Positions 1 to 64,000 of a DNA stretch of 64,000 nucleotides are shown piece after piece. Under the pieces are notes generated by a model, which was not told where the DNA came from, did not search any database, and worked only from the letters and a program-made list of their open reading frames with translations. A program made the position numbers and the translations under genes. How positions within the stretch are numbered: position 1 is the first letter of the stretch; each line of letters starts with the position of its first letter. The stretch comes from an uncultured Actinomycetes bacterium (GTDB taxonomy: Bacteria > Actinomycetota > Thermoleophilia > UBA2241), in NCBI GenBank assembly GCA_963767005.1, contig CAVYCN010000002.1:288001-352000 (forward strand), in the 5' to 3' direction.

Positions 1-501
1 CGGCTCGGGTTCCTCGAAGTCGTGCGTCGCATGGGCGCTGCTGTGAGCTGGAGCGTGACCGGCGACGACGGCGGCGAGCCGCGCGGCGAGCTCGAGGTGC
101 GCGCGTCCGCGTTGCACGGCACGACGGTGGCCGCCGCCGAGACGCCGGCGCTGATCGACGAGGTCACCCTCGTGGCGCTGCTCGGCTGCTTCGCCGAAGG
201 CGACACGTTCGTGGCCGGGGTGGCCGACCTGCGCGCCAAAGAGAGCGACCGGCTCACGGCCATCGTCGAGATCGTGCGCGATCTCGGCGGTCGGGCCGAG
301 GCGAGCGCCGACGAGCTGCGCGTGAGCGGCGCCCGGCCGCGCGGCGGCGCCGTCGACAGCCGCGGCGACCACCGTCTGGCGATGCTCGGCGCCGTCGCCG
401 GCCTGTCCTGCCCCGACGGCGTCCGCGTGAGCGGGTTCTCGGCGTCCGCCGTCACGTTCCCGGGTTTCGTCGACTGCCTCGCGGAGGTGCTCCCTTCATG
501 A
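1..501 (+). CDS. aroA: EPSP synthase, 3' part (5' end outside window)
   Basis: IDE, LRAKESDRL and SRGDHRLAM motifs; frame is open from base 1; precedes cmk. Confidence 0.93.
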   Translation, partial: RLGFLEVVRRMGAAVSWSVTGDDGGEPRGELEVRASALHGTTVAAAETPALIDEVTLVALLGCFAEGDTFVAGVADLRAKESDRLTAIVEIVRDLGGRAEASADELRVSGARPRGGAVDSRGDHRLAMLGAVAGLSCPDGVRVSGFSASAVTFPGFVDCLAEVLPS

Positions 502-1163
502 CCGTCATCGCCATCGACGGACCGGCCGGCTCGGGCAAGAGCACGCTGGCCCGGCTGCTCGCCGAACGCCTCGGCTACGCCTACCTGGACACCGGCGCGA
601 TGTACCGCGCGATCGCCTACCTCGCCCTGCGGGACGGTGTCGCCACCGACGACGGTGCCTCCCTCGCCGCGCTCGCGCGCGAGGCGCACATCGCCTTCCG
701 CCCCGACGGCCGCATCATCGCGGCCGACCGCGACGTGAGCGAGGAGATCAGGCGGCCGGCGGTGTCGGCGGCCGTGTCCGAGGTGTCGGCCCACGCCGAG
801 GTCCGTGCCGTGCTGCTCGACGAGCAGCGCCGTATCGGCGCCGTGCAGGACATCGTGATCGAAGGTCGCGACATCGGCACGGTGGTGTTCCCCGACGCGC
901 CGGTCAAGCTGTTCCTCACGGCGACGCCCGAGATCCGGGCCGAACGCCGGCGCCGTGAGCTGATCGCCGGCGGCGAGCACGTCGGCGCCGACGAGACCCT
1001 GCGCGCCATCGTGGCGCGTGACGCCTTCGACTCGCAGCGCCCCGTGGCGCCGCTGCGGCCCGCGACCGACGCCATCGAGCTCGACACCTCGACGCTCGAC
1101 ATCGGCCAGGTCGTCGAGCGCGCCCGTGAGGTCGTGCTCGCGCGACTCGGGGGCAGCCGATGA
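498..1163 (+). CDS. cmk: Cytidylate kinase
   Basis: IAIDGPAGSGKST, LDTGAMYR, EGRDIGTVVFPDA. Confidence 0.96.
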   Translation: MTVIAIDGPAGSGKSTLARLLAERLGYAYLDTGAMYRAIAYLALRDGVATDDGASLAALAREAHIAFRPDGRIIAADRDVSEEIRRPAVSAAVSEVSAHAEVRAVLLDEQRRIGAVQDIVIEGRDIGTVVFPDAPVKLFLTATPEIRAERRRRELIAGGEHVGADETLRAIVARDAFDSQRPVAPLRPATDAIELDTSTLDIGQVVERAREVVLARLGGSR

Positions 1164-1795
1164 GAAACGTGCCGCTCTACGTGCCCGAGGACGGCTGGTT
1201 CTACCGCACGGTGCGCATCGTCTCGGGCCTCTCGCTGTGTCAGGTCTACCGGCTCAGCTGCGAGGGCGCCGAGAACCTGCCGGCGAAGGGCCCGGCCATC
1301 ATCGCGTCCAACCACAAGAGCGAGCTCGACCCCTTCTTCGTGGGGCACGCCTTCCCTCGGCCGGTGCGCTACTTCGCCAAGTCGGAGCTGTTCGGCAACC
1401 GGGCCCTGCGCTGGGCGGTTACCGAGCTCGGCGCCATCCCGGTGCGGCGCGGCGAGAGCGACCGCCAGGCCCTGCAGATGGCGCTCGACGCGCTCGCCCG
1501 GGGCGACGCCATGATCATCTACCCCGAGGGTCACCGCATGCGCGACGACCGCGTCCACGAGTTCCTGCCCGGAGTGGGCATGCTCGCCCTGCGCAGCGGC
1601 GCGCCGGTCGTGCCGGTCGCCCTGCGCGGCAGCGGTGAGCTGCTGCGCGACGGCCGGCCGGCGTTCCCGGTCGTGCGACTCAAAGCCGGTCCGGTGGTCG
1701 ACCTTTCGGGCCTCGAGGGGAAGAAGAGCGCCATGTACGCTCAGGCCGCCGATCGCATCCGCCGGGCCGTCGAGGCGCTCTATGAGACCGTCTGA
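1160..1795 (+). CDS. plsC: 1-acyl-sn-glycerol-3-phosphate acyltransferase
   Basis: NHKSELD, FAKSELF, YPEGHR acyltransferase motifs; follows cmk. Confidence 0.88.
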   Translation: MRNVPLYVPEDGWFYRTVRIVSGLSLCQVYRLSCEGAENLPAKGPAIIASNHKSELDPFFVGHAFPRPVRYFAKSELFGNRALRWAVTELGAIPVRRGESDRQALQMALDALARGDAMIIYPEGHRMRDDRVHEFLPGVGMLALRSGAPVVPVALRGSGELLRDGRPAFPVVRLKAGPVVDLSGLEGKKSAMYAQAADRIRRAVEALYETV

Positions 1796-1844
1796 GGACG
1801 ATCCCGACGAGCGCGCCGGCGATGACCGCGGCGGCGGGGGAGAG

Positions 1845-2753
1845 GTGTCCGCGACAGGCGGTGCCGGCGCCGTGAGCGCCGCGAGGGGCGACGACGATCG
1901 TGGCGGCGCCACGATCGTCGTCGCCCCCTACGCCGGCTACTGCTACGGCGTCGAACGGGCCCTGCGCCTGGCCGAAGAGGCCGGCGTCACGCTCTCGCCG
2001 CCGATCTACACGCTCGGCCCGCTCATCCACAACCCGTCGGTCGTGGAGCGCCTCGCGCGCGGCGGCATCGCCGCGGTCGACGACCTCGAGCAGATCGAGC
2101 GCGGCACGGTGATCGTGCGCACCCATGGCGTCGACCCCAAGGTCGTGGCCGCCGCACGGGCCCGCGGCCTGGCCGTGATCGACGCCACCTGTCCGTTCGT
2201 CACGGTGGCTCAGCAGAAGGCCGAGATGCTGCGTGACAAGGGCTACGTGCCTGTCATCCTCGGCGAGCGCGACCACCCCGAGGTCGTGGGCCTGGCCGCG
2301 TGGGCCGGCGCCGGTGCGGTGCTCGTGCAGGACGCCGAGGAGCTGCGCCTGTCCGAGGTGCGCAACAAGCGCGTCGGCGTCGTCGTGCAGACGACGCAGA
2401 CGCGCGACAACCTCGCCCGGCTGGCGGCGCGCCTGGCGCCGGTGGCGCGCGAGACGCTCGTCTTCAACACCATCTGCGACGCGACCGGCAAGCGTCAGGC
2501 GGCCGCCCAGAAGCTCGCCGGCGAAGTCGACGCTGTGATCGTGGTCGGCGGCCGCAACAGCGCCAACACGACTCGCCTCGCCAGCCTGTGCCGCTCCATC
2601 CAGCCACGCACCTGGCACATCGAGACGGCGGCCGAACTCGAGGCCGGCTGGCTGTCCGGCGCCGTGCGGGTCGGCGTGACCGCCGGCGCTTCGACCCCCG
2701 AGGAGGAGATCGAGGCCGTGGTGGCGCGCATCCGCGAGCTCACGCAGCCGTGA
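1845..2753 (+). CDS. ispH: 4-hydroxy-3-methylbut-2-enyl diphosphate reductase (start uncertain: 1782/1845/1872)
   Basis: GYCYGVERA, IHN, DATCPFV, QTT, NTICDAT, SANT, GVTAGASTP. Confidence 0.94.
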   Translation: MSATGGAGAVSAARGDDDRGGATIVVAPYAGYCYGVERALRLAEEAGVTLSPPIYTLGPLIHNPSVVERLARGGIAAVDDLEQIERGTVIVRTHGVDPKVVAAARARGLAVIDATCPFVTVAQQKAEMLRDKGYVPVILGERDHPEVVGLAAWAGAGAVLVQDAEELRLSEVRNKRVGVVVQTTQTRDNLARLAARLAPVARETLVFNTICDATGKRQAAAQKLAGEVDAVIVVGGRNSANTTRLASLCRSIQPRTWHIETAAELEAGWLSGAVRVGVTAGASTPEEEIEAVVARIRELTQP

Positions 2754-2772
2754 GCCGCCGGCCGCCAGGGCG

Positions 2773-4119
<1,347 letters not shown>

Positions 4120-4241
4120 GTCGCACCCTCCCGGCGACGCGCCCGGCAGAAGGCGCGGGGGGCACCCGTGAGCCGGTCGCTGCGGAGTCCGCCGGGCGCG
4201 AGGGCCACTTGCAGGAAAGCGCCCGATACCGTACGTTCTCC

Positions 4242-4304
4242 CACACAGTCGCACTTGACTGTAGCCCGTGTGAGCTTAGTATCGTTTGCGATTCTGTGCG
4301 ATTC
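4242..4304 (+). promoter_or_regulatory. Candidate sigma70-type promoter with flanking operator-like repeats for the 4604-9661 operon
   Basis: TTGACT 4255-4260, 16 nt, TAGTAT 4277-4282; TGCGATTC repeated at 4287 and 4297. Confidence 0.5.
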
Positions 4305-4603
4305 GATCCGGGCTCTGTACGGGATCGCGGCGGCAAGGGGGGTGCCCGAACACTCCCGGCGACGCGGCCGCTCCGTCGCCCGAGTCGGGCAGAGGGGCGG
4401 CGCCGCGAAGGGGGCGGACGCATGGCGGCCCACGGCGACACGGTCCCGTGCGGAGACACGGCGAGGGTGGGCAACGAAATCGCCAGGGATTAAGCTAGCA
4501 CGAGGGCACGGCTGCGGGGTCGCGGTCCTTTCCCCGAGTGGGCCACGAAAGGAGCGGGTGGACACATGAACGCGGACACCACGATGGTCGAGGGAGGTGC
4601 TCG

Positions 4604-5551
4604 GTGAAGGTGCGGCTCTTCTTCGCTACCGACGTACACGGGTCCGAGGTCTGCTGGCGCAAGTTCATCAACTCGGCCAAGCACTACGAAGCCGACGTCC
4701 TCATCCTGGGCGGCGACATGACCGGCAAGGCGATCGTCCCGGTCGTGGCGACCGGCGCCGACAGCTGGCAGTACCACATGCAGGACCTGCAGCACGAGCT
4801 GCACGGCGACGACGAGCTCGCCAAGGGCGAGCGCCTGATCCGCGATCACGGTTACTATCCGGTGCGAGTCACGCACGACCAGGTGCAGGAGTACATGTCG
4901 CAGCCCGAGAAGCTCGACGACCTCTTCGCCCAGGAGCGCCGGCACACCCTCGAGGGCTGGGTCGAGTGGGCCGACGAGCGCCTCGCCGGCAGCGGCATCC
5001 AGTGCATCGTCTGTCCCGGCAACGACGACCATAGCGACATCGACGAGGTCCTCGCCACGTCCAAGGAGATCATCGTGGGCGAGGGCAACGTCCTCGACCT
5101 GTCGGGCGGCTACCAGCTTGTCTCGAGCGGGTGGACCAACCTGACCCCCTGGGACACGCCGCGCGAAGAAGACGAACCGCTTCTCAAGCGGCGCATCGAG
5201 GCGATCATCGCGCAGGCCAGCGCACCGGCCGACAAGCTCGTCCTCGGCCTGCACGCGCCGCCCTTCGACACGCAGCTCGACGTGGCTCCCAAGATCGACT
5301 GGGAGACGCTCACGGTGCAGGGCCAGGACACGGCCCACGTGGGTTCCACGGCGGTGCGCGAGATCATCGACCAGGTGCAGCCGCTGCTGTCGCTGCACGG
5401 CCACATCCACGAAAGCCGCGCCGCCGTGCGCATCGGGCGCACGCTTGCGGTCAACCCCGGCAGCTCCTACGTCGAGGGCACGCTGTCGGGCTGCGTCGTC
5501 GAGCTCGACGGCAAGAGCAAGGTCAAACGCTACCGGCTGACCATGGGATGA
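4604..5551 (+). CDS. Calcineurin-like (Icc-related) metallophosphoesterase, copy 1
   Basis: ATDVHG, GGD, GNDD, HAPP, GHIHE, NPGS; GTG start after GGGAGG. Confidence 0.88.
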   Translation: MKVRLFFATDVHGSEVCWRKFINSAKHYEADVLILGGDMTGKAIVPVVATGADSWQYHMQDLQHELHGDDELAKGERLIRDHGYYPVRVTHDQVQEYMSQPEKLDDLFAQERRHTLEGWVEWADERLAGSGIQCIVCPGNDDHSDIDEVLATSKEIIVGEGNVLDLSGGYQLVSSGWTNLTPWDTPREEDEPLLKRRIEAIIAQASAPADKLVLGLHAPPFDTQLDVAPKIDWETLTVQGQDTAHVGSTAVREIIDQVQPLLSLHGHIHESRAAVRIGRTLAVNPGSSYVEGTLSGCVVELDGKSKVKRYRLTMG

Positions 5552-5628
5552 GCGTGCCCGGGTCTGTCGTTCGGGGGAGGCGGCGTCCGTCGCCGTCCGT
5601 GATGGGTCAGTTCAAGGAGGTTCGCTAG

Positions 5629-7272
5629 ATGGCGACGAACACGCAAGCACCGCGGGCGCCGGAGCAAACGCTCTTCGTCCGCAAGGCGAGCGGTCTGGTC
5701 AAGGGGTGGTCCACGACCGACGGCTTTCGCTACTCGTTCTTCTCGACCAACATCTTCCTGGGAATCTGGGGCATCCTCTACTGTGTCTTCATCCCTGGAG
5801 GCAGCGTGTTCTGGGGTGTCGTCATCACGACGGCGTTCGTTCTGCTCGAAGTGTTGGTGTATTCGGGCCTGATCTCAGCCATGCCGCGTGCCGGCGGCGA
5901 CTATGTCTGGCAATCGCGCGTGTTTCACAGCTCGGTGGGCTTTGTGCTAGGGGCCACGGGCTGGTGGTTCATTCTCTGGCTCTGGATCCCCATCTACGCC
6001 GCCCTGTGCGTGAACTCGTTCATCAACCCGGTCCTCAGGATCGTCGGCGCCGGTGGCACCGCCAACTGGCTGCTCACGCACAACGGCGTCTTCGTGGCCT
6101 CACTTGCCACCATCGCGCTCGCCACGTATCTGGTCGCGATCGGCATGAAGGCCTATGCGACCTTCCAGAAGTGGGCCCTCTGGATCGGCCTGGCCGGCAT
6201 CGCCGTCGCCGGCGTCATCCTGCTCGTCACCTCGAAGGCCGGGTTCATCAGCGCCTTCAACCGTGAGAGCCTCCACCTCTACGGCGCGCACAACGCCTAC
6301 GCCGCGACCATCAAGAACAGCGGCGCCGGCATGCCGTCGTCGATGTTCAGCGGCACGGTCTGGCAGACCTTCAAGCTCATCCCCTTCATGTGCTTCTGGT
6401 TGCTGTGGCCGAACTGGGGCGCCACCCTCTACGGCGAGGTCCGCGGCGCCAAGGACTTCCGCAAGAACATCTACCAGATGGGTGGCGGCCTGCTGTCGGC
6501 GGCCGTCATAGTGATCATCTTTCTGTTCCTCGTGACCAAGACGATGGGCTACAAGTTCTTCATGGCCGCGGCCAACGGCTACATGGGCGTGCTCTACGGC
6601 TACATCAAGTCGACGCCGCACAACGGCGACTACCTCTCGCCGACCGCCATGATCGCCTGGGTCGTCAACAACTCGGCCTTCCAGGTGGTCCTCATCGCCG
6701 CCATCAGCCTGCTCGTGTTCGGCTGGTGGGGCACCGTGTTCCTCTCGTCGACGCGCATGATCTTCGCTTCGGCCTTCGACCGCATCCTGCCCGAAGGCGT
6801 GGCCAAGGTGACGTCGGGCGGCGTGCCGGTCGTGGCGCTTCTGTGCATGGTGATCCCGTCGATCATCGTGTCGGCCTTCTACGCCTACCAGCCTTCGTTC
6901 GTGCAGCTCACCTATGACGCCACGCTGGTCATCGCGGTCATGTTCCTCGGCTCCGGCCTGGCTTTCATGGTCATGCCGTGGCGCACCAAGACCATCTGGG
7001 ACAACTCGGCGCTGCCCAAGCTCAAGGCCCTGGGTGTGCCGATCATGTCGATCGTGGCCGCCGCCTACTCGGCGTTCATGGTGTTCAACCTCTACCTGTG
7101 GATCTACGACCCGACCAACACCTACGGCATCGGCTACAAGAACAAGAACTCGATGATCTTCATGGGCATCCTGTACGTCGCCGCGATCGCCATCTGGGTC
7201 GTGGCCTGGGCCGTCCGCAAGCGCCAGGGCATGGCGCTCGAAGCGGTCGCCAAGGAGATCCCGGTCGAGTAA
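5629..7272 (+). CDS. APC-superfamily amino acid/amine permease, copy 1
   Basis: About 12-13 hydrophobic segments; FVRKASGLV, AMPRAGGDYVWQSR, GEVRG, RMIFA..FDRILP; C-terminus EIPVE; AAGGAGG RBS. Confidence 0.9.
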   Translation: MATNTQAPRAPEQTLFVRKASGLVKGWSTTDGFRYSFFSTNIFLGIWGILYCVFIPGGSVFWGVVITTAFVLLEVLVYSGLISAMPRAGGDYVWQSRVFHSSVGFVLGATGWWFILWLWIPIYAALCVNSFINPVLRIVGAGGTANWLLTHNGVFVASLATIALATYLVAIGMKAYATFQKWALWIGLAGIAVAGVILLVTSKAGFISAFNRESLHLYGAHNAYAATIKNSGAGMPSSMFSGTVWQTFKLIPFMCFWLLWPNWGATLYGEVRGAKDFRKNIYQMGGGLLSAAVIVIIFLFLVTKTMGYKFFMAAANGYMGVLYGYIKSTPHNGDYLSPTAMIAWVVNNSAFQVVLIAAISLLVFGWWGTVFLSSTRMIFASAFDRILPEGVAKVTSGGVPVVALLCMVIPSIIVSAFYAYQPSFVQLTYDATLVIAVMFLGSGLAFMVMPWRTKTIWDNSALPKLKALGVPIMSIVAAAYSAFMVFNLYLWIYDPTNTYGIGYKNKNSMIFMGILYVAAIAIWVVAWAVRKRQGMALEAVAKEIPVE

Positions 7273-7311
7273 CCTGCATCTGTCGTATACGCCAGTCTCG
7301 CGCGGCGTGAC

Positions 7312-7354
7312 GGCGGCGGCGGTCCGGCCCCACAGGGGCCGGACCGCCGCCGCC
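7312..7354. repeat. Perfect 20-bp GC-rich inverted repeat (intra-operon stem-loop, no U-tract)
   Basis: GGCGGCGGCGGTCCGGCCCC-aca-GGGGCCGGACCGCCGCCGCC. Confidence 0.8.
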
Positions 7355-7392
7355 CTGCCACGCCGGGCACCGACCACGAAGGAGGTCGATAC

Positions 7393-8205
7393 ATGGCACA
7401 GCCGTTCATCCTGCCCAAGGACATCCCGATCGAGCGTTACCCCAAGCCCGAGGTCTTCCTCTCCGAGGGCAAGCGCCTGACCGAGGAAGCGCAGAAGCGC
7501 GGCATCATCATGCGCGTCATGGGGCCGCTCGCGCTGCACTACTACTTCCCTGACCAGATCGACCTGTATGCCAAGCTCGAGCGCCTCGGTGAGCGCTACT
7601 TCACCGACATCGACTACGCGGCCTACAGCAAGACCGGCGGCAAGATGCGCGACTTCATGAAGGACATGGGCTACGAGTGCGACCTGCAGACCATGGCGAT
7701 GTCGGGCAAGACGCGGCACATCTACTACGCCGGCCCCGTGCCGATGATCGACGTGTTCTTCGACAAGCTCGACTACTGCCACGAGGTCAACTACAAGGAC
7801 CGTCTCGAGCTCGATCCGTGGAGCGTCTCGCTGTCCGACATCCTGCTGCAGAAGCTGCAGATCGTCGAGATCAACGACAAGGACCTGAAGGACATCGAGT
7901 ATCTGTTCATCACCTGCGAGATCGGCGACGACGACGATCACAAGATCAACCAGAACTACATCGCCAAGCGCTTCGCCGACGACTGGGGCTTCTGGTACAC
8001 CGCGACGCAGCTCAACCTCGATCGCGTCAAGAAGCACTGCGACACGGTGCCGGCCCTCACGCCCGAGATGCGCGAGCGGGTCAAGGCGCAGGCCGACAAG
8101 ATGATCGCGCGCGTCGACGCCGAGCCCAAGACCAAGGCCTGGACCAAGCGCGCCAAGAAGGGCGCCTCGAAGACCTGGTACAACGAGGGCTTCTCCGACT
8201 GGTGA
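7393..8205 (+). CDS. Uncharacterised protein with Pol-beta-type nucleotidyltransferase motifs, copy 1
   Basis: RVMGPLA...TDID (hG-x(n)-DxD), later IDVFFD; KLQIVEINDKDLKD; AAGGAGG RBS; paralogue at 13548-14360. Confidence 0.7.
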   Translation: MAQPFILPKDIPIERYPKPEVFLSEGKRLTEEAQKRGIIMRVMGPLALHYYFPDQIDLYAKLERLGERYFTDIDYAAYSKTGGKMRDFMKDMGYECDLQTMAMSGKTRHIYYAGPVPMIDVFFDKLDYCHEVNYKDRLELDPWSVSLSDILLQKLQIVEINDKDLKDIEYLFITCEIGDDDDHKINQNYIAKRFADDWGFWYTATQLNLDRVKKHCDTVPALTPEMRERVKAQADKMIARVDAEPKTKAWTKRAKKGASKTWYNEGFSDW

Positions 8206-8251
8206 CGCCCGCACGGCAGCGATCCCGAGAAGGAGGAAGGTTCAAGCGTCT

Positions 8252-9661
8252 ATGAAGATCCTCACCCGTATGGGCGACAGCTCCACGGTCGAGATCACCC
8301 GTGACGAGTTGCGCCACGAACTCGAGGAGGGCACCGAGTCGGCCGCCAAGAGGGCCAAGATCCCTCCGCTCACCGAGAACGAGCTCGACTACCTCGAGGA
8401 CATGTTCGCCTGCCCCAGCCGCATCTGGGGCGTCGAGCGTGGTCACGAGGTCGTCATGACGAAGGACGGGTGCGTCAACGCCCTGAACTCGTCGCGCATG
8501 TCGAGCGGCGTGACGGCGCCGGTCAACCGCGAGGTCGGCGTGCGCCTCTTCGAGTCGATGCTCGGCTTCGACTCGATGGAGGTCTCGCACAACGACTACT
8601 CGGTCAAGCCGCAGCGCTTCCTCAAGGCGCTCGAGCAGGTGCACATGGAGCTCCTGCAGGAGACCACGATCTTCCCCCTGCTCTACGGCTTCATGCCCAA
8701 CCTGGGGCTCTACTACCGGCCCGACGGCTCCTTCGAGAACCCCTCCGACCTGCTGCCACTGGGCAAGATCGACGAAGCTCGCAAGACCCAGGAAGCGGCC
8801 CTGCAGGCGTGCATGGACGACTGCATCCTGATGAGCGACTGCATGCTCGAGATGGGCGCCGACGGCATCGACTACGACACCGTGGCATCCACGGGCGACG
8901 CCGAGTTCCTCGCCGTCCTGAAGACGACCGAGCACGTTGCCAACGTCACCGGTCTGCCGGTCGAGATCGGCATGTCGGCCGAGATGGTGCTCGGCTTCCA
9001 CGGCGAGCTCGAATACGACGGCGTGCGGCTCGCCGGCCTGTGGCCGCACCAGCAGCTCCAGCTCTGCGAGAAGGCCGGCACCGCGATCTTCGGGCCGGTC
9101 GTGAACACCAACACCAGAAAGACGGTGCCCTGGAACCTCTCGCGGGCCGTCACCTTCGTGAAGGCCTGCACCGACATCGCCAAGATCCCGGTGCACGCCA
9201 ACGTCGGCATGGGCGTCGGCGGCGTGCCGATGTTCGAGACGCCGGCCGTCGACGCGGTGACCAGGGCCAGCGCGGCCATGGTCGAGATCGGCCGCGCCGA
9301 CGGGTTGTAGGTGGGTACAGGCGATCCAGCCGGCATGCACATGGCGCATCTGCTGGCCTCGTCGATGGGTGGCATCAGGGCCGCTGGAGATCTGGTAGCC
9401 CGTATGGAGCTCAAGAAGATGAGGATCACGGAAGCCAAGCAGTACGTGGCCGACAAGCTGCACGTCAGCCCGCTCGACCTGTCCGACCCGCTCGTCATGC
9501 GCAACCTGCGCGAGGAGCTCGACATCGGCGTCATCACCGGCGTGCCGGGCGTCGCGAAGGGCATGGCGGCGAAGTTCCGCATCGCCGAGCTGCTCGACAT
9601 CGAGATCAACTCGGTGGAGCAGTTCAAGAAGAAGACCGGCGTCACGACCGCCAAGGTCTGA
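8252..9661 (+). CDS. mtbB: Dimethylamine:corrinoid methyltransferase family protein with in-frame TAG (9308-9310), predicted pyrrolysine at residue 353; 469 aa
   Basis: TRMGD N-terminus, [33 protein letters not shown]-[TAG]-[27 protein letters not shown]; similarity to MtbB continues in frame across the TAG. Confidence 0.92.
9313..9401 (+). promoter_or_regulatory. Candidate PYLIS-like stem-loop immediately 3' of the amber codon
   Basis: GGGTACAGG pairs with TCTGGTAGCCC (bulged); TCCAGC 9325-9330 with GCTGGA 9383-9388; GGC/GCC; ATGC/GCAT; local excess of A/T-ending codons. Confidence 0.5.
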
Positions 9662-9670
9662 GAGCGCCGC

Positions 9671-9729
9671 AAAAGCGAAGCGACGGGGCGGGGCGAGCCA
9701 GAGGGCTCGCCCTGTCCCGTCGCCGTTTT
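9671..9729. terminator. Probable bidirectional intrinsic terminator between convergent operons
   Basis: AAAA...GCGACGGGGCGGGGCGAGCC / GGCTCGCCCTGTCCCGTCGC...TTTT. Confidence 0.75.
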
Positions 9730-9732
9730 CGG

Positions 9733-10659
9733 TCAGACCTGGGAGAGCCAGTCCCTGAAGGCGGGCTGGCCGGCGTTGCGCCAGAAACGCTCGATGCGGT
9801 TCATGCCGTAGGCGAAGAAATCGAAGTCGAGCGCCGAGACCTTGTGCTGGATCATCGCCCAGATGCTCCACCAGTGATCGGCGACCAGCTTGTAGAGCAT
9901 CATGCGGCCGTAGCGCTGCTCGTCCCAGCCGCCGCAGTAGGTGGTCAGGACGGTGCGCTCCTCGGCGTCGCTCAGCGGGTGCTCGACGCAGAAGTCGCCG
10001 AGGTCGAAGTACGGGTCGGCCATGCCGCCGTACTCCCAGTCGATCACCCACAGCCTGCCGTCCCGCGCGACGATGAAGTTCTCGGACAGCAGGTCGCAGT
10101 GGCAAGCGACGGGGGCCGGCTGGTCGCGCTCCATGGCGAGCTCGATGGCGTCGCCCAGCGGGAACATGTGCTCGAGCGACGCCGGCAGCACGGCGCCGAC
10201 CTCGTGGGCCATCGCCGTGTACTCGCGGATCATGTCGAAGACCTGGATCTCGTTCGAGAACACGGCGCCGTCGTGATAGGTGCGCACGGCCTGCACGATC
10301 TTGTCGAGATGGTCGGGGTGGCCGGCGATCGTGTCGGGGTGCAGGGTGACGCCGTCGATGAACGGCACCACCGTGCAGGGCCCCGGCTCGATGCGGTGCA
10401 GCAACGGCGGCGTCACGCCGGTCGCGGCGGCGGCCACGTGGTTGGCGAGCTCGCGCTCACGGTCGATGAAGACATCGGTGCCCTGGCCGGGGATGCGCAG
10501 CACGTAGCGCGCGGCCGGCTCCGCGCCCTCGCCGGCGACGCTCACCAGGAAGTTCTGGTTGGTGATGCCGCCGCCGAGCACCTCCCAGCTCACCTGCCGG
10601 CCCTGCCAGTCGGCGATCTGGGCGATGACCTCGTCGGGTGTCATGGTGGCGGTCGTCAT
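9733..10659 (-). CDS. Choline/ethanolamine kinase family protein, copy 1
   Basis: LGGGITN, VLRIPG, IDRERE, CHCDLLSENF, IDWEYGGM.DPYFDLG. Confidence 0.88.
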   Translation of the reverse strand: MTTATMTPDEVIAQIADWQGRQVSWEVLGGGITNQNFLVSVAGEGAEPAARYVLRIPGQGTDVFIDRERELANHVAAAATGVTPPLLHRIEPGPCTVVPFIDGVTLHPDTIAGHPDHLDKIVQAVRTYHDGAVFSNEIQVFDMIREYTAMAHEVGAVLPASLEHMFPLGDAIELAMERDQPAPVACHCDLLSENFIVARDGRLWVIDWEYGGMADPYFDLGDFCVEHPLSDAEERTVLTTYCGGWDEQRYGRMMLYKLVADHWWSIWAMIQHKVSALDFDFFAYGMNRIERFWRNAGQPAFRDWLSQV

Positions 10660-10833
10660 GCTTCGTCGTCCCCTCGCTTGAGATCGTGGTGCGGCCGGAC
10701 CGACGCCGCTCGCAGCGGAAAGGAGCGATGGGACCGGCCTGTGCGGGTGGCGGGGAAGAGGCCGCGGGCGCCGGGCCGTGCAGCCCGGCGCCCGCGGCGC
10801 CCTTGCGAGCCCGCGGCTGATGCTAGAGCCGCC

Positions 10834-12468
10834 TCACTCGGGCGGCACCTCGAGGAACGCGTACGAGATGTCGACGCCCCTGCCGCGCTGGTAGTAACGG
10901 GTGATCCAGAAGACGACGAGGCAGGCGACGAACACGCCCGCGACGATGACGTAGCCGACGGTGTTCTTGAGACCGTAGGCGGGCTTGATCAGGAACAGCG
11001 CGGAAGCGATGACGCCGAGAACGAAGCCGATCAGTCCGAGCACGGTGACCCACGGGATACCGAAGATCTTGTACTGGGCGCCGGGCGCCGCGTCGAAGAG
11101 CGCCTTCGCGCGATACGGGAGCAGGGCGGCCGCGAGTGCGCTGACCACGAAGACGTAGCCTGCGGCGAACGTGACGCCCAGCGTCAGCTTCGCCCAGGAG
11201 CTGATCATGGTGTAGCCGAACAGCCAGACGACCCCGCAGATGAAGTAGATGAGGTGGGCGTTCAGCGGGGAGCGGAAGCGGGGGCTGATCCGCGAGAGCC
11301 AGGCCGGCAGCGTGCGGTCCAGCGACATGCCGACCATGATACGGGTCACCCCGATGTAGCAGTTGCAGGTGATCTGCAGCGAGGCGAGCATGAAGCAGAC
11401 GCCGGTGACGATCACGAGGATCGGGTTCGGCGAGATCACGGTCGCGTACGTGCCCGGGAAGGGGAAGACGCTGCCGATGCCGTTGCCCGACTTGCTCACC
11501 CCGCCGAACCACGAAGCCGACACCGCGTGGAAGAAGCCGGTGCCGACGGCCTTCTGCTCGGCGGCCGCGATGAGCGCGAGGACGCAGCCCAGCGCGATCA
11601 GGGAGCCCACGATGATGAAGATCTGGTTCTTGAACACGCGTGCGCCCTTGATCTCACCACCCTGCTCGACGCTGTAGGTCGCCCACTGCGTGCTGGTCCA
11701 GGCGATCGGGGCGGCCAGGAGGGTCGCTCCCAGGGCGAACTTCGCATGCAGGTTGAAGCCGGCGGCTGAGACGTCGTGCTGGATCCAGTTGTAGTAGTTC
11801 GGGTTCTTGTCGACGAAGGCCGAGTAGTGGTTCATCGCGACCGCGAAGCTCGACGGCGACGTACGCAGGAACTGGATGAGCACGATCGCGATGAGGATCC
11901 CGGTGCCGGCGAACATGAAGTACTGCAGGCGGACGTAGTTCTTGAAGCCGGTCACCAGCAGCATGGCCATGGCCGCCATTCCGATGATCGAGACGACGAT
12001 GAGCCCCTCCTTCGACTGCGCCCAGACGGCGGCGCTGACGAGGTGCTGGTTCTGGTAGTGGACGCCCAGGCCCATCAGCATGGGCGAGAGGCCGAGCGTG
12101 CAGAACAGCCAGCCGGCCAGCGACAGCCACTGCAGGATCCAGATGACGAAGCCGCTCATCACGATCGGAAAGCCGACCGCGCCTCCGAGGATACGGCTCT
12201 GGAAGACGTAGTCACCGCCGGAGCGCGGCATCGCCGTGGCCATCCAGCAGTAAGCCAGCGCGATCGGCAGCTCGAGCAGCGTGGCAAACAGGCACGCCAG
12301 CCACACCGAGACGCCGGGGAACGCATACGGCGCCTCGGCGATGATCCAGGGGAAGATGACCCCCATGGTCAGGAAGTTGTACATGAACGCAGACCAGGGC
12401 GACATGACCCTGGACAGCCCCGAAGCCTTGCGACTGAAGACTTCGGGTTTGGCGACGGTTGCTTCCAT
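10834..12468 (-). CDS. APC-superfamily amino acid/amine permease, copy 2
   Basis: FSRKASGL, AMPRSGGDYVFQSR, GEIKG, many TM segments; C-terminus EVPPE. Confidence 0.9.
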   Translation of the reverse strand: MEATVAKPEVFSRKASGLSRVMSPWSAFMYNFLTMGVIFPWIIAEAPYAFPGVSVWLACLFATLLELPIALAYCWMATAMPRSGGDYVFQSRILGGAVGFPIVMSGFVIWILQWLSLAGWLFCTLGLSPMLMGLGVHYQNQHLVSAAVWAQSKEGLIVVSIIGMAAMAMLLVTGFKNYVRLQYFMFAGTGILIAIVLIQFLRTSPSSFAVAMNHYSAFVDKNPNYYNWIQHDVSAAGFNLHAKFALGATLLAAPIAWTSTQWATYSVEQGGEIKGARVFKNQIFIIVGSLIALGCVLALIAAAEQKAVGTGFFHAVSASWFGGVSKSGNGIGSVFPFPGTYATVISPNPILVIVTGVCFMLASLQITCNCYIGVTRIMVGMSLDRTLPAWLSRISPRFRSPLNAHLIYFICGVVWLFGYTMISSWAKLTLGVTFAAGYVFVVSALAAALLPYRAKALFDAAPGAQYKIFGIPWVTVLGLIGFVLGVIASALFLIKPAYGLKNTVGYVIVAGVFVACLVVFWITRYYQRGRGVDISYAFLEVPPE

Positions 12469-12532
12469 GGTTACCCCCAGATCAGTTTGCGGACCGAAAC
12501 GCCGGCCGGTTCACGGCCGTGAGTGAGCAGAC

Positions 12533-13531
12533 TCAGCCTGACGTCATCTGATAGCCCACCACCTTGCCGGGCTCGAGCGTGATGATGCAGCCCCGGATGA
12601 TGCCCTCGCCGTACTCGCTGCCGGGGTTGATGACGGTCGTGCGACCGAGGTTCACAAGGCCGCGCGACTCGTGGATGTGTCCCGTAAGGGCGAGCAGGGG
12701 CGCGTGCTTCTCGATGATCTTGCGCACCGCCGTGCTGCCGGCCGGCGCCGACTGCGGCACGCCGGCGATGACGATGGGCGAGGGCGGGTCGGTCGACCAG
12801 TCGAGCTTGGGGCAGTCGTCGAGCGTGCAGTCGTAGGGCGGCACGTGCATGTTGAAGATGGCGCTCGTGAAGTCGTCGATGCCGTCGACCGCCTGCTCGA
12901 GCAGCGTGTAGAGGGACTCCTCATCGGTCTCGCGCGGCGTCGCCCAGGGCGTCGGGTTGCTGTGGCCGCAGTTGGCCATGGGGTAGAAGTCGTCGAACAG
13001 CACGACCCGGCCCTCGCAGTTGACTACATGCTCGCTCTGCACCTCGTCGAAGACGGTGAGCACGTCGGGCGGGTCGTCGTTGCCGCCGGTCACGTACCAC
13101 TTGATCGGCGTGTCGGCGAGGCGCTCGTCGGCCAGCGCGATCCAGCGCTCGATGCGCTCGCGCGCCAGGCGATGGAACGTGCCGTCGACCTGTGACTGGT
13201 CCGCCTGCATGGCGTGGAGCTCGTCCTCGGCCATCGTCACGTGGTAGAAGCCGAGCGTCTCGATGCGCTCCTTGATGGCGGCCAGGGCGTCGTCGCCCTC
13301 GATGTGCTCGGTCGTGCCCTGGAGCGTCACGCGGTAGTGGCTGTCGTGCTCATGGACGATGGGCACGAGGAACTTGCCCATGATGTCGCCGCCCATGATG
13401 ATGTGGTCGACCTTGTAGAACTTGGCGCAGTTCACGAACTTGCGGAACGTGCGCTCCGAGCCGTGCACGTCGGTCGCATAGAACAGGCGCACGCGTTTGG
13501 CCCCGCCGTCCTTCTTCTTGAACAGTCCCAT
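12533..13531 (-). CDS. Calcineurin-like (Icc-related) metallophosphoesterase, copy 2
   Basis: ATDVHGS, GGD, GNDD, HVPP, GHIHE, NPGSEY; clear paralogue of 4604-5551. Confidence 0.88.
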   Translation of the reverse strand: MGLFKKKDGGAKRVRLFYATDVHGSERTFRKFVNCAKFYKVDHIIMGGDIMGKFLVPIVHEHDSHYRVTLQGTTEHIEGDDALAAIKERIETLGFYHVTMAEDELHAMQADQSQVDGTFHRLARERIERWIALADERLADTPIKWYVTGGNDDPPDVLTVFDEVQSEHVVNCEGRVVLFDDFYPMANCGHSNPTPWATPRETDEESLYTLLEQAVDGIDDFTSAIFNMHVPPYDCTLDDCPKLDWSTDPPSPIVIAGVPQSAPAGSTAVRKIIEKHAPLLALTGHIHESRGLVNLGRTTVINPGSEYGEGIIRGCIITLEPGKVVGYQMTSG

Positions 13532-13547
13532 GGCGTGACCCGTCCTC

Positions 13548-14360
13548 TCAGTCGATCTCGTTGTACCACTTGACCTTGTCGCCGACCTTGGAGCGCAGGC
13601 GCCAGCGGGTGCCCTTGGGCTCGTCGTCCATCGCCTTGAGCAGCTCGCCGACGCGCTGCGCCACGACGGCGCGGTCTTCGTCGGACAGGTCGACGTGCGG
13701 CAGGTAGTCGCGTACCTTGCCGAGGTTCATCGAGCTCGTGCGCCACAGGCCCCACTCGCCGGCGCACAGGGTGGCGATCCGGGCCGCGTTTATGTGATCG
13801 GCGTCGTCGCGCGCGATCTCGTGCTCGCGCAGCAGCATGATGGTGTCGATGATGTCCTTCTCGTTGATCTTGACGATCTGCATCTTCTCCAGGACGAGCT
13901 CGGCCAGCGGGATGGTGGGGCTGTCGACGGCGAGCCGGTCCTTCCAGGGGATGGGGTGGCAGAAGTCGAGCCGGTCCATGAAGACGTCGACGTGGATGTG
14001 CTTGACCGGGTGGTTGAAGATCAGGCGCCCGGCCTCGGCGTGGAAGCTGTTGATCTCGACGTCCTCGTCGTAGCCGAGCGCGATGAAGAGGTCGCGGATC
14101 GGCTTTGACTGCTTGCCGTAGCCGGCGAAGTCGATGTCGGTGTACACGCGGTTGAGTTTGGCCTGGATCCAGCCGAACTGCGGGCAGTGATGGTGGAAGG
14201 CAAGGGCGCCGATCACGCGCAGCGCCACGCCGGCCTGCTGACCCGCCTGGACGACCCGCAGGGCCTCGTCCTCGAACACCCGCGCGAGGTCGGCGTCGGG
14301 CTGGCCGACGCCGACCTGCGCGCCGATCTCGCCGGCGGGGTGGGTGTCCTGATCGCTCAT
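13548..14360 (-). CDS. Uncharacterised protein with Pol-beta-type nucleotidyltransferase motifs, copy 2
   Basis: RVIGALA...TDIDF, HVDVFMD, KMQIVKINEKDIID; ATG after GGAGAG. Confidence 0.7.
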   Translation of the reverse strand: MSDQDTHPAGEIGAQVGVGQPDADLARVFEDEALRVVQAGQQAGVALRVIGALAFHHHCPQFGWIQAKLNRVYTDIDFAGYGKQSKPIRDLFIALGYDEDVEINSFHAEAGRLIFNHPVKHIHVDVFMDRLDFCHPIPWKDRLAVDSPTIPLAELVLEKMQIVKINEKDIIDTIMLLREHEIARDDADHINAARIATLCAGEWGLWRTSSMNLGKVRDYLPHVDLSDEDRAVVAQRVGELLKAMDDEPKGTRWRLRSKVGDKVKWYNEID

Positions 14361-14418
14361 GCGATGCTCTCCAGTCGTGTCGGGTTGCCGTGTGTGAGGG
14401 TGGGCTCGGCGGTCATCG

Positions 14419-15201
14419 CTAGACCACCTCGCAGCGCGGTCCGGCACGCTCGACGCGCTTGCAGACGTCGGCCGCGAGGCCGCCGTCGGTGACGACCACA
14501 TCGACCTGGTCGAGCGGGCAGATGACGACCGGGCCGACGCGCTCGAACTTGGTGTGGTCGGCGAGGACCACTACCTCGCCGCGCGTGCGGCGCACCATGG
14601 CGAGCTCGAGCCCGGCGGCGGCGATGCTCACGGTCGTGAGGCCGGCGCGCACGTCGATGCAGTCGGCGCCCAGGAAGGCCTTGTCGGCGTTGAAGTGCTG
14701 GATCATGTCGAGCGGCCAGGAGCCCTCGACCGACTCGAGCTGCGGCCGGTAGAGGCCGCCCAGAAAGACGAGCTCGACGCGCAGGCCGCGGGCCTCGGAG
14801 ACGGCCGCGAGGTTCGGCGTGACGACCCTGGCCTCGAGGCGCGGGTCGATGTGGCGCATGATCTGCGCGACCGTGCTGCCGGAGCCGAAGAAGACGGTGT
14901 CGCGCGGTTCGATCATGGCGGCCGCCGCGCGGGCGATGCCGTCCTTCTCGGCCGCCTGGGGATCGGGGCCGCCGTCGAAGCCGGCTTCGACGGCCGGCCG
15001 GCGGCGCACGGCGCCACCGTGGGTGCGGGCGAGCACGCCCTCCTGCTCGAGCAGCATGAGGTCGCGCCGGATGGTGATCTCGGAGACGCCGAGGTCTTCG
15101 GACAGGGTGGTGACGCGCACGGCCGGCCGACCCCGCAGCGCGGCCACGATGCGCGCCCGCCGTTCCGCGGGCAGCATCTCGCGTACGTCGGACGCGGACA
15201 C
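14419..15201 (-). CDS. DeoR/GlpR-family transcriptional regulator 1
   Basis: LGVSEITIRRDL...RTHGGA HTH; EK..IA..AA; GST; LADHTKF. Confidence 0.92.
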   Translation of the reverse strand: MSASDVREMLPAERRARIVAALRGRPAVRVTTLSEDLGVSEITIRRDLMLLEQEGVLARTHGGAVRRRPAVEAGFDGGPDPQAAEKDGIARAAAAMIEPRDTVFFGSGSTVAQIMRHIDPRLEARVVTPNLAAVSEARGLRVELVFLGGLYRPQLESVEGSWPLDMIQHFNADKAFLGADCIDVRAGLTTVSIAAAGLELAMVRRTRGEVVVLADHTKFERVGPVVICPLDQVDVVVTDGGLAADVCKRVERAGPRCEVV

Positions 15202-15226
15202 CTGACCCCCTTCCCCTCGGCTTCAA

Positions 15227-15291
15227 CGATCATGATCGGACATGACCGTTCAAAGGTGATCAGATTCTAGGATCGGTTTCGGCGATGTCAA
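15227..15291 (-). promoter_or_regulatory. Sigma70-type promoter for the DeoR1 operon with downstream palindrome
   Basis: Minus strand TTGACA (15291-15286)-N16-TAGAAT (15269-15264); perfect palindrome CGATCATGATCG 15227-15238. Confidence 0.7.
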
Positions 15292-15353
15292 GGGATCGTG
15301 TGCAACCCGCAGGGGAAGGTGCCAGTGGCGCAGCCGCGACGCCTGAGAGGCGC

Positions 15354-15917
15354 TTAGTGCCTGCGGCCTCCACGACGCTGCCGCGCTCGGGGGCGGCGGG
15401 TGGGTCGCGGGGAGGCGGGATGTTCACGATCCTCGGGTGCGCTCGGTGCGGCCGCGTGCGCCCTGGTCAGACGGGCGTCCCGGATCATGATGAAGGCGAA
15501 GGCGAGAGACGCAAAGACGAAGCGGGTGACCGACGGGCCTGCGCCCCTTCCCAAGGTCAGGAGCCCCGTGACCATGCCGGTCAGGCCGGTCGCCCACATT
15601 ACGAGTTGCACGTTGGCGGTTTGATGGCGAGGCACGATCCGGAGGTACGACGCGTTCAGAGCCATGACCAGCATGAGGAGCACGCTGATCGTGGTGAGAC
15701 CGAGCATCACGTACATCGGGCCCGCCTTGACCGAGGGGTCAGGCCTTTCGACGAAGCCGATGAGCGACGCCAGCATCATGAGGGCGACCACTCCGACCAC
15801 GCACACCAGCAAGAACAGGCTGCCTCGGCGGATCGAACGGCCCCCGCCGACGGGCCGCGGCGCCCAATTGGCGCCGCGGCCGTCGCGTGGCCCTTTGGCT
15901 GACCCCCTACGATTCAC
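15354..15917 (-). CDS. Hypothetical membrane protein (about 4 TM, basic termini); start uncertain
   Basis: Four hydrophobic stretches in the 3' part of the 15354-16271 ORF; its 5' part overlaps the kinase gene out of frame. Confidence 0.55.
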   Translation of the reverse strand: MNRRGSAKGPRDGRGANWAPRPVGGGRSIRRGSLFLLVCVVGVVALMMLASLIGFVERPDPSVKAGPMYVMLGLTTISVLLMLVMALNASYLRIVPRHQTANVQLVMWATGLTGMVTGLLTLGRGAGPSVTRFVFASLAFAFIMIRDARLTRAHAAAPSAPEDREHPASPRPTRRPRARQRRGGRRH

Positions 15918-15952
15918 CCGGGCCCCGTCGCGGCTCTCACTCGGCGAGTCGA

Positions 15953-16879
15953 TCAGCAGCCGCCGAGCCAGGTGGGGTAGTCGGGGTCGGCTACGCCGCG
16001 CTCGGCGCGACCTACGCGCTCCATGCCCCACTCCATGTAGTCGAAGTCGATCTGCGAGACAGTGTGTTGGATCATCGCCCAGACGGCCCACCAGATCGCC
16101 GAGACGATCTTGTAGAGCATCATGCGACCGAAGTAGCGCTCGTCGAAGCTGCCGCAGTAGGCGTCGATGACGAGGCGCTCTTCCTCGCGTGAGTAGGGAT
16201 GCTCCATTACGTGGTCGCCAAGGTCGAAGTACGGATCGGTCATGCCACCGTACTCCCAGTCGATGATCCACATCTTGCCGTCGGCGTCGATGATGAAGTT
16301 CTCGGACAGCAGGTCGTTGTGGCAGGCCACGTCGGGCACAGGTCGCGCGGCCGTGGCCTTCTCGATGTCGTCCATCACCTCGAGCATCTCCGCGAGGCGG
16401 TCTGGCATGGGGGCGTTGATGTCCTTTGCCACCTTGGTGTAACGGCGCAGCATGTCGAAGATCTCGATCTTATTGCCGAAAGTGGCCTGCTGATGGAAGA
16501 CCTTCACCGTCTCGACCGCCTGGCGGATGTTCTCGGGGTGCCCGGCCATGGTGTCGGGGTGCATGACCTCGCCGTCGACGAAGTCGATGGCCATCGCCTT
16601 CTCAGGCTCGATGACGTGGGCGACCGGCGGCGCCACGCCGACTCGGGCCGCCTCGATCATGCATTCGCGCTCGACGTCGCGGTCGATGAACATGTCGGTG
16701 CCGGCGCCGGGCACCCGCAGCACGTACTTGCCGCCGCCGGGATTGCCCCAGCCGCCGTTCACCCAGACGATGTAGTTGTGGTTGGTGATGCCGCCGCCGA
16801 GCTCCTCCCAGCGCACGTCCTTGCCTCTCCAGTCGGCGATGCGCGCGATGGCCTCGTCCGGCGTCAGCCCGTGTCCCAT
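15953..16879 (-). CDS. Choline/ethanolamine kinase family protein, copy 2
   Basis: LGGGITNHN, VLRVPG, CHNDLLSENF, IDWEYGGMTDPYFDLG; paralogue of 9733-10659. Confidence 0.88.
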   Translation of the reverse strand: MGHGLTPDEAIARIADWRGKDVRWEELGGGITNHNYIVWVNGGWGNPGGGKYVLRVPGAGTDMFIDRDVERECMIEAARVGVAPPVAHVIEPEKAMAIDFVDGEVMHPDTMAGHPENIRQAVETVKVFHQQATFGNKIEIFDMLRRYTKVAKDINAPMPDRLAEMLEVMDDIEKATAARPVPDVACHNDLLSENFIIDADGKMWIIDWEYGGMTDPYFDLGDHVMEHPYSREEERLVIDAYCGSFDERYFGRMMLYKIVSAIWWAVWAMIQHTVSQIDFDYMEWGMERVGRAERGVADPDYPTWLGGC

Positions 16880-16915
16880 GGTCTCTCCCTTGTGCTCGAA
16901 CGGTCACGCATGAGA

Positions 16916-16957
16916 TACGGGCGGGGTGCGGCTCGTTCGAGCCCCACCCCGCCCGTA
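16916..16957. repeat. Intergenic stem-loop between permease and kinase genes
   Basis: TACGGGCGGGGTG-c-GGCTCG-tt-CGAGCC-c-CACCCCGCCCGTA. Confidence 0.7.
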
Positions 16958-16989
16958 CCGTGGTTACGATGACATCGAGTGCGCGACGG

Positions 16990-18636
16990 CTAGTCCTGCA
17001 GCTCCAGTTCGCGCTCGATGGCCGCGAGCTCCTCGGCCGAGCCCTGGACCTTCGGGCCCTTGAACCACTTCCGGGCCGAGACTGCCCAGTAGATGCCGGC
17101 GAAGCCGATGACCGCGCCCACCGCGATGGGCGTGTAGTTGAACGTCTTGGCCGTGACCGGCGCATAGGTCGGCAGCAGGAAGATGATGCAGATGAACACC
17201 ACCCACACGATGGAGATCCAGCCGATGATCGCACCGAAGGTCTTGCCCAGGACCCAGGGCCCGGGTTTGAAGGCCTTGCCGTTGATGCGGCGCAGGAACA
17301 CCGGCGTGAGGTAGGCGATGTAGAGCCCGATGACGGCGATCGACGTGACGGCGCCGTAGGCGACCGTGTTCCAGAGGTAGGGCAGCGCCAGCAAGAAGGC
17401 GCCGACGGCGCCGAACCAAGCGGTGCGCACCGGTACGCGGCGCCTCGGGTTGACGTGGTGCCAGAAGTTCGAGCCGGGGACCGCGCCGTCACGTGAGAAG
17501 GCGTAGATCATGCGCGAGTTCGCGGTGACCGACGACATGCCGCAGTAGAACTGGGCGCCGATCACGACCAGGATAAGCAGCTCGGCGACGATGCGACCGG
17601 CACTGTACTCGAAGATCGTGGCCCATGGCACGACGGCAAGGGCCACATCCGAGTAGCTCTTGTAGACGGTGCCCTCGATAGTGATCGGGAAGTGAGTGGG
17701 AATGGCGATGCTCACCGCGAACAGCAGGATGAAGCCCGCGATCAGAGAGACCCAGATCGAGTCGACGATCCCCCTGGGGCCAGCGATGTCGGCGCGCACC
17801 GTCTCTTCGGTCACGTGGGCCGAGGCGTCGTAGCCGGTGAACGTGTACTGCGCGTTCAGCAGGCCGACCAGAACGATATAGAAGGGGATCGAGAAGCCTG
17901 AAAGGCCGGTGAAGGCGTGCCAGCCCGAACTGCCGAAGAGGAAGCCCACAGTCTGGTGCGTGTGCGACTTCGGGGCCACCAACAGAATCACGAGGATCAC
18001 CGCGACACCCAGGATGTGCCACCACACCGAGACGTCGTTCAGGAGCGCCACCAGGCGGATGCTGAACGTGTTGAGCAGACCCTGCGCAAAGAGGATGACG
18101 GCAAGAATGGCGATCGTGTGGCCGGGCGAGAGCCAGTAGCTCTGGTTGGTGTAGAGGGCGAGGAACGCCGACACGGAGAAGGCGCAGCCGAAGCTGATGC
18201 CCGCCGTGACGGCGACCTGGCCGAGCAGGTTGAACCAGCCGGTGAACCACGACCAGACCGGGGCGCTGTTGCCGGGCGCGAGCTTGGCCGCCCAGTAGTA
18301 CAGGCCGCCCGCCGTAGGGAACGACGAACAGATCTCGGCCATGGACATGCCGACGAAGATCACGATCACGCCGACGCCGAGCCAGCCCCAGAGCATGACG
18401 GGCGGGCCGCCGTGCTGCAGGCCGAAGTAATAGAGGGTGAGGCAGCCCGAGAGGATCGAGATGATGGTGAACGAGATGGCGAAGTTCGAGAAACGGCTCA
18501 TCCGCCGGTCGAGCTCCTGGGCGTAGCCCATCTGGTGGAGCCGCTCCTCGTCGGTCATCTCGCGAGGCGGCCCGGCGGACGTCAGGCCGGTCCCTCCCTG
18601 AGCGTCGGCCGAAGGAGTGTGGACGTCGTCAGCCAT
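16990..18636 (-). CDS. APC permease of amino acid/choline (ACT; Hnm1/Uga4/BAT1-like) type
   Basis: LHQMGYAQEL, FSNFAISF, EICSSFPTAGGLYYWA, GYDASAHVTEET, SRMIYAFSRDGA, FNYTP, WFKGP. Confidence 0.9.
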   Translation of the reverse strand: MADDVHTPSADAQGGTGLTSAGPPREMTDEERLHQMGYAQELDRRMSRFSNFAISFTIISILSGCLTLYYFGLQHGGPPVMLWGWLGVGVIVIFVGMSMAEICSSFPTAGGLYYWAAKLAPGNSAPVWSWFTGWFNLLGQVAVTAGISFGCAFSVSAFLALYTNQSYWLSPGHTIAILAVILFAQGLLNTFSIRLVALLNDVSVWWHILGVAVILVILLVAPKSHTHQTVGFLFGSSGWHAFTGLSGFSIPFYIVLVGLLNAQYTFTGYDASAHVTEETVRADIAGPRGIVDSIWVSLIAGFILLFAVSIAIPTHFPITIEGTVYKSYSDVALAVVPWATIFEYSAGRIVAELLILVVIGAQFYCGMSSVTANSRMIYAFSRDGAVPGSNFWHHVNPRRRVPVRTAWFGAVGAFLLALPYLWNTVAYGAVTSIAVIGLYIAYLTPVFLRRINGKAFKPGPWVLGKTFGAIIGWISIVWVVFICIIFLLPTYAPVTAKTFNYTPIAVGAVIGFAGIYWAVSARKWFKGPKVQGSAEELAAIERELELQD

Positions 18637-18891
18637 GGCTGCCCCCGTAGTCCAGTGTGGCAAACAGTGTCGCCGTCTATCTAGACCGCTCACCGGTCTT
18701 CCTGTCAACCACTTTTCATGACGCACTATTTATGCACCGGCACGCACAGAAGCCTTGAGAATTGCCGTTTAAGGAAATCGCGACCCCCGAAACTGCCCCC
18801 GGAGTCGTATGCCGACCGGCGCCGCGTCGCCGTCGGGCGGACCCGCGTCGACCGTGCCGCGCAACGGCGCGGCGGCCGCTCCGCTCACGCA

Positions 18892-20145
18892 TCAGACCGG
18901 CTCGACCATGATCGCGCGGAAGTCGTTGACGTTGGTGCGTGTCGGGCCGGTGACGAGCAGGTCGCCGAGGCTCGCGAAGAGCGTGCCGGTGTCGTTGTCG
19001 CGCAGTGCCGCGCCCACGTCGAGACCTGCCGCGGCGGCCCGCGCGAGCGTGTCGGGGCCGACGAAGGCGCCGGCGTGGCCGCCCCGGCCGTCGATGCCGT
19101 CGGTGTCGGCGGCGAGGGCGCTCACGCCGGCGCGCCCCTCGAGGCCGAGGGCGAGCCCCGCGAGGTACTCGGTGTTGCGTCCGCCGGTCCCCCGTGCGTG
19201 CACCGTCACCGTGGTCTCGCCGCCCGACAGCAGCACGGCGGGCTCGCCGGGTGGGCTCCAGTCGAGCAGGTCGATGGCGTGCTGAGCGTGGCGCAGGCCG
19301 ACCTCGCGGGCCTCGCCCTCGATGCTGTCGCCCAGCAGGACCGGCCGCAGGCCGCAGCCGCGGGCGGCCTCGGCGGCGGCCGCGAGCGCGACCGCCGCCG
19401 AGGCCACGATCACGTGCGACGCGCGGGCGAGGCGCCCGTCGCCCGGCTTGGGCGTCTCGCCGGGCGCGCCGGGGCCGTCGGCGGCCCCGGCGCGCAGGTG
19501 CGCGACCACGCGTGCCGGGGCCGCCACGTGGTATCGCTCGAGCACGTCGAGCGCCTCGGCGTAGGTCGACGGGTCGGCCACGGTCGGGCCCGAGCCGATC
19601 GCCGCGGGGTCGTCGCCCGGGATGTCGGACACAAGCAGGGTGACGACCCGCGCGGGCCAGGCGGCCGCCGCCAGGCGGCCGCCCTTGACCGCCGACACGT
19701 GCTTGCGCACGCGGTTGATCTCGACGATCGGCGCGCCGCTGCGCAGCAGCGCGGCGCCGAGCGCACGTTCGTCGGCCGGGCTGATGCCCTCGGCGGGTAG
19801 CGCCAGCAGCGACGAGGCGCCGCCCGAGACGAGGGCGAGGACGAGGTCGTCGGTCGTGAGGCCGCCGACGAGCGCCAGCAGGCGCCGCGCCGCTTCGGCG
19901 CCGGCCTCGTCGGGAACCGGGTGTGCCGCTTCGAGACAGGTAAGGCGCTCGCAGGGCACAGCGTGGCCGTACGGGGTGACCACGAGGCCCTCGAGCGGCG
20001 CCGGCCAGCGCCGCTCGAGGGCGCGCGCCATGGCGCCGGCCGCCTTGCCGGCGCCGACCACCACGGTGCGACCGGCGGGCGGCCGCGGCAGGGCGGGCGG
20101 CACGACGCGGTCGGCGGCGACCGCGTCGACGGCCGCGTCGAACAA
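18892..20145 (-). CDS. Glycerate 2-kinase (DUF4147/MOFRL, TtuD-type)
   Basis: GAGKAA, AAHPVPD, SGGASSL, VKGGRLA, IGSGPT, GGETTV, GGRN, TDGIDG, TNVND. Confidence 0.92.
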   Translation of the reverse strand: MFDAAVDAVAADRVVPPALPRPPAGRTVVVGAGKAAGAMARALERRWPAPLEGLVVTPYGHAVPCERLTCLEAAHPVPDEAGAEAARRLLALVGGLTTDDLVLALVSGGASSLLALPAEGISPADERALGAALLRSGAPIVEINRVRKHVSAVKGGRLAAAAWPARVVTLLVSDIPGDDPAAIGSGPTVADPSTYAEALDVLERYHVAAPARVVAHLRAGAADGPGAPGETPKPGDGRLARASHVIVASAAVALAAAAEAARGCGLRPVLLGDSIEGEAREVGLRHAQHAIDLLDWSPPGEPAVLLSGGETTVTVHARGTGGRNTEYLAGLALGLEGRAGVSALAADTDGIDGRGGHAGAFVGPDTLARAAAAGLDVGAALRDNDTGTLFASLGDLLVTGPTRTNVNDFRAIMVEPV

Positions 20146-20197
20146 CGTCCGTAGGCGGGCGCGCGGCGCGGTCTCGACCAGGCGCGGAGGACCGGCG

Positions 20198-21397
20198 TCA
20201 GCCGTGGGCGCTCACCGCCCCGGGCGCCGCGCCGGCAAAGGCGAGCCCGAGCTCGCCCGCGTTCACGACGCTGGGGGCGGCGCGGGGCAGGTCATAGCCC
20301 AGGAACGGCGCGACGTCGCCGCGCCACACCGGCCAGCCCGACAGCACACCGACGACATTCGCGGCGGCGAGCGTGGCCATGCCGCGTCTCGTCCAGCCGG
20401 TCGCCGAGCCTATATGAGGGACGGCGACGACGTTGTCGAGGGCGAGCAGGCCGGGGGCGATGCGCGGCTCGTCTTCAAAGACATCGAGGGCGGCAGTGAA
20501 GCCGGGATGGCTGCGGCAATGCTCGACGAGTGCGGCCTCGTCTATGAGCGGGCCGCGGGCCGTGTTCACCAGGATGGCGTCGTCCTTCATGGCGGCGAGA
20601 GCGGCGCGGTCGATCAGGTGGCGCGTGTCGGCCGTGAGCGAGAGATGCAGGCTGACCACGTCGGCGGCGCGCAGGAGCTCGTCGAGCGACGCCGCTCGGC
20701 GGCAGGTGACGGGCCTCTCACCGCGACCCGCGAGGAAGGCGCCGTAGGCGGCCACGGTCGACTCGAGCTCCGGGTCCGGCCGGGGATCGAGGTAGACGAC
20801 GTCCATCCTGTGCCCTTCGACCATCATGCGCGTGTAGGTGCGACCGATCCGCCCGGCGCCGATCACGCCGAGCGTCGTGCTCCAGAGCCGCTTGCCGAGC
20901 AGCAGCGACGGCAGCCACCCGGTGAAACGGTCCTCGCGCAGATACCGCTCGGCCTCGACGACGCGGCGCGCGGCGGCGAAGGTGAGCGCGACGGCGAGCT
21001 CGGCCGTGGTCTCGGTGAGGACGCCGGGCGTGTTGCCGATCGCGATGCCCAGGCGCGTCGCGGTCGCGAGGTCGACGTTGTCGTAGCCCACCGCGTAGAG
21101 GCTGAGGATGCGTCCGCCGGCGCGGCCGAGCGCCTCGACCAGCCCCGCGTCCCAGCGCTCGGTGAGCTGGGCGACGACCGCGTCGCAACGTCCTCCCACC
21201 AGCCGCGCGAGGTCATCGCCGTCGAGTGGCAGGTCGCTGCTGCAGACGTCCACGCGGTAGCCCGCGCCAGTCAGGAGCTCGAGCCAGCGGTCGCCCGGCA
21301 GCACTCGGGTCGTCACGACCCGGCGCGACCCCGCGGGGTTGTGGGTGACGCACGTGACGTCGCTCAAACCGCGGCTCTCCTGTCTCGGCCGGGCCAT
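20198..21397 (-). CDS. D-2-hydroxyacid dehydrogenase, hydroxypyruvate reductase/glycerate dehydrogenase (plant HPR1-like)
   Basis: AVGYDNVD, NTPGVLTETTAE, GAGRIG, RMMVEG, NTARG, LDVFEDEP, PHIGSA. Confidence 0.88.
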   Translation of the reverse strand: MARPRQESRGLSDVTCVTHNPAGSRRVVTTRVLPGDRWLELLTGAGYRVDVCSSDLPLDGDDLARLVGGRCDAVVAQLTERWDAGLVEALGRAGGRILSLYAVGYDNVDLATATRLGIAIGNTPGVLTETTAELAVALTFAAARRVVEAERYLREDRFTGWLPSLLLGKRLWSTTLGVIGAGRIGRTYTRMMVEGHRMDVVYLDPRPDPELESTVAAYGAFLAGRGERPVTCRRAASLDELLRAADVVSLHLSLTADTRHLIDRAALAAMKDDAILVNTARGPLIDEAALVEHCRSHPGFTAALDVFEDEPRIAPGLLALDNVVAVPHIGSATGWTRRGMATLAAANVVGVLSGWPVWRGDVAPFLGYDLPRAAPSVVNAGELGLAFAGAAPGAVSAHG

Positions 21398-21618
21398 CTC
21401 GCCGGGGCCGGCTCAAATCACTTCTGCACGCGATCGCGCGCAAGGCGTGGTTTGCCCGCTCGCGCCGGGCCCCACACGCGTGGCGTCGGCGGCGGCCGGC
21501 GCCTGCAGCGCCGCCTGCCCGGTCGACCCCTCGAAACGGTCGCGATCAGGGCTGGTCGGGGTCGATACTAGGGCATGTGGAGCCGGAAGAGAATCGGCGT
21601 TCTCTCAGAAATGCACAC

Positions 21619-21662
21619 TTGACACCCGCACACCGGTGCTATGATGTGTGCGACTGTGTGCG
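21619..21662 (+). promoter_or_regulatory. Candidate promoter and operator for the DeoR2-kinase-methyltransferase operon
   Basis: TTGACA 21619-21624; extended -10 TGcTATGAT (TATGAT 21640-21645, spacer only 15 nt); TGTGTGCG repeated at 21645 and 21655. Confidence 0.55.
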
Positions 21663-21716
21663 GAAACGGCGAAGGGCCACCGCTGCCGAACGTCGCCGCC
21701 GAGACGGGGGGAGCCG

Positions 21717-22508
21717 ATGTCGCTGCCAGGCCCTGAGGTACGAGAGATGATCCCGGCGCAACGCCGCGTGCGTATCGTGGAGTTCCTGCGCGACCAGCGC
21801 GCCGTGCGCGTGTCGTCGCTGTCCGAAGAGCTCGGCGTGTCGGAGATGACGATCCGCCGCGACCTCGAGCGCCTCGAGGCCGAGGGGCTGCTCACGCGCA
21901 CGCACGGGGGCGCCATCATCAAGCGGCACATGGCCGAGGAGCCCCAGTACCTCGACAACGTTGCGACGCACGCCGAGGAGAAGGAGCGCATCGCGCGCGC
22001 GGCCGCCGCGCTGATCGAGCCCGGCGAGACCGTCTTCCTGAGCTCTGGCACCACGGCGGCGCGCGTCCTGCGCCACGTGAGCCCTGAGCTCGAGGCGCGC
22101 GTCGTCACCCACAACGCCGGCGCGCTGACCGAGTGCCACGGCCTGCGGCTCGAGCTGATCCTTCTCGGCGGCCGGTTCCGCGCGCGCTCCAACGTGCTCG
22201 ACGGGCCCGCCGCCGTGGAGTTCGTGAGCCGTTTCCATGCCGCCCGCATGCTGATCGGCGTCGACGGGTTCGACCTGCGTGAGGGCCTGACGACGCCGTC
22301 GCTCGGCATCGCCGGCATCGAGCGTGCCATGATCGCCCACACCCGCGGCGAGGTCGTCGTGCTGGCCGACCGCAGCAAGATCGGCGTGGTGGCCGACGTC
22401 GTCATCTGTGGCCTCGACCAGGCCGACGTGGTCATCTGCGACGACGGCGTCGACGACGGCGTGCGCGAGGACATGCGCCGCCTGGGCCTGCGCTGCATGG
22501 TCGTATGA
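21717..22508 (+). CDS. DeoR/GlpR-family transcriptional regulator 2
   Basis: LGVSEMTIRRDL...RTHGGA; SGTT; LADRSKIG; paralogue of 14419-15201. Confidence 0.92.
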   Translation: MSLPGPEVREMIPAQRRVRIVEFLRDQRAVRVSSLSEELGVSEMTIRRDLERLEAEGLLTRTHGGAIIKRHMAEEPQYLDNVATHAEEKERIARAAAALIEPGETVFLSSGTTAARVLRHVSPELEARVVTHNAGALTECHGLRLELILLGGRFRARSNVLDGPAAVEFVSRFHAARMLIGVDGFDLREGLTTPSLGIAGIERAMIAHTRGEVVVLADRSKIGVVADVVICGLDQADVVICDDGVDDGVREDMRRLGLRCMVV

Positions 22509-22574
22509 GTCGTCCCGCACGAGTGCCGGCGCGCCGCGCCGTGCGAGGCTGAGCGCCGACATCGGAGGGAAGCG

Positions 22575-23825
22575 TTGGACCCGGACAGGGCAAACGAGCT
22601 GCTCGAGGTGGCCGAGAGGCTGGCGGCCGACGCCGCCGCGCTGCGCGCCGAGCTCGACTACGAGTTCAAGACCGGTCAGCTCGCGGCGGTGGTCGCCGAC
22701 GACTACGACCTCGGCGAGGTCGTCGGCGTCGACCAGATCTTCGGCGGCTACTGCAACCTGAGCTTCGCCGTGCGTACGCGCACGGCCGCGGGCGAGCAGC
22801 GCTACTTCGTGCGCAAGTACGGTCGCTCGATCACCGAACGCGAGATCCGCTTCGAGCACGCGCTCGTGCACCACATCGACGGGCAGGGCCTGCATCTGGC
22901 CGCGCGCGTGTACACCAACAAGGCCGGTGGCACCTACGTCGTGCGCGACGAGCTCCACGGTGGTGAGCGCGAGACCAGGTACTTCGCGGTCTACGAGATG
23001 CTCGGCGGGCTCGACAAGTACACCTGGGTGAAGAACCGCCTGACCGACGTCGAGTTCGACAGCGCTGCTCGCGTCCTCGCCCAGTTCCACTATCTGGCCC
23101 ACGACTTCGACCCCGGTGACCTGGGCCGCAACCAGCCGCCGATCATGCAGCTCCTGCGCGACCTGCGCCCGGCCTTTGCGCGCTACGCCGAGCAGGCGAA
23201 GGCCGGTGGGAGCATCGTCGACGACTACTACCTGCACTGGCTACCCACCATCGACGAGGCCCTGCGCCGCGGCGCCGAACAGGAGGCCGACCTGCAGGGG
23301 ATGCCCTACATCCCGGTGCACTGCGACTATCACCCCGGCAACCTCAAGTGGGTCGACGGCGACGTGCCGGCCGGCGCCTCGCGTTGCTGCGGCCTCTTCG
23401 ACTTCGACTGGTCCAAGCTCGACTATCGCATCTTCGACGTGGCCGAGGGCATCGTGTACTTCTGCAGCTCCTGGGAGGGGCACGACAGCGGCGAGCTGTG
23501 GCTCGACAAGGCGGCGATCTTCCTGCGCGCCTACCAGGACGAGGCCGCGCGCTTCGACACGCCCGGGCCGCTGTCGGCAGCCGAGCTCGCGGCTCTGCCG
23601 CGCATGATCGCGAGCGCCAACCTGTACGTGCTCAACTGGGACGTGAGCGCCTACTACGAGGCCGAGGACGAGTTAAACGACGACGAGTACCTCATGTACC
23701 TCAAGCATCAGGTCATGTTGATGGAGTTCATCGAGGCTCACCTCGACGAGCTGTCGCGCCTGGCGGAGCCGCAGGAGGCAGCGGCGCGACCGTCGGGCCT
23801 CGACCACGAGAAGGAGAGGGGCTGA
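22575..23825 (+). CDS. APH/choline-kinase-fold phosphotransferase (type II homoserine kinase-like)
   Basis: LAQFH, VHCDYHPGN, GLFDFDW, FDVA; TTG start after GGAGG. Confidence 0.8.
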   Translation: MDPDRANELLEVAERLAADAAALRAELDYEFKTGQLAAVVADDYDLGEVVGVDQIFGGYCNLSFAVRTRTAAGEQRYFVRKYGRSITEREIRFEHALVHHIDGQGLHLAARVYTNKAGGTYVVRDELHGGERETRYFAVYEMLGGLDKYTWVKNRLTDVEFDSAARVLAQFHYLAHDFDPGDLGRNQPPIMQLLRDLRPAFARYAEQAKAGGSIVDDYYLHWLPTIDEALRRGAEQEADLQGMPYIPVHCDYHPGNLKWVDGDVPAGASRCCGLFDFDWSKLDYRIFDVAEGIVYFCSSWEGHDSGELWLDKAAIFLRAYQDEAARFDTPGPLSAAELAALPRMIASANLYVLNWDVSAYYEAEDELNDDEYLMYLKHQVMLMEFIEAHLDELSRLAEPQEAAARPSGLDHEKERG

Positions 23826-23830
23826 TCCGC

Positions 23831-25282
23831 ATGGGATTCGCCGAGCTGCTCACGCCGCAGGAGGTCCGCCGCACGCACGAGGCGTCGCTCGAGGTACTCG
23901 AGGCCGTCGGCATCCTGGCGCACAACCCGCGGGCCCGCGACGTCTTCGCCAGGCACGGCTGCACGGTCGACGCCGAGACCGGCGTCGTGCGGCTCCCGGC
24001 CGACGTGGTCGAGCGCTACCGCGCGCTCGCGCCGTCGAGCTTCACGTTCCGGGGCCGCGACCCGAAGTTCGACCGCACCATCCCCGACGACGGCCCGATC
24101 GTCGTCACGGGCTCGTCGGCGCCCAACGTCGTCGACCCGGCGAGCGGCGTGGAACGGCGCGCGACGTCGGCCGACATCGCCACGATCGCGCACCTGATCA
24201 ACGAGCTGCCGGGCTTCGACGTCTTCTCGATCTCGACCCTGGCCGACGACGCGCCAGAGGGCCAGTTCAGCCTGAGCCGCTTCTACCCGGCCCTCAAGAA
24301 CTGTCTCAAGCCGGTGCGCAGCAACACGCCCAACATGGAGGACCTGCGTCAGGTGGTCGAGCTCGGCGAGATCATCGCCGGCGGCCCCGACGCGTACCGC
24401 GAGCGACCCGTCATCAACCACCACTACTGCCCGATGGTGAGCCCGCTCACCATGGACGTCGAGTCGACCGAGGCCGTCCTGTGGCTGACCGAGCGCGGCC
24501 TGCCGGTGTACACGACGGTCGTACCCAACGCCGGCCTGACCGCGCCGATGACCATGATGGGCTGCCTTGTCGTGGGCAACGCCGAGTTCCTCGCCATCAC
24601 CGTGTTCCAGCAGATGGTGAAAGAGGCGACGCCGGTCATCTACGCCAGCCTGCCGACCGTGGCCGACATGCGCACCGGCGCCTACGCGCCGGGCGCGATC
24701 GAGACCGGCATGCTGCTCGCCGCCCAGGCCCAGCTCGCGCGCTTCTACGACGTGCCGGCGGGCGGCTACATCGGGCTCACCAACGCCCACAGCAACGACG
24801 CCCAGGCGGGCTTCGAGACCGGCATGAACACCGTCCTCGGCGTGGCGGCCGGCGCGACCCTGCTTAACATGGGCGGTCTGTTCAGCTCGCTCATGGCGTT
24901 CGACTTCGCCAAGTGCGTGATCGACAACGAGATCGCCCTCATGGACAAGCGCGTCTGGCGCGGCCTCGAGTTCAGCGAGGAGAACCTGGCGCTCGCCGAG
25001 ATCGCGGCCGTCGGACCGGGCGGCAGCTACATGGGCCGCCAGCACACCAAGCAGCGCATGAAGACCACCGCCGTCCTGCCGCGCCTGGCCAACCGCGAGA
25101 TGCGGGCCCAGTGGGAGGACGCCGGGCGTCCCGACATCCACAGCCGGGCGCTGGCCGAGGCGCGCCGCATCCTGGCCGAGCCCAACCCGGCCGTGTGGGA
25201 CGCGTCGCTCGACGCGGCCGTCCGGGCGCGGTTCCCGGGCATCGTCGCCGGCGACGCCGTGCCGCTCGAGGCGCGGGTGTAG
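23831..25282 (+). CDS. MttB-superfamily methyltransferase, non-pyrrolysine
   Basis: HEASLEVLEAVG, SPL, TAPMT, DMRTG, DAQAGFE, VIDNEI, VGPGGSY; Leu (CTC 24776-24778) at the Pyl-equivalent position. Confidence 0.9.
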   Translation: MGFAELLTPQEVRRTHEASLEVLEAVGILAHNPRARDVFARHGCTVDAETGVVRLPADVVERYRALAPSSFTFRGRDPKFDRTIPDDGPIVVTGSSAPNVVDPASGVERRATSADIATIAHLINELPGFDVFSISTLADDAPEGQFSLSRFYPALKNCLKPVRSNTPNMEDLRQVVELGEIIAGGPDAYRERPVINHHYCPMVSPLTMDVESTEAVLWLTERGLPVYTTVVPNAGLTAPMTMMGCLVVGNAEFLAITVFQQMVKEATPVIYASLPTVADMRTGAYAPGAIETGMLLAAQAQLARFYDVPAGGYIGLTNAHSNDAQAGFETGMNTVLGVAAGATLLNMGGLFSSLMAFDFAKCVIDNEIALMDKRVWRGLEFSEENLALAEIAAVGPGGSYMGRQHTKQRMKTTAVLPRLANREMRAQWEDAGRPDIHSRALAEARRILAEPNPAVWDASLDAAVRARFPGIVAGDAVPLEARV

Positions 25283-25372
25283 CGAGCGCGCGGCGAGGAG
25301 CCTGCGAAGAGAAGCGACCGGCCGCGCACGAAGGCGGCCTGACCGGTCACCGTCAAGACCAAGGAGTAGCGC

Positions 25373-26020
25373 ATGGCGCACGAGGAGCTGTTCGAGCAGT
25401 TGAAGCACGCGATCATCGACCAGGACGAGGACGCCGTCCTCGCGGCCGTCGACAAGGGCCTGGCCGCCGGCGTCGAGCCGAAGACCCTGATCGACCAGGG
25501 CCTGCTGCCCGGCCTCAACGTCATCGGCGAGCAGTTCGAGGCCGAAGACATCTTCCTGCCCGAGCTGATGCAGGCGGCTCTGGCGTTCCAGGCGGCCATG
25601 GCCGTGCTCGAGCCGAAGATCAAGGAGAGCGGCAGCGAAGGTCCGAAGAAGGGCAAGATCGTGCTCGGCACGGTCAAGGGCGACCTGCATTCCATCGGCA
25701 AGAACATCCTCAAGCTGCTCTTCGAGACCTCGGGCTACGAGGTGTGGGACCTCGGCATCGACGTCGACCTGTTCAAGTTCGTCGACAAGGCCAAGGAGGT
25801 CGACGCCGACGTCATCGCCATGTCGGCCCTGCTCACCACCACCCTGGTCGGCCAGCGCGATGTGATCGAGGCGCTCAAGGGTCAGGGGACGCGCGAGAAG
25901 TACAAGGTCATCATCGGCGGCGGCGCTACCACCCAGGCGTGGGCCGACCAGATCGAGGCCGACGGCTGGGCCGGCACAGCCTACGAGGCCGTGAACCTCG
26001 TGGGCAGGCTGGTCTCGTGA
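25373..26020 (+). CDS. Methyltransferase cognate corrinoid (B12-binding) protein
   Basis: FLPEL, GTVKGDLHSIGKN (DxHxxG), SALLTTT, IIGGG. Confidence 0.94.
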   Translation: MAHEELFEQLKHAIIDQDEDAVLAAVDKGLAAGVEPKTLIDQGLLPGLNVIGEQFEAEDIFLPELMQAALAFQAAMAVLEPKIKESGSEGPKKGKIVLGTVKGDLHSIGKNILKLLFETSGYEVWDLGIDVDLFKFVDKAKEVDADVIAMSALLTTTLVGQRDVIEALKGQGTREKYKVIIGGGATTQAWADQIEADGWAGTAYEAVNLVGRLVS

Positions 26021-26108
26021 GGCAGTCCGCCGGCGGACGCGGCACGACGGTCACGGCCGTCGCGCGGCGCCGCCATGCTCCGTCGAACCCGACTTGCAGG
26101 AGAACGCC

Positions 26109-27491
26109 ATGATCGATCTGGTAGAGGTCTTCGAGCGCGCCGAGGTCGGCCCGCTCACCTCCGAGACCGACTACTACATGAAGCGCTTCGTCCCCAAGCT
26201 CGCCGAGGTCATCGCCCGGCACAACGTCAAGTGGGACAAGCAGACCATCATCAACTCAGACGACGCCCTCACCGACCGCGTCTTCGAGGCGGCCGTCGAC
26301 CTGCTCGCCGAGGCCGGCGCCTACTGCCCCGAGACCAACCGCGTCATGGAGTTCACGCGCGACGAGATCGTGACCGCCTGCGGCCAGTGCCCGACCGAGG
26401 CGACCTTCGGCGAGGGCCGCGAGCGCAAGGTCATGCGCGGCCGGCGCCCCGACACGACCGACGACCGCCCCTGGGTACACGTCGGCGGCGGCATCTACAC
26501 GACCGATGAGACGGTCTTCGTCGACACGGTCGAGAAGATGGCCTCGTGCAACATCGTCGACTCGGTCAGCGTGCCGTCGATCCTCCACCTGCGCGGCAAG
26601 GACGCCCGCGTGCGCTCGCCGCAGGAGGTGCTCTCTGCCTGCAAGACCGTGCGTCTCGCGCGTGAGGGCATCCGCCGCTCCGGCCGCGCCGGCCTGCCGA
26701 TCATCAACGGCATCTCGGCCGCCTCGCAGCCGGCCTCGATGTTCGCGGCCAGCTACCCCGACTTCGGGCTGCGCCCGAGCGACGGTTTTCTGATCGACTT
26801 TCTGTCGGAGCTCGTGGTGGGGTACGAGGCGCTGCAGAAGGTGGCCTTCTACAACAGCATCTCGGCCAACATCGGCTCGACCTCGACGCCGCTGTTCGGC
26901 GGCTACGCCGGCGGCGCCGAAGGCGTCGCCGTGACGGCCACCTGCTACATGATCATGGGCAACCTGATCTTCCGCGGCAGCTACCACTACAACGCGCCGC
27001 TGCACAGCAAGCTGCACCTGTCGTCGACGCGGCCGCTGATCTGGGCGATCGCCATGTCGAACGCCGCCATCGGCCGCAACATGGGCTACCCTATGGTGAA
27101 CCTGCCCTACCTGGGCGGCGGCTCGGGCACCAAGCAGTACCACTACGAGATGGCCTGCTACATGCTGGCCGTGGTCACCTCGGGCGGCAACGTCTTCTCG
27201 GGCCACCCGGCGATGGCCGTCCAGTCCGACTCGCTCGTGCCCGACGACCACAAGTTCCACGCCGAGATCGGCCTCGCCGCGAGCAAGCTCACCCGCGCCC
27301 AGGCCGAGCCGCTCGCGCAGCAGCTCTACCCGCTGTTCGGCGACAAGCTCAAGGACCCCGACAAAGGCCTGACCTTCCAGGAGGTCTACGACCCGCGCAC
27401 CAAGCAGATCGTGAACGCGCAGTACCAGAAGGCCATGGACGAGGTCCGCGGCGAGCTCGCCGGCATGGGCCTCGAGGTGGCCGTGTCCTGA
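26109..27491 (+). CDS. MtmB-family (monomethylamine:corrinoid methyltransferase-like) protein, non-pyrrolysine
   Basis: YCPETNRVMEF, FGEG, SP.EV, GRAGLP, PLFGGYAGG, G.TFQEVYD; no internal TAG. Confidence 0.85.
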   Translation: MIDLVEVFERAEVGPLTSETDYYMKRFVPKLAEVIARHNVKWDKQTIINSDDALTDRVFEAAVDLLAEAGAYCPETNRVMEFTRDEIVTACGQCPTEATFGEGRERKVMRGRRPDTTDDRPWVHVGGGIYTTDETVFVDTVEKMASCNIVDSVSVPSILHLRGKDARVRSPQEVLSACKTVRLAREGIRRSGRAGLPIINGISAASQPASMFAASYPDFGLRPSDGFLIDFLSELVVGYEALQKVAFYNSISANIGSTSTPLFGGYAGGAEGVAVTATCYMIMGNLIFRGSYHYNAPLHSKLHLSSTRPLIWAIAMSNAAIGRNMGYPMVNLPYLGGGSGTKQYHYEMACYMLAVVTSGGNVFSGHPAMAVQSDSLVPDDHKFHAEIGLAASKLTRAQAEPLAQQLYPLFGDKLKDPDKGLTFQEVYDPRTKQIVNAQYQKAMDEVRGELAGMGLEVAVS

Positions 27492-27561
27492 CGGAAGGGC
27501 GGCGGCCGGGCGGCGACGAGCGACATGGTCGTGGCTCGGGCCGGCGTGACGTCGCGGGGCG

Positions 27562-27609
27562 GACGGGACCGGCGCGGCGAGCCGTATGGCTCGCCGCGCC
27601 GGTCCCGTC
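27562..27609. terminator. Perfect 22-bp stem-loop after the methyltransferase operon
   Basis: GACGGGACCGGCGCGGCGAGCC-gtat-GGCTCGCCGCGCCGGTCCCGTC; no U-tract. Confidence 0.6.
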
Positions 27610-27769
27610 TCGCCAGCGGGCCCTGCGAGCACTAGACTAGGCAGGCGACGCGGCGCGCAGGCGCGGCGTCACAGCGGCGGCCGTGGGGCGTACGCCCCAA
27701 CGCCGGCACGCAAGCCACAGGAGAGCAACCAGCAGAAGACGGCCGGCAAGTGACGAGGTCTCCCGGTCG

Positions 27770-27935
27770 AAGGTCGCGCGAGAGACCGTCCGCTCGTCGG
27801 ACGGTCGCCGAAGGGGCAAGGCGGCGGCGCCGCCGAAACTCTCAGGCCAACGGAGCGCGGCCGGACGGGTCCCTGAACGCGCCCGCGAAGGGCGACCACG
27901 TGGACAGGGTGAAGCCAGACGCTTCGCCTCTGTCC
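27770..27935 (+). ncRNA. Glycine riboswitch (one clear aptamer plus a degenerate second domain)
   Basis: GAGAGACC...GGTCGCCGAAGGGGCAA...AAACTCTCAGGC; upstream of gcvT-glyA fusion. Confidence 0.85.
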
Positions 27936-28110
27936 ATTCTTCGTTTCGGGGGTGGACGGGGCGCACCGGGTCGCAGGCGACTGGGTGGTCGGGCGGCGGC
28001 GGACGGGTAAGGAGGAGGCCGATGACAGCCGCAGCCTCGAAGACGAAGATGCCGGTGGCGCGCACGGTGGCGCGCCCGAGGCGACGCTCGGCGCAGGGGG
28101 GGTGGGCACG

Positions 28111-30801
28111 ATGAGCGCCACTGAGCTCGCGCGCACCGCGCTGCACGACCGTCACGTGGCGGCCGGCGGGCGCATGGTCGATTTCGCCGGCTGGGAGATG
28201 CCGCTGCAGTACGCAGGCGGCATCGTCGGCGAGCACCTGACAACGCGGCGCGAGGCCGGCCTGTTCGACGTGTCGCACATGGGGCGGTTCATGGTGGGCG
28301 GCGCCGAGGCGCTGGCCTTCCTGCAGCGCGTTCTCAGCAACAACGCCGCCGCGCTCGAGGTCGACCAGGCGCAGTACACGATCATCGCCGACGAGGCCGG
28401 CGGGGCGCTCGACGACGCCTACCTGTACCGCTTCGAGGCCGGCGAGTACCTGCTCGTGGTGAACGCAGCGAACCGCCTGACGGACTGGGCCCACTTCGAG
28501 CGCGCGGCCGCGTCGTTCCCCGGCGTCAGGCTGCACGACGCCACCGCCGAGATCGCCATGATCGCGCTGCAGGGGCCGCGCTCGCGGGACATCCTGGCCG
28601 GCGTGATCGGCGCCGGGCGGCTGCCCGAGCCGCTGCGCAACGAGTGCGCGACGGTGGCGGCCGTGGGCACGACCGTGCGCGTCGGTCGCACGGGGTACAC
28701 CGGCGAGCCGCTGTGCTTCGAGCTCTTCGTGCCGGCCGAGGCGGCCACTCGCCTGTGGGACGCCCTTCTGGCGGGCGGCGCCGCGCCGGCCGGCCTCGGC
28801 GCGCGCGATACGCTGCGCCTCGAGGCCGGCCTGCCGCTCTACGGCTTCGAGCTCGGCACAGACGACGACGGCCGTGAGATCCCGATCTTCGCCATCCCGC
28901 TCGCCAAGCTCGCCGTGAGCCTTTCGCCGCTAAAGGGCGACTTCATCGGGCGCGCCACCCTGGCGCGCCAGCACGACGCTTACGCCCGCATCGTGGCGCG
29001 CGACTGGTCGCGGCGCGCCGACCTGCCGCGGCTCGTGCAGCCCCTCGCCCTGGCCGGCCGCGGCGTCGCCCGCACGCACGCTCCCGTGTTCCGGGACGGC
29101 CGCCGGGTCGGTACGGTGACGAGCGGCACCGCAGTGCCGTACTGGGAGGTCGAGGGCGAGGGGCTCGACTCGCGCCAGACCGACCGGCGCGCCCAGCGCT
29201 CGATCGCCCTCGCCTACCTGGACTGCGATGTGGTCGAAGACGACGAGGTGACGGTCGACGTGCGCGGCACGCTCGTGCCCGCGCTCGTCGTGCCGTACCA
29301 CCTGCGCAGCGACGCGCCGCCCTACGCGCGGCCGATCGTCTACGACCACGTGCTGCCGGCGGCCGCGCTGCCCGCGGGGGAGCCTGCCGCCAAGGCCCGG
29401 CTACTGCTCTCAGAGACGCTCGCCAACACGGCCTGGCGCCAGCGCGAGACCATCAACCTGATCCCCTCCGAGATGACGGCCTCGCCGCTCGTGCGCCTGG
29501 TTTCGGTCATGGACCCCGCCTTCCGCTACGCCGAGCACCGCCGCTCCGAGGCCTTCTACGACGACGAGGTCTTCTACTACCAGGGGACCGGGTTCATCGC
29601 CGCGGTCGAGCGCCGCCTCGAGGCCGAGCTCGCCGCCTACCTGGGCTGCGCCGAGACCGAGACGCGCATGGTAAGCGGCCAGATGGCCAACATGGCGGTC
29701 TTCAGCGGTCTCGTCGAGTATGCAAACAGGGCCGACCCCAAGGCCGAGCCGCGCCGCATCCGTTGCGTGCTGAACAACCACATCGGCAAGGGCGGGCACT
29801 TGAGCGCCCAGCCGATGGGCGCCCTGCGCGACTTCGTGGCGCGCGACCCGCGCACCGACGCGCCGGCCGTCGTGAACTTCCCGATGCGTGCCGACGACCC
29901 CTACCGTATCGACGTCGACGAGACCCGCGAGCTGATCGTGCGGCACCGGCCCGAGCTCGTCGTGTTCGGGCGCAGCATGGTGCTGCACCCGGAGCCGGTC
30001 GCCGAGATCGCGAGCTTCCTGCGGGAGCAGCGCTCGGGCGCCGTCGTGCTCTACGACATGGCGCACGTGCTCGGCCTGGTGGGGCCGCACTTCCAGCAGC
30101 CCTTCGCCGAGGGCGCCGACCTGGTCACCGGCTCCACGCACAAGACGTTCTTCGGCACGCAGCGGGGGGTGGTGGGCAGCCGCTACACAGAGAGCGAGGA
30201 GCGTTACGAGCTGTGGGAGGCGATCCGCCGCCGGACGTTCCCGGGATCGGTGTCCAACCACCACCTCGGCACCCTCCTCGGGCTGCTCTTCGCGACCTAC
30301 GAGATGAACGCCTTCCGCGACACCTATCAGCCGCAGGTGATCGCCAACGCCAAGGCCTTTGCCCGCGCCCTGGCCGCGGCCGGCCTCGACGTGCAGGGCG
30401 ACCCCACCGTGGATCACACCGAGACCCATCAGGTGATCGTGCGGGTCGGGTACGGTCGCGGCCACGAGATGGCCGAGCGGCTCGAAGCAAGCGACATCGT
30501 CTGCAACTACCAGGGGCTGCCCGACGAAGAGGCCTTCACCGCCGCCGGCGGCCTGCGCCTGGGGGTGGCCGAGATGACACGCTTCGGCATGCGCGAGAGC
30601 GACTTCGCCGAGCTCGCGCAGCTCGTGGCCGACGTCGTGCTGCGCGACCGCGACGTCGTCGCCGCCGTCCACGACGTGCGCGCCCGGTTCCGCGAGCTGC
30701 GTTTCTGCTTTGCGCCCGAGGAGCTCGGCGACGGCCTCGGCTCGCTGGTCGAGGCCGTCGTCGGGCGACCCGGCCCGGGCGCGGAAGCGGGCCTGCGATG
30801 A
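28111..30801 (+). CDS. Fusion of glycine cleavage T-protein (aminomethyltransferase) and serine hydroxymethyltransferase
   Basis: N-half: FAGWEMP, LFDVSHMG, ALQGP, RTGYTGE, GLGARDTLRLEAG. C-half: INLIPSE, YAE, GGHLS, DMAH, STHKT (PLP Lys), G.RLG. Single open frame. Confidence 0.9.
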   Translation: MSATELARTALHDRHVAAGGRMVDFAGWEMPLQYAGGIVGEHLTTRREAGLFDVSHMGRFMVGGAEALAFLQRVLSNNAAALEVDQAQYTIIADEAGGALDDAYLYRFEAGEYLLVVNAANRLTDWAHFERAAASFPGVRLHDATAEIAMIALQGPRSRDILAGVIGAGRLPEPLRNECATVAAVGTTVRVGRTGYTGEPLCFELFVPAEAATRLWDALLAGGAAPAGLGARDTLRLEAGLPLYGFELGTDDDGREIPIFAIPLAKLAVSLSPLKGDFIGRATLARQHDAYARIVARDWSRRADLPRLVQPLALAGRGVARTHAPVFRDGRRVGTVTSGTAVPYWEVEGEGLDSRQTDRRAQRSIALAYLDCDVVEDDEVTVDVRGTLVPALVVPYHLRSDAPPYARPIVYDHVLPAAALPAGEPAAKARLLLSETLANTAWRQRETINLIPSEMTASPLVRLVSVMDPAFRYAEHRRSEAFYDDEVFYYQGTGFIAAVERRLEAELAAYLGCAETETRMVSGQMANMAVFSGLVEYANRADPKAEPRRIRCVLNNHIGKGGHLSAQPMGALRDFVARDPRTDAPAVVNFPMRADDPYRIDVDETRELIVRHRPELVVFGRSMVLHPEPVAEIASFLREQRSGAVVLYDMAHVLGLVGPHFQQPFAEGADLVTGSTHKTFFGTQRGVVGSRYTESEERYELWEAIRRRTFPGSVSNHHLGTLLGLLFATYEMNAFRDTYQPQVIANAKAFARALAAAGLDVQGDPTVDHTETHQVIVRVGYGRGHEMAERLEASDIVCNYQGLPDEEAFTAAGGLRLGVAEMTRFGMRESDFAELAQLVADVVLRDRDVVAAVHDVRARFRELRFCFAPEELGDGLGSLVEAVVGRPGPGAEAGLR

Positions 30802-30826
30802 CGACCTTCATGCGGGGAGGCTGGCG

Positions 30827-33226
30827 ATGACGACCGTCTGGGGACCGCGTCGCGGCATCGTGGTCGAGGTCGACGCGGCGAGCGCCGGCGCCCCGCTCGG
30901 GGCGCCCGAGCTCGCCGCCTTCGAGACGCTCGACCTGGTCTACCGTGCGCTCAGCGCGCTGCTGTTCAACTACGTGCCCACTTCGGGTCACCCCGGCGGC
31001 TCGATCTCGTCGGGACGCTTCACCGCGGCGCTGCTCTACGACTCACTCGACTACGACCTGTGCGACCCCGAGCGCGACGACGCCGACCTGCTCAGCTATG
31101 CGGCCGGCCACAAGGCGATGGGGCTCTACGCGATGTGGGCGCTGCGCGACGAGATCGCGCGCCTGGGGGCGCCCGATCTGCTGCCAGCCGACGAGGGGAA
31201 ACGGCTGCGTCTCGAGGACCTGCTCGGCTTTCGCCGCAACCCGACCACGCAGACGCCGCTCTTTCGCCGCCTGCGGGCGCGCGCCCTGGACGGCCATCCG
31301 ACGCCGGCGACGCCGTTCGTGCGCCTGGCCACCGGCGCGTCGGGGGTCGGCATGGCGAGCTCGATCGGCCTCGCCATCGGTGCCCGCGACAGGTTCGGCA
31401 CGGCCTGCCCGCGCGTGCACGTGAGCGAGGGCGAGGGCGGGCTCACGCCAGGGCGGGTGGCCGAGGCTCTGGCCGCGGCCGGCACCGCCCGCCTGGCCAA
31501 CGTCGTCGTGCACCTCGACTGGAACCAGGCCTCGATCGACAGCGAGCGCGTGTGCCGCGAAGAGGATGTGGCCGGCGACTACGTGCAGTGGGAACCCGCC
31601 GAGCTGTTCCACCTGCACGACTGGAACGTCGTGCGCGTCGCCGACGGGCACGATCTCGCCCAGGTCGTGGCGGCCCAGCGGCTGGCCGCCGGCCTGGAGA
31701 CCGGCCAGCCGACGGCGATCGTCTACCGCACGCGCAAGGGCTGGCACTACGGCATCGAGGGGCGCGCCTCGCACGGCGCCGGCCACAAGCTCTGCTCCGA
31801 GGGCTTCTACCGCTCGGTCGCCGAGCTCACCGGGGGCGCCGACGACGCCGGGGGTGACGGCGATGCGTTTCCCACCTGCGCGCCCGACGACCCGCGCTGC
31901 GCCGGCCGCGACGGCGCCGAGGTACGCGAGGAATGCTTCTGGGCGGCGCTGCAGGTCGTGCGGCGACGGCTCGAGCGCGAGACCGACGCCGTGACCGTAC
32001 TGGCCAGGTGTCTTGTCGCCGCGCGCGAGCGGCTGGACGGGCGCGGCCTGCGGCCGCGCCCCGACGCGCCGCGTCCCGCGGCCGTCTATGCGCTCGCGAG
32101 CGACGGCGCCCTCGAGGCGCCGGCGGCCCTGCATCCGGCGCCGGGCTCGCCGGCCACCCTGCGCGAGGCCCTGGGTGGTGCGCTCGGCGCCCTGAACGCG
32201 GCCTCGGGCGGCGCGCTGCTCGTGGCCTCGGCCGACCTGCTGGGCTCGACCAGCCTGAACCTCGCCGCGGCCGGCTTTCCGGCCGGTTTCTGGAACGCGC
32301 TCGACAACCCCGGCGCCCGCGAGCTGGCGACCGGCGGCATCTGCGAGGACGCCATGAGCGGCATCCTGGCCGGCGTGTCGACCTTCGGCGGGGCGATCGG
32401 CGTGGGCTCGTCCTACGGGGCCTTCATGGCGCCGCTCGGCCACGTCGCGGCGCGCCTGCACGCGATCGGCCAGCAGGCCCGCCGGGCGGCAACCGGCGAG
32501 CCCTGCCGGCCGCTCGTGCTGGTCTGCGCCCACGCCGGCCTCGCGACCGGCGAGGACGGTCCCACGCACGCCGATCCCCAGGCGCTGCAGCTCCTGCAGG
32601 GCAACTTCCCGCCGGGCAGCGCCGTCACCTTGACGCCCTGGGAGCCGCAGGAGGTGTGGCCGCTGCTCTGCGCCGCGCTCGCTCGCCGGCCGGCGCTCGT
32701 GTTCCCGTTCGTCACCCGCCCGGCCGAGCCCGTCCTCGACCGTGCCGCGCTCGGCCTGGCGCCGCCGGCCGCCGCCGCCGACGGTCTCGAGCTGCTACGC
32801 GCGCCGCGTGGTGCCGGCGACGTGACCATCGTGCTCCAGGAGAGCGCCGTGACCTACGCCTTCGTGACCGGCGCCCTGCCTGTACTGGAGCGCGACGGCA
32901 TCGACGCCCGGGTCTACGTCGTGACGAGCGCCGAGCTGTACGACGCGCTGCCCGCCGCGCGCCGCGCGGAGCTGTTCCCCGAGGAGCACGCCCGCGAGGC
33001 CATCGGCATCACCGGCTTCACGCTGCCCACGCTTTACCGCTGGGTGCAGTCGCGCGCCGGCCTCGAGGCGTCGCTGCACCCCTACCGCCGCGGTCACTAT
33101 CTCGGCAGCGGTCAGGGAGCGGTGGTGCTGGCCGAGGCGGGCCTCGACGGCGAGAGTCAGTACCGCGCCGTGCGGGCCTTCCTCGACGATCGCGCCGCCG
33201 CGCACACAGGGCGCCCGCGGGGCTGA
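30827..33226 (+). CDS. Transketolase-like TPP enzyme (divergent)
   Basis: SGHPGGS, GH, LDGHP, TGASGVG, GEG...N, T.KG, HG, SADL, GICE, HAGLATGEDGPTH. Confidence 0.82.
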   Translation: MTTVWGPRRGIVVEVDAASAGAPLGAPELAAFETLDLVYRALSALLFNYVPTSGHPGGSISSGRFTAALLYDSLDYDLCDPERDDADLLSYAAGHKAMGLYAMWALRDEIARLGAPDLLPADEGKRLRLEDLLGFRRNPTTQTPLFRRLRARALDGHPTPATPFVRLATGASGVGMASSIGLAIGARDRFGTACPRVHVSEGEGGLTPGRVAEALAAAGTARLANVVVHLDWNQASIDSERVCREEDVAGDYVQWEPAELFHLHDWNVVRVADGHDLAQVVAAQRLAAGLETGQPTAIVYRTRKGWHYGIEGRASHGAGHKLCSEGFYRSVAELTGGADDAGGDGDAFPTCAPDDPRCAGRDGAEVREECFWAALQVVRRRLERETDAVTVLARCLVAARERLDGRGLRPRPDAPRPAAVYALASDGALEAPAALHPAPGSPATLREALGGALGALNAASGGALLVASADLLGSTSLNLAAAGFPAGFWNALDNPGARELATGGICEDAMSGILAGVSTFGGAIGVGSSYGAFMAPLGHVAARLHAIGQQARRAATGEPCRPLVLVCAHAGLATGEDGPTHADPQALQLLQGNFPPGSAVTLTPWEPQEVWPLLCAALARRPALVFPFVTRPAEPVLDRAALGLAPPAAAADGLELLRAPRGAGDVTIVLQESAVTYAFVTGALPVLERDGIDARVYVVTSAELYDALPAARRAELFPEEHAREAIGITGFTLPTLYRWVQSRAGLEASLHPYRRGHYLGSGQGAVVLAEAGLDGESQYRAVRAFLDDRAAAHTGRPRG

Positions 33227-33277
33227 AGACCGGCGACGGGGAAGAGGGGGCCGGTCGGCGGGCCGGCCCCCTCCCTC

Positions 33278-33293
33278 TGGTACACTGCCGCCC
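33278..33293 (+). promoter_or_regulatory. Extended -10 positioned for a leaderless der transcript
   Basis: TGgTACACT 33278-33286, 7 nt before ATG 33294, no SD sequence. Confidence 0.5.
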
Positions 33294-34613
33294 ATGGCTG
33301 TGATCCCTACCTTCGCCGTGATCGGCGTTCCCAACGCCGGCAAGTCCACGCTCATCAACCGGCTGACAGGCACCCGGGTGGCGGTCGTGCACGAGACGCC
33401 GGGCGTGACCCGCGACCGCAAGGTCGTCGAGACCGAGTGGGGCGGCCGCGTCGTGCGCCTGATCGACACCGGTGGCTTCGACCAGTCCGATCACACGCGT
33501 CTCGGGGGCGACATCCGCGCGCAGGTCCGGGCGGCCCTGGCCGCGGCCGACGGCGTCGTCTTCGTGGTCGACGGTCGGGCCGGCCCGCTGCCCGGCGACC
33601 ACGACATCGCCGACGTGCTGCGCCGCGCCCGCATCCCCACCCTGCTCGTTGCCAACAAGGTCGACGACCGCCGCCACGAAGCCGACCTCGTCGCCTTCCA
33701 CGAGCTCGGTCTGGGCGAGCCGCTGCCGGTCTCGGCGCTGCACGGCACCGGCAGCGGCGACCTCCTCGACGAGATCGTGGCCCTGGCCGACGGCCTCACC
33801 GGCGAGGACGCAGAGGCGGGGGAGGAGACCGACGACCAGGCCGCGGAGATCGCGGTGGCCATCGTCGGGCGGCCCAACGCCGGCAAGTCGTCGCTGCTGA
33901 ACGCCTTGGTCGGCGAGGAGCGCGTCATCGTGAGCGACGTCGCCGGCACGACGCGCGACGCGATCGACACGACGGCGACCTGGCACGGGCATGACTTCCG
34001 CTTCGTCGACACGGCCGGCATGCGCAAGGCGGCCAAGGTCTCGGGGGTCGAGTACTACGCGTACCTGCGCAGCCTGGCCACGCTCGACCGCGCCGGTGTG
34101 GCGATCGTGGTCGTCGACGCCGCCGTGGGGCTCGGCGAGCTCGACCTGCAGATCGCCGGCGAGGCGATGCGACGCGGCTGTGCCACCGTGCTTGCCGTGA
34201 GCAAGGCCGACATCGTTGCGCCCGACCTCGCCGAAGTCGGCGGCACGGCCGCGCGCAAGCTGCGCCAGCGGCCGCGAGCGATCGCCGTGTCGGCTGTCAC
34301 GGGTCGCGGTCTCGAGCAGCTCCTCAACGTAGTGACCGACCTGTGGAGCCGCTATACTGCCCACATCCCGACCGGCGCCCTGAACCGGGCGCTCGCCGCG
34401 ATCACCGAGCAGCGCACCATGCCGGGCAAGGGGCGCAAGAAGCTGAAGCTCTACTACATCTCCCAATTCCAGACCGCGCCGCCGCGCTTTGCGATCGCCG
34501 TGAACGACCGTGACCTCGTGACGCGCGACTTCGGGTTCTTCGTCGAGAACCGCCTGCGCGACGCCGTGGGCTACGAAGGCGTGCCGTTGATCATCGACTT
34601 CAAGGAGCGCTAG
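33294..34613 (+). CDS. der: Ribosome biogenesis GTPase Der/EngA
   Basis: Two GTPase domains (GVPNAGKS/DTGG/NKVD and GRPNAGKSS/DTAG) plus KH-like tail. Confidence 0.96.
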   Translation: MAVIPTFAVIGVPNAGKSTLINRLTGTRVAVVHETPGVTRDRKVVETEWGGRVVRLIDTGGFDQSDHTRLGGDIRAQVRAALAAADGVVFVVDGRAGPLPGDHDIADVLRRARIPTLLVANKVDDRRHEADLVAFHELGLGEPLPVSALHGTGSGDLLDEIVALADGLTGEDAEAGEETDDQAAEIAVAIVGRPNAGKSSLLNALVGEERVIVSDVAGTTRDAIDTTATWHGHDFRFVDTAGMRKAAKVSGVEYYAYLRSLATLDRAGVAIVVVDAAVGLGELDLQIAGEAMRRGCATVLAVSKADIVAPDLAEVGGTAARKLRQRPRAIAVSAVTGRGLEQLLNVVTDLWSRYTAHIPTGALNRALAAITEQRTMPGKGRKKLKLYYISQFQTAPPRFAIAVNDRDLVTRDFGFFVENRLRDAVGYEGVPLIIDFKER

Positions 34614-35273
34614 ATGCTCCCCTGGCTGGCAGGCGCCGCCCTCGTGATCGTGGCCTACGTGATGGGTTCGGTGCCCTTCGCGATCGTGGTCGGCAAGTGG
34701 TTCTGGCACGTCGACGTGCGCGACCACGGCTCCGGCAACGTCGGCACGACCAACGTCTTCCGCGTGCTCGGCAAGCGCGCCGGCACGCTCGTGCTGATCG
34801 GCGACATGGCCAAGGGCTTCATCCCGGTCTGGGTGGCCGCCCACTACTATCCGGCCTGGTTCGCGCTGATCGTCGCCCTGGCGGCGCTGATCGGTCACAT
34901 GTACTCGGTGTTCCTGCGCGGTGGCGGCGGCAAGGGCGTGGCGACCGGCGCCGGCATCATCCTCGCCCTCGTGCCCTGGATCTTCGTCATCGCCATCGTC
35001 GTGTTTCTCGTGCTCCTGCTCACCACCCGCATGGTGAGCGCGGCTTCGATGGCCGGGGCGATCACTTTTGCGGTGTGCACGATCTCGTTCCACAAGCCGG
35101 TCTGGTACGAGGTGCTCTCGGTGTTCGCCGCCCTCGTCGTCGTCTACCAGCACCGCACCAACATCAGACGCATCGCCCTGCGCTGCGAGAACAAGGTGAC
35201 GTTCCCCTGGGACCACGACCGGCGGTCGTCGGGCTCGGGCGCTCACGGCGCCGGCGGCGCCTCGACCCGCTAG
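34614..35273 (+). CDS. plsY: Glycerol-3-phosphate acyltransferase PlsY
   Basis: GSVP, GSGNVGTTN..R, D..KG, GH, GGKGVAT, HR.NI.R. Confidence 0.95.
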   Translation: MLPWLAGAALVIVAYVMGSVPFAIVVGKWFWHVDVRDHGSGNVGTTNVFRVLGKRAGTLVLIGDMAKGFIPVWVAAHYYPAWFALIVALAALIGHMYSVFLRGGGGKGVATGAGIILALVPWIFVIAIVVFLVLLLTTRMVSAASMAGAITFAVCTISFHKPVWYEVLSVFAALVVVYQHRTNIRRIALRCENKVTFPWDHDRRSSGSGAHGAGGASTR

Positions 35274-35277
35274 CGCC

Positions 35278-36348
35278 GTGCGGGTCACCGTCGTCGGCTC
35301 CGGTAGCTGGGGCACCGGCTTCGCGCGGCTGCTGCACCGCGGCGGCCACGAGGTGCAAGTGCTCACCCTGACGGCGGCCGAGGCCGCCGAGCTGAACGAG
35401 AGCCACGTCAATCCCCTGTTCCTGCCGGGCGTGGAGATCAGCCCCGAGATCCGCTTTGCAGCGATGGCCGACGCCACGCTCGACGAGAGCGAGCTGGTCG
35501 TGTACGCCGTGCCGACCCAGGTGGTGCGCGAGGTGGCGTGCTGGGTCGCGCCGCGTCGCGCGTCGCGCTCGCTGCAGCTCTCGCTCGCCAAGGGTCTCGA
35601 GCTGCACACGCTCCTGCGGCCGACCGAGGTCATCGCCAGCGAGACGGGCTCGCCGGTCGCCGCGCTGTCGGGCCCGAACCATGCCGAGGAGGTCGCCCGC
35701 GACCTGCCTTCGGCCACGGTCATCGCGGCCGCCGACGAGCGCCTGGCGCGCCGCCTGCAGGGCATCGTCACCGGCGAGACGCTGCGCGTGTACACCAACG
35801 ACGACCTTGTCGGCGTCGAGTTCTGCGGCGCCGCCAAGAACCCCATAGCGATCGCCGTGGGCATCGCCGACGGCCTCGGCTTCGGCGACAACACCCGGGC
35901 GGCGCTCATGACGCGCAGCCTCGCCGAGGTCGCCCGCCTCGGCATGCGCCTGGGCGCCGACTTCGCCACCTTCGCCGGCCTGGCCGGCATCGGCGACCTC
36001 ATGGTCACCTGCACCTCGATGCACAGCCGCAACCGGCGTGCCGGCGAGCTGATCGGCCGCGGCGAGGAGCCGAGCAGGGTGCCCGAGCTCGTCGGCCAGG
36101 TGGTCGAGGGCATCCCGACCGCCTACGCCCTGCACGACCTGAGCGGGCGCATGGGGGTCGAGATGCCGGTGACCGAGGCCGTCTACGACGTGCTCGAGCG
36201 CGGCGTCTCGCCGCGGGAGTGCGTCGGCAGCCTGATGAGCCGCGACGTCACCTCCGAAGCCGGGCAGGACATCATGAGCCTGGTCGGCCAGATCCGTCAG
36301 TCGGCCACCAAGAAGGCACGGCGCACGGCGCGGCGGCTGCTGCCCTAA
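35278..36348 (+). CDS. gpsA: NAD(P)H-dependent glycerol-3-phosphate dehydrogenase
   Basis: GSGSWG, KGLE, LSGPNHAEE, KN, GDN, GIGDL..TC, SRN. Confidence 0.95.
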   Translation: MRVTVVGSGSWGTGFARLLHRGGHEVQVLTLTAAEAAELNESHVNPLFLPGVEISPEIRFAAMADATLDESELVVYAVPTQVVREVACWVAPRRASRSLQLSLAKGLELHTLLRPTEVIASETGSPVAALSGPNHAEEVARDLPSATVIAAADERLARRLQGIVTGETLRVYTNDDLVGVEFCGAAKNPIAIAVGIADGLGFGDNTRAALMTRSLAEVARLGMRLGADFATFAGLAGIGDLMVTCTSMHSRNRRAGELIGRGEEPSRVPELVGQVVEGIPTAYALHDLSGRMGVEMPVTEAVYDVLERGVSPRECVGSLMSRDVTSEAGQDIMSLVGQIRQSATKKARRTARRLLP

Positions 36349-36523
36349 GGGAGCGGGTCGGGGTCCAGGGCGCTCCTCCGGGTATTCTGAGCGCGTTACG
36401 CAGACTGCATAAGCGCAACTCACCAGCTCGCCTCTTGCGCTTATGTACAAGGGCGCAGGATGCTGCCGATGTTATCGAGACGACAGAATCAGGGTTGGCA
36501 GTACAGACGATGGGAGGTGGACG

Positions 36524-36949
36524 GTGAGCCTGTCAGTACGTGTGGCGACTCCTGACCCCAGCCGCAGCCCGGTCTTGCGCGCTGCGCTCGCCGTACCCCT
36601 GCTCTACACCCTGTTCCACGTGTGGCCCAGGCACTGGTCCTGGGCCTTCCCGTCCGACCAGGCGACTGGCTTCTACGCCGTCAACGGCCTGCTCTTCTTC
36701 ATCCCCATCGCCGTCTGGTGCACCGCTCTCGCGCTGCTCGCGCTGGGCAGCCCCAACCGCATCGCTTGGGCCCTCGTGGCCGTCGGAGGCACGCTCGTCG
36801 CCGTCTACGGCTTTCGCTTCGTCCTGGCAGTCCAGCGCGACCTGAACCCCGTGCTTGCCTTCGGCCTCTACGCCGCGCTCCTGGGAGCGTGGCAGCTCGC
36901 CCGGCGCCGCAAGCGTGAGCGCGGTCCGGCGACCAAGTCGGGGGCGTAG
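36524..36949 (+). CDS. Hypothetical membrane protein (about 4 TM), cassette cargo
   Basis: GTG after GGGAGGTG; hydrophobic helices; stop codon 13 nt before attC. Confidence 0.7.
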   Translation: MSLSVRVATPDPSRSPVLRAALAVPLLYTLFHVWPRHWSWAFPSDQATGFYAVNGLLFFIPIAVWCTALALLALGSPNRIAWALVAVGGTLVAVYGFRFVLAVQRDLNPVLAFGLYAALLGAWQLARRRKRERGPATKSGA

Positions 36950-36962
36950 CCGTGGTCCGAGC

Positions 36963-37052
36963 TGCTAACCAGCGGATCAAGCTGACTCGCAGATGCGCGG
37001 GCGGTGCAACGGAATGCCGGCGCGCTCGCAGCTTATCCGCCGGCCGTTAGGT
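36963..37052 (+). mobile_element. attC recombination site
   Basis: R'' TGCTAAC; GCGGAT[C]AAGCTG[A]C pairs with GCAGCTTATCCGC with two extrahelical bases; R' GTTAGGT. Confidence 0.82.
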
Positions 37053-37119
37053 GCGGTTTCCGGAGGGCTGAGGGTGATCAACGCGCACGGAAAGCGGGCT
37101 GCTTGGGGAGCGCTGAGCT

Positions 37120-37204
37120 AGCCAACAGGCATTTCGCAGACTCGCCGAATGAGTGCGCCGAGAGCGACAGTCTCGCTCGCAGCTCAAATGCAGCGACGCT
37201 ATAC
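37120..37204 (+). mobile_element. Degenerate second attC site
   Basis: AGCCAAC, GCATTT...AAATGC pairing, GACTCGC and GCTCGCAGCT shared with attC1; R' decayed to GCTATAC. Confidence 0.55.
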
Positions 37205-37360
37205 CCAGGGGGTCGAGGCGTGGGCAACACCTCACTGGTCAACCCGCTCGTCATCGTCTTGCTGCCGGCCTACGTCTCGATGCGCTTGGGCGGGCGGGCC
37301 CTGATGCGCTGCATTGTGCCGGCGCGCGCGCCTCTGGTAGACTGCCAGCCAGGTCGCACT

Positions 37361-37497
37361 GACCCATCAAGAGAGAGGCCGCCACACGCGTCGTACGCGC
37401 GCGGCGGTCCTGGCTGAGGGACTGGCCCTACGAAGCCCGGCAACCGGTCGCACGGCACGGTGCCAACTCCAGCAGGCGCGAGCCTGACAGATGGGTC
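37361..37497 (+). ncRNA. SAM-I riboswitch with an inserted hairpin
   Basis: P1 GACCCATC/GATGGGTC; ATCAAGAG; GAGGGACTGGCCC; GGCAACC; GGTGCCAACTCC; upstream of metK. Confidence 0.92.
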
Positions 37498-37569
37498 GAC
37501 CGGGTACTTGCCGTCGAAAAGCAGCGACGTTCGCGCACGCCGTGTCGAAGGCGCGGGCCAGGAGGACAC

Positions 37570-38805
37570 GTGGACAAGCACGAGCACCTGTTCAGCTCGG
37601 AGTCGGTGACCGAGGGGCACCCCGACAAGATCGCCGACCAGATCTCCGACGCCATCCTCGACGCGGCGCTCACCGACGATCCCATGAGCCGCGTCGCCTG
37701 CGAGACGCTCACCACGACCGGCCTCGTCATGGTCTCCGGCGAGATCAGCACGCAGACCTACATCGACATCCCGCGCGTGGTGCGCGAAGTGGTGCGCGAC
37801 GTCGGCTACTCGCATTCTTCGTTCGGCTTCGACCACGAGACCTGCTCGGTGATCTCGACGATCCACGAGCAGTCGCCCGACATCGCCCAGGGCGTGGGGA
37901 AGGCCTACGAGGTCCGCACCGACGTCAACGACGACGACGTGCTCGACAGCCAGGGCGCCGGCGACCAGGGCATGATGTTCGGCTTCGCCTGCAACGAGAC
38001 CCCGGAGCTCATGCCACTGCCCATCATGCTGGCCCACAAGCTCACTCGCCGTCTGACCGACGTGCGCAAGGCCGAGGTGCTGCCGTATCTGCGGCCCGAC
38101 GGCAAGTCGCAGGTCACAGTGCGCTACGAGGGCCGTCGCCCGGTCGAGGTCGTGCGCGTCGTGCTCGCCACGCAGCACGCCCCCGAGGCCGACGTCGACA
38201 CGCTCATCAAGCCCGACCTGATCGAGCACGTGGTCGAGCCCATCCTGCCGCACGAGCTCTACCGGCCCGGCAGCCTGGCCGAGATCACGCTGGTCAATCC
38301 GACCGGCCGGTTCGTCGTCGGCGGGCCGATGGGTGACACCGGCCTGACCGGCCGCAAGCTGGTCGTCGACACCTACGGCGGCGCGGCGCGGCACGGCGGC
38401 GGAGCCTTCTCGGGCAAGGACCCGAGCAAGGTCGACCGTTCGGGCGCCTACGCCGCCCGGTACGTCGCCAAGAACATCGTGGCGGCCGGCCTGGCCGACG
38501 TCTGCGAGGTGCAGATCGCCTACGCGATCGGCGTCGCCCACCCGGTGTCGGTCATGGTGGACTGCCACGGCACCGAGAAGGTCGCGGTCGAGACGATCGA
38601 GCAGCTCGTGCGCGAGCAGTTCGATCTGCGCCCGGCGGCGATCATCCGCGACCTCGACCTGCGTCGGCCGATCTACCGCAAGACGTCGAACTACGGCCAT
38701 TTCGGCCGCTCCGACCACGACTTCACCTGGGAGCGCACCGACAAGGCGGCCGAGCTGCGCGCGGCCGCCGGCATCAAGGCCGCGGCCGAGCCGGTCGCCG
38801 ACTGA
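37570..38805 (+). CDS. metK: S-adenosylmethionine synthetase
   Basis: [26 protein letters not shown]. Confidence 0.98.
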
Positions 38806-38833
38806 CGGGCGGGCGCACGGCAAGAGCCACGGC

Positions 38834-38874
38834 GGCGGCCGACGGACGGGGCGGAGCCCCGTCCGTCGGCCGCC
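38834..38874. terminator. 19-bp stem-loop after metK
   Basis: GGCGGCCGACGGACGGGGC-gga-GCCCCGTCCGTCGGCCGCC. Confidence 0.6.
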
Positions 38875-38902
38875 CGCGTTAGACTGAAGGGCGGTCACGC
38901 CC

Positions 38903-41209
38903 GTGTACGCTGCCGTCGTCCCGCTGCTCACCGCCCGGGCTCTCGAGGAGCCGTTCGATTACCTCGTGCCCGACGACCTCGCCGCCCAGGTGCGGCGCGG
39001 CTCCGTCGTGGCCGTTCGTCTGGGCGCTCAGACCGTCCTCGGCATCGTCACCGGTCTCTCTGCGACCTCGTCGCACACCGGACGCCACCTGCCTGTCCTT
39101 TCCGTCGTCGATGTGCCGGCCGTGCCCGACGACCTGCTCGATCTCGCGCTGCGCGTGCGCGAGCACTACCTCTCGGCGGCCGGTACGGCGCTCGCGCTCG
39201 TGTTGCCGCCGGCCGGCGCCCTGCGCCTGCGGCGCGTGCTCGAGCCGAGCGCCGCCGGGCGCGCCGCGCTCGCCGCCGGCGAACGCGGCGCCGCGGCGCT
39301 CGCACGCTATGCGGGGGGCGCCACGCCCGACGCCGCCGCCGCGACCCTGCGCCGGCGGGGCTGGCTCACGGTCGTCTACCGTCTGCACGTGGTGGGCGCA
39401 CCGCCGGCGCCGCGCCGCCTCGTCGCCGGCGACGGTCTGCCGGCCCGGCTGGGCGCGCGGCAGCGGGCCGCGCTCGACGACGTGCGCCGCCACCCCGGCG
39501 TCGACGACGCAACGTTGCGGCAGCGCAGCGGCCTCTCCGCGGCTGGGCTGCGCCGCCTGCTCGAGTCCGATGCCCTGCGCGTCGCCGGCGACGCCGCGCG
39601 ACCGGCGGCTCGTCTGGAGGCGCCGCCCACGCTGCTGCCCGAGCAAGAGGCCGCGCTCGCCGAGATTCTCGCCGCCGGCGGTCGCGGCGAGGCCGTCCTG
39701 CTTCACGGCGTGACCGGCAGCGGCAAGACCGAGGTCTACCTGCGCGCCGCCGAGGCCGTCCTGTGCTCGGGCCACGGCGTGCTCCTGCTGGTGCCCGAGA
39801 TCGGCCTGACCGGGCAGACGATCGCCCGTCTCACGGCGCGCTTCCCCGGCGAGCGGCTCGCGGTGTTCCACTCCGGCCTGTCGGCCGGCGAACGGCTCGC
39901 CGCCTGGCGCGACGCCGCCGAGGGGCGCGCCCGTCTCGTGCTCGGCGCCCGCTCGGCGGTCTTCGCCCCGATCCGCGACCTCGGCCTGATCGTGGTCGAC
40001 GAGGAGCACGACGCCTCGTACAAGCAGGACAACGATCCGCGCTACGATGCCCGCACCGTCGCCCGCTGGCGGGCGGCTCGTACGGGCGCCGCCCTCGTGT
40101 TCGGCTCCGCGACGCCGAGCCTCGAGGCCTTCGCCCGGACGGTGCGCCACGCCGACCTGCCGCGCCGCGTCGACGGCTCGGCGCCGCCGCGCCTCGAGGT
40201 GGTCGACCTGCGCGACACGCCCGGCCTGCTGTCGCCCCAGCTCTCGCGCGCCATGACCCAGGCGATCGAGGCCGGCGACAAGGTGATCCTGTTCCTGAAC
40301 CGCCGGGGCTACGCCGCCCTGCTCGCCTGCGGCCACTGCGGCCACACGTGGACCTGCCCGCACTGCGACGTCGCGCTCGCGTACTTCGCCCGCGGCGGCG
40401 TGCTGCGCTGCCGCATCTGCGGCCACCGCGAGCCGGTGCCCGGCTCGTGCCCCGCCTGCCACAGCATGGAGCTCGCCCGCTACGGCTACGGTACCGAGGC
40501 GCTCGAACGCGAGGTCGCGGCTCTGCTGCCCGGCGTCGAGCTGCTGCGCCTCGACTCCGACGTCGCCGCGTCGTTCACCCGTCTGTCCGAGGTCCTCGAG
40601 CGCTTCGCGGCGCCCGGCGGCAAAGTCCTGGTGGGCACGCAGATGATCGCCAAGGGCCATCACTTTCCCGAGGTCACCCTGGTCGGGGTCGTGCAGGCCG
40701 ATCTCACGCTGCGCTTCCCCGATTTCCGCGCCGAGGAGCGCACCTTCGCCATGCTCGTCCAGGTCGGCGGGCGCAGCGGGCGCGGGCCGCGCCCCGGCCG
40801 CGTGCTCGTCCAGACCCTCGACCCCGAGGCCCGACCCATCGCCCTCGCGGTGGCGGGCGAGCATGAGCGCTTCTACGCCGACGAGCTCGCGCGTCGCGAG
40901 GCGCTCGGCTACCCGCCGGCCACCACGCTGCTCGCCGTCGAGGTGTCGTCGCCCGCGGCCGACAAGGCGAGCGCCGGGGCCGACTTCGTCGCCCGGCGCC
41001 TGAGCGTGGCGCTGACCGGCGGCGAGAGCGTGGTCGGTCCCGGCCCGCTCTCGCGCGAGCGCGCCCGCTACGTCGCCCGGGTGATCGTCAAGAGCCCGGC
41101 GCTCGACGCCACCCTGCCGGTCGCGCGCGACCTGCTCGACCGCTACGCCGCGCGCTTTGCGCGCCGTGGCGCGCGCCTCGTGGTCGACGTCGAGCCGCAA
41201 TGGCTGTGA
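38903..41209 (+). CDS. priA: Primosomal protein N'
   Basis: GVTGSGKTEVY, DEEH, four CxxC pairs, GTQMIAKG, QVGGRSGR. Confidence 0.95.
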   Translation: MYAAVVPLLTARALEEPFDYLVPDDLAAQVRRGSVVAVRLGAQTVLGIVTGLSATSSHTGRHLPVLSVVDVPAVPDDLLDLALRVREHYLSAAGTALALVLPPAGALRLRRVLEPSAAGRAALAAGERGAAALARYAGGATPDAAAATLRRRGWLTVVYRLHVVGAPPAPRRLVAGDGLPARLGARQRAALDDVRRHPGVDDATLRQRSGLSAAGLRRLLESDALRVAGDAARPAARLEAPPTLLPEQEAALAEILAAGGRGEAVLLHGVTGSGKTEVYLRAAEAVLCSGHGVLLLVPEIGLTGQTIARLTARFPGERLAVFHSGLSAGERLAAWRDAAEGRARLVLGARSAVFAPIRDLGLIVVDEEHDASYKQDNDPRYDARTVARWRAARTGAALVFGSATPSLEAFARTVRHADLPRRVDGSAPPRLEVVDLRDTPGLLSPQLSRAMTQAIEAGDKVILFLNRRGYAALLACGHCGHTWTCPHCDVALAYFARGGVLRCRICGHREPVPGSCPACHSMELARYGYGTEALEREVAALLPGVELLRLDSDVAASFTRLSEVLERFAAPGGKVLVGTQMIAKGHHFPEVTLVGVVQADLTLRFPDFRAEERTFAMLVQVGGRSGRGPRPGRVLVQTLDPEARPIALAVAGEHERFYADELARREALGYPPATTLLAVEVSSPAADKASAGADFVARRLSVALTGGESVVGPGPLSRERARYVARVIVKSPALDATLPVARDLLDRYAARFARRGARLVVDVEPQWL

Positions 41210-41228
41210 GCCGGGGTAGAATGACCTC

Positions 41229-41822
41229 ATGAGTCAGGAACGTACAGAAGGGCGCCGCGGCGAGCGCCGCGAGCGCCCCGAGATCCCGCTCGAGCGGCAG
41301 GCGGCGGCGCGCCGCCAGATCCGCACGCTCGGCGATCCTGTGCTGCGCGAGGCGGCCCGGCCGGTCGAGAGCTTCGATGCCGACCTCGCCGCGCTGGCGC
41401 GCCGCATGATCGCCGTCATGCGCGACGCGCCGGGCGTCGGGCTCGCCGCGACCCAGCTCGGCGTCGTGCAGCGCGTCCTGGTGTACGAGGTCGACGACGA
41501 CCACCCGGTCACGCTCGTCAACCCTACGATCGTCTGGTCGTCGCCCGACACCGAGGTCGCCGACGAGGGTTGCCTGAGCGTGCCCGGCGTCACCGTGCCC
41601 GTCGAGCGCTCCGTATCGGTGCACGTGCGGGCCCGCGACGTGCGCGGCCGGCGCCTCGACTTCGACGCCGACGACATCGAGGCGCGCGTCATCCAGCACG
41701 AGTCCGACCACCTGGACGGCGTGCTGATCCTCGAGCGCACGACCCGTGCCGAGCGCGCCCGTGCGTTGCGCGAGCTGCGCGAGCGCGACACCCAGGTCGT
41801 CGGCTCGCGCGCCGGGCTGTAG
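41229..41822 (+). CDS. def: Peptide deformylase
   Basis: GVGLAATQ, EGCLS, QHESDHL. Confidence 0.96.
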   Translation: MSQERTEGRRGERRERPEIPLERQAAARRQIRTLGDPVLREAARPVESFDADLAALARRMIAVMRDAPGVGLAATQLGVVQRVLVYEVDDDHPVTLVNPTIVWSSPDTEVADEGCLSVPGVTVPVERSVSVHVRARDVRGRRLDFDADDIEARVIQHESDHLDGVLILERTTRAERARALRELRERDTQVVGSRAGL

Positions 41823-41828
41823 GCGGCC

Positions 41829-42725
41829 GTGCGGATCGCCTGGGCCGGCACGGCGCACTTCTCGGTCCTCGTCCTCTCACGGCTCGCCGCGTCGTCCCAC
41901 ACGGTCGCCGTCTGTCTGACCACGCCCGACCGGCCGCGCGGGCGCCACGGCGCGCCGCAGCCGTCGCCGGTCAAGGAGTACGCGGCCGTCGCCGGCCTGC
42001 CCGTGCTGCAGCCCGACGACCTGCAGGCGCCCGCGGTCCTCGACGAGCTGCGCGCGTTCTCGCCCGAGGCCCTCGTAGCCTGCGCCTACGGCCGCATCGT
42101 GCCGCCCGCGCTGTTCGCGGCGCTGCCGGCATTCGTCGTGCATCCATCACTCGTGCCCCATCTGCGCGGCGCGGCGCCGGTCGTGCGTGCCCTCATGGCC
42201 GGCGAGACCGAGCTCGGCGTCACGATCCTGGCCATGAGCGCAGGGGTCGACGAAGGGCCGGTGGCGGCGCGCCGGGCCGTCACCGTGCCGCGCGACCGCG
42301 ACGCCGCCGAGGCCTACGAGCTGCTCGCCGCGCCGTCGGCCGAGGCGCTGGTCGCGACGCTCGACGAGCTGGCCGCGGGCACGCTCGTTTGCGCGCCGCA
42401 GACCGGCTCCGTCGACTACGCCGAGAAAGTGACCGAAGACGATCGCGTGATCGATTGGCGGCGGCCGGCCGCCGCCGTCGCCGACCAGGTCCGCGCGCTG
42501 GCGCCCGACGTCGGCGCCGTTGCGGAGCTCGGCGGCAGGCGGGTGCTGGTGTGGCGGGCGCGGCCCCTGCCGGCGCTGCCGACCGACGGCGAGGCGCGCG
42601 ATCGCCTGATCGTGCCCTGCGCCGACGGCGTGCTCGAGATCGTCGAGCTGCAGGAGGCCGGCAGGCGCCGCATGACGGCGGCCGAGTACCTGCGCGGCGC
42701 CGGCCGGCGCCTGGTGCAGGGCTAG
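41829..42725 (+). CDS. fmt: Methionyl-tRNA formyltransferase
   Basis: PDRP.GR, AYG, HPSL.P..RGAAP, D.GP; between def and rsmB. Confidence 0.93.
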   Translation: MRIAWAGTAHFSVLVLSRLAASSHTVAVCLTTPDRPRGRHGAPQPSPVKEYAAVAGLPVLQPDDLQAPAVLDELRAFSPEALVACAYGRIVPPALFAALPAFVVHPSLVPHLRGAAPVVRALMAGETELGVTILAMSAGVDEGPVAARRAVTVPRDRDAAEAYELLAAPSAEALVATLDELAAGTLVCAPQTGSVDYAEKVTEDDRVIDWRRPAAAVADQVRALAPDVGAVAELGGRRVLVWRARPLPALPTDGEARDRLIVPCADGVLEIVELQEAGRRRMTAAEYLRGAGRRLVQG

Positions 42726-42727
42726 GC

Positions 42728-44152
42728 GTGGCCGGCGCCGCCGCCGTCGCTCCGGCGCGTGCCGCCGCCTTCGAGCTGCTCACGCGCGAGGCCGCGGCGA
42801 CCGGAGCCTTCGACCTGAACGCGGCGGCCAACGACGCCCTCGCGGGCCTCGACCGACGCGACAGAGCCCTCGCCTACGAGCTTGCGATCGGCACGATCAA
42901 GCGGCGCCACGCGCTCGACAGGGTGATCGCCGCCTGCGCCGAGGTGGCGTCGGGCCACACCCGCCCCGCGGTGCGCGAGGCCCTGCGCCTGGGGGCGTTC
43001 CAGCTGCTCTATCTCGACCGCGTGCCGGGCCACGCCGCGGTGTCCGAGTCGGTCGAGCTCGCCAAGCGCAGCGGCCGCCGCGACGGCGCCTTCGCGAACG
43101 CCGTGCTGCGGCGCGTGGCGGCGGGCGGAGCCGACGCCCTCGCGCGGCTCGCAGAGGGAGAGTCGGCCGAGGCCGCCGCCGTGCGTCACTCGCACCCCGC
43201 CTGGCTCGTGTCGCTCTGGCGGCGCGAGCTCGGTCCCGAGGCGACCGAGGCGCTGCTCGCCAGCGACAACCTGCCGGCCGAGCGCTGCGTGCGCGTCAAC
43301 CTGCTGCGGGCGACATCGGCGCAGGCGATCGCCGCTCTGGCCGCCGACGGGATCGTCGCCCGCCCTGCCGCGACGGCCGCCGAGGGCCGGGGCGAGCACG
43401 ACTGGCCCGACGCGCTGCTGCTCGACGGCGCGCCGCTCGAGGGCGCCGCCGCCCTGCGCGACGGCCTCGTCACGCCCCAGTCGCGGGCCTCGCAACTGGC
43501 GGCCGCGGTCGCGACCGAGAGCCTCGAGCCGGCGGCGGCGGGCTCGTTCGCCGACCTCTGTGCCGCGCCCGGCATCAAGACGTCGCAGATCGCGGCCGCG
43601 TTGCCGGGCTGGCGCGTCGACGCTGTCGACGACGACCCGCGACGCGCGGTCGCCCTGCGCGCGAACCTGTCCCGCCTGGGCGCCGGCTCGATCGCGGTGG
43701 TCGAGCGCGACGTGCTCGAGCTGGGCGACGACCCCGCAGCGCGAGACCGGTATGGCGGCGTGCTGCTCGACGCGCCCTGCAGCGGTCTCGGCACACTCGC
43801 CGCGCGGCCCGACCTGCGCTGGCGGCGGCGGCCGGCCGACGTCGAGCGGCTGGCGGCCCTGCAGGGCCGGCTCGTCGTGGCGGCGGCGACCCTCGTCGCG
43901 CCGGGCGGCACGCTCACCTACTCGGTCTGCACGCTCACGCGGGCCGAGACGCTCGACGTGGTCGAGCGGTTCCTGGCCGGGGAGCCGGGCAACGCGCAGC
44001 GGCCGGCGCGGGGGGGCGCCTGGAGCCTCGACGACCTGGGTGCGGCGCGGCCGGCGCTGCGCCACCCCGGCAACGGCGCCTTCGTGCAGACGCTGCCGCC
44101 GCGCGACGGCACGAGCGGTTTCTTCGTCGCGCGGCTGCGGCGGGTGGAATAG
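42728..44152 (+). CDS. rsmB: 16S rRNA m5C methyltransferase RsmB/Sun
   Basis: NusB-like N-terminus, DLCAAPG.KT, DAPCSGLG, YSVCT. Confidence 0.9.
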   Translation: MAGAAAVAPARAAAFELLTREAAATGAFDLNAAANDALAGLDRRDRALAYELAIGTIKRRHALDRVIAACAEVASGHTRPAVREALRLGAFQLLYLDRVPGHAAVSESVELAKRSGRRDGAFANAVLRRVAAGGADALARLAEGESAEAAAVRHSHPAWLVSLWRRELGPEATEALLASDNLPAERCVRVNLLRATSAQAIAALAADGIVARPAATAAEGRGEHDWPDALLLDGAPLEGAAALRDGLVTPQSRASQLAAAVATESLEPAAAGSFADLCAAPGIKTSQIAAALPGWRVDAVDDDPRRAVALRANLSRLGAGSIAVVERDVLELGDDPAARDRYGGVLLDAPCSGLGTLAARPDLRWRRRPADVERLAALQGRLVVAAATLVAPGGTLTYSVCTLTRAETLDVVERFLAGEPGNAQRPARGGAWSLDDLGAARPALRHPGNGAFVQTLPPRDGTSGFFVARLRRVE

Positions 44153-44192
44153 CATGGTGCCCGCGACCGCCAGCGACGACCGGAGTGAGAGC

Positions 44193-44870
44193 ATGACCGA
44201 GCTACTGCACGAGCGCCTCGTCACGCCGTCCATCCTGTCGGCCGACTTCGGCCGCCTGGCGGCCGACATCGCGACCGTCGTCGGCGCCGGGGCGCGGCTC
44301 ATCCACGTCGACGTGATGGACGGCCATTTCGTACCCAACATCACGATCGGTGCGCCCGTCGTGAAGGCCATTGCGCCGCCCGTGCACGATGGCGGAGGCG
44401 CCCTCGACGTGCACCTCATGATCGAGCATCCGGAGCGCTACATCGCCGACTTCGCGGCCGCCGGGGCCGACGCCATTACCGTGCACCAGGAGGCCTGCAT
44501 CCACCTGAACCGTACGCTCGTCCAGGTGCGCGAGGCCGGCGCCGCCGCCGGCGTCGCCCTCAACCCGGCGACGCCGCTCGAGACCCTGGCCGAGGTACGC
44601 GACCTCGTCGACCTCGTGCTGATCATGTCGGTGAACCCCGGCTTCGGCGGCCAGCGCTTCATCGAGGGCGCGCGCGACAAGCTGCGCCGGGCGCGCTCGT
44701 TCCTGCCCGCGCACGTCGCCATCGAGGTCGACGGCGGCGTCTCGCTCGACAACGCCGCCGAGCTCGTGCGCTGCGGCGCGAACCTGCTCGTCGCCGGCAA
44801 CAGCGTCTACGGCGCGCCCGACCCGGCCGCCGCCTTCCGCGAGCTCTCGGCCGCCGTCACCGGCGCGTAG
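44193..44870 (+). CDS. rpe: Ribulose-phosphate 3-epimerase
   Basis: PSILSADF, HVDVMDGHFVPN, DVHLM, MSVNPGFGGQ, VDGG. Confidence 0.96.
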   Translation: MTELLHERLVTPSILSADFGRLAADIATVVGAGARLIHVDVMDGHFVPNITIGAPVVKAIAPPVHDGGGALDVHLMIEHPERYIADFAAAGADAITVHQEACIHLNRTLVQVREAGAAAGVALNPATPLETLAEVRDLVDLVLIMSVNPGFGGQRFIEGARDKLRRARSFLPAHVAIEVDGGVSLDNAAELVRCGANLLVAGNSVYGAPDPAAAFRELSAAVTGA

Positions 44871-44985
44871 GCGAGCGGCGCTTGTGTCCGGGCCGCTCTC
44901 GGCGGCGCGGGCGCAAGCGCCGCGCCCAGGCCGTGCCACGGCCGCGAGCCGGCACGATTCCTGCTATACTTGCCGGCGACGAGTA

Positions 44986-45102
44986 CGTCTTCGGGGCGGG
45001 GTGAAAGTCCCCACCGGCGGTGAAAGCCCGCGAACCCCGCAGCAGCGGGGCCGACCAGGTGAGATCCCTGGGCCGACGGTACAGTCCGGATGAGAGAAGA
45101 CG
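44986..45102 (+). ncRNA. FMN riboswitch (RFN element)
   Basis: TCGGGGCGGGGTGAAAGTCCCCACCGGCGGT...AGCCCGCGA...GCCGACGGTACAGTCCGGATGAGAGAAG; hairpin plus TTTT at 45117-45148; upstream of rib operon. Confidence 0.96.
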
Positions 45103-45151
45103 GCGCGGTGTCGCCGAAGCCTCGGAGCGTCCATGTGCCGAGGCTTTTGTC

Positions 45152-46306
45152 ATGACGGACGAGCGACATTTGCAGCGCGCCCTCGAACTGGCCCGCCGGG
45201 GCCTGCGTGAGGCCCACCCCAACCCGCGGGTCGGAGCGGTCGTCGTCGCCGGAGAGCGCGTGGTGGGGGAGGGGTACCACCGCGGGCCCGGCACGCCGCA
45301 CGCCGAGGCCGTGGCGCTCGATGTCGCCGCGGCGCAGGCGCGCGGCGCGACCCTCTACGTGACCCTCGAGCCCTGCTGTCACACCGGCCGCACCGGGCCC
45401 TGTACCGAGCGCATCATCGCCGCCGGGGTCGCCCGGGTCGTGGTCGGCGCCGTCGATCCCAACCCGGCGGTCGACGGGCGCGGCCTGGCGGCGCTCCGCG
45501 CGGCCGGTCTCGAGGTGGCCGTCGTCGACGGCGACCTGCGGGCGCGCTGCGAGGCGCTGAACGAGCCCTTCGCCCGCTTCATCCGCACCGCGCTGCCGCT
45601 CGTGACCTACAAGGCGGCCGTGTCGCTCGACGGCAAGGTGGCCGCCGCCGACGGCGACGCTCGCTGGATCTCGTCGCCCGAGAGCCGCCGCCGGGTGCAC
45701 GCCATGCGCGCCGCCGCCGACGCCGTCCTGATCGGCGCCGGGACGCTGCGCCGCGACGACCCGCGGCTCACCGTACGAGACGCCGAGGGGCGCGACCCCG
45801 TGCGGGTCGTGGTCAGCCGGACGGGGCGCGTGCCGGTCGACGCGACCGTCTTCGCGACCGCCCACGACGCGCCGACCATCCTGCTCAGCGAGTCCGTCGA
45901 GCCCGGCGTGGCGGCCGCGCTGGCGCGCCACGGTGTCGAGGTGGTGCGCGTCGCCGGCCTGCGTGCGGGCCTCATCGAGCTCGCCCGCCGCGGTCTGACC
46001 GATATCCTCTGCGAGGGCGGGCCGACCCTGGCCGGCGGGCTGCTGGCCGAGGGTCTGGTCGATCGCGTCGCCGTGTTCGTCGCGCCGCTCGTGCTCGGGC
46101 GCGGCGCGCCCGACTTGGTCGCCCTGCCGGCCGCCGCGGGGGTGGGCGCCGGCCTGGCGTTGCGCGACGCGGTCTGGACGACGTCGGGGCCGGACGTGCT
46201 GTGCGAGGCGCGCGTCGCGCGTGTCGCCGACGCCGTGCCACACGTGGCTTCGAGCGGTCCCGGCGCCGCAGAGGCGTCACCGGCCGGAGGCGACGGGGAG
46301 GACTGA
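45152..46306 (+). CDS. ribD: Riboflavin deaminase/reductase
   Basis: PNPRVG, HAE, TLEPC, SLDGK, EGG. Confidence 0.95.
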   Translation: MTDERHLQRALELARRGLREAHPNPRVGAVVVAGERVVGEGYHRGPGTPHAEAVALDVAAAQARGATLYVTLEPCCHTGRTGPCTERIIAAGVARVVVGAVDPNPAVDGRGLAALRAAGLEVAVVDGDLRARCEALNEPFARFIRTALPLVTYKAAVSLDGKVAAADGDARWISSPESRRRVHAMRAAADAVLIGAGTLRRDDPRLTVRDAEGRDPVRVVVSRTGRVPVDATVFATAHDAPTILLSESVEPGVAAALARHGVEVVRVAGLRAGLIELARRGLTDILCEGGPTLAGGLLAEGLVDRVAVFVAPLVLGRGAPDLVALPAAAGVGAGLALRDAVWTTSGPDVLCEARVARVADAVPHVASSGPGAAEASPAGGDGED

Positions 46307-46947
46307 TGTTCACGGGGATCATCGAGGAGGTCGGCACGCTGCGTCGCCTGGTCGAGAGCGAGCGTGGCGCCGTGCTCGAGATCGAGGCGCGCGACGTGCT
46401 GCAGGGCACGCGGGTGGGCGATTCGATCGCGACGAGCGGCGCCTGCCTGACCGTCACGCGCCTCGCCGCCGACCGCTTCTGGGCCGACGCCATGCCCGAG
46501 ACCGTGCGTCGCACGACACTCGGGCGTAAACGACCCGGCGACGGTCTCAACCTCGAGCGCGCGCTGACCCTGCAGTCGCGGCTCGGCGGCCATCTGGTGC
46601 AGGGCCACGTCGACGGCGTCGGCGCGGTGGCGCGCATCGGGCGGGAGCGGGGCGCCGAGCTGCTCACGCTGTCGGCGCCGCCGGCCGTGGTCGAGTTCAG
46701 CGTGCCGCAGGGCTCGGTCGCCGTCGACGGCGTGAGCCTCACCATCGTCGACATCGAGCGCGCCGCGCTGCGCGTGTCGCTCATCCCTCACACCGTCGCG
46801 GCCACCACGCTGCGCGACCTGCGGGTCGGCGCCGAGGTCAACCTCGAGGCCGATCTCATCGGCAAGTACGTCCGTGCCTACCTGATCCGGTCCGGGGCGT
46901 CCCCGGGCCTCACTTTCGAGAAGCTGTCCGAAGCGGGGTTCCTATGA
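46306..46947 (+). CDS. ribE: Riboflavin synthase (alpha chain)
   Basis: [30 protein letters not shown]. Confidence 0.95.
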
Positions 46948-48269
46948 GCACGAGTGACACGTCCATCAGCCGGCGAGCGGAGGAGACGATTGCCGGTGCC
47001 GACGGGCACGGGCGCGACGAGCAGGGCGAGGGCTCGCCGTTCGCGACGATCGACGAGGCGCTCGCCGACATCAGGGCGGGCCGCATGGTCGTGGTCTGCG
47101 ACGACGAGGACCGCGAGAACGAGGGCGACCTCACCATGGCGGCCCAGTTCGTGACGCCGGAGTCCGTGAACTTCATGGCGACCCACGGCCGCGGCCTCAT
47201 CTGTCTCGCGCTGTCCCCGAAGCGCTGCCAGGAGCTCGGCCTCGGGCCGATGGTCGCGCGCAACTCGGCGCGCTTCCAGACCGCCTTCACGCAGTCGATC
47301 GAGGCGCGCGAGGGCGTGACCACGGGGATCTCGGCGGCGGACCGCGCCCACACCATCCAGGTGGCCGTCGATCCCGACTGCGACGAACACGACATCGTGC
47401 AGCCGGGCCACGTGTTCCCGCTGATCGCCCAGCCGGGCGGTGTGCTCGAGCGCGCCGGACAGACCGAGGCCGCCGTCGACCTGGCCCGCCTCGCCGGCCT
47501 GCAGCCAGCCGGCGTGATCTGCGAGGTCATGAACGACGACGGCACCATGGCGCGCGTGCCCGACCTCGTCGACTACTGCCGGCGCCACGGCCTGAAGATG
47601 ATCACCGTGGCCGCGCTCATCCGGCATCGGCGCCGGACCGAGAAGCTCGTGCGTCGCGTGGCCGTGGCGCAGATGCCCACCCGGTACGGCGAGTTCCGGG
47701 CGATCGGCTACGAGTCGCTGCTCGACGGCTCGCAGCACGTCGCCCTGGTCAAGGGCAACGTCGCCGGCCAGCGCGACGTGCTCGTGCGAGTGCACTCTGA
47801 GTGCCTGACCGGCGACGTCTTCGGGTCTTTGCGCTGCGACTGCGGTGAGCAGCTCGCCCTCGCCCTGCGGCGCGTCGAAGAGGAGGGCCTGGGCGTCGTG
47901 CTCTACATGCGCCAGGAGGGGCGCGGCATCGGCCTCTTGAACAAGCTGCGCGCCTACGCGTTGCAGGAGCAGGGACGCGACACGGTCGAGGCGAACCTCG
48001 AGCTGGGCTTTCCCGCCGACCTGCGCGACTACGGCATCGGCGCCCAGATCCTGGTCGACCTCGGCCTGTCGAGCATCCGCACCATGACCAACAACCCCAA
48101 GAAGCTGATCGCCCTCGAGGGGTACGGCCTCACGATCAGCGAGCGGGTGCCGATCGAGGTCGCCCCGCACGAGCACAGCGTCACCTACCTGCGCACCAAG
48201 CGCGACAAGATGGGCCATCTGCTGGAGCACGAGGAGCTCCTGCTGCCGGTCGAGGGCGACGAAGGATAG
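46944..48269 (+). CDS. ribBA: DHBP synthase / GTP cyclohydrolase II
   Basis: [30 protein letters not shown]. Confidence 0.96.
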
Positions 48270-48318
48270 CCAGCGGGCCGTCCGCGAGAGGCGAAAGCCG
48301 AAAGGAGCTACGACGACC

Positions 48319-48792
48319 ATGGGGACGACGTACGAAGGGAAACTGACGGGCAAGGGGCTGCGCTTCGCGCTCGTCGTCGGCCGGTTCAACGAGTTCATCT
48401 CGACGCGTCTGCTCGAAGGGGCGCTCGACAACCTGCGCCGCCACGAGACCGCCGACGACGACGTCGACGTCGCCTGGGTGCCGGGCGCCTTCGAGATCCC
48501 GCTCGTCGCCCGGCGTCTCGCGGCGAGTGGCCGCTACGACGCGGTCGTGTGCCTGGGGGCCGTGATCCGCGGTGGCACGCCGCACTTCGACTACGTCGCC
48601 GCCGAGACGACCAAGGGCATCGCCAAGGCGGGCCTCGACACGGGCGTGCCGGTCGTCTTCGGGGTGCTCACCACCGACAGCGTCGAGCAGGCGGTCGAGC
48701 GGGCCGGCACGAAGGCCGGCAACAAGGGCTGGGCGGCCGCGACGACGGCCCTGGAGATGGCGAACCTGCTCCGGGAGCTGCCCTCGGCATAG
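48319..48792 (+). CDS. ribH: Lumazine synthase
   Basis: [28 protein letters not shown]. Confidence 0.97.
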
Positions 48793-48818
48793 GGGGCAGC
48801 GCCGCGGGGGGTGACGCG

Positions 48819-49010
48819 CTAGAGCGCCTTGGTGACGCGTCCCGACTTGAGGCAGCGGGTGCAGACGTACGCCGACTGCGGGCGGCCGTCGAGCACGATG
48901 TGGACGCGTTGCAGGTTTGGCTCGAAACGCCGCTTGGTAGCTCTGTTGGAGTGGCTGCGGTTGTTGCCCACGGCGGGCTTCTTGCCACAGCTCACGCAGA
49001 CTCGTGACAT
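48819..49010 (-). CDS. rpmB: 50S ribosomal protein L28 (Zn-ribbon type)
   Basis: CVSCGK, GNNRSHS, TKRRF.PNL, CTRC. Confidence 0.95.
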
Positions 49011-49100
49011 GCGGGGTCCTCGCTTGCGGAAGATGACGGGCCGGAATTATGCTACACGCGGCCGCGCCACGCAACCGCGGCCATTATCGTAGTGTGACTC

Positions 49101-49310
49101 ATGGCGCAGTTCGCGAAACAGATGTCGATTCTCGAGGCGCTCGAGGCGCACCCCGAAGCCCGCGATGTGTTCCTGCGGTGGGGCATGGGCTGCAGCTTGT
49201 GCATCGGGGCGCAGCTCGAGAGCATCGAAAGCGGCGCCATCATGCACGACGTCGACGCCGACGTGATCGTCGCCGAGCTGAACGGGCTCGACCGCCCGGC
49301 CGCCGAGTAG
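49101..49310 (+). CDS. DUF1858-like small protein
   Basis: MSI.E.LE.HPE..VF...GMGC..C...ESIE.GA..H.VD. Confidence 0.75.
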   Translation: MAQFAKQMSILEALEAHPEARDVFLRWGMGCSLCIGAQLESIESGAIMHDVDADVIVAELNGLDRPAAE

Positions 49311-49328
49311 GCCGCGCGGCACACGGAC

Positions 49329-49760
49329 GTGGCGCAACCCGACCTCAAAGCAAACCTGCCCGGACGCGAGCTGCGCGGCGACGTCACCGTCGCCGACGGC
49401 GTGATCGCCAAGCTGGCCGGCCGCGCCGCGCTGCTGACCTACGGCGTGATCGACATGCGGCACTCGCTGCTCGCGCCGGTCACGCGCGTGCTCGCGCCGG
49501 TCACGCGCCTGCTCTCGCCGGTCACGCAGCTGATCGCGCCGGTCACCCGCGCGTTCTTCCCCGGTGAGCTCGGCGAGGGCGTCGACGTGTACGCCCACGA
49601 ATCGCACGCCGACATCGTGCTGCACGTCGTGATCGAGCGCGGGCTCAACCTGGCCGAGGTGACGCGCACCCTCGAGGAGCAGGTGCGCTTCGAGGTCGAG
49701 CGGGTCGCCGGCGTGCGCGTCGGCGACGTGCGGGTGCGCGTCGAGGACGTCCGCCGGTGA
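49329..49760 (+). CDS. Asp23/Gls24 family protein (YloU-like)
   Basis: VIA.LAG.AA...YGV..M; VRFEVE...G..V..V.V.V; upstream of DAK2 gene. Confidence 0.8.
   Translation: MAQPDLKANLPGRELRGDVTVADGVIAKLAGRAALLTYGVIDMRHSLLAPVTRVLAPVTRLLSPVTQLIAPVTRAFFPGELGEGVDVYAHESHADIVLHVVIERGLNLAEVTRTLEEQVRFEVERVAGVRVGDVRVRVEDVRR
49467..49550 (+). repeat. 4 x 21-bp coding tandem repeat
   Basis: Encodes LLAPVTR-VLAPVTR-LLSPVTQ-LIAPVTR. Confidence 0.9.
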
Positions 49761-51391
49761 GCGCCCGCGGGCACGTGCTCGAGGTGCTCGCCGGCGCCTC
49801 GGCCGCCGTCGGCCTCGAGCGCGGCTACATCAACGACCTCAACGTGTACCCGGTGCCCGACGGCGACACGGGCACTAACCTGTTCCTCACCATGCAGGCG
49901 GTGATCGACGAGGTCCACGTCGCGCCGGCCGACGACCTGCGCAGCCTCATGGCGGTGGTCGTGCGCGGCTCGCTCATGGGTGCGCGCGGCAACTCGGGCG
50001 TCATCCTGTCGCAGATCGTGCGCGGCGCCTGCGAGGCGATCGCCACCGCCAGCGCGTTCGACGCCGCTGCGGTGCGCGCCGCCCTGGGAGCCGCCTCCGA
50101 CGCCGCCTACAGGGCCGTGCGCCAGCCGGTCGAGGGCACCATGCTGTCGGTCATCCGGGCGATGGCCGAGGCGGCGGCCGCGACACCCGACACAGTCTCG
50201 TTGCCGGCCCTGCTCACCACCGTGACCACGGCCGGCGCCGAGGCGGTCGAGCGGACCACCGAGCAGCTCGATGTGCTGCGCAGGGCGGGCGTCGTCGACG
50301 CCGGCGGCTACGGCCTGCTCGTGCTCATGCGCGGCGCCGTGGCCGGCTTCTTGCGCGCCGAGACCGGCAGCGCGGCCCAGGCGACGGTCACCGCCGACGG
50401 CAGCGACCGTCGTCGCGGCCGTGCTTCGCGGCACATCACCGGCATCCCGCCCGACGCGCTCGAGGAGTCGCGCTTTCGCTACTGCACGAGCTTCCTGCTC
50501 ACCGGCGACGACCTCGACCACGACGACCTCGAGCAGTTCGTCACGACCCAGGGCGACTGTGCCCTCGTCGTCGGCGGCGAGGGCATGCTCAAGGTGCACG
50601 TGCACACCGACCATCCCGGCGCCGTGCTGAGCTACGCCTCGACGCACGGCACGATCGACGACGTCGAGGTCGCCGACATGCGCGAGCAGACGCGCGCGCG
50701 GCAGCGCCGGCTGTCGCTCGACGAGCGCGTCGCCTGCGTCGCGGTGGCCGCCGGCGAGGGCAACAAGACGCTCTTCCACGAGCTGGGCTGCGACGCCGTG
50801 ATCGACGGGGGCCAGTCGATGAACCCGAGCGCCGCCGAGCTCGTCGCGGCCGTCGAGAGCCTCGACGCCGCCGAGGTCGTGCTGTTGCCCAACAACGGCA
50901 ACGTCGTGCTCACCGCCGAGCAGGCCGCCGAGATGTGCGACCGGCCGGTGGCCGTCGTCCCGTCGACCTCGCTGCCCGCCGGCCTGGCCGCCATGGTCGC
51001 CTTCGACGCCACGGGCGACGCCGCCTCGAACGCCGCCGCCATGGACGAGGCTCTGCGTCGCGTCCACAGCGCCGAGATCACCCATGCGGTGCGCGACTCC
51101 GAGGTGGCCGGCGTGGCGGTGCGCCGGGGCGAGGTCATCGGCCTGATCGACGGCCGCCTCGCGGCGAGCGACGCCGACCTCGTCGCGGTCTTCAGCGCCG
51201 TCGTGCGCGCGCTGGGGGCGGACGGCGCCGAGCTGATCACCGTGCTCACGGCCCTGAACGGCGCCGGGCCGACGGTGGCCGACCTCCAGCGCGCCGCGGC
51301 TGACGCCTGTGCCCGGGAATGCCCCGACGTCGAGTTTCTCTTCCAGGAGGGCGGCCAGCCCCTCTATCCCGTCCTGATCGGAGCCGAATGA
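49757..51391 (+). CDS. fakA: DAK2-domain fatty acid kinase subunit (FakA/YloV)
   Basis: LNVYPVPDGDTGTN, GARGNSGVILSQ, VDAGG, KVHVHT, GGQSMNPS, GGQPLY. Confidence 0.92.
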   Translation: MSARGHVLEVLAGASAAVGLERGYINDLNVYPVPDGDTGTNLFLTMQAVIDEVHVAPADDLRSLMAVVVRGSLMGARGNSGVILSQIVRGACEAIATASAFDAAAVRAALGAASDAAYRAVRQPVEGTMLSVIRAMAEAAAATPDTVSLPALLTTVTTAGAEAVERTTEQLDVLRRAGVVDAGGYGLLVLMRGAVAGFLRAETGSAAQATVTADGSDRRRGRASRHITGIPPDALEESRFRYCTSFLLTGDDLDHDDLEQFVTTQGDCALVVGGEGMLKVHVHTDHPGAVLSYASTHGTIDDVEVADMREQTRARQRRLSLDERVACVAVAAGEGNKTLFHELGCDAVIDGGQSMNPSAAELVAAVESLDAAEVVLLPNNGNVVLTAEQAAEMCDRPVAVVPSTSLPAGLAAMVAFDATGDAASNAAAMDEALRRVHSAEITHAVRDSEVAGVAVRRGEVIGLIDGRLAASDADLVAVFSAVVRALGADGAELITVLTALNGAGPTVADLQRAAADACARECPDVEFLFQEGGQPLYPVLIGAE

Positions 51392-52245
51392 CGCTCCTCA
51401 CGCTCGAGAACACCGCCATCGTCGCAGACTCGACCTGTGACCCGCCGCCCGGCTACTTCGACCGTCCGGGTCTTGTGATGGTGCCGCTCCACGTGCACTT
51501 CGGCGACGAGACCTATCGCGACGGGTACGATCTCTCGCCGCCCGAGTTCTTCGCCAAGCTGACCACGTCGTCAGTCCTGCCGACGACCTCGCAGCCGACG
51601 GTCGCCGAGTTCACGCGCGCCTACGACGAGCTCACCCGCGACTACGAGCACGTGTTCGCGTTCCACCTCTCGAGCAACATGAGCGGCACCTACCAGGCGT
51701 CGGTCACGGCCGCCGAGCCGTTCCCCCGGGTCGAGGTCTACGACACCCGCACCGTGTCCGGCACCATCACGCTGCTGATCGAGCGCTTCCGCACGCTGCT
51801 CGCGGCCGGCATCGACATCGCCGCGGCTCGCGCCTACGTCGATCATTTCGCCCGCAACAGCTGCATGGTGTTCCAGACGCCGACCCTCGAGTACCTGCGG
51901 CGCGGCGGGCGGATCGGACGCGCCCAGTCGATGATCGGCGATGTGTTCGGCATCAGGCCGCTGATCACCGTGATCGACGGAGAGCTCGGGGCGTACGCCA
52001 AGGTGCGCGGCGAGCGGCGCGCGCTCGAGACGATGACGCAGGCCCTGTGCGAGCGCTCGGCGCCCGACGACCCCGTCAAGCTGATCACCTGGAGCGCCGA
52101 CGCCGACGACAAGCTGCCGGCGCTCGAGGAAGCCCTGCTCGCGGCCCGGCCGCGCGCCGAAGTCGTGGTCCACGGCCGGGTCGGCGCCGTCGTCGGCACG
52201 CACGGTGGTCCCGGCATGTTCGCCTTCGCCATGATCGTGGAGTGA
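51388..52245 (+). CDS. DegV-family fatty-acid-binding protein (FakB)
   Basis: DSTCD, PTTSQP, SGTY, L.YLRRGGRIG, HGGPG. Confidence 0.92.
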   Translation: MTLLTLENTAIVADSTCDPPPGYFDRPGLVMVPLHVHFGDETYRDGYDLSPPEFFAKLTTSSVLPTTSQPTVAEFTRAYDELTRDYEHVFAFHLSSNMSGTYQASVTAAEPFPRVEVYDTRTVSGTITLLIERFRTLLAAGIDIAAARAYVDHFARNSCMVFQTPTLEYLRRGGRIGRAQSMIGDVFGIRPLITVIDGELGAYAKVRGERRALETMTQALCERSAPDDPVKLITWSADADDKLPALEEALLAARPRAEVVVHGRVGAVVGTHGGPGMFAFAMIVE

Positions 52246-54419
52246 GCGAGGGGCCGCTTCCCCTGCGCTTCGCCGGCGGCGGCCGGTACGAGCGACGGCC
52301 GCCGCTCCCGCCCCTTGCTCCCGATGCCGCCGGTCTCGACCGGCCGCTCGCCGGGCTGCCTGGTGTGCGATCGGCGCTCGCCCGGCGCCTGTCGGGTTTC
52401 GGCCTGGAGACCGTGGGCGACCTGCTCACGCACTACCCCCGTCGCTACGAGGACTTCACCGACCGCAAGCCGATCGGCGAGCTCAAGGTCGGCGAAGAGG
52501 CCACGGTCCGCGCCACGATCGAGCGCGTCGTGCTCGAGCACGGCCGCAACCGGCGGGTGACGATGGTCAAGGCCGTGCTGCGCGACACCTCGGGCATGAT
52601 GGTCGCCGTCTGGTTCAACCAGCCCTGGCTGGCCAAAGTGCTCGAGCCGGGCATGGAGCTCAGCCTGCGCGGCGGCGTGCGCGTGCGCGGCGGCGCGGCC
52701 TCGTTCGTCGTCAAGGCACACGAGATCCTGGCCGGCGAGGGCGAGACGGTGCACACCGAGGGCATCGTGCCGGTCTACCCCGCGAGCGAGAGCATCTCGG
52801 CGCGGGTCCTGCGCGACCTGGTCCACGCCACGCGCAGGGCGGCGCGCAGCCTGCCCGACCCGCTGCCCGGCGCCCTCCGCGCGGCCGAGCGCCTGCCGAC
52901 CAAGGCCGACGCCGTGCTCGCCATCCACGCGCCGCGCACGCCGGCCGAGGCGGTCGCGGCCCGCGAGCGGCTCGTGCTCGAGGAGCTGCTGCTGATGCAG
53001 CTCGGCCTGCTGTTGCACAAGGCGGCCGAGCAGCGCGCGAGCAGGGCGGTGCCGCTCGGGCGACCCGGCGAGATGGCGGCACGCTTCGTGAGGGAGCTGC
53101 CCTTCGCTCTGACCGAGCATCAGCGCCGCGCGATCACCGAGATCGACGACGACCTCGACGGCACCGTCCCCATGCGCCGCCTCCTGCAGGGCGACGTGGG
53201 GTCCGGCAAGACGGTGGTCGCCGTTCACACGCTGCTGCGCGCGGTCGAGAAGGGCCACCAGGGCGCCTTCATGGCGCCGACGGAGACGCTCGCCGAGCAG
53301 CACCTCGAGACCCTCGCCGCGCTGGTCGGTCCGCTGGCGCACTGCGAGCTGCTCACCTCTCGTCTCACGGCCGCCGAACGTCGCGCCGCCCTGGGGAGGA
53401 TCGCGTCGGGCGAGGCCGCCGTCGTGATCGGCACGCACGCGCTGATCCAGGGCGACGTGGCCTTCGCCGACCTCGCCGTCGTGGTCGTCGACGAGCAGCA
53501 CCGGTTCGGCGTCGTGCAGCGCGACGAGATGGGGCGGCGTGCGGCCGCCGGCGGCCGCACGCCCCACGCCCTCTATATGACCGCCACGCCGATCCCGCGC
53601 ACGCTGGCCCTGACCTTCTACGGCGACCTCGACGTCACGGTGATCGCCGGCGCGCCGGCCGGCCGCACGCCGGTCGCCACGAAGCTGTACTCCGAGGGCA
53701 CGCGGCCGGCCGGCTACGACTTCGTGCGCGGGCAGCTCGACCGCGGCCGCCAGGCGTACGTCGTCTGCCCGCTGATCGACGAGTCCGAAGCGTTGCAGTC
53801 GGCCGCCGCCGTGGCCGAGGCGGAGCGCCTGCGGGCGGGCGAGTTCCGCGCCTACCGGCTGGGCGTCCTGCACGGCCAGATGAAGATCGCCGAGCGCGAC
53901 GCCGCGATGGCCGCCTTCAAGGCCGGTGCCACCGACGTCCTCGTCGCCACGAGCGTGATCGAGGTGGGCATCGACGTGCCCAACGCGACCGTGATGATCG
54001 TCGAAGGCGCCGAGCGCTTCGGCCTGGCTCAGCTTCACCAGCTGCGCGGCCGCGTGGGGCGCGGCACCGAGAAGTCGTACTGCCTGCTGTTCACGAGCCC
54101 GCGCCGCGAGCGCGTGCCGGGCGACCGCTCGGACGCGCGTCTCAAGGCGCTGCGCGCGACGAGCGACGGCTTCGCCCTGGCCGACCGCGACCTCGAGATC
54201 CGCGGCGAAGGGCAGCTGTTCGGCGCGCGCCAGTCGGGCCTGCCCGACCTGAAGCTCGCCAAGCTGACGCGCGACCGCGAGGCCGTGGTGCGCGCCCGGC
54301 GGCTGGCCCGCGAGCTGCTCGCGGGCGACCCGCGGCTCGAGTCGTCGGCCACCGCGCCCCTCGGCGCCGCCGTGCGGGCCGCGTTCGGCGAGGAGCTCGC
54401 CTGGCTGCTGAAGGCGTGA
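52242..54419 (+). CDS. recG: ATP-dependent DNA helicase RecG
   Basis: QGDVGSGKT, DEQHRFG, MTATPIPRTL, HQLRGRVGRG. Confidence 0.96.
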   Translation: MSEGPLPLRFAGGGRYERRPPLPPLAPDAAGLDRPLAGLPGVRSALARRLSGFGLETVGDLLTHYPRRYEDFTDRKPIGELKVGEEATVRATIERVVLEHGRNRRVTMVKAVLRDTSGMMVAVWFNQPWLAKVLEPGMELSLRGGVRVRGGAASFVVKAHEILAGEGETVHTEGIVPVYPASESISARVLRDLVHATRRAARSLPDPLPGALRAAERLPTKADAVLAIHAPRTPAEAVAARERLVLEELLLMQLGLLLHKAAEQRASRAVPLGRPGEMAARFVRELPFALTEHQRRAITEIDDDLDGTVPMRRLLQGDVGSGKTVVAVHTLLRAVEKGHQGAFMAPTETLAEQHLETLAALVGPLAHCELLTSRLTAAERRAALGRIASGEAAVVIGTHALIQGDVAFADLAVVVVDEQHRFGVVQRDEMGRRAAAGGRTPHALYMTATPIPRTLALTFYGDLDVTVIAGAPAGRTPVATKLYSEGTRPAGYDFVRGQLDRGRQAYVVCPLIDESEALQSAAAVAEAERLRAGEFRAYRLGVLHGQMKIAERDAAMAAFKAGATDVLVATSVIEVGIDVPNATVMIVEGAERFGLAQLHQLRGRVGRGTEKSYCLLFTSPRRERVPGDRSDARLKALRATSDGFALADRDLEIRGEGQLFGARQSGLPDLKLAKLTRDREAVVRARRLARELLAGDPRLESSATAPLGAAVRAAFGEELAWLLKA

Positions 54420-54444
54420 GACGAGGGGTATGGTGGGCGGTGAG

Positions 54445-57093
54445 ATGAGCGCCACCGAGCTGATCGCCACCCACTCCAACACCGACTTCGACGGCTTCGC
54501 CGGCATGGTCGCCGCGCACAAGCTGTACCCCGAGGCGCGCATGGTGCTGAGCGGCGCCGTGAACCGCAACGTGCGCGAGTTCCGCACACTGCTCGCCGAC
54601 GAGATCCCCCTGTTCGACGCCGCCTCCGTCGACCTCGCGGCGGTCCGCCGCCTGATCCTGGTCGAGACGTTCCACGCCAACCGGCTCGGCGAGCTCGGCC
54701 CGCTGATCGGGCGGCCCGACGTCGAGATCATCGTGTTTGACCATCACCGCCCCGAGGGCGCGCTGCCGGCGTTCGTCGATGCGGCCAACGTGGTGACCTC
54801 CGACGACGGCTCGCTCGTGACCCTGATGCTGCGCATCATCGCCGAGCGCGGCCTCGAGGTGACGTCGCTCGAGGCGACCGTCTTCGCGCTCGGCATCCAC
54901 GAAGACACGGGCTCGCTCACGTTCCCGACGACGACGGTGCGCGACGTCGAGGCGCTCGCCTTCTGCATGCGCCAGGGTGCGAACCAGCAGGTCATCGAGC
55001 GCTTCCTGCACAACCCGCTGAGCGCACCCCAGCGCGAATTGCTGCTGCGCGTGCTCGAGCGCGCCCGTCCGGTCGCGGCCGGCGGCCTCGACGTGCTCGT
55101 CGCCGCCCTGCGCGGCGCCGAGTACATCGAAGGCGTGAGCCTCGTCGTGCACAAGGCGATGGACGTGGCCAACTGCGACGCGCTCGTGCTGCTCGTCGAG
55201 ATGGAGCAGCGCGTCTTCGTCACGGCCCGCAGCCGTGCGGCGGCGCTCGACGTCGGCGCCGTGCTCAAGGCGGTGGGCGGCGGCGGCCACGCCGCCGCCG
55301 CCTCGGCGATCGTCAAGGACGCGCCGCTGGCCACGGTGCGGCGGCGCCTCGTCGCCGCCCTGCGGCGGGCACGCACGGCGGCGCCGACCGCGGCGACCCT
55401 GATGTCGCGGCCGGTGCACTGGGTGGCGATTGACGCGACCGTCGACGAGGCCCGCGTGACCTGTGAGCGCTACGGCTACGGGGGGCTCTCGGTGGCCGAC
55501 GGCGACCGGCTGGTCGGCGCCGTGTCGCGTCGCGATCTCGACCGCGCCGTGCGCCACCGGCTGGGACACGCCCCCGTCAAGGCGGTCATGCTGAGCACGA
55601 CGGTCACCGTGCCGGCTGCCATGCCGATCGACGAGGTGACCAACGTGCTCGCCCGCGACCCGGTCGGGCGCGTGCCCGTGGTCGCCGGCGCTCTGTCGGG
55701 GCCGGTCGCGGTCGGCGACGTGGTCGGCGTGGTCACCCGCAGCGACCTGCTGCGCGCCCTGCACGCCACCGACCGGGCCGCCGCCGGCGCGCCGGCGGCG
55801 TCGCTCTCGGCCGAGCTCGCCGCCCTCGGTCTCGACGACGTGTTCGCCGAGGTTCAGGCGGTGGCGGCCGCCTATCGCGGCGCCTACCTCGTGGGCGGCG
55901 CCGTGCGGGACCTGCTGCTCGAGCAGAGCGTGTCCGACGTCGACATCGCCGTCGAGGGCGACGGCATCGCCTTCGCCCGCGAGCTCGCGGCGCGCCTCGG
56001 CGGTCGCGTTCGCCCCCACGAGAAGTTCCAGACGGCGGTCGTCGTGGTCGAGCGTGGCGCCGGCGACGAGCACCGGTCGCTGCGGGTCGACGTGGCCTCG
56101 ACCCGTACAGAGTTCTACGACTACCCGGCCGCGCTGCCGAAGGTCGAGCACGCCACCATCCGCGGCGACCTCGCGCGCCGCGACTTCTCGATCAACGCCA
56201 TGGCCGTGTCGCTGAACCCGCGCGACTTCGGCGACCTGCTCGACTTCTTCGGCGGCCTCGACGACCTCCGCGGCAAGCGCATCCGCGTGCTGCACAACCT
56301 GAGCTTCATCGAGGACCCGACCCGCATCTACCGCGCCGTGCGCTACGAGGATCGCTACGGCTTTCGCATGGACCGCCACACGCTCTCGCTGGCACGCGCC
56401 TGCGCCGAGATGGACCTGATCGGCGACCTCTCGTCGGCGCGCCTGCGCGACGAGCTCGTCCTGCTGCTGGGCGAGCCGCGTGTCGGCTTCACGCTGCACC
56501 GGCTGAAGGAGCTCGGCCTGCAGCACGCGCTGCACCCGCGTCTCGCCCTCGACGAGACGAGCGTCGCGCTCGTCGCCGCCGTCGACGTCGCGCGCCGCCG
56601 CTGCGACCTCGCCGCCGAGGTGCCGCTCTGGCGGCCGCGCCTCGTCGTGACGCTGCGCGACCTTGAGCCCGAAGAGCTCGACCCGTGGGTCGAGCGCATG
56701 AAGTTCCGCCGTAGCGACGCCCGCGTGCTCGTGCGCTCCTGGCTCGTCGGGCGGCGCCTGGCGCGGCGCCTCGAGCGGGCCATGCCCGAATCGGAGCTGT
56801 ACGACGTGGTGCACGGCGAGCCGCTCGAGGCGCTGCTCGTGGCGATCGCCGTGAGTGGCGGCGGGGCGGCCGCCGAGCGTCTCGAGCGCTACCTGCGGCG
56901 CTCGCGCAAGGTCCGCCTGGCCGTGAACGGCCGCGACCTGCTCGCGCTCGGCTACCGCCAGTCGGCCGATCTCGGCCAGGTGCTGCGCAGCCTGCTGCAC
57001 CTCAAGCTCGATGGTGTCATCGCCGGCCGTCGCCAGGAGCTCGAGGCCGCGCGGCGTCTGCTCGAAGCCGCGCAGGGGGCGCCGGCGTCGTGA
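54445..57093 (+). CDS. DHH-DHHA1-CBS-CBS-tRNA nucleotidyltransferase (class II) multidomain protein
   Basis: H.NTDFD, DHH, EDTG, GGGH, CBS pair, VGGAVRD..DVD, DLARRDFSINAMA, EDPTRI.RA. Confidence 0.9.
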   Translation: MSATELIATHSNTDFDGFAGMVAAHKLYPEARMVLSGAVNRNVREFRTLLADEIPLFDAASVDLAAVRRLILVETFHANRLGELGPLIGRPDVEIIVFDHHRPEGALPAFVDAANVVTSDDGSLVTLMLRIIAERGLEVTSLEATVFALGIHEDTGSLTFPTTTVRDVEALAFCMRQGANQQVIERFLHNPLSAPQRELLLRVLERARPVAAGGLDVLVAALRGAEYIEGVSLVVHKAMDVANCDALVLLVEMEQRVFVTARSRAAALDVGAVLKAVGGGGHAAAASAIVKDAPLATVRRRLVAALRRARTAAPTAATLMSRPVHWVAIDATVDEARVTCERYGYGGLSVADGDRLVGAVSRRDLDRAVRHRLGHAPVKAVMLSTTVTVPAAMPIDEVTNVLARDPVGRVPVVAGALSGPVAVGDVVGVVTRSDLLRALHATDRAAAGAPAASLSAELAALGLDDVFAEVQAVAAAYRGAYLVGGAVRDLLLEQSVSDVDIAVEGDGIAFARELAARLGGRVRPHEKFQTAVVVVERGAGDEHRSLRVDVASTRTEFYDYPAALPKVEHATIRGDLARRDFSINAMAVSLNPRDFGDLLDFFGGLDDLRGKRIRVLHNLSFIEDPTRIYRAVRYEDRYGFRMDRHTLSLARACAEMDLIGDLSSARLRDELVLLLGEPRVGFTLHRLKELGLQHALHPRLALDETSVALVAAVDVARRRCDLAAEVPLWRPRLVVTLRDLEPEELDPWVERMKFRRSDARVLVRSWLVGRRLARRLERAMPESELYDVVHGEPLEALLVAIAVSGGGAAAERLERYLRRSRKVRLAVNGRDLLALGYRQSADLGQVLRSLLHLKLDGVIAGRRQELEAARRLLEAAQGAPAS

Positions 57094-57914
57094 GCGCCGG
57101 CGCCAGACAGAGCGGTCGAGCCGTTGGCGCCGTCGCCGCGCCGGTGCTGCGCCGGTGCGGCGATCTCGTGTGGTACGAGACCGGCGGCGAGGGCTGGCGC
57201 GCCGCCTTTCCGACGCGCCTCGGCGGCGCGTCAGCCGCACCCTTCGAGTCGCTCAACCTGAGCCTCTCGACTGACGACGACCCCGACTGCGTGCGAGGCA
57301 ACCGGCGTACGCTCGCGGCCGCGCTGGGCATCGACGCGGACGCGCTGGTGGTGCCCGGACAGGTGCACGGCACGACCGTGGCCGTGGTGGGGCCGGCGGA
57401 GCGGGGAAGAGGCGCGCGCGAGCCGGCCGACGTCGTCCGCGACACCGACGGCCTGCTCACGACCGCTGCGGGGCTGCCGCTCGTCGTGAGCGTCGCCGAC
57501 TGCGTGCCGGTGGTGCTCGCCGCCGGGCGCCCGGCGCGCGCCGTCGCGGCGGTGCACGCCGGTTGGCGCGGCATGGTCGCGGGCATCGTCGGACAGGCGG
57601 CGCGGGCGCTCGGCGCCTATGGCGCAGCCCGCGCCGCCGTCATCGGGCCCAGCATCGGGCCATGCTGCTTCGCCGTGTCCGCCGACGTCGGCGAGGCCTT
57701 CGAGGAGCGCTGGCCCGGCACCTGGCGCGACGGGCGCGTCGACCTGTGGGAGGCGGCTCGCCGGCAGCTCACCGAGGCCGGCGTCCCCGCCGAGGCCGTG
57801 GTCACGAGCGGGCTCTGCACCTATCACGATGCGCGCTTCTTCTCGCACCGGCGCGAGCACGGTGTGACCGGCAGGCAGGCGGCCGTCGTCTGGATCACAG
57901 GAGGGAAGACGTGA
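57090..57914 (+). CDS. pgeF: PgeF/YfiH (DUF152) purine nucleoside phosphorylase/laccase-like
   Basis: TR.GG, SLN, QVHG, ADCVP, HAGWRG, GPSIGPCC, FFSHR. Confidence 0.9.
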   Translation: MSAGARQSGRAVGAVAAPVLRRCGDLVWYETGGEGWRAAFPTRLGGASAAPFESLNLSLSTDDDPDCVRGNRRTLAAALGIDADALVVPGQVHGTTVAVVGPAERGRGAREPADVVRDTDGLLTTAAGLPLVVSVADCVPVVLAAGRPARAVAAVHAGWRGMVAGIVGQAARALGAYGAARAAVIGPSIGPCCFAVSADVGEAFEERWPGTWRDGRVDLWEAARRQLTEAGVPAEAVVTSGLCTYHDARFFSHRREHGVTGRQAAVVWITGGKT

Positions 57915-58600
57915 AGCAGTACAGCGGGAGCGCCGCGCACGTGCGGGAGCGGTTCGCCGAGGTCCGTGAGCGCGTCGACGAGGCCGCCGCCCGGGCGGGC
58001 CGGCGGCCCGGCGAGGTCGAGGTCCTCGTGGCCACCAAGTACGTGGCCACCGACGACATGGGCGTGCTCGCCGAGGCCGGCATCACGCTGGTCGGCGAGA
58101 ACCGCGCCCAGGACCTGGCCGCCAAGCACGAGCGCTTCGCCGACGCCTTCACGTTCGACTTCATCGGTCACCTGCAGAGCCGCAAGGTCAAGCTCGTGCT
58201 GCCGCTCGTGCGCCTCATCCACTCGGTCTCCACGGCGAGCGTCGTAGAGGAACTGCAGGCCCGCGCGCAGAACCCTGTTGACGTGCTGCTCGAGGTCAAC
58301 ATCGGGGGAGAGGCGTCAAAGTCGGGGGTCGGTCCGGCCGACGTCGAGCGCTTTCTCGACGAGGCGGCGCCGCACGACAGGGTGCGCTTCGCCGGCCTCA
58401 TGTGCATGCCGCCGCTCGAGGCCGACCCCGAGGGCGCGGCGCCGTATTTCGCCCGCACACGAGAGCTTGCCGCCGACCTTTCGACGCGCTGGGCCGGACG
58501 ATATACTTTCGCGCAGTTGTCGATGGGCACGAGCGCAGACTACGACGTCGCGGTACGCGAGGGTGCGACGATCGTCCGCGTCGGGAGCGTGCTCTTCTGA
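57911..58600 (+). CDS. yggS: PLP homeostasis protein
   Basis: ATKY, GEN, FIGHLQS.K, SKSG, GLM, LSMG.S.D, GAT.VRVG. Confidence 0.93.
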   Translation: MKQYSGSAAHVRERFAEVRERVDEAAARAGRRPGEVEVLVATKYVATDDMGVLAEAGITLVGENRAQDLAAKHERFADAFTFDFIGHLQSRKVKLVLPLVRLIHSVSTASVVEELQARAQNPVDVLLEVNIGGEASKSGVGPADVERFLDEAAPHDRVRFAGLMCMPPLEADPEGAAPYFARTRELAADLSTRWAGRYTFAQLSMGTSADYDVAVREGATIVRVGSVLF

Positions 58601-58619
58601 CGCCCGACCAGGAGGAACG

Positions 58620-59156
58620 ATGGGTCTAGGAGATAGCTGGCACAAGGTGATGGTCTACTTCGGCATCTCCGAAGACGAGGAGTACGACGACGAAGAGACC
58701 CTCGCGCCCTCCGACGAGCTCGAGCGCTCCTACCAGGATCGGCCCAACGTCCGCAAGCTCTCCCGCAGTGCGCGCGGCCGCCAGGCCGAGTACGACGACA
58801 TCTTCGCCGACGAGCCGCCGGCGCGCCAGCAGCGGGCCGCCGCCGTCGTGCGCCCGATCGAGGCGCCGCGCCCGCAGCGCGTCGAGGTGCACCTCGTCAT
58901 CCCCAAGAACTTCAACGACGCGCAGCAGATCGCCGACAAGTTCAAGGTCGACATCCCGGTGATCGTCAACTTGCAGGGGTCGGACACCGACCTGTCCAAG
59001 CGCCTGATCGATTTCTCGAGTGGGCTCACGTACGCCCTCGACGGCGGCATGCAGCGGGTCGCCGACAAGGTGTTTCTGCTCACGCCGCGCAACGTCGAGG
59101 TCTCCGCCGAGGAGCGTGCCCGCCTCATCGAGAAGGGCTTCTTCAACCAGTTTTGA
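58620..59156 (+). CDS. sepF: Cell division protein SepF
   Basis: P..FNDA, VIVNL, RLIDFSSG, FLLTP. Confidence 0.93.
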   Translation: MGLGDSWHKVMVYFGISEDEEYDDEETLAPSDELERSYQDRPNVRKLSRSARGRQAEYDDIFADEPPARQQRAAAVVRPIEAPRPQRVEVHLVIPKNFNDAQQIADKFKVDIPVIVNLQGSDTDLSKRLIDFSSGLTYALDGGMQRVADKVFLLTPRNVEVSAEERARLIEKGFFNQF

Positions 59157-59158
59157 CC

Positions 59159-59953
59159 ATGCGCGCAGGACTCCTCGGCGCCGGGCACATCGCACGGGCC
59201 CTTGCTGAGGGCTGGCACCGGCCGTCCCCCGATCTCAGCGCGCGGCCCGACCTCTTCGTCTACGATCCCCTCGACGAGCGCGCCGCGTCGCTCGCGGCCG
59301 CCTTCGAGGCGCGGGTCTGCGTCGCGCCCGCCGAGCTCGCCCGCGCTTGCGACGTCGTCGTCCTTGCCATGCGTCCGGCCGACGTGGCCGGCGGGCTCGC
59401 GGCCCTGAGGCCGGCGGTCGGGGAGACGGCGCTCGTCTCGGTCGCCGCCGCCGTGCCGCTCGCGACGCTGCTCGGCGGACTGCCGCCGGGCGCCCGTGTG
59501 GCACGCGTCATGCCCAACGTGGCCGCCGCGGTCGGACAGGGCGTCTTTCTGTTCGTACCGGGTACGCTCTCAGCGCGGCAGGCGGGCGAGGTCGCCGGCT
59601 TGTTCGCTCTGGCAGGGATGGTGGTCGAAGTGGCCGAGGAACAGTTCGACGCGGCGACCGCGGTCGCCGGCTGCGGCCCAGGCTTCACCGCGCTCTTCAT
59701 CGAAGCGCTGGCCAAGGCCGGCGCGGCGAGCGGGCTCGACGCGACGCTCGCCCGGCGCCTCGCGATCGGTGGCGTGGCCGGGGCGGCCGCTCTCTTGGCG
59801 CGCGACGGCGACCCGGTCGCGCTGCGCGAAGCGATCGCCACGCCGGGCGGCATGACGGCCGCGGGCGTCGAGGTGCTCGAGAGGAACGATCTGCGGGGGG
59901 CGCTCGGCGCGGCGGTCGCCGCGGCCGTAGCACACGCCAGGCGTACACCGTGA
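59159..59953 (+). CDS. proC: Pyrroline-5-carboxylate reductase
   Basis: GAG, SVAA, RVMPN, GCGP, TPGG.T. Confidence 0.9.
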   Translation: MRAGLLGAGHIARALAEGWHRPSPDLSARPDLFVYDPLDERAASLAAAFEARVCVAPAELARACDVVVLAMRPADVAGGLAALRPAVGETALVSVAAAVPLATLLGGLPPGARVARVMPNVAAAVGQGVFLFVPGTLSARQAGEVAGLFALAGMVVEVAEEQFDAATAVAGCGPGFTALFIEALAKAGAASGLDATLARRLAIGGVAGAAALLARDGDPVALREAIATPGGMTAAGVEVLERNDLRGALGAAVAAAVAHARRTP

Positions 59954-60231
59954 GCTTCCTGGCGAGCGTCGTCAACCTGGCCTTCGAGCTCTACTGGCTC
60001 GCCATCATCGGACGCATCCTGCTGAGCTGGGTGCCGCTGCGGTCCGGCACGTTCGCCTACCGCGTGTACAGTATCCTGTACGATGCGACCGAGCCGTATC
60101 TGCGGCTCTTCCGTCGGTATCTGCCCACGATACGGTTCGGCAACGCCGCCCTCGATCTGAGTCCGCTGGTCGGCCTCGTGGTCCTGGTCGTCGTGAACCA
60201 GATCGTCGTTCGTCTGATCGCTCGGCTCTAG
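59950..60231 (+). CDS. yggT: YggT family membrane protein
   Basis: RILLSW, TEPYL..FRR, LDLSP. Confidence 0.9.
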   Translation: MSFLASVVNLAFELYWLAIIGRILLSWVPLRSGTFAYRVYSILYDATEPYLRLFRRYLPTIRFGNAALDLSPLVGLVVLVVVNQIVVRLIARL

Positions 60232-60254
60232 ACCGCGCCAAGACTGGAGGCCCG

Positions 60255-61139
60255 ATGAAGCTCACTCCGCTCGACATCCGGCACAAGGAGTTCAAGCGCG
60301 GCATGCGCGGCTACGTCGACGGCGAGGTCGACGAGTTCCTCGACGAGGTCGCCGACGAGTTCGAGCGGCTCTTCAAGGAGAACATCGAGCTGTCCGAGCG
60401 CGGGGAGAGCCTCCAGGAGAAGCTCGACCAGTACCGCAACCTCGAAGAGACGCTGCAGAACACGCTGGTCGCGGCCCAGCGCAGCGCCGAGGAGCTCAAG
60501 GCCAACGCGCAGAAGGAGGCTCAGCTCATGCTGAGCGAGGCCGAGCTCAAGGCGCGCGAGATGGTCAACCAGTCCTACGCCGACAAGCAGACAGTCGAGA
60601 AGCAGATCGTCGTGCTGAAGGCCGCCGAAGAGGACTTCCGCTTCAAGTTCCGCTCACTGCTCGAAGGCTATGCCAAGCAGCTCACCGAGGCCGACGCGGC
60701 CACGAAGAAGGCCGAGCAGTTCGCCGGTCACGGCGAGCAGATCAGAGACGCCATGGCGCGTGACGCGGCGGCGCGCCCGGTGCCGGGCGCGGGTGCGCCA
60801 TCCCCGGGACCGGGCGCTCCCGTGCCGCCGCCCGCGCGGCCCGCCGGCGCCGGCGAGCCGCCGTTCAGGCCGGCCGTGCCGCCGGCCGAGCGTCCCACGG
60901 CGCCCGGGGCGGCCGCGACCGCGCCGCTCGGCGCCGAGCGCGACGGCGCCGCCGGTCCCACCGCCGCGGATGGCGAGAACGGCGCGACCGGCGTGGAGTC
61001 GGGCAAGGTCGCCGTGCCGCCCGCCGAGCGTCCCGGGCCGGCCGCCGCGGGTCAGCCGCGCGCGCCGTTCCTCGGCGATGCCGACGATCTCCTGTCCGAC
61101 GTCGACGGTGAGATCGACGAGAACGCCTTCAAGTGGTGA
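60255..61139 (+). CDS. divIVA: DivIVA family protein with Pro/Ala-rich C-terminal region
   Basis: LTPLDI..KEF....RGY...EVDEFLD followed by coiled coil. Confidence 0.92.
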   Translation: MKLTPLDIRHKEFKRGMRGYVDGEVDEFLDEVADEFERLFKENIELSERGESLQEKLDQYRNLEETLQNTLVAAQRSAEELKANAQKEAQLMLSEAELKAREMVNQSYADKQTVEKQIVVLKAAEEDFRFKFRSLLEGYAKQLTEADAATKKAEQFAGHGEQIRDAMARDAAARPVPGAGAPSPGPGAPVPPPARPAGAGEPPFRPAVPPAERPTAPGAAATAPLGAERDGAAGPTAADGENGATGVESGKVAVPPAERPGPAAAGQPRAPFLGDADDLLSDVDGEIDENAFKW

Positions 61140-61443
61140 CGGCGCGCCGCTGCGCGCCGCGAGCGACGGTCTGCGGCTCGCCGTCTGGGCTTCGCCCGGC
61201 CGGCGACGCTCGGCCTTGGCCGGCGTCGCCGACGGGCGCCTGCGCGTGCAGGTAGCGGCCCCGGCCGTCGACGGACGTGCCAACCGCGAGCTCCTGCGTT
61301 TCCTCGCCGGCGAGCTCGGCGTGGCGCCGAGCACCCTGGCGCTGGTGGCCGGCGAGAGCGGGCGACGCAAGACGATCGCGATCGCCGGCCTCGACCTGGT
61401 GACGGCTGCCGCGCGGCTGGGCCTCGGCGGAGACGAGCGGTGA
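61108..61443 (+). CDS. DUF167/YggU family protein (start uncertain)
   Basis: VAAPAVDGRAN..L..FLA..LGV...GE.GR.K. Confidence 0.75.
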   Translation: MRSTRTPSSGDGAPLRAASDGLRLAVWASPGRRRSALAGVADGRLRVQVAAPAVDGRANRELLRFLAGELGVAPSTLALVAGESGRRKTIAIAGLDLVTAAARLGLGGDER

Positions 61444-61919
61444 CCGGCTCGTCCGGGGCGGCGCTGCGCGGCGTCCGGCTGCGCGCCAGTGTCCTCGCCC
61501 TCGTGGTCCTCGGCGCCGACCAGCTCGCCGGCTGGCTCGTGCGCCACGAGGCGGCCCACCTGCCGTGGACGTTGGGTCGCGAGCTTGGCGTGCGGGTGGC
61601 GCACAACACCGGCATCTCGTTCAGTCGCCTGTCGGACAGCGGGGATTGGCTACGCTGGGTCATCGGCGCCGTCTGCGTCGCCCTGGCCGTTGCCCTCTGG
61701 CGCGCTCCGGCGCGTTTCGCCGTGCCCCTGGCGCTCGTGCTCGGAGGCGCGGCCGGCAACCTCGTCGACCGTCTGCGTTTCGGTTACGTCCTCGACTACG
61801 TCGGCATCGGCTCCTGGCCGACGTTCAACGTCGGCGACGTCGCGATCGCCGTCGGCGCCGCGCTCATCGCGCTCGCCGTGCTCTTCCCGGCGGGCGCCGG
61901 CGTGCGCCCTGAGGAGTGA
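61440..61919 (+). CDS. lspA: Lipoprotein signal peptidase
   Basis: DQ, NTGISFS, GGAAGNLVDR, V.DY, FNVGD. Confidence 0.92.
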   Translation: MTGSSGAALRGVRLRASVLALVVLGADQLAGWLVRHEAAHLPWTLGRELGVRVAHNTGISFSRLSDSGDWLRWVIGAVCVALAVALWRAPARFAVPLALVLGGAAGNLVDRLRFGYVLDYVGIGSWPTFNVGDVAIAVGAALIALAVLFPAGAGVRPEE

Positions 61920-61926
61920 GGCCGTC

Positions 61927-62838
61927 GTGCCCGGCTTCGTGCCGAGCGGCGACGAGCTCGGCGTGCGCCTCGACGCGGCGCTCGCTCGTCGCCTCGACAC
62001 GAGTCGAGCCGCCGCCCAGCGTCTGATCGAGTCGGGCGCCGTCACCGTGGCCGGCCGGCCGGCCGGCAAGAGCCACGTGCTGCGCGCCGGCGACGAGGTG
62101 GCCTACGAGGCCCCTCGGCCGGCCGCGACGAAGCTCACCGCCGAGGCCGTGCCGTACCGCCTGGTCTACGAGGACGACGACCTGCTCGTCGTCGACAAGC
62201 CGGCCGGCGTCGTCGTGCATCCCGCGCCGGGCCACGAGCACGGCACCCTCGTGCAGGGGTTGCTCGCGCGCGGCATCGCCGGCGGGCACGAGTCGCGCCC
62301 CGGCGTGGTCCACCGCCTCGACCGCGACACGTCGGGCCTTCTGATCGTGGCCCGTACCACCGTCGCGCACCGGCGCCTGGTCGAGCAGATGGCGCGCCGC
62401 GAGATCACCCGGCGCTACGTGGCCCTCGTGGTGGGCGACCTGCCGCACGACGCCGCCACAATCGACGCGCCGCTCGGCCGCCACGTGCGCGATCGCAAGC
62501 GGATCTCGGTGCACACGACGCGGCCGCGACGGGCCGTCACCCATGTCGCAGTGCGCCGGCGCCTCCCGGGCTACACCCTGCTCGACGTGCGGCTCGAGAC
62601 GGGGCGCACGCACCAGATCAGGGTGCATCTCGCGGCGCTCGGCCACGCCGTGGCGGGGGACACCGTATACGGGGCGCGCCAGCGGCCGCCGGGTCTTGAC
62701 CGCCAGTTCCTGCACGCCGCGCACCTCGAGCTGCGGCACCCCACGAGCGGCGCGGCGCTCGCCTTCGACGCGCCGCTGCCCGACGACCTGGCCGGGTTCC
62801 TGACGGCTCTCGAAGCGGCCGCTGCCCCGACCCCCTAG
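61927..62838 (+). CDS. RluA/RluD-family pseudouridine synthase with S4 domain
   Basis: RLD (S4), KPAG.VVHP, HRLDRDTSG, TGRTHQIRVH. Confidence 0.93.
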   Translation: MPGFVPSGDELGVRLDAALARRLDTSRAAAQRLIESGAVTVAGRPAGKSHVLRAGDEVAYEAPRPAATKLTAEAVPYRLVYEDDDLLVVDKPAGVVVHPAPGHEHGTLVQGLLARGIAGGHESRPGVVHRLDRDTSGLLIVARTTVAHRRLVEQMARREITRRYVALVVGDLPHDAATIDAPLGRHVRDRKRISVHTTRPRRAVTHVAVRRRLPGYTLLDVRLETGRTHQIRVHLAALGHAVAGDTVYGARQRPPGLDRQFLHAAHLELRHPTSGAALAFDAPLPDDLAGFLTALEAAAAPTP

Positions 62839-62900
62839 CCGCCGCGGGCCGCCGGCCGCGGGCCTTGACCGCGCCGCCGCGCCGGTCTAGAGTCGTGAAA

Positions 62901-62993
62901 ACCTTTAAGTCCAGGTCCGAGAGACCGGAAAGGGGTGCTTCATGACGCACCGTGCCAGCAGGTCCGCCGCCCACTCCGGGGCGGTGTTTTTTT
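62901..62993 (+). promoter_or_regulatory. PyrR-binding leader with terminator
   Basis: CCTTTAAGTCCAGGTCCGAGAGACCGGAAAGG stem-loop, then GC hairpin plus T-run (62963-62993) upstream of pyrR. Confidence 0.75.
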
Positions 62994-63572
62994 ATGTCTG
63001 AACGCGGCGACAGGGTCGTTATGACCGGCGAGCAGCTCGGCCGCACGGTCACCCGCATGGCCCACGAGATCCTCGAGAAGAACTCCGGCCAGGAGCGCCT
63101 TGCGGTGGTCGGTATCCACACGCGCGGCGCCTACCTGGCGCGCCGCCTGCACGCGATCCTGTCGGACATCGCGGGGCGTGAGCTGCCGCTCGGCGACCTC
63201 GACATCTCCTTCTATCGCGACGACGTCGCGGCGCGCGGCGCCTGGGGAGTGGTGCCGGCGACGCCCAACCCGGTCGTCAAGAGCAGCGACCTCGCTTTCG
63301 AGGTCGACGGCGCTACGGTGGTGCTCGTCGACGACGTGCTCTACACCGGACGCACGATCAAGGCCGCGATCGACGCCCTGTTCGACTACGGCCGGCCGTC
63401 TCGCGTGCAGCTCGCCGTCCTCGTCGACCGCGGTCATCGCGAGCTGCCGATCAGGCCCGACTACATCGGCAAGAACCTGCCGACGGCGCGCAACGAGCGC
63501 ATCGCCGTGCACCTCTCCGAGGTCGACGGCTCAGACGAGGTCGTGCTCGAGAGCCCGGCCGGGGAGGAATGA
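62994..63572 (+). CDS. pyrR: PyrR regulator/uracil phosphoribosyltransferase
   Basis: LDISFYRDD, LVDDVLYTGRT, DRGHRELPI. Confidence 0.96.
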   Translation: MSERGDRVVMTGEQLGRTVTRMAHEILEKNSGQERLAVVGIHTRGAYLARRLHAILSDIAGRELPLGDLDISFYRDDVAARGAWGVVPATPNPVVKSSDLAFEVDGATVVLVDDVLYTGRTIKAAIDALFDYGRPSRVQLAVLVDRGHRELPIRPDYIGKNLPTARNERIAVHLSEVDGSDEVVLESPAGEE

Positions 63573-63573
63573 C

Positions 63574-64000
63574 ATGGCCAAGCGTGACCTGCTGTCGATC
63601 GACGATCTGACCCGCTCCGAGGCCGAGCTCATCCTCGAGACGGCCGAGAGCTTCCTGCCCGTGCTGCAACGCGACATCAAGAAGGTGCCGACGCTGCGCG
63701 GTCGCACGATCATCAACATGTTCTACGAATCCTCGACCCGCACGCTGACGAGCTTCGAGCTCGCCGCCAAGCGCCTGTCGGCCGACACCATGAACGTGCG
63801 CGCCGCGGGCTCGGCGGTCGACAAGGGCGAGTCGCTCAAGGACACCATCCTCACGCTGTCGGCCTACCAGCCCGACATCATCGTCATGCGGCACCCCCAG
63901 ATCGGCGCCTGCCGTCTCGCCTCGCGATACACGGGGGCGAGCGTGGTGAACGCCGGCGACGGCAAGTTCCAGCACCCCTCGCAGTGCCTGCTCGACCTCT
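63574..64000 (+). CDS. pyrB: Aspartate carbamoyltransferase, 5' part (runs off window)
   Basis: FYESSTRT..SFE.A, KGESL.DT, MRH, NAGDG..QHP.Q. Confidence 0.95.
   Translation, partial: MAKRDLLSIDDLTRSEAELILETAESFLPVLQRDIKKVPTLRGRTIINMFYESSTRTLTSFELAAKRLSADTMNVRAAGSAVDKGESLKDTILTLSAYQPDIIVMRHPQIGACRLASRYTGASVVNAGDGKFQHPSQCLLDL

Follow-up and report, generated by a model that had tools for sequence, protein, structure and literature searches.

The window analyzed here, 64,000 nt from an uncultured bacterium (assembly GCA_963767005.1, contig CAVYCN010000002.1, positions 288,001-352,000 of the forward strand; all coordinates below are relative to the window), contains two diverged copies of a three-gene module, located on opposite strands and in different gene orders, as the original prediction had described and as open reading frames, motifs and neighbors bear out. 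The plus-strand copy consists of a calcineurin-like metallophosphoesterase (MPE1, 4604..5551), which possesses a GNDD motif and a terminal Gly, an APC-superfamily permease (APC1, 5629..7272) and a Pol-beta-fold nucleotidyltransferase that resembles ANT(2''), MenT and LnuA (NT1, 7393..8205). On the minus strand, an operon begins with a gene for a DeoR-family regulator (14419..15201) and contains a second nucleotidyltransferase (NT2, 13548..14360), a second esterase with GNDD and terminal Gly (MPE2, 12533..13531) and a second permease (APC2, 10834..12468). The GNDD motifs read directly from both esterases are as foreseen, and so are the permease end motifs, FVRKASGL and EIPVE in APC1 and FSRKASGL and EVPPE in APC2. 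A third permease (18636-16990), from which both end motifs were expected to be missing, indeed lacks them and represents a different family (TIGR00907, 402 bits). The two copies share 36% identity between NT1 and NT2 (E 7e-53), 40% between MPE1 and MPE2 (E 1e-79) and 24% between APC1 and APC2 (E 3e-31) in pairwise alignments.

An amine enzyme follows each copy, again in agreement with the prediction: an mtbB-family dimethylamine methyltransferase after copy 1 (8252..9661, plus strand) and a choline/ethanolamine-kinase-family gene after copy 2 (9733..10659, minus strand), both of which we treat as context outside the core trio. An in-frame TAG at 9308-9310 splits mtbB and is probably a pyrrolysine codon; PylS is encoded in the same genome. 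A terminator-like 20-bp hairpin (9680..9723) separates the two convergent operons. A promoter-like sequence, TTGACA-16-TAGAAT (15264..15291, minus strand; 11/12), lies upstream of the DeoR gene, and a sigma-70-like match (4255..4282, plus strand; 9/12) upstream of copy 1 is a consensus match only, the scan for such promoters having found 2 against 1.3 expected in shuffled sequence. Shine-Dalgarno-like sequences, read by eye, precede five of the six trio genes, that of APC2 being weak.

The trio permeases are members of the APC superfamily, with AA_permease_2 matches of 53.6 and 40.5 bits against a cut-off of 27. Their N-terminal R-x-x-[S/T]-G is kept in 137 of 138 family members and their acidic C-terminal tail in 136 of 138. 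The conserved S/T, Ser21 of APC1 (5689..5691, plus strand) and Ser16 of APC2 (12421..12423, minus strand), is a candidate acceptor for a modification, and could instead be structural, as a helix cap or hydrogen-bonding residue. Because the two enzymes are constant while the solute-binding helices of the permease and the catabolic neighbors vary from locus to locus, from methylamines to sugars, the module is not amine-specific. Judging from the neighbors only, the permease of copy 1 probably transports methylamines and that of copy 2 a choline/ethanolamine-type compound.

The predicted nucleotidyltransferase fold was recovered as that of ANT(2''), MenT and LnuA, with catalytic residues intact, and the family (1,334 representatives at 50% identity, E <= 1e-10) belongs to this branch of the Pol-beta nucleotidyltransferase superfamily. 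The hG[GS] motif, the DxD and the third carboxylate are all present: G44 in 133 of 136 members, D72, D74 and D/E120 in every one (136/136), and G, A or S at position 45 in 126/136, NT1 having P there. As predicted, the motifs read MGPLA..FTDIDY..DVFFD in NT1, whose key residues are G44, D72, D74, D120, H130, K154 and K163-D164-x-x-D167, and IGALA..YTDIDF..DVFMD in NT2. Pfam NTP_transf_5 (PF14907) is matched by 41/136 members at E <= 0.001, over its N-terminal part only and, in the matches seen (16.5-28.1 bits), under the gathering score of 31.2 bits; NT1 scored 16.5 bits, a paralogue 28.1 and NT2 had no match, which places the family outside NTP_transf_5.

The esterases are metallophosphoesterases, as proposed, with a calcineurin-like fold in which seven metal ligands are kept (DxH, GD, GN, H, HxH; in MPE2, D21, H23, D49, N151, H229, H285 and H287). 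MPE2 also has an inserted beta/helical subdomain (residues ~55-137) and the invariant G52-K53, part of a GD-x-x-G-K that replaces in this family what we take, from a mapping to lambda phosphatase, to be the equivalent GD-x-x-D-R. All 171 family members carry [GA]NDD, and so the histidine of GNH is absent. The family therefore has neither hallmark of the cyclic-nucleotide PDE/phosphomonoesterase type, His after GN or Arg in GDxxDR, the former being linked to cyclic-PDE activity in an excerpt of PMC2190708. Because the seven ligands are kept and the GNH histidine is lacking, the esterase is likely an acyclic phosphodiesterase; monoesterase activity is possible, since an invariant Lys occupies the Arg position and, in the same excerpt, a Ni-dependent monoesterase requires only the seven ligands (PMC2190708). 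The C-terminus is a strictly terminal Gly/Ala (171/171), and seven hydroxyl residues are near-invariant (Y39, Y96, T194, S266, T298, S305 and Y307).

With family profiles derived from NT-seeded loci, and related, non-independent genomes among the sample, the complete trio was found in 50 of 401 Actinomycetota genomes (none of the three genes in 345) and in 18 of 121 Chloroflexota genomes (none in 100), or about 1 in 8 and 1 in 7, often in multiple copies. Because of these co-occurrence counts, the association is not due to chance. Archaea also carry the trio, in many gene orders. The predicted co-location elsewhere and the view of the trio as one functional unit are both supported, and the trio is an old, obligate-looking unit. 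The presence of the trio in a cultured haloarchaeon, Halobellus limi, makes it amenable to testing. Targeted literature searches found no description of it.

The nucleotidyltransferase gene is positioned more loosely than its partners, being sometimes several genes away or absent; an APC-MPE pair lies on a T. roseum plasmid on which no NT homologue was found. The host genome encodes 6 esterases, 10 permeases of the family and 9 NT homologues; each esterase gene adjoins a family permease, and for 4 of the 6 an NT lies in the same gene cluster. Counting against the reading favored below, 2 esterase-permease pairs have no NT beside them, 4 family permeases lack an esterase (both motifs being kept in 3 of these), and 5 NT homologues occur outside any trio. 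Distances of esterase and permease are correlated (rho 0.56), while NT-APC distances are not (rho 0.04 with a Mantel P of 0.27; a smaller set of 29 gave 0.32); NT-MPE distances correlate at 0.34, and at only 0.15 on the set of 29. Because NT distances track the esterase and not the permease, the NT may act on the esterase or on a small molecule. Co-folding of permease and esterase scored 0.41 against 0.00 for controls, which gives weak support to the possibility that they bind, and returned no interface.

As an explanation for what is observed, namely co-inheritance and co-location, the two folds, catalytic residues that are intact and termini that are conserved, we tentatively favor reversible O-nucleotidylation, probably of a permease Ser/Thr, by a nucleotidyltransferase acting partly in trans together with a phosphodiesterase docked on the permease. 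The esterase likely binds the permease from its cytoplasmic face and, together with the nucleotidyltransferase, likely drives a reversible cycle of nucleotide tagging. By analogy with its closest structural relatives, the nucleotidyltransferase would move NMP from an NTP onto a hydroxyl, most probably the fixed Ser/Thr of the N-terminal R-x-x-[S/T]-G, and the His-less esterase would cut the resulting acyclic phosphodiester. The tag may switch transport on or off or form part of the transport cycle, and a single nucleotidyltransferase might serve several permease-esterase pairs in trans. Counting against the permease as target, the closest structural relatives act on small molecules (ANT(2''), LnuA) or tRNA (MenT) rather than membrane proteins. 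It is possible, with less assurance, that an entire bacterial and archaeal family of APC permeases is run by such a covalent cycle on its own tail, charged with NMP at the invariant Ser/Thr by the nucleotidyltransferase and discharged by the docked phosphodiesterase. In its boldest form, the cycle would be coupled to transport, as an NTP-driven addition that energizes or ratchets a secondary carrier, which would explain why the permease is almost never found without both enzymes. All three computational tests proposed with the original prediction favored the trio reading, and its mechanisms fared unequally, reversible NMPylation fitting best of the three suggested.

A fairly unlikely alternative is that the nucleotidyltransferase attaches a nucleotide, through O or N, to the imported compound or to a common intermediate, as a trap or buffer, and the permease-bound esterase frees it, in a nucleotide version of tag-and-untag catabolism. 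Kinase genes adjoin many trio copies, shared solute specificity could underlie the co-divergence of esterase and permease, and an excerpt of PMC2794190 describes ANT(2'') and LnuA, the closest folds, as nucleotidylating hydroxyls of small amino-sugar drugs. However, the catalytic residues of both enzymes are nearly invariant across widely differing neighboring pathways and permease binding helices, which also weakens the earlier suggestion of substrate activation, and a solute-specific enzyme should co-diverge with the permease, which the nucleotidyltransferase does not. It is unlikely that the esterase is instead a regulatory subunit of the permease and itself the target or partner of the nucleotidyltransferase, in a PII-like relay fused with its eraser; the esterase is the hub of the tree correlations and offers near-invariant hydroxyls and a strictly terminal Gly/Ala, but those hydroxyls may merely build the active site, and an enzyme that erases its own tag is an extra assumption. 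Much as c-di-AMP gates osmolyte importers, the nucleotidyltransferase might make a small, diffusible nucleotide messenger to gate uptake, with the esterase on the permease as its sensor and its means of removal. The loose placement of NT genes, and the CBS-domain genes found beside NT in 2 of 40 wider loci, are consistent with such a signal. We consider this quite unlikely, and a cyclic messenger fits worst among the original proposals, the esterase lacking the His linked to cyclic-PDE activity in the excerpt of PMC2190708 and the five top nucleotidyltransferase fold matches including no cyclase. That the trio is a MenT/AbiEii-like tRNA-modifying toxin with an esterase antidote and an incidental permease is very improbable, in view of the near-obligate association with a single permease family and with catabolic operons, the five NT copies outside the trio in the host genome, the lack of a recognizable AbiEi/MenA-type gene in the Pfam-scanned subset of neighbors, and the absence from most of 208 NT sequences of the phospho-acceptor that MenT has two positions ahead of DxD.

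We know of no transporter family that requires its own nucleotidyltransferase and phosphodiesterase. A nucleotide tag added and removed at a transporter would be an undescribed form of uptake control, and the chemistry would be undescribed even under the rival readings. If the favored reversible nucleotidylation is correct, it would provide first functions for three large uncharacterized protein families and, if the tag sits on the permease, a new post-translational switch or energy-coupling mode for the APC superfamily.

Among known systems, the Lic operon (LicA kinase, LicB transporter, LicC and LicD), in an excerpt of PMC2794190, likewise combines genes for choline kinase and transporter with one for a Pol-beta-fold transferase; no LicD Pfam match was found in 136 NT members and no LicC among the scanned locus neighbors. 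The MenT/AbiEii (DUF1814) toxins differ in that the trio enzyme occurs in a catabolic context with no recognized antitoxin neighbor, and where MenT has acceptor positions T39/D41 and S78 (an excerpt of PMC11375011), the residue two before DxD is mostly F (87), L (40), Y (29) or I (21) among 208 NT sequences instead of S/T. Relative to ANT(2'')-Ia (AadB) and LnuA, the trio enzyme is only 10-15% identical, has ~80 extra C-terminal residues with an invariant W-x-x-R-x-x-x-G-x-x-x-x-W, and has a fixed esterase and permease partner and no resistance context. The closest solved esterases are aq_1956 and TT1561 (Metallophos_3, PF14582; Foldseek E 2e-11 and 3e-9), which are titled only as uncharacterized structures, and the diesterases MJ0936 and YfcE likewise lack His after GN; the trio esterase is 14-15% identical to these proteins and differs in its inserted subdomain, terminal Gly/Ala and fixed permease linkage. 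Among solved structures, those of the cationic amino acid transporter (CAT/GkApcT) branch of the APC superfamily match the permease profile best (E 4e-11 to 1e-7). Trio permeases share with them the loop motifs P-R-x-G-G-x-Y and R...D-R-x-x-P but have divergent TM1/TM6 motifs and, as features specific to their family, R-x-x-[S/T]-G-L at the N-terminus and E-x-P-x-E/D at the C-terminus. Reversible NMP transfer is familiar from GlnD (UTase/UR)-GlnK/PII-AmtB and from GlnE-glutamine synthetase, GlnD being a nucleotidyltransferase fused to an HD eraser and ACT domains and acting through a PII relay on an Amt channel. In the trio, by contrast, separate genes encode writer and eraser, a calcineurin-like esterase takes the place of an HD or second nucleotidyltransferase domain, an APC permease serves as transporter, and the nucleotidyltransferase is a stand-alone protein of 270 aa of the ANT/MenT type; no PII gene was recognized in annotated trio loci. 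These differences in domain layout, eraser and transporter exclude the trio from the GlnD-PII-AmtB system and leave the analogy unaffected: in both, a Pol-beta-fold nucleotidyltransferase and a metal-dependent eraser would control nitrogen-related uptake via NMP on a hydroxyl.

The nucleotidyltransferase (NT; Pol-beta fold), calcineurin-like metallophosphoesterase (MPE) and APC-family permease genes are one inherited unit. The original prediction had treated them as one functional trio, and their homologues are co-located elsewhere: among 80 GTDB loci seeded by the NT of copy 1 (NT1), an esterase occurs in 76 and a permease in 72 (counted by eye, within the fetched DNA), the loci that miss a partner being short or cut. 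To avoid reliance on seeded loci, identical genome samples were scanned with a profile for each of the three proteins. In 401 Actinomycetota genomes, the phylum of this bacterium, NT was found in 54, MPE in 50 and permease in 52, with all three in 50 and none in 345, while in 121 Chloroflexota genomes all three were found in 18, none in 100 and a partial set in 3; these counts come from profiles built from NT-seeded loci and from kin genomes that are not independent, and in the first genome sample only 3-6 candidates were scored per genome. Of the four NT-only Actinomycetota, two rest on weak matches (E about 1e-3), one has a broken gene and another a fragmented genome, and the two permease-only genomes have completeness of 57% and 88%. 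One of the 50 genomes with all three genes, G120, is unpublished; its esterase was included as a row in the MPE alignment (A2).

In a search of 72,556 plasmids, the permease and esterase profiles matched the same two records, those of Halobellus limi (ALDH-MPE-NT with a convergent permease) and Thermomicrobium roseum (permease-MPE-nitrilase), and no NT was found on the latter. Of 80 metagenome loci retrieved with an NT seed from a cluster that contains a Thorarchaeota protein, 55 show the esterase and 60 the permease; where both flanks reach 3 kb or more (35 loci), the counts are 31 and 34. Gene order and strand vary freely between loci. Eleven metagenome loci (L164, L165, L167, L168, L178, L179, L186-L188, L202 and L240) carry, between permease and esterase, a gene for a small membrane protein (about 160-235 aa) that the bacterium's own genome lacks; a different 164-aa ORF adjoins the permease in L124, L125 and L163. 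In L131, L133 and L134 one permease and an aldehyde dehydrogenase lie between two esterase paralogues, and one NT is present.

According to ORF calls, the two copies in the window lie in convergent operons, MPE1-APC1-NT1-mtbB (4604-9661, + strand) and DeoR-NT2-MPE2-APC2-kinase (15201-9733, - strand), which meet at a 20-bp hairpin (9680-9723), each with a promoter-like match upstream (by consensus match only). All six trio ORFs lie where they had been predicted, every motif quoted for them was found, and the third permease (18636-16990), which the original prediction had set apart, was assigned to another family. With pairwise identities of 36% (NT), 40% (MPE) and 24% (APC), the copies are old paralogues; the closest homologues are from Thermoleophilia. 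A choline-type kinase (9733-10659 and 15953-16879, 52% identity) and a DeoR regulator (14419-15201 and 21648-22508, about 70% DNA identity) also occur twice in the island. The mtbB of copy 1 is interrupted by an in-frame TAG, and a PylS that scores above cut-off is encoded in the genome; our literature search found no paper on a pyrrolysine system (window 8252-9661; G000:C3:236183-236905) in such a Thermoleophilia-like bacterium. The genome has eight MtbB-family genes, in most of which one codon separates N- and C-terminal halves, as in the split MtmB at locus L084. A methylamine/choline demethylation cluster (22575-30798) encodes an APH-type kinase, MttB, a corrinoid protein, a GcvT-SHMT fusion and an MtmB homologue whose 465-aa frame lacks an internal stop.

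Profile searches of the whole genome (G000) gave 10 family permeases (at least 390 bits), 6 esterases and 9 NTases; the remaining 15 APC matches score at most 60 bits and have neither terminal motif. A family permease adjoins the esterase in all six cases, and an NTase lies within the cluster of four; the other two esterases neighbour amidinotransferase/deiminase, carbamoyltransferase, carbamate kinase and methyltransferase genes. Five of the nine NTases stand outside any trio, and four of the ten permeases lack an esterase, three keeping both motifs and one (contig C11) losing them. This motif-less permease (L089:8280-9911) follows a GAF-histidine kinase and response regulator at a locus with neither NT nor MPE. 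L081:8890-15493 has a lone NT homologue, followed by a 1040-aa fusion of APC permease, GAF and histidine kinase, a probable response regulator and a family permease that keeps both motifs without an esterase. A 671-aa frame (L082:9260-11272; C2 about 614260-616272) joins a Fic-domain protein to an NT homologue, either because two nucleotidyl-transfer domains are fused or through a lost stop codon. The NT2-MPE2 pair (12535-14360) recurs at C3:96911-98736 (L085), where 1826 bases match at 99.56% identity. The repeat runs almost precisely from NT start to MPE stop and lies before another permease paralogue (73% DNA identity, 700-base gap) and near phage terminase and DNA methylase genes; it is either a recent cassette duplication or conversion, or an assembly artefact.

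The family permease belongs to the APC superfamily, where it is closest to the CAT branch. In solved APC carriers TM1 and TM6 bind the solute, and here both vary strongly in the alignment. In contrast, R-x-x-[S/T]-G stands near the N-terminus of 137 of 138 permeases, Ser and Thr swapping with no other residue used, and an E-x-P-x-[E/D]-type tail ends 136; the cytoplasmic termini are fixed while specificity varies. In 40 wider loci (90 selected neighbours scanned, some cluster labels being read from sequence or carried over), the trio neighbours include glycine-oxidase/aminomethyltransferase fusions, GMC oxidoreductase, sulfatases, agmatinase/arginase, hydantoinase, class III aminotransferases, FGGY and PfkB kinases and Zn-type dehydrogenases. 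Tagging of the solute by the NTase is unlikely; the substrate shared by NT and MPE would be something constant, not the solute.

All seven metal ligands of the esterase are invariant in the alignment, and its model (pLDDT 93.4), with an inserted subdomain, is closest to aq_1956 and TT1561, both uncharacterised. The position after GN is Asp instead of His in 171 of 171 esterases, and GD-x-x-G-K stands at what we take to be the usual site of GD-x-x-D-R. Passages of an earlier study state that the GN His and the Arg are required for Mn-dependent monoesterase and 2',3'-cyclic phosphodiesterase activity, not for acyclic diesters, and that the His-less MJ0936 and YfcE are diesterases (PMC2190708). 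An acyclic phosphodiesterase is the likeliest activity, a monoesterase being possible; an acyclic phosphodiester is the type of bond that an O-nucleotidyltransferase forms. NT and MPE are two intact enzymes of opposite predicted chemistry. Every one of 171 esterases ends in Gly or Ala, without extension (12533-12535 and the 5549-5551 region), so the free C-terminus probably matters. That the esterase is itself the NTase's target is a rather improbable reading.

Among non-NT-seeded or own loci, the permease is directly adjoined by the esterase in 38 of 49 versus by NT in 22. Tree distances of 34 trios gave rho of 0.56 (MPE-APC), 0.34 (MPE-NT) and 0.04 (NT-APC), and the corresponding values in a smaller set were 0.53, 0.15 and 0.32, all inflated by shared ancestry; only the MPE-APC link is stable, because the smaller set changed the other two. 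Co-folding of APC2 with MPE2 scored 0.41 versus 0.00 for the best control. The mark for support was attained by 116 of the 157 solved complexes and by 2 of the 215 mismatches, but at 0.60 or below by only 18 solved complexes and both mismatches. At least 40% of contacts agree between runs and partner pLDDT is at least 81, with no interface given; binding of the esterase to the permease is thus weakly predicted, and a sequence-only search of solved structures found no such complex.

We tentatively favor a mechanism in which NT and MPE act on a constant target, the best candidate being the fixed Ser/Thr of the permease N-terminal motif, with the esterase bound to the permease. With an invariant motif as target, the NTase would need no partner-specific fit, and this would account for its being loosely linked and having spare copies. 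A diffusible nucleotide is improbable, and a toxin-antitoxin pair is highly improbable. The mechanism of the trio is likely, although unproven.

NT, MPE and APC are new members of known superfamilies, and the trio is real, widespread and undescribed in the literature searched; targeted searches, which did not cover subscription journals and supplements, did not find it as a system. GlnD and GlnE are nucleotidylyl switches, which the proposed action of the trio resembles. However, the trio differs from these systems in that its genes are separate, no PII is recognised, and both the eraser and the transporter are different.

Follow-up and report, generated by a model that had tools for sequence, protein, structure and literature searches.

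The 64,000-nucleotide stretch of DNA analysed here (the window) belongs to a genome of 3.44 Mb in 19 contigs, with a GC content of about 71%, from a relative of the Thermoleophilia, and carries on its forward strand an mtbB gene (8252..9661) predicted to encode a dimethylamine:corrinoid methyltransferase. The reading frame starts with an ATG at 8252, behind a Shine-Dalgarno-like AAGGAGG recognised by its sequence (8230..8236), runs through a single in-frame TAG (9308..9310) directly after the residues ADGL, and then remains open up to a TGA at 9659-9661. Read through, it yields a protein of 469 aa with pyrrolysine (Pyl) at residue 353, which matches TIGR02368 and PF09505. Since the match to TIGR02368, the MtbB equivalog model, extends over residues 5-461 (526 bits, cut-off 369), the two ORF halves form one MtbB. 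The original prediction of a Pyl-type amber codon inside an MtbB gene, and of a 469-aa Pyl353 protein, is therefore borne out: both the frame and the alignment of orthologs place the TAG at the MtbB pyrrolysine position. Three genes upstream are co-oriented with mtbB, encoding a metallophosphoesterase-like protein (4538-5551), an APC-type permease (5629-7272) and a 270-aa protein without a family (7393-8205), all on the forward strand, and at 39 of 47 fully flanked loci homologs of the first two occur no more than 3 kb away from mtbB. Between 4538 and 18726, repeated modules of APC permease, metallophosphoesterase-like protein, 270-aa protein and choline-kinase-like phosphotransferase surround mtbB, an arrangement that may point to some substrate besides free dimethylamine. 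Elsewhere in the window (23831-27491), a non-Pyl mttB homolog, a corrinoid protein and a non-Pyl mtmB homolog stand in a row.

The amber codon is found at the Pyl column of the family in all 115 mtbB sequences with a residue there. At the same site TAG is kept at 70 of 70 related loci, in all eight mtbB paralogs of the host genome (one TAG each) and in each of the 71 MtbB matches that 13 of 15 family genomes yielded, and a 172-nt contig from a separate soil DNA run shows no difference from positions 9211-9382 of the window, TAG included. Conservation in relatives and paralogs, together with this independent contig, rules out a sequencing error. Contigs of relatives from RNA libraries span the TAG in three of four runs, such contigs being unable to show transcription or its level. 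As many as 119 of the 120 listed database homologs are no longer than 356 aa, and standard gene calling ends the protein after about 352 aa. A full-length homolog of 466 aa (P0106), whose alignment is continuous through the site, has Leu at the Pyl position and may be either a natural MtbB that does without Pyl or an artefact of translation. In the mtbB of one relative (L068:3001-4392), a compensated mid-gene frameshift probably represents an assembly indel. Sequence searches for a solved structure related to MtbB returned none.

No pyl gene or tRNA-Pyl lies in the window, as had been noted from the outset, and a search of the genome located the complete set on contig C3. There, pylSc (298 bits against a cut-off of 178), pylSn (122 against 51), pylB (429 against 348), pylC (279 against 248) and pylD (195 against 150) lie within 11 kb, all above curated cut-offs, and pylT, the tRNA-Pyl(CUA) gene, is at C3:242986-243058; a tRNA-Sec is encoded in the genome too. 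With the machinery present, the TAG aligned with the MtbB Pyl site and a sequencing error excluded, the expectation that the organism likely uses Pyl is upheld, and from the complete set we infer incorporation itself. Pyl is almost certainly inserted at the UAG of the window, judging from sequence evidence, and the decoder is most likely the host's own pylT/PylSn/PylSc/PylBCD. Apart from the pyl genes themselves, their neighbourhood encodes just one corrinoid protein and one radical SAM protein; the 292-aa radical SAM gene (C3:239185-240063 in the host genome, G000) is near pyl genes at 10 of 13 loci, mostly beside pylSn and the corrinoid gene. A second pylB with a pylD-like fragment (C4:545114-554336 in G000; L018) lies next to a Pyl-mttB whose GC3 is lower (0.85), with an integrase-like gene close by, and this region may be a separately acquired cassette. 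In a family genome that is 51% complete, one PylSc match has an internal TAG (G021:C9:10153-10875). Despite 100% marker completeness of the host genome, no EF-Tu-sized match was found among its GTPase matches and no tmRNA was called, so the assembly is probably without some genes.

Within the phylum, PylSc is concentrated in the family of the host. It occurs in 32 of 36 genomes of the same family (11 of 11 of the same genus); elsewhere in the class one of 24 genomes has it, and 400 genomes spanning the phylum gave a single case. Its site is syntenic in the family genomes compared, which suggests vertical inheritance. The apparently actinobacterial nature of the host is supported by the titles of the related loci, 66 of 70 being Thermoleophilia, Actinomycetes or Actinomycetota and four Bacillota. 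The surprise implied in the original prediction is smaller than it seemed, however, since Guo et al. (2022) had reported PylRS in two Actinobacteria (PMC9630628) and Ellenbogen et al. had reported Actinobacteriota MAGs expressing Pyl-type mttB and mtbB (10.1101/2023.07.09.548291, PMC10805028), as the accessible parts of both articles state; Pyl in Actinobacteria was thus correct but largely known beforehand. Literature searches for Thermoleophilia and pyrrolysine gave nothing beyond soil geochemistry. The host shares with the bacterial split PylSn+PylSc system of the Desulfitobacterium type separate pylSn and pylSc genes together with pylT and pylBCD, and differs from it in being family-wide (32/36) and at a syntenic chromosomal site, with 16 predicted Pyl genes and a tRNA-Sec in the same genome.

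These 16 predicted Pyl genes are TAG-interrupted methylamine methyltransferases, namely eight mtbB, seven mttB and one mtmB. Matches to the MttB family number 41 in the genome, seven with TAG and 34 without, some of the latter being fragments, and one of four MtmB matches has a TAG. With Methanosarcina barkeri MtbB (TIGR02368, PF09505) the window protein shares a full-length family match and an amber codon at the Pyl column; it differs in its actinobacterial host, in its eight paralogs at 47-71% identity and in the absence of mtbC beside the window copy, and its dimethylamine activity is predicted from the family. Corrinoid proteins, the corrinoid activator RACo and a pterin-binding protein, which we take to be AcsE/MtvA-like, are encoded elsewhere in the host genome. 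From knowledge of the family, Pyl would probably bind dimethylamine, or a secondary amine like it, as an adduct, and the methyl group would pass to a cobalamin protein encoded elsewhere and from there to folate via an AcsE/MtvA-like enzyme; Pyl is described as activating the amine via its imine (PMC9842639, in the part available). The host genome gave no match to MtrH and none to acetyl-CoA synthase, the latter being present in six of 11 congeners, and the absence of acetyl-CoA synthase leaves the fate of the methyl group unsettled.

It is important to stress that TAG is still a genuine stop in this organism. According to our own, crude gene caller it ends 965 of 2964 genes, or 664 of 1977 long, high-scoring ones (about 33%), and at orthologous C-termini, pylSc included, it interchanges with TAA and TGA. 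Both observations rule out Code 34, which the available text of its description defines as a genome-wide reassignment where TAG is not a stop and many genes are read through (10.1101/2024.09.30.615893). Because TAG is such a frequent true stop, the cell must cope with an ambiguous codon, and a discriminating cue would be useful. A naive scan for read-through was swamped by in-frame downstream genes; a stricter one, of low sensitivity, recovered seven of the 16 known Pyl sites and one other in-frame TAG candidate, and its yield leaves room for further Pyl proteins. A family 5 solute-binding protein (C13:17276-19063 in G000; L250:777-2564) is interrupted in frame by a TAG at residue 287, which falls in a variable loop, has neither hairpin nor TTR and may represent an error, a nonsense mutation or a Pyl that is neutral.

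At the 71% GC of the genome, synonymous-site selection becomes visible in the codons around the TAG. The codons at -2 and -1 of the window gene are GGG TTG (9302..9307, forward strand), the second being a rare Leu codon, and TTG or TTA is found at -1 in 71 of 71 orthologs, a share that does not exceed 0.33 in the other 30 Leu columns. Likewise, codon +26 is GGA in 70 of 70 orthologs, against at most 0.40 in the other 39 Gly columns. Genome-wide, TTG accounts for 2%, TTA for 0.1% and GGA for 2.9% of the codons of their own amino acid. In a wider mtbB set, four Bacillota loci included, all 114 genes carry GGA, and 106 of the 107 with Leu at -1 use TTR; Pyl-mttB genes have an A-ending codon at +24 in all 76 and TTR in all 25 Leu cases, and Thermoleophilia mtmB genes have TTR at -1 in 12 of 12. 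By comparison, TTR precedes TAG in 13 of 880 called TAG-ended genes, 12 of which are Pyl genes, so that the remaining case is one of 67 ordinary Leu-TAG stops of this genome; the true Leu-TAG stops of nine radical SAM and four pylSc orthologs are all preceded by CTN. In the 30 codons that follow the TAG, GC3 is 0.60-0.83, down from about 0.93. Like the hairpin described below, the -1 codon is under purifying selection and confined to bacterial Pyl sites.

This hairpin is a conserved mRNA element within the coding sequence (9380..9399, forward strand), in which arms 9380-9387 and 9392-9399 close an AGAT loop (9388-9391), the loop A being the third base of the near-invariant rare GGA codon. In the window copy, one of the covarying pairs, 9382/9397, is mismatched as C-A, and contigs of relatives regain pairing there by change on either side. 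Downstream of the TAG, the corresponding loops are AGAY at nt 81 in mtbB, AGGN at nt 75 in mttB and AGG near nt 117 in mtmB. After near-duplicate removal (74 of 114 mtbB and 50 of 76 mttB retained), an all-against-all mutual-information scan of mtbB ranked as its top two pairs the hairpin's two four-fold synonymous sites, +24.3/+29.3 (CG 35, UA 11, AU 10, GC 7, UG 6) and +25.3/+28.3 (CG 36, UG 20, GC 14, UA 3); in mttB, the first and third ranked pairs close the equivalent stem. RNAalifold predicted for mtbB the 6-bp hairpin helix alone, and for mttB the equivalent helix plus one 2-bp pairing. Changes on both sides of the stem number 50 against 11.9 in shuffled data for mtbB and 10 against 1.7 for mttB, a level reached by none of 500 shuffles in either family, and slid controls were all lower. 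As shuffles ignore kinship, a tree was built from upstream codons, on which co-changes amount to 13/19 and 9/11 in mtbB (null of 250 pairs, mean 0.29 and maximum 0.6) and to 5/6 and 3/4 in mttB (null maximum 0.7). Among 4186 variable four-fold pairs in mtbB, only the two hairpin pairs reach 93% pairing. G-U exceeds A-C in the stem pairs by 27 to 2, which points to sense-strand RNA.

In mtmB, none of three sequences has the hairpin at nt 66-90, and folding pointed to the AGG loop near nt 117, where the loop A is kept in 11 of 12 Thermoleophilia genes across four amino acids and in nine of nine newly added ones (one Thermoleophilia and three Bacillota loci were dropped from the mtmB set as duplicates or pattern misses). 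The mtmB stem is longer, less regular and imperfect; its 11 both-side changes against 3.5 (0/500 shuffles) refer to a structure hand-drawn from the sequences, for which RNAalifold gives a larger apical loop. Hairpins closer to the UAG (mtbB +1 to +6, mttB +6 to +12) show GGT enrichment but neither covariation nor selection by RNAalifold. Likewise, no AGRN hairpin is conserved 5' of pyl genes or past their stops, and thus there is no sign of autoregulation by this motif.

Defined strictly at nt 66-90, the hairpin is present in 110 of 114 mtbB and 71 of 76 Pyl-mttB, and in none of 47 non-Pyl mttB. In the host genome it follows all 15 Pyl mtbB/mttB sites, against eight of 864 other TAG stops and 17 of 1672 TGA stops. 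Among 61 distinct mtbB of methanogen type (93 metagenome matches), a label that stands for the DGI-stop-IGVGD motif and not for taxonomy, GGA is found in 23, pairing falls to 52% and 26%, and no covariation is seen. Bacillota mtbB keep both GGA-GAY and TTR in 10 of 10. The 35 Pyl-mttB of Bacillota are more diverse, with the hairpin at +75 in 16, shifted to +72 in four, found only at +249 in six and missing within 350 nt in nine; the six without the +75 hairpin (L210, L211, L214, L215, L217 and L221) have in common an AGAT-loop hairpin at nt +249. The hairpin is under purifying selection, confined to bacterial Pyl sites, and there is very little doubt that it is real. MttB, MtbB and MtmB have no significant mutual sequence homology, as stated in the part of PMC9842639 at hand, so that one loop type in the three families looks convergent.

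Several earlier models and searches touch on this element. The second helix of Rfam PYLIS_2 (RF02509, mtbB) is this very hairpin with the same 4-nt loop, and the window matches the model at 9308..9407 on the forward strand (56.5 bits, gathering score 36, partly through coding similarity). PYLIS_3 (RF02510, mttB) does not draw the equivalent mttB hairpin, and PYLIS_1 (RF01982, mtmB), a 100-nt model, ends before the +117 loop. None of the PYLIS models, which also score coding similarity, has the common AGRN loop, the -1 UUR rule or the contrast between bacterial and methanogen-type genes. As far as the accessible texts go, Theil Have et al. (2013) found mttB to be without a common structure (PMC3639795), the 2007 search by Zhang and Gladyshev found bacterial Pyl genes to be likewise without one (PMC1976440), Rother and Krzycki saw nothing PYLIS-like in mtbB (PMC2933860), and Shalvarjian et al. 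(2025) regard targeted Pyl insertion as lacking a known mechanism (PMC12626013). The portions of PMC13663744, PMC8318568 and PMC11764691 that could be consulted hold nothing further on cis signals for Pyl, and neither a common AGRN hairpin nor a -1 UUR rule was found in openly readable main texts, supplements aside. The mtbB hairpin was therefore already drawn in PYLIS_2, and the new part is the cis signal, that is, -1 UUR plus an AGRN hairpin common to three families.

Our main reading is that this MtbB most likely contains Pyl at its UAG and that hairpin and UUR codon likely bias the ribosome to insertion over termination, a proposal drawn from comparative sequence data to which we assign a probability of roughly 0.6. 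For the hairpin by itself, we lean towards enhancement of readthrough. With a ribosome waiting at the UAG, the downstream mRNA would be left free and the hairpin would fold; a putative loop-binding factor could then favour Pyl-tRNA over RF1, or shield the paused complex, and a P-site tRNA decoding UUR might weaken termination further. As one chain, from waiting ribosome through hairpin folding to loop factor and UUR effect, this account seems to us somewhat probable. More tentative, and a little less likely than not in its full breadth, is the idea of a true site-specific recoding signal in Pyl bacteria, in which an AGRN tetraloop 70-120 nt past the UAG plus a UUR P-site codon, convergent in three families and read by a putative factor, would keep TAG as a common stop alongside many Pyl enzymes. 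A candidate loop reader is PylSn, which in bacteria forms the separate RNA-binding half of the synthetase; no dedicated trans factor was recognised among nine GTPase matches (no extra EF-Tu-like protein), the release factors and the pyl neighbours.

Known recoding systems offer partial parallels. Bacterial SECIS elements, which SelB reads at UGA codons, are likewise stem-loops within the coding region, 3' of the recoded stop; they too conserve bases of the loop, and they keep a fixed spacing from the recoded codon. The AGRN hairpin is also a covarying stem-loop 3' of a recoded codon, far rarer after true stops (8/864 and 17/1672, as above); unlike SECIS, it lies much farther from the codon, at variable spacing, and has no dedicated elongation factor among the nine GTPase matches. 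The 3' RNA stimulators of alphaviruses and plant viruses, for instance a stem-loop that raised readthrough up to 10-fold, were similarly recognised from conserved synonymous sites in the roughly 150 nt 3' of the stop, according to the available text of Firth et al. (2011, PMC3159437), but they involve eukaryotic ribosomes, near-cognate tRNAs and larger structures.

The strongest competitor, which we consider possible although clearly less probable than readthrough enhancement, is plain competition between Pyl-tRNA and RF1 at the UAG, with a real hairpin that acts later as an element of mRNA fate or feedback. Exposed at UAG-stopped ribosomes, the hairpin would bind a nuclease, a Rho-blocking factor or a regulator and so tune the transcript or downstream genes to the supply of Pyl. 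All conservation and covariation data fit this account equally well. Its distance from the UAG is telling too: the hairpin lies 60-100 nt past the mRNA entry channel at a spacing that differs between families (75, 81 and 117 nt), which counts against a readthrough role and suits a ribosome-independent one. Archaeal and heterologous systems, in addition, insert Pyl with no need for a cis element, as reported in the parts of PMC12626013 and PMC2933860 consulted, so that cis elements are dispensable elsewhere. The nine Bacillota Pyl-mttB that lack the hairpin, the irregular mtmB stem and the mismatch in the window copy also weigh against the readthrough reading. The strict -1 UUR is, however, left unexplained by mRNA fate alone and points to selection on the decoding step, and the hairpin is also found where no operon gene follows mtbB, as in the window.

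The remaining explanations fare far worse. A motif that arose from protein constraint, from common descent or as a DNA palindrome, with no RNA function, is very improbable: amino acids do fix most stem positions and the sequences are related, yet the methanogen-type mtbB, most of which share the AAGDLV peptide with hairpin-bearing genes, show no pairing constraint, and repeated compensatory changes on the tree, strand-asymmetric wobble pairs and the arrival of three unrelated families at one loop would have no reason. Slightly less probable still is a split gene with TAG as true stop, whose C-terminal polypeptide is re-initiated from AGG/GGAG as an internal Shine-Dalgarno sequence. GGAG and AGGGG do look like ribosome-binding sites, and GTG follows the TAG in 93 of 115 mtbB; codon +1 may, however, also be GTA, GTC, GCG, GTT, CTC or ATA, the closest conserved ATG, 14 nt away from GGAG, gives way in some copies to codons that are no starts, and mttB has no conserved start there. 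Re-initiation, be it at the GTG or from an internal Shine-Dalgarno, is ruled out by this codon variation, the covarying stems and the 466-aa homolog aligned across the site. Finally, a pseudogene or assembly-error TAG, to which only the truncation by gene callers at about 352 aa lends itself, may be dismissed in view of the TAG at 70/70 loci and in 71/71 family matches, the complete pyl set and the identical independent contig.

The favoured reading, in which UUR codon and hairpin promote Pyl insertion, addresses the open problem of how a UAG meant for Pyl is distinguished in the cell from one that ends translation, and with an element of 16-20 nt plus a one-codon rule it can be tested with few synonymous point mutations. 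If the hairpin raises readthrough, it could improve amber suppression in bacterial genetic code expansion. At the level of genomes, standard gene callers truncate all Pyl methyltransferases of this family. The widespread soil and peat Thermoleophilia family constitutes a Pyl lineage with many methylamine methyltransferases, and it is a likely competitor of methanogens for methylamines.

Follow-up and report, generated by a model that had tools for sequence, protein, structure and literature searches.

A hairpin with an AGRN loop and a rare leucine codon flank pyrrolysine UAG codons in bacterial methyltransferase genes and likely act as a read-through enhancer

The original PYLIS of Methanosarcina mtmB (Rfam RF01982, PYLIS_1) is a long stem-loop that starts a few bases past a pyrrolysine (Pyl) UAG, lies within the gene, and stops 97 nt past the UAG. 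In the accessible sections of one report, replacing the PYLIS of mtmB1 reduced the full-length product, and the element showed limited covariance and was unseen in mtbB (PMC2933860). The Rfam model PYLIS_2 (RF02509) is computational and has the gene set of Have et al. 2013, the available text of which describes distinct, family-specific structures and none for mttB (PMC3639795); PYLIS_3 (RF02510) covers mttB and likewise lies in the coding region downstream of the Pyl UAG. For bacteria, the part of Zhang and Gladyshev 2007 open to us reports that an element was sought and no common structure found (PMC1976440), and according to the available portions of three papers Pyl has been inserted in E. 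coli and in Methanosarcina without any element (PMC2933860, PMC12626013, PMC13663744). The accessible text of Kivenson et al. names no validated mechanism (bioRxiv 10.1101/2024.09.30.615893), that of a 2025 PNAS paper describes the mechanism of targeted insertion as not known (PMC12626013), and how UAG can serve as both stop and Pyl codon within one cell is a stated open question.

We examined this question in a 64,000-nucleotide stretch of bacterial DNA (the window), which carries an mtbB gene for a Pyl-type dimethylamine:corrinoid methyltransferase (8252..9661, + strand; 469 codons with the UAG read through and TAG translated as O). Its 469-residue product matches Pfam PF09505 (E 4e-189) and scores 526 bits against a cut-off of 369 in TIGR02368, the Pyl-type MtbB family. 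The in-frame UAG is Pyl codon 353 (9308..9310, +), homologues have a single TAG at the equivalent position, and the genome encodes tRNA-Pyl(CUA), pylSc, pylSn, pylB, and pylD. An intrinsic-terminator-like hairpin of 20 pairs, followed by a T-run, lies 3' of the gene (9680..9723, +). Relatives of mtbB were found in RNA-library contigs from three peat or wetland runs, in small shares and in contigs that carry no strand, level, or ends; expressed Pyl-mttB and mtbB have already been reported from peat Actinobacteriota, in the accessible part of that source (PMC10805028). We counted 16 Pyl genes in the genome, comprising 8 mtbB, 7 of the 41 MTTB-family matches, and 1 of 4 mtmB genes. The 41 MTTB-family matches, 8 mtbB, and 4 mtmB also represent a great expansion of corrinoid methyltransferases, and Pyl and Sec systems coexist in this genome.

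The same codon is in wide use as a stop. A codon-model gene caller ended 1,269 genes with TGA, 697 with TAG, and 85 with TAA, so that TAG closes 697 of 2,051 called genes (about 34%), housekeeping der, def, and fmt included, which creates a need for marking Pyl UAGs. The original prediction had listed nine window genes as TAG-terminated, and each of them is (an mttB-like gene, der, plsY, def, fmt, rsmB, rpe, ribBA, and ribH). Since both housekeeping and other genes end in TAG, we conclude that UAG carries two meanings in the host genome. Two of these stops are of interest in their own right: the der TAG (window 34611-34616) adjoins an in-frame plsY start, and the def terminus, GGG CTG TAG GCG (window 41814-41831), is in frame with fmt, such that read-through would join essential proteins in both cases. 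Apart from having CTG where Pyl genes have TTG, the def stop context is identical to the Pyl one, making it a natural control. The stop of pylSc itself is TAG (G000:C3:236048-236911; L032:3049-3912), and feedback by read-through could be possible there. A scan of 812 open-frame TAGs for further Pyl genes gave none that we judged convincing.

The region just past the mtbB UAG has a codon usage of its own. In this 71% GC genome, 11 of the 35 codons downstream of the UAG end in A or T, against 15 of 352 upstream, and the eleven A/T-ending codons named in the original prediction are all present (among codons +2..+31; 9314..9403, +). Genome codon usage predicts 1.91 such codons among the 35, and a count of 11 was reached in none of 200,000 simulations and in no 35-codon window of 5,000 simulated genes. 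The close orthologues L002-L009 show the same enrichment, with 9-14 A/T-ending codons per 35, and therefore the stretch is not an assembly chimera.

The prediction had explained these codons by an 89-nt hairpin (9313-9401) starting just after the UAG, and this structure did not withstand any of our tests. Its stability was unremarkable against dinucleotide shuffles (z +0.81, 157 of 200 equally good), its TCCAGC/GCTGGA helix had a pairing probability of 0.0 in the 9308-9421 ensemble, and among the matches listed 60.4% of its cells paired over 107 distinct sequences, a value that 377 of 500 shuffles equaled or exceeded. The locus thus differs from the original PYLIS, in that a long stem a few bases past the UAG has probability 0 and lacks covariation; RF01982 gave no match in the window region. 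Overall folding stability was also rejected as a signal, since all 200 synonymous resamples drawn at genome usage were more stable than 9308-9421 and the z-score against uniform resamples was only -1.4. A smaller proximal hairpin is predicted in this orthologue clade only (9329..9357, +; minimum free energy fold, z -0.87), where its codons are almost fixed among 23 orthologues (CAT in 23/23), and it was not part of the consensus fold of 108 sequences among the matches listed. We considered whether the proximal A/T-ending codons guard the fold of the distal hairpin described below, and rejected this idea. The effect was weak (0.89 versus 0.83; 125/180), leaving GGT, ACA, GAT, CCA, CAT, and GGT at +2..+20 largely unexplained.

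What the prediction did foresee was a selected, cis-acting RNA element after the Pyl UAG, and both covariation and the tie to Pyl UAGs bear this out for a different structure, a short distal hairpin that sits within the 3' arm of the proposed 89-nt stem. This core hairpin (9381..9398, +71..+88, +), recognized from pair probabilities, RNAalifold, covariation, and Rfam PYLIS_2, has a 7-pair stem with arms at +71..+77 and +82..+88 and an AGAY loop, here AGAU (9388-9391), 78 nt past the UAG. It was first seen in a UAG-anchored mtbB alignment, in which Gly +26 was always GGA (2.9% of Gly codons genome-wide) and the flanking third positions changed together. The window copy is a weak example, with a C-A mismatch at 9382/9397 (+72:+87) and three G-U pairs, although GGGC/GCCC extends it to 9378-9401 and the remaining pairs have probabilities of 0.97-0.99.

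A broad metagenomic sample of mtbB (at least 122 stretches) was collected with a search pattern in which third positions were free. For covariation analysis we used a set of 108 rows, made up of the window and 107 bacterial-type metagenomic rows, from which archaeal-type rows, duplicates, and rows with fewer than 105 downstream bases had been dropped. Among the matches listed, RNAalifold on these 108 sequences returned the core hairpin as its sole structure. In 107 distinct sequences, again among the matches listed, 95.5% of stem cells were paired, as opposed to 17-55% in slid-partner controls, and two-sided changes occurred in 54 cells versus 8.0 in shuffles, none of 500 being as high; the number of pairs with a double change (three) was unexceptional (57/500 shuffles). 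Codon alignments were used in place of a raw mutual-information scan, in which misregister from an indel beyond +100 dominated the signal. When 56 full genes were scanned along their whole length, the best two of 129 third-position pairs both fell in this stem.

These patterns could in principle be a by-product of the conserved amino acids (A-G-D-L-V), codon bias, shared descent, or an imported or mis-assembled lower-GC patch, and amino-acid positions do fix five of the seven stem pairs. We found, however, that covariation at the free third positions recurs on independent branches and runs against codon bias in both directions. Using 90 branch-disjoint pairs from a FastTree tree, double changes stayed paired in 17/23 cases at +72:+87 and in 10/10 at +75:+84, while six wrong-partner controls kept pairing in 0-3 of 5-19. 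A longer lower stem was rejected by the same test (+66:+93, 1/8; +69:+90 mixed, 13/24). The two synonymous pairs formed in 28/31 and 30/31 genes with GC3 below 0.5, where 11.4 were expected, and in 98/103 and 101/103 genes with GC3 above 0.75, where 44.9 were expected; in the latter group the loop GGA was present in 103/103 genes versus 5.5 expected. The signature is common to orthologues and paralogues at 46-98% identity. Covariation, tree, and GC3 tests thus largely refute the by-product reading, and we regard it as scarcely credible. Two features, G-U pairs that are fixed and an antisense fold of lower stability (-7.1 kcal/mol, versus -12.5 for the sense strand), point to sense-strand RNA, and from these gene comparisons we conclude that what is conserved is an RNA structure of the sense strand, its loop and stem kept against codon bias.

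The loop codon is GGA in 195 of 200 mtbB rows outside two Ile-before-Pyl clades, two of the 200 having later been regrouped as archaeal-type. Three of the 200 have GGC (L146, L147, and L156); they form one clade and belong to three genomes in which no selB was found, and the hairpin is kept in the other copies of those genomes.

Archaeal-type genes provide a contrast. In one tree clade with Ile before Pyl, whose member L226 has named kin in the Methanosarcinaceae, +72:+87 was paired in 1/9 rows, +75:+84 in 6/9, and GGA was present in 4/9. The mean hairpin probability was 0.18 for a small archaeal-type set of 13 rows (the nine clade rows and four ATA rows of unverified origin) and 0.89 for 180 bacterial rows, and 2 of the 13 do fold the hairpin. 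The synonymous pairs thus appear mostly broken in archaeal-type mtbB, and the breaking of these pairs by archaeal genes with identical amino acids further argues against a by-product of protein sequence.

Given this contrast, it is instructive to compare the hairpin with PYLIS_2, which matches the window at 9308-9407, from the UAG onward, with 56.5 bits against a cut-off of 36. The 3' hairpin of the model agrees with the mtbB hairpin in position and loop (aGAc), so the structure had already been catalogued as a prediction. The model leaves +75:+84 open, a pair that covaries in bacteria, and its 5' hairpin is not recovered here, since the window alignment contains many non-standard pairs and the consensus fold lacks it. 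An archaeal sequence with broken pairs scored 78.2 bits, more than the window, and PYLIS_3 matched an mttB without a UAG. Because PYLIS_2 scores hairpin-less archaeal DNA higher, its score is not diagnostic of structure; the PYLIS_2 and PYLIS_3 models largely track coding sequence, an observation that taken alone would favor the by-product reading.

Hairpins of the same kind were found in the other two Pyl gene families. Pyl-mttB has GUUGGC[AGGN]GCCAAC, with the loop at +72 and with codon swaps that preserve the stem (TTG..AAC to CTG..AGC; TTG..GCC to TTA..GCT), and PYLIS_3 has a structure without this AGGN hairpin. Pyl-mtmB has GACGU[AGGY]GCGUU at +108..+123, with the loop at +114, past the point where PYLIS_1 stops; this hairpin also occurs in Thermincola, Thermodesulfovibrionales, and Lachnospiraceae records. 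In each of mtbB, mttB, and mtmB, the gene's four rarest-codon columns include those of the loop-A codon and of the -1 codon. Additional pairing may exist near both elements. Codons +5..+13 of Thermoleophilia mttB (e.g., L042 and L038) could form another, proximal hairpin (CUCGGUGAC/GUCACGAG), which would account for GGT at +6 and +11. In mtmB (L072, L093, and others), a palindromic CAG CTN AAT GAG CTG at codons +30..+34, with AAT mostly kept, directly precedes the AGGY hairpin and might pair into a further stem.

We expressed the shared features as a strict rule (AGRN loop at +60..+120, at least 5 pairs, at least 3 of them Watson-Crick) and a looser form (at least 2 Watson-Crick), noting that the rule was shaped on the same Pyl genes to which it was applied. 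In the host genome, 15 of 16 Pyl genes passed the strict rule, the window copy being the miss, versus 14 of 682 true TAG stops, and mttB relatives without a TAG (41-49% identity) had the hairpin in 0/6 cases, one of the six being a same-genus copy in which TGG occupies the Pyl site. The element is therefore tied to Pyl UAGs rather than to stop UAGs. That same-genus mttB (L326:143-1588, -) reads TTG TGG, having lost the hairpin and kept the TTG, and may be a Pyl-to-Trp variant. Only 2 of 53 non-TAG alignments passed the rule, both apparently frameshifted pieces of Pyl-mtmB.

The looser rule was passed on the Thermoleophilia side by 59/62 mtbB, 51/58 mttB, and 12/16 mtmB genes (one frameshifted duplicate included), and in other genomes outside that group by 22/29 mtbB, 23/39 mttB, and 5/6 mtmB; 101 of 119 metagenomic mtbB sequences, archaeal-type ones included, passed among the matches listed. 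The looser rule is not unique to Pyl genes, as 35 other TAGs among the 812 in open frames also satisfied it. The element had been proposed as a feature of this lineage, which proved too narrow, since it extends to Firmicutes-side genomes and to many metagenomic bacteria. Some mttB genes have a CGGA loop or lack the stem. PylSn lacks its C-terminal tail at L298, L316, L317, L319-L321, and L323-L325, and several of these genomes have mttB genes of the CGGA-loop or stemless kind.

The codon 5' of the UAG, which the original prediction had not mentioned, is also constrained. The window UAG is preceded by GGG TTG (9302..9307, +), in which the -1 Leu is spelled with TTG, an otherwise rare codon (2% of Leu codons genome-wide). 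When Leu precedes the UAG, it is TTG or TTA in 237 of 243 Pyl contexts; among the true TAG stops of this genome that follow a Leu, 1 of 54 has such a codon, and true stops after Gly-Leu have CTN in 7/7 cases. A purine follows the UAG in 166/166 Pyl contexts, which is partly dictated by the amino acid.

Comparison with bacterial SECIS and SelB reveals both likenesses and differences. Both systems use a short coding-region hairpin 3' of a stop with two meanings, kept by synonymous choice and with a conserved loop G. SECIS, however, follows UGA immediately and at fixed spacing, with the GGUCU-type SECIS loop region of this genome's own fdhA about 19 nt past the UGA, whereas the Pyl hairpin loops lie at +72, +78, and +114. 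In addition, and unlike the SelB system, no dedicated elongation factor was found to accompany the hairpin, which is present where selB went undetected. Genome-wide SECIS scans were too strict and gave no set.

Taken together, the A-G-R-N hairpin 72-114 nt past the UAG and the rare UUG or UUA before it likely constitute an enhancer of Pyl insertion (read-through) in bacteria, a function we predict from comparative data and hold with somewhat better than even confidence. With the UAG in the ribosomal A site, the hairpin would lie outside the ribosome and stay folded, a protein reading the loop could shift the competition from RF1 to Pyl-tRNA, and a further effect of context would come from the UUR codon occupying the P site. 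Such an element would make Pyl insertion more efficient without being indispensable to it. The patchy hairpin in Firmicutes-side mttB argues for an enhancer rather than a requirement and fits the reports of Pyl insertion without an element. Several observations count against an enhancer: no other copy in the genome is as weak as the one in the window, which does not pass the strict rule, the distance from UAG to loop varies in a way that bacterial SECIS does not, and outside the Thermoleophilia group only 23/39 mttB and 22/29 mtbB genes carry the hairpin.

The variable spacing (72-114 nt) would suit a different role, in which the hairpin acts on the transcript, either by shielding mRNA from Rho-dependent termination or nucleases while ribosomes are delayed at the UAG, or by providing a site for decay or feedback that becomes accessible only when they stop there. 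It sits where mRNA is bare during a pause or termination at the UAG, and loss of the hairpin together with the UAG would be expected here as well. In form it resembles the AGNN hairpins of yeast Rnt1p, sharing an A-G-N-N loop and a short stem. AGNN tetraloops are RNase III-type signals in yeast, although the Rnt1p AGNN hairpin is a eukaryotic nuclease signal on long stems, and we know of no bacterial reader of AGNN hairpins. True TAG stops inside operons bare mRNA too, yet the hairpin is rare at such stops (14/682), the genome encodes a single dsRBD protein, and the -1 codon is constrained in parallel, which speaks for an action at decoding. We therefore consider a transcript role rather unlikely, at about one chance in four.

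It is also conceivable that the element works through the ribosome without any protein, by a Shine-Dalgarno (SD)-like loop (AGGN, GGAG) that pauses the leading ribosome or by direct contact with the ribosome or tRNA-Pyl. The loops and their flanks are SD-like, rare codons cluster at +1..+30, and no dedicated factor was found in 41 pyl neighbourhoods. Pausing at an SD-like sequence would need no stem, yet the stem covaries, and there is no conserved start codon at SD spacing, which also led us to reject re-initiation at an SD in the loop. For direct contact, the distance to the A site is too great unless folding shortens the spacer, and the consensus fold has no conserved spacer structure. We view protein-free action as improbable.

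Returning to the enhancer, the shared hairpin can be seen as a variant of the PYLIS idea, with far stronger comparative support than the catalogued models and with a function that is predicted. We found no publication on the shared AGRN hairpin or the UUR context, though subscription papers and supplements, covered in part, may bear on priority. Since the exact synonymous sites to mutate and compensate are defined, the question of dual UAG use becomes directly testable. If the enhancer is real, it would do for pyrrolysine what SECIS does for selenocysteine, would improve the prediction of Pyl proteins, and could possibly allow site-selective amber suppression for genetic code expansion.

An enhancer read by a protein calls for a reader, and we considered several candidates. 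We detected selB in 41 of the 46 Pyl genomes; in the five others, which may be incomplete, the hairpin was present in 16/22 genes, versus 45/65 in a selB-positive Firmicutes-side set. SelB was therefore rejected as the reader, as it appears not to be needed, with the reservation that those genomes may lack sequence. A search of the host genome for a second SelB or a Pyl-specific elongation factor gave one SelB-wing protein above the cut-off; a second SelB-sized GTPase was rejected as an extra SelB on reading its translation, which we take to be that of IF-2, and EF-Tu went unrecognised among nine PF00009 matches, probably because of an assembly gap. We counted three RF-1-domain genes in this genome and a single dsRBD gene, and saw no obvious additional copy of either kind. 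The 41 pylSc neighbourhoods (21 Thermoleophilia-side and 20 others) had nothing in common beyond pyl genes, in a clustering made noisy by shadow ORFs. PylSn, the gene for which is present in 37 of these 41 neighbourhoods, binds tRNA-Pyl and has no established physiological function, as described in the accessible part of one source (PMC9630628), and its basic N-terminal segment lies immediately outside residues 13-94, the region alignable with the archaeal domain of known structure. Our guess, a speculative one that is more likely to be wrong than right by a good distance, is that stand-alone PylSn reads the hairpin and holds tRNA-Pyl near the marked message, which could give it a role; against this, the PylSn N-terminal domain also occurs, fused, in Methanosarcinaceae, which mostly lack the hairpin. 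In its fullest form, the picture would be a two-part bacterial Pyl signal, with a UUR codon 5' of the UAG and, 70-120 nt past it, an AGRN hairpin. Three unrelated genes would have acquired this signal independently, and a protein, perhaps PylSn, would recognize it, so that UAG encodes pyrrolysine where it is marked and still closes a third of the other genes. We offer this tentatively, giving it about one chance in three. In the pylSc and pylSn neighbourhoods we also noted a radical SAM gene (L032:6000-7064), with no NCBIfam family at cut-off, at 15 of the 21 loci on the Thermoleophilia side and at none of the other 20.
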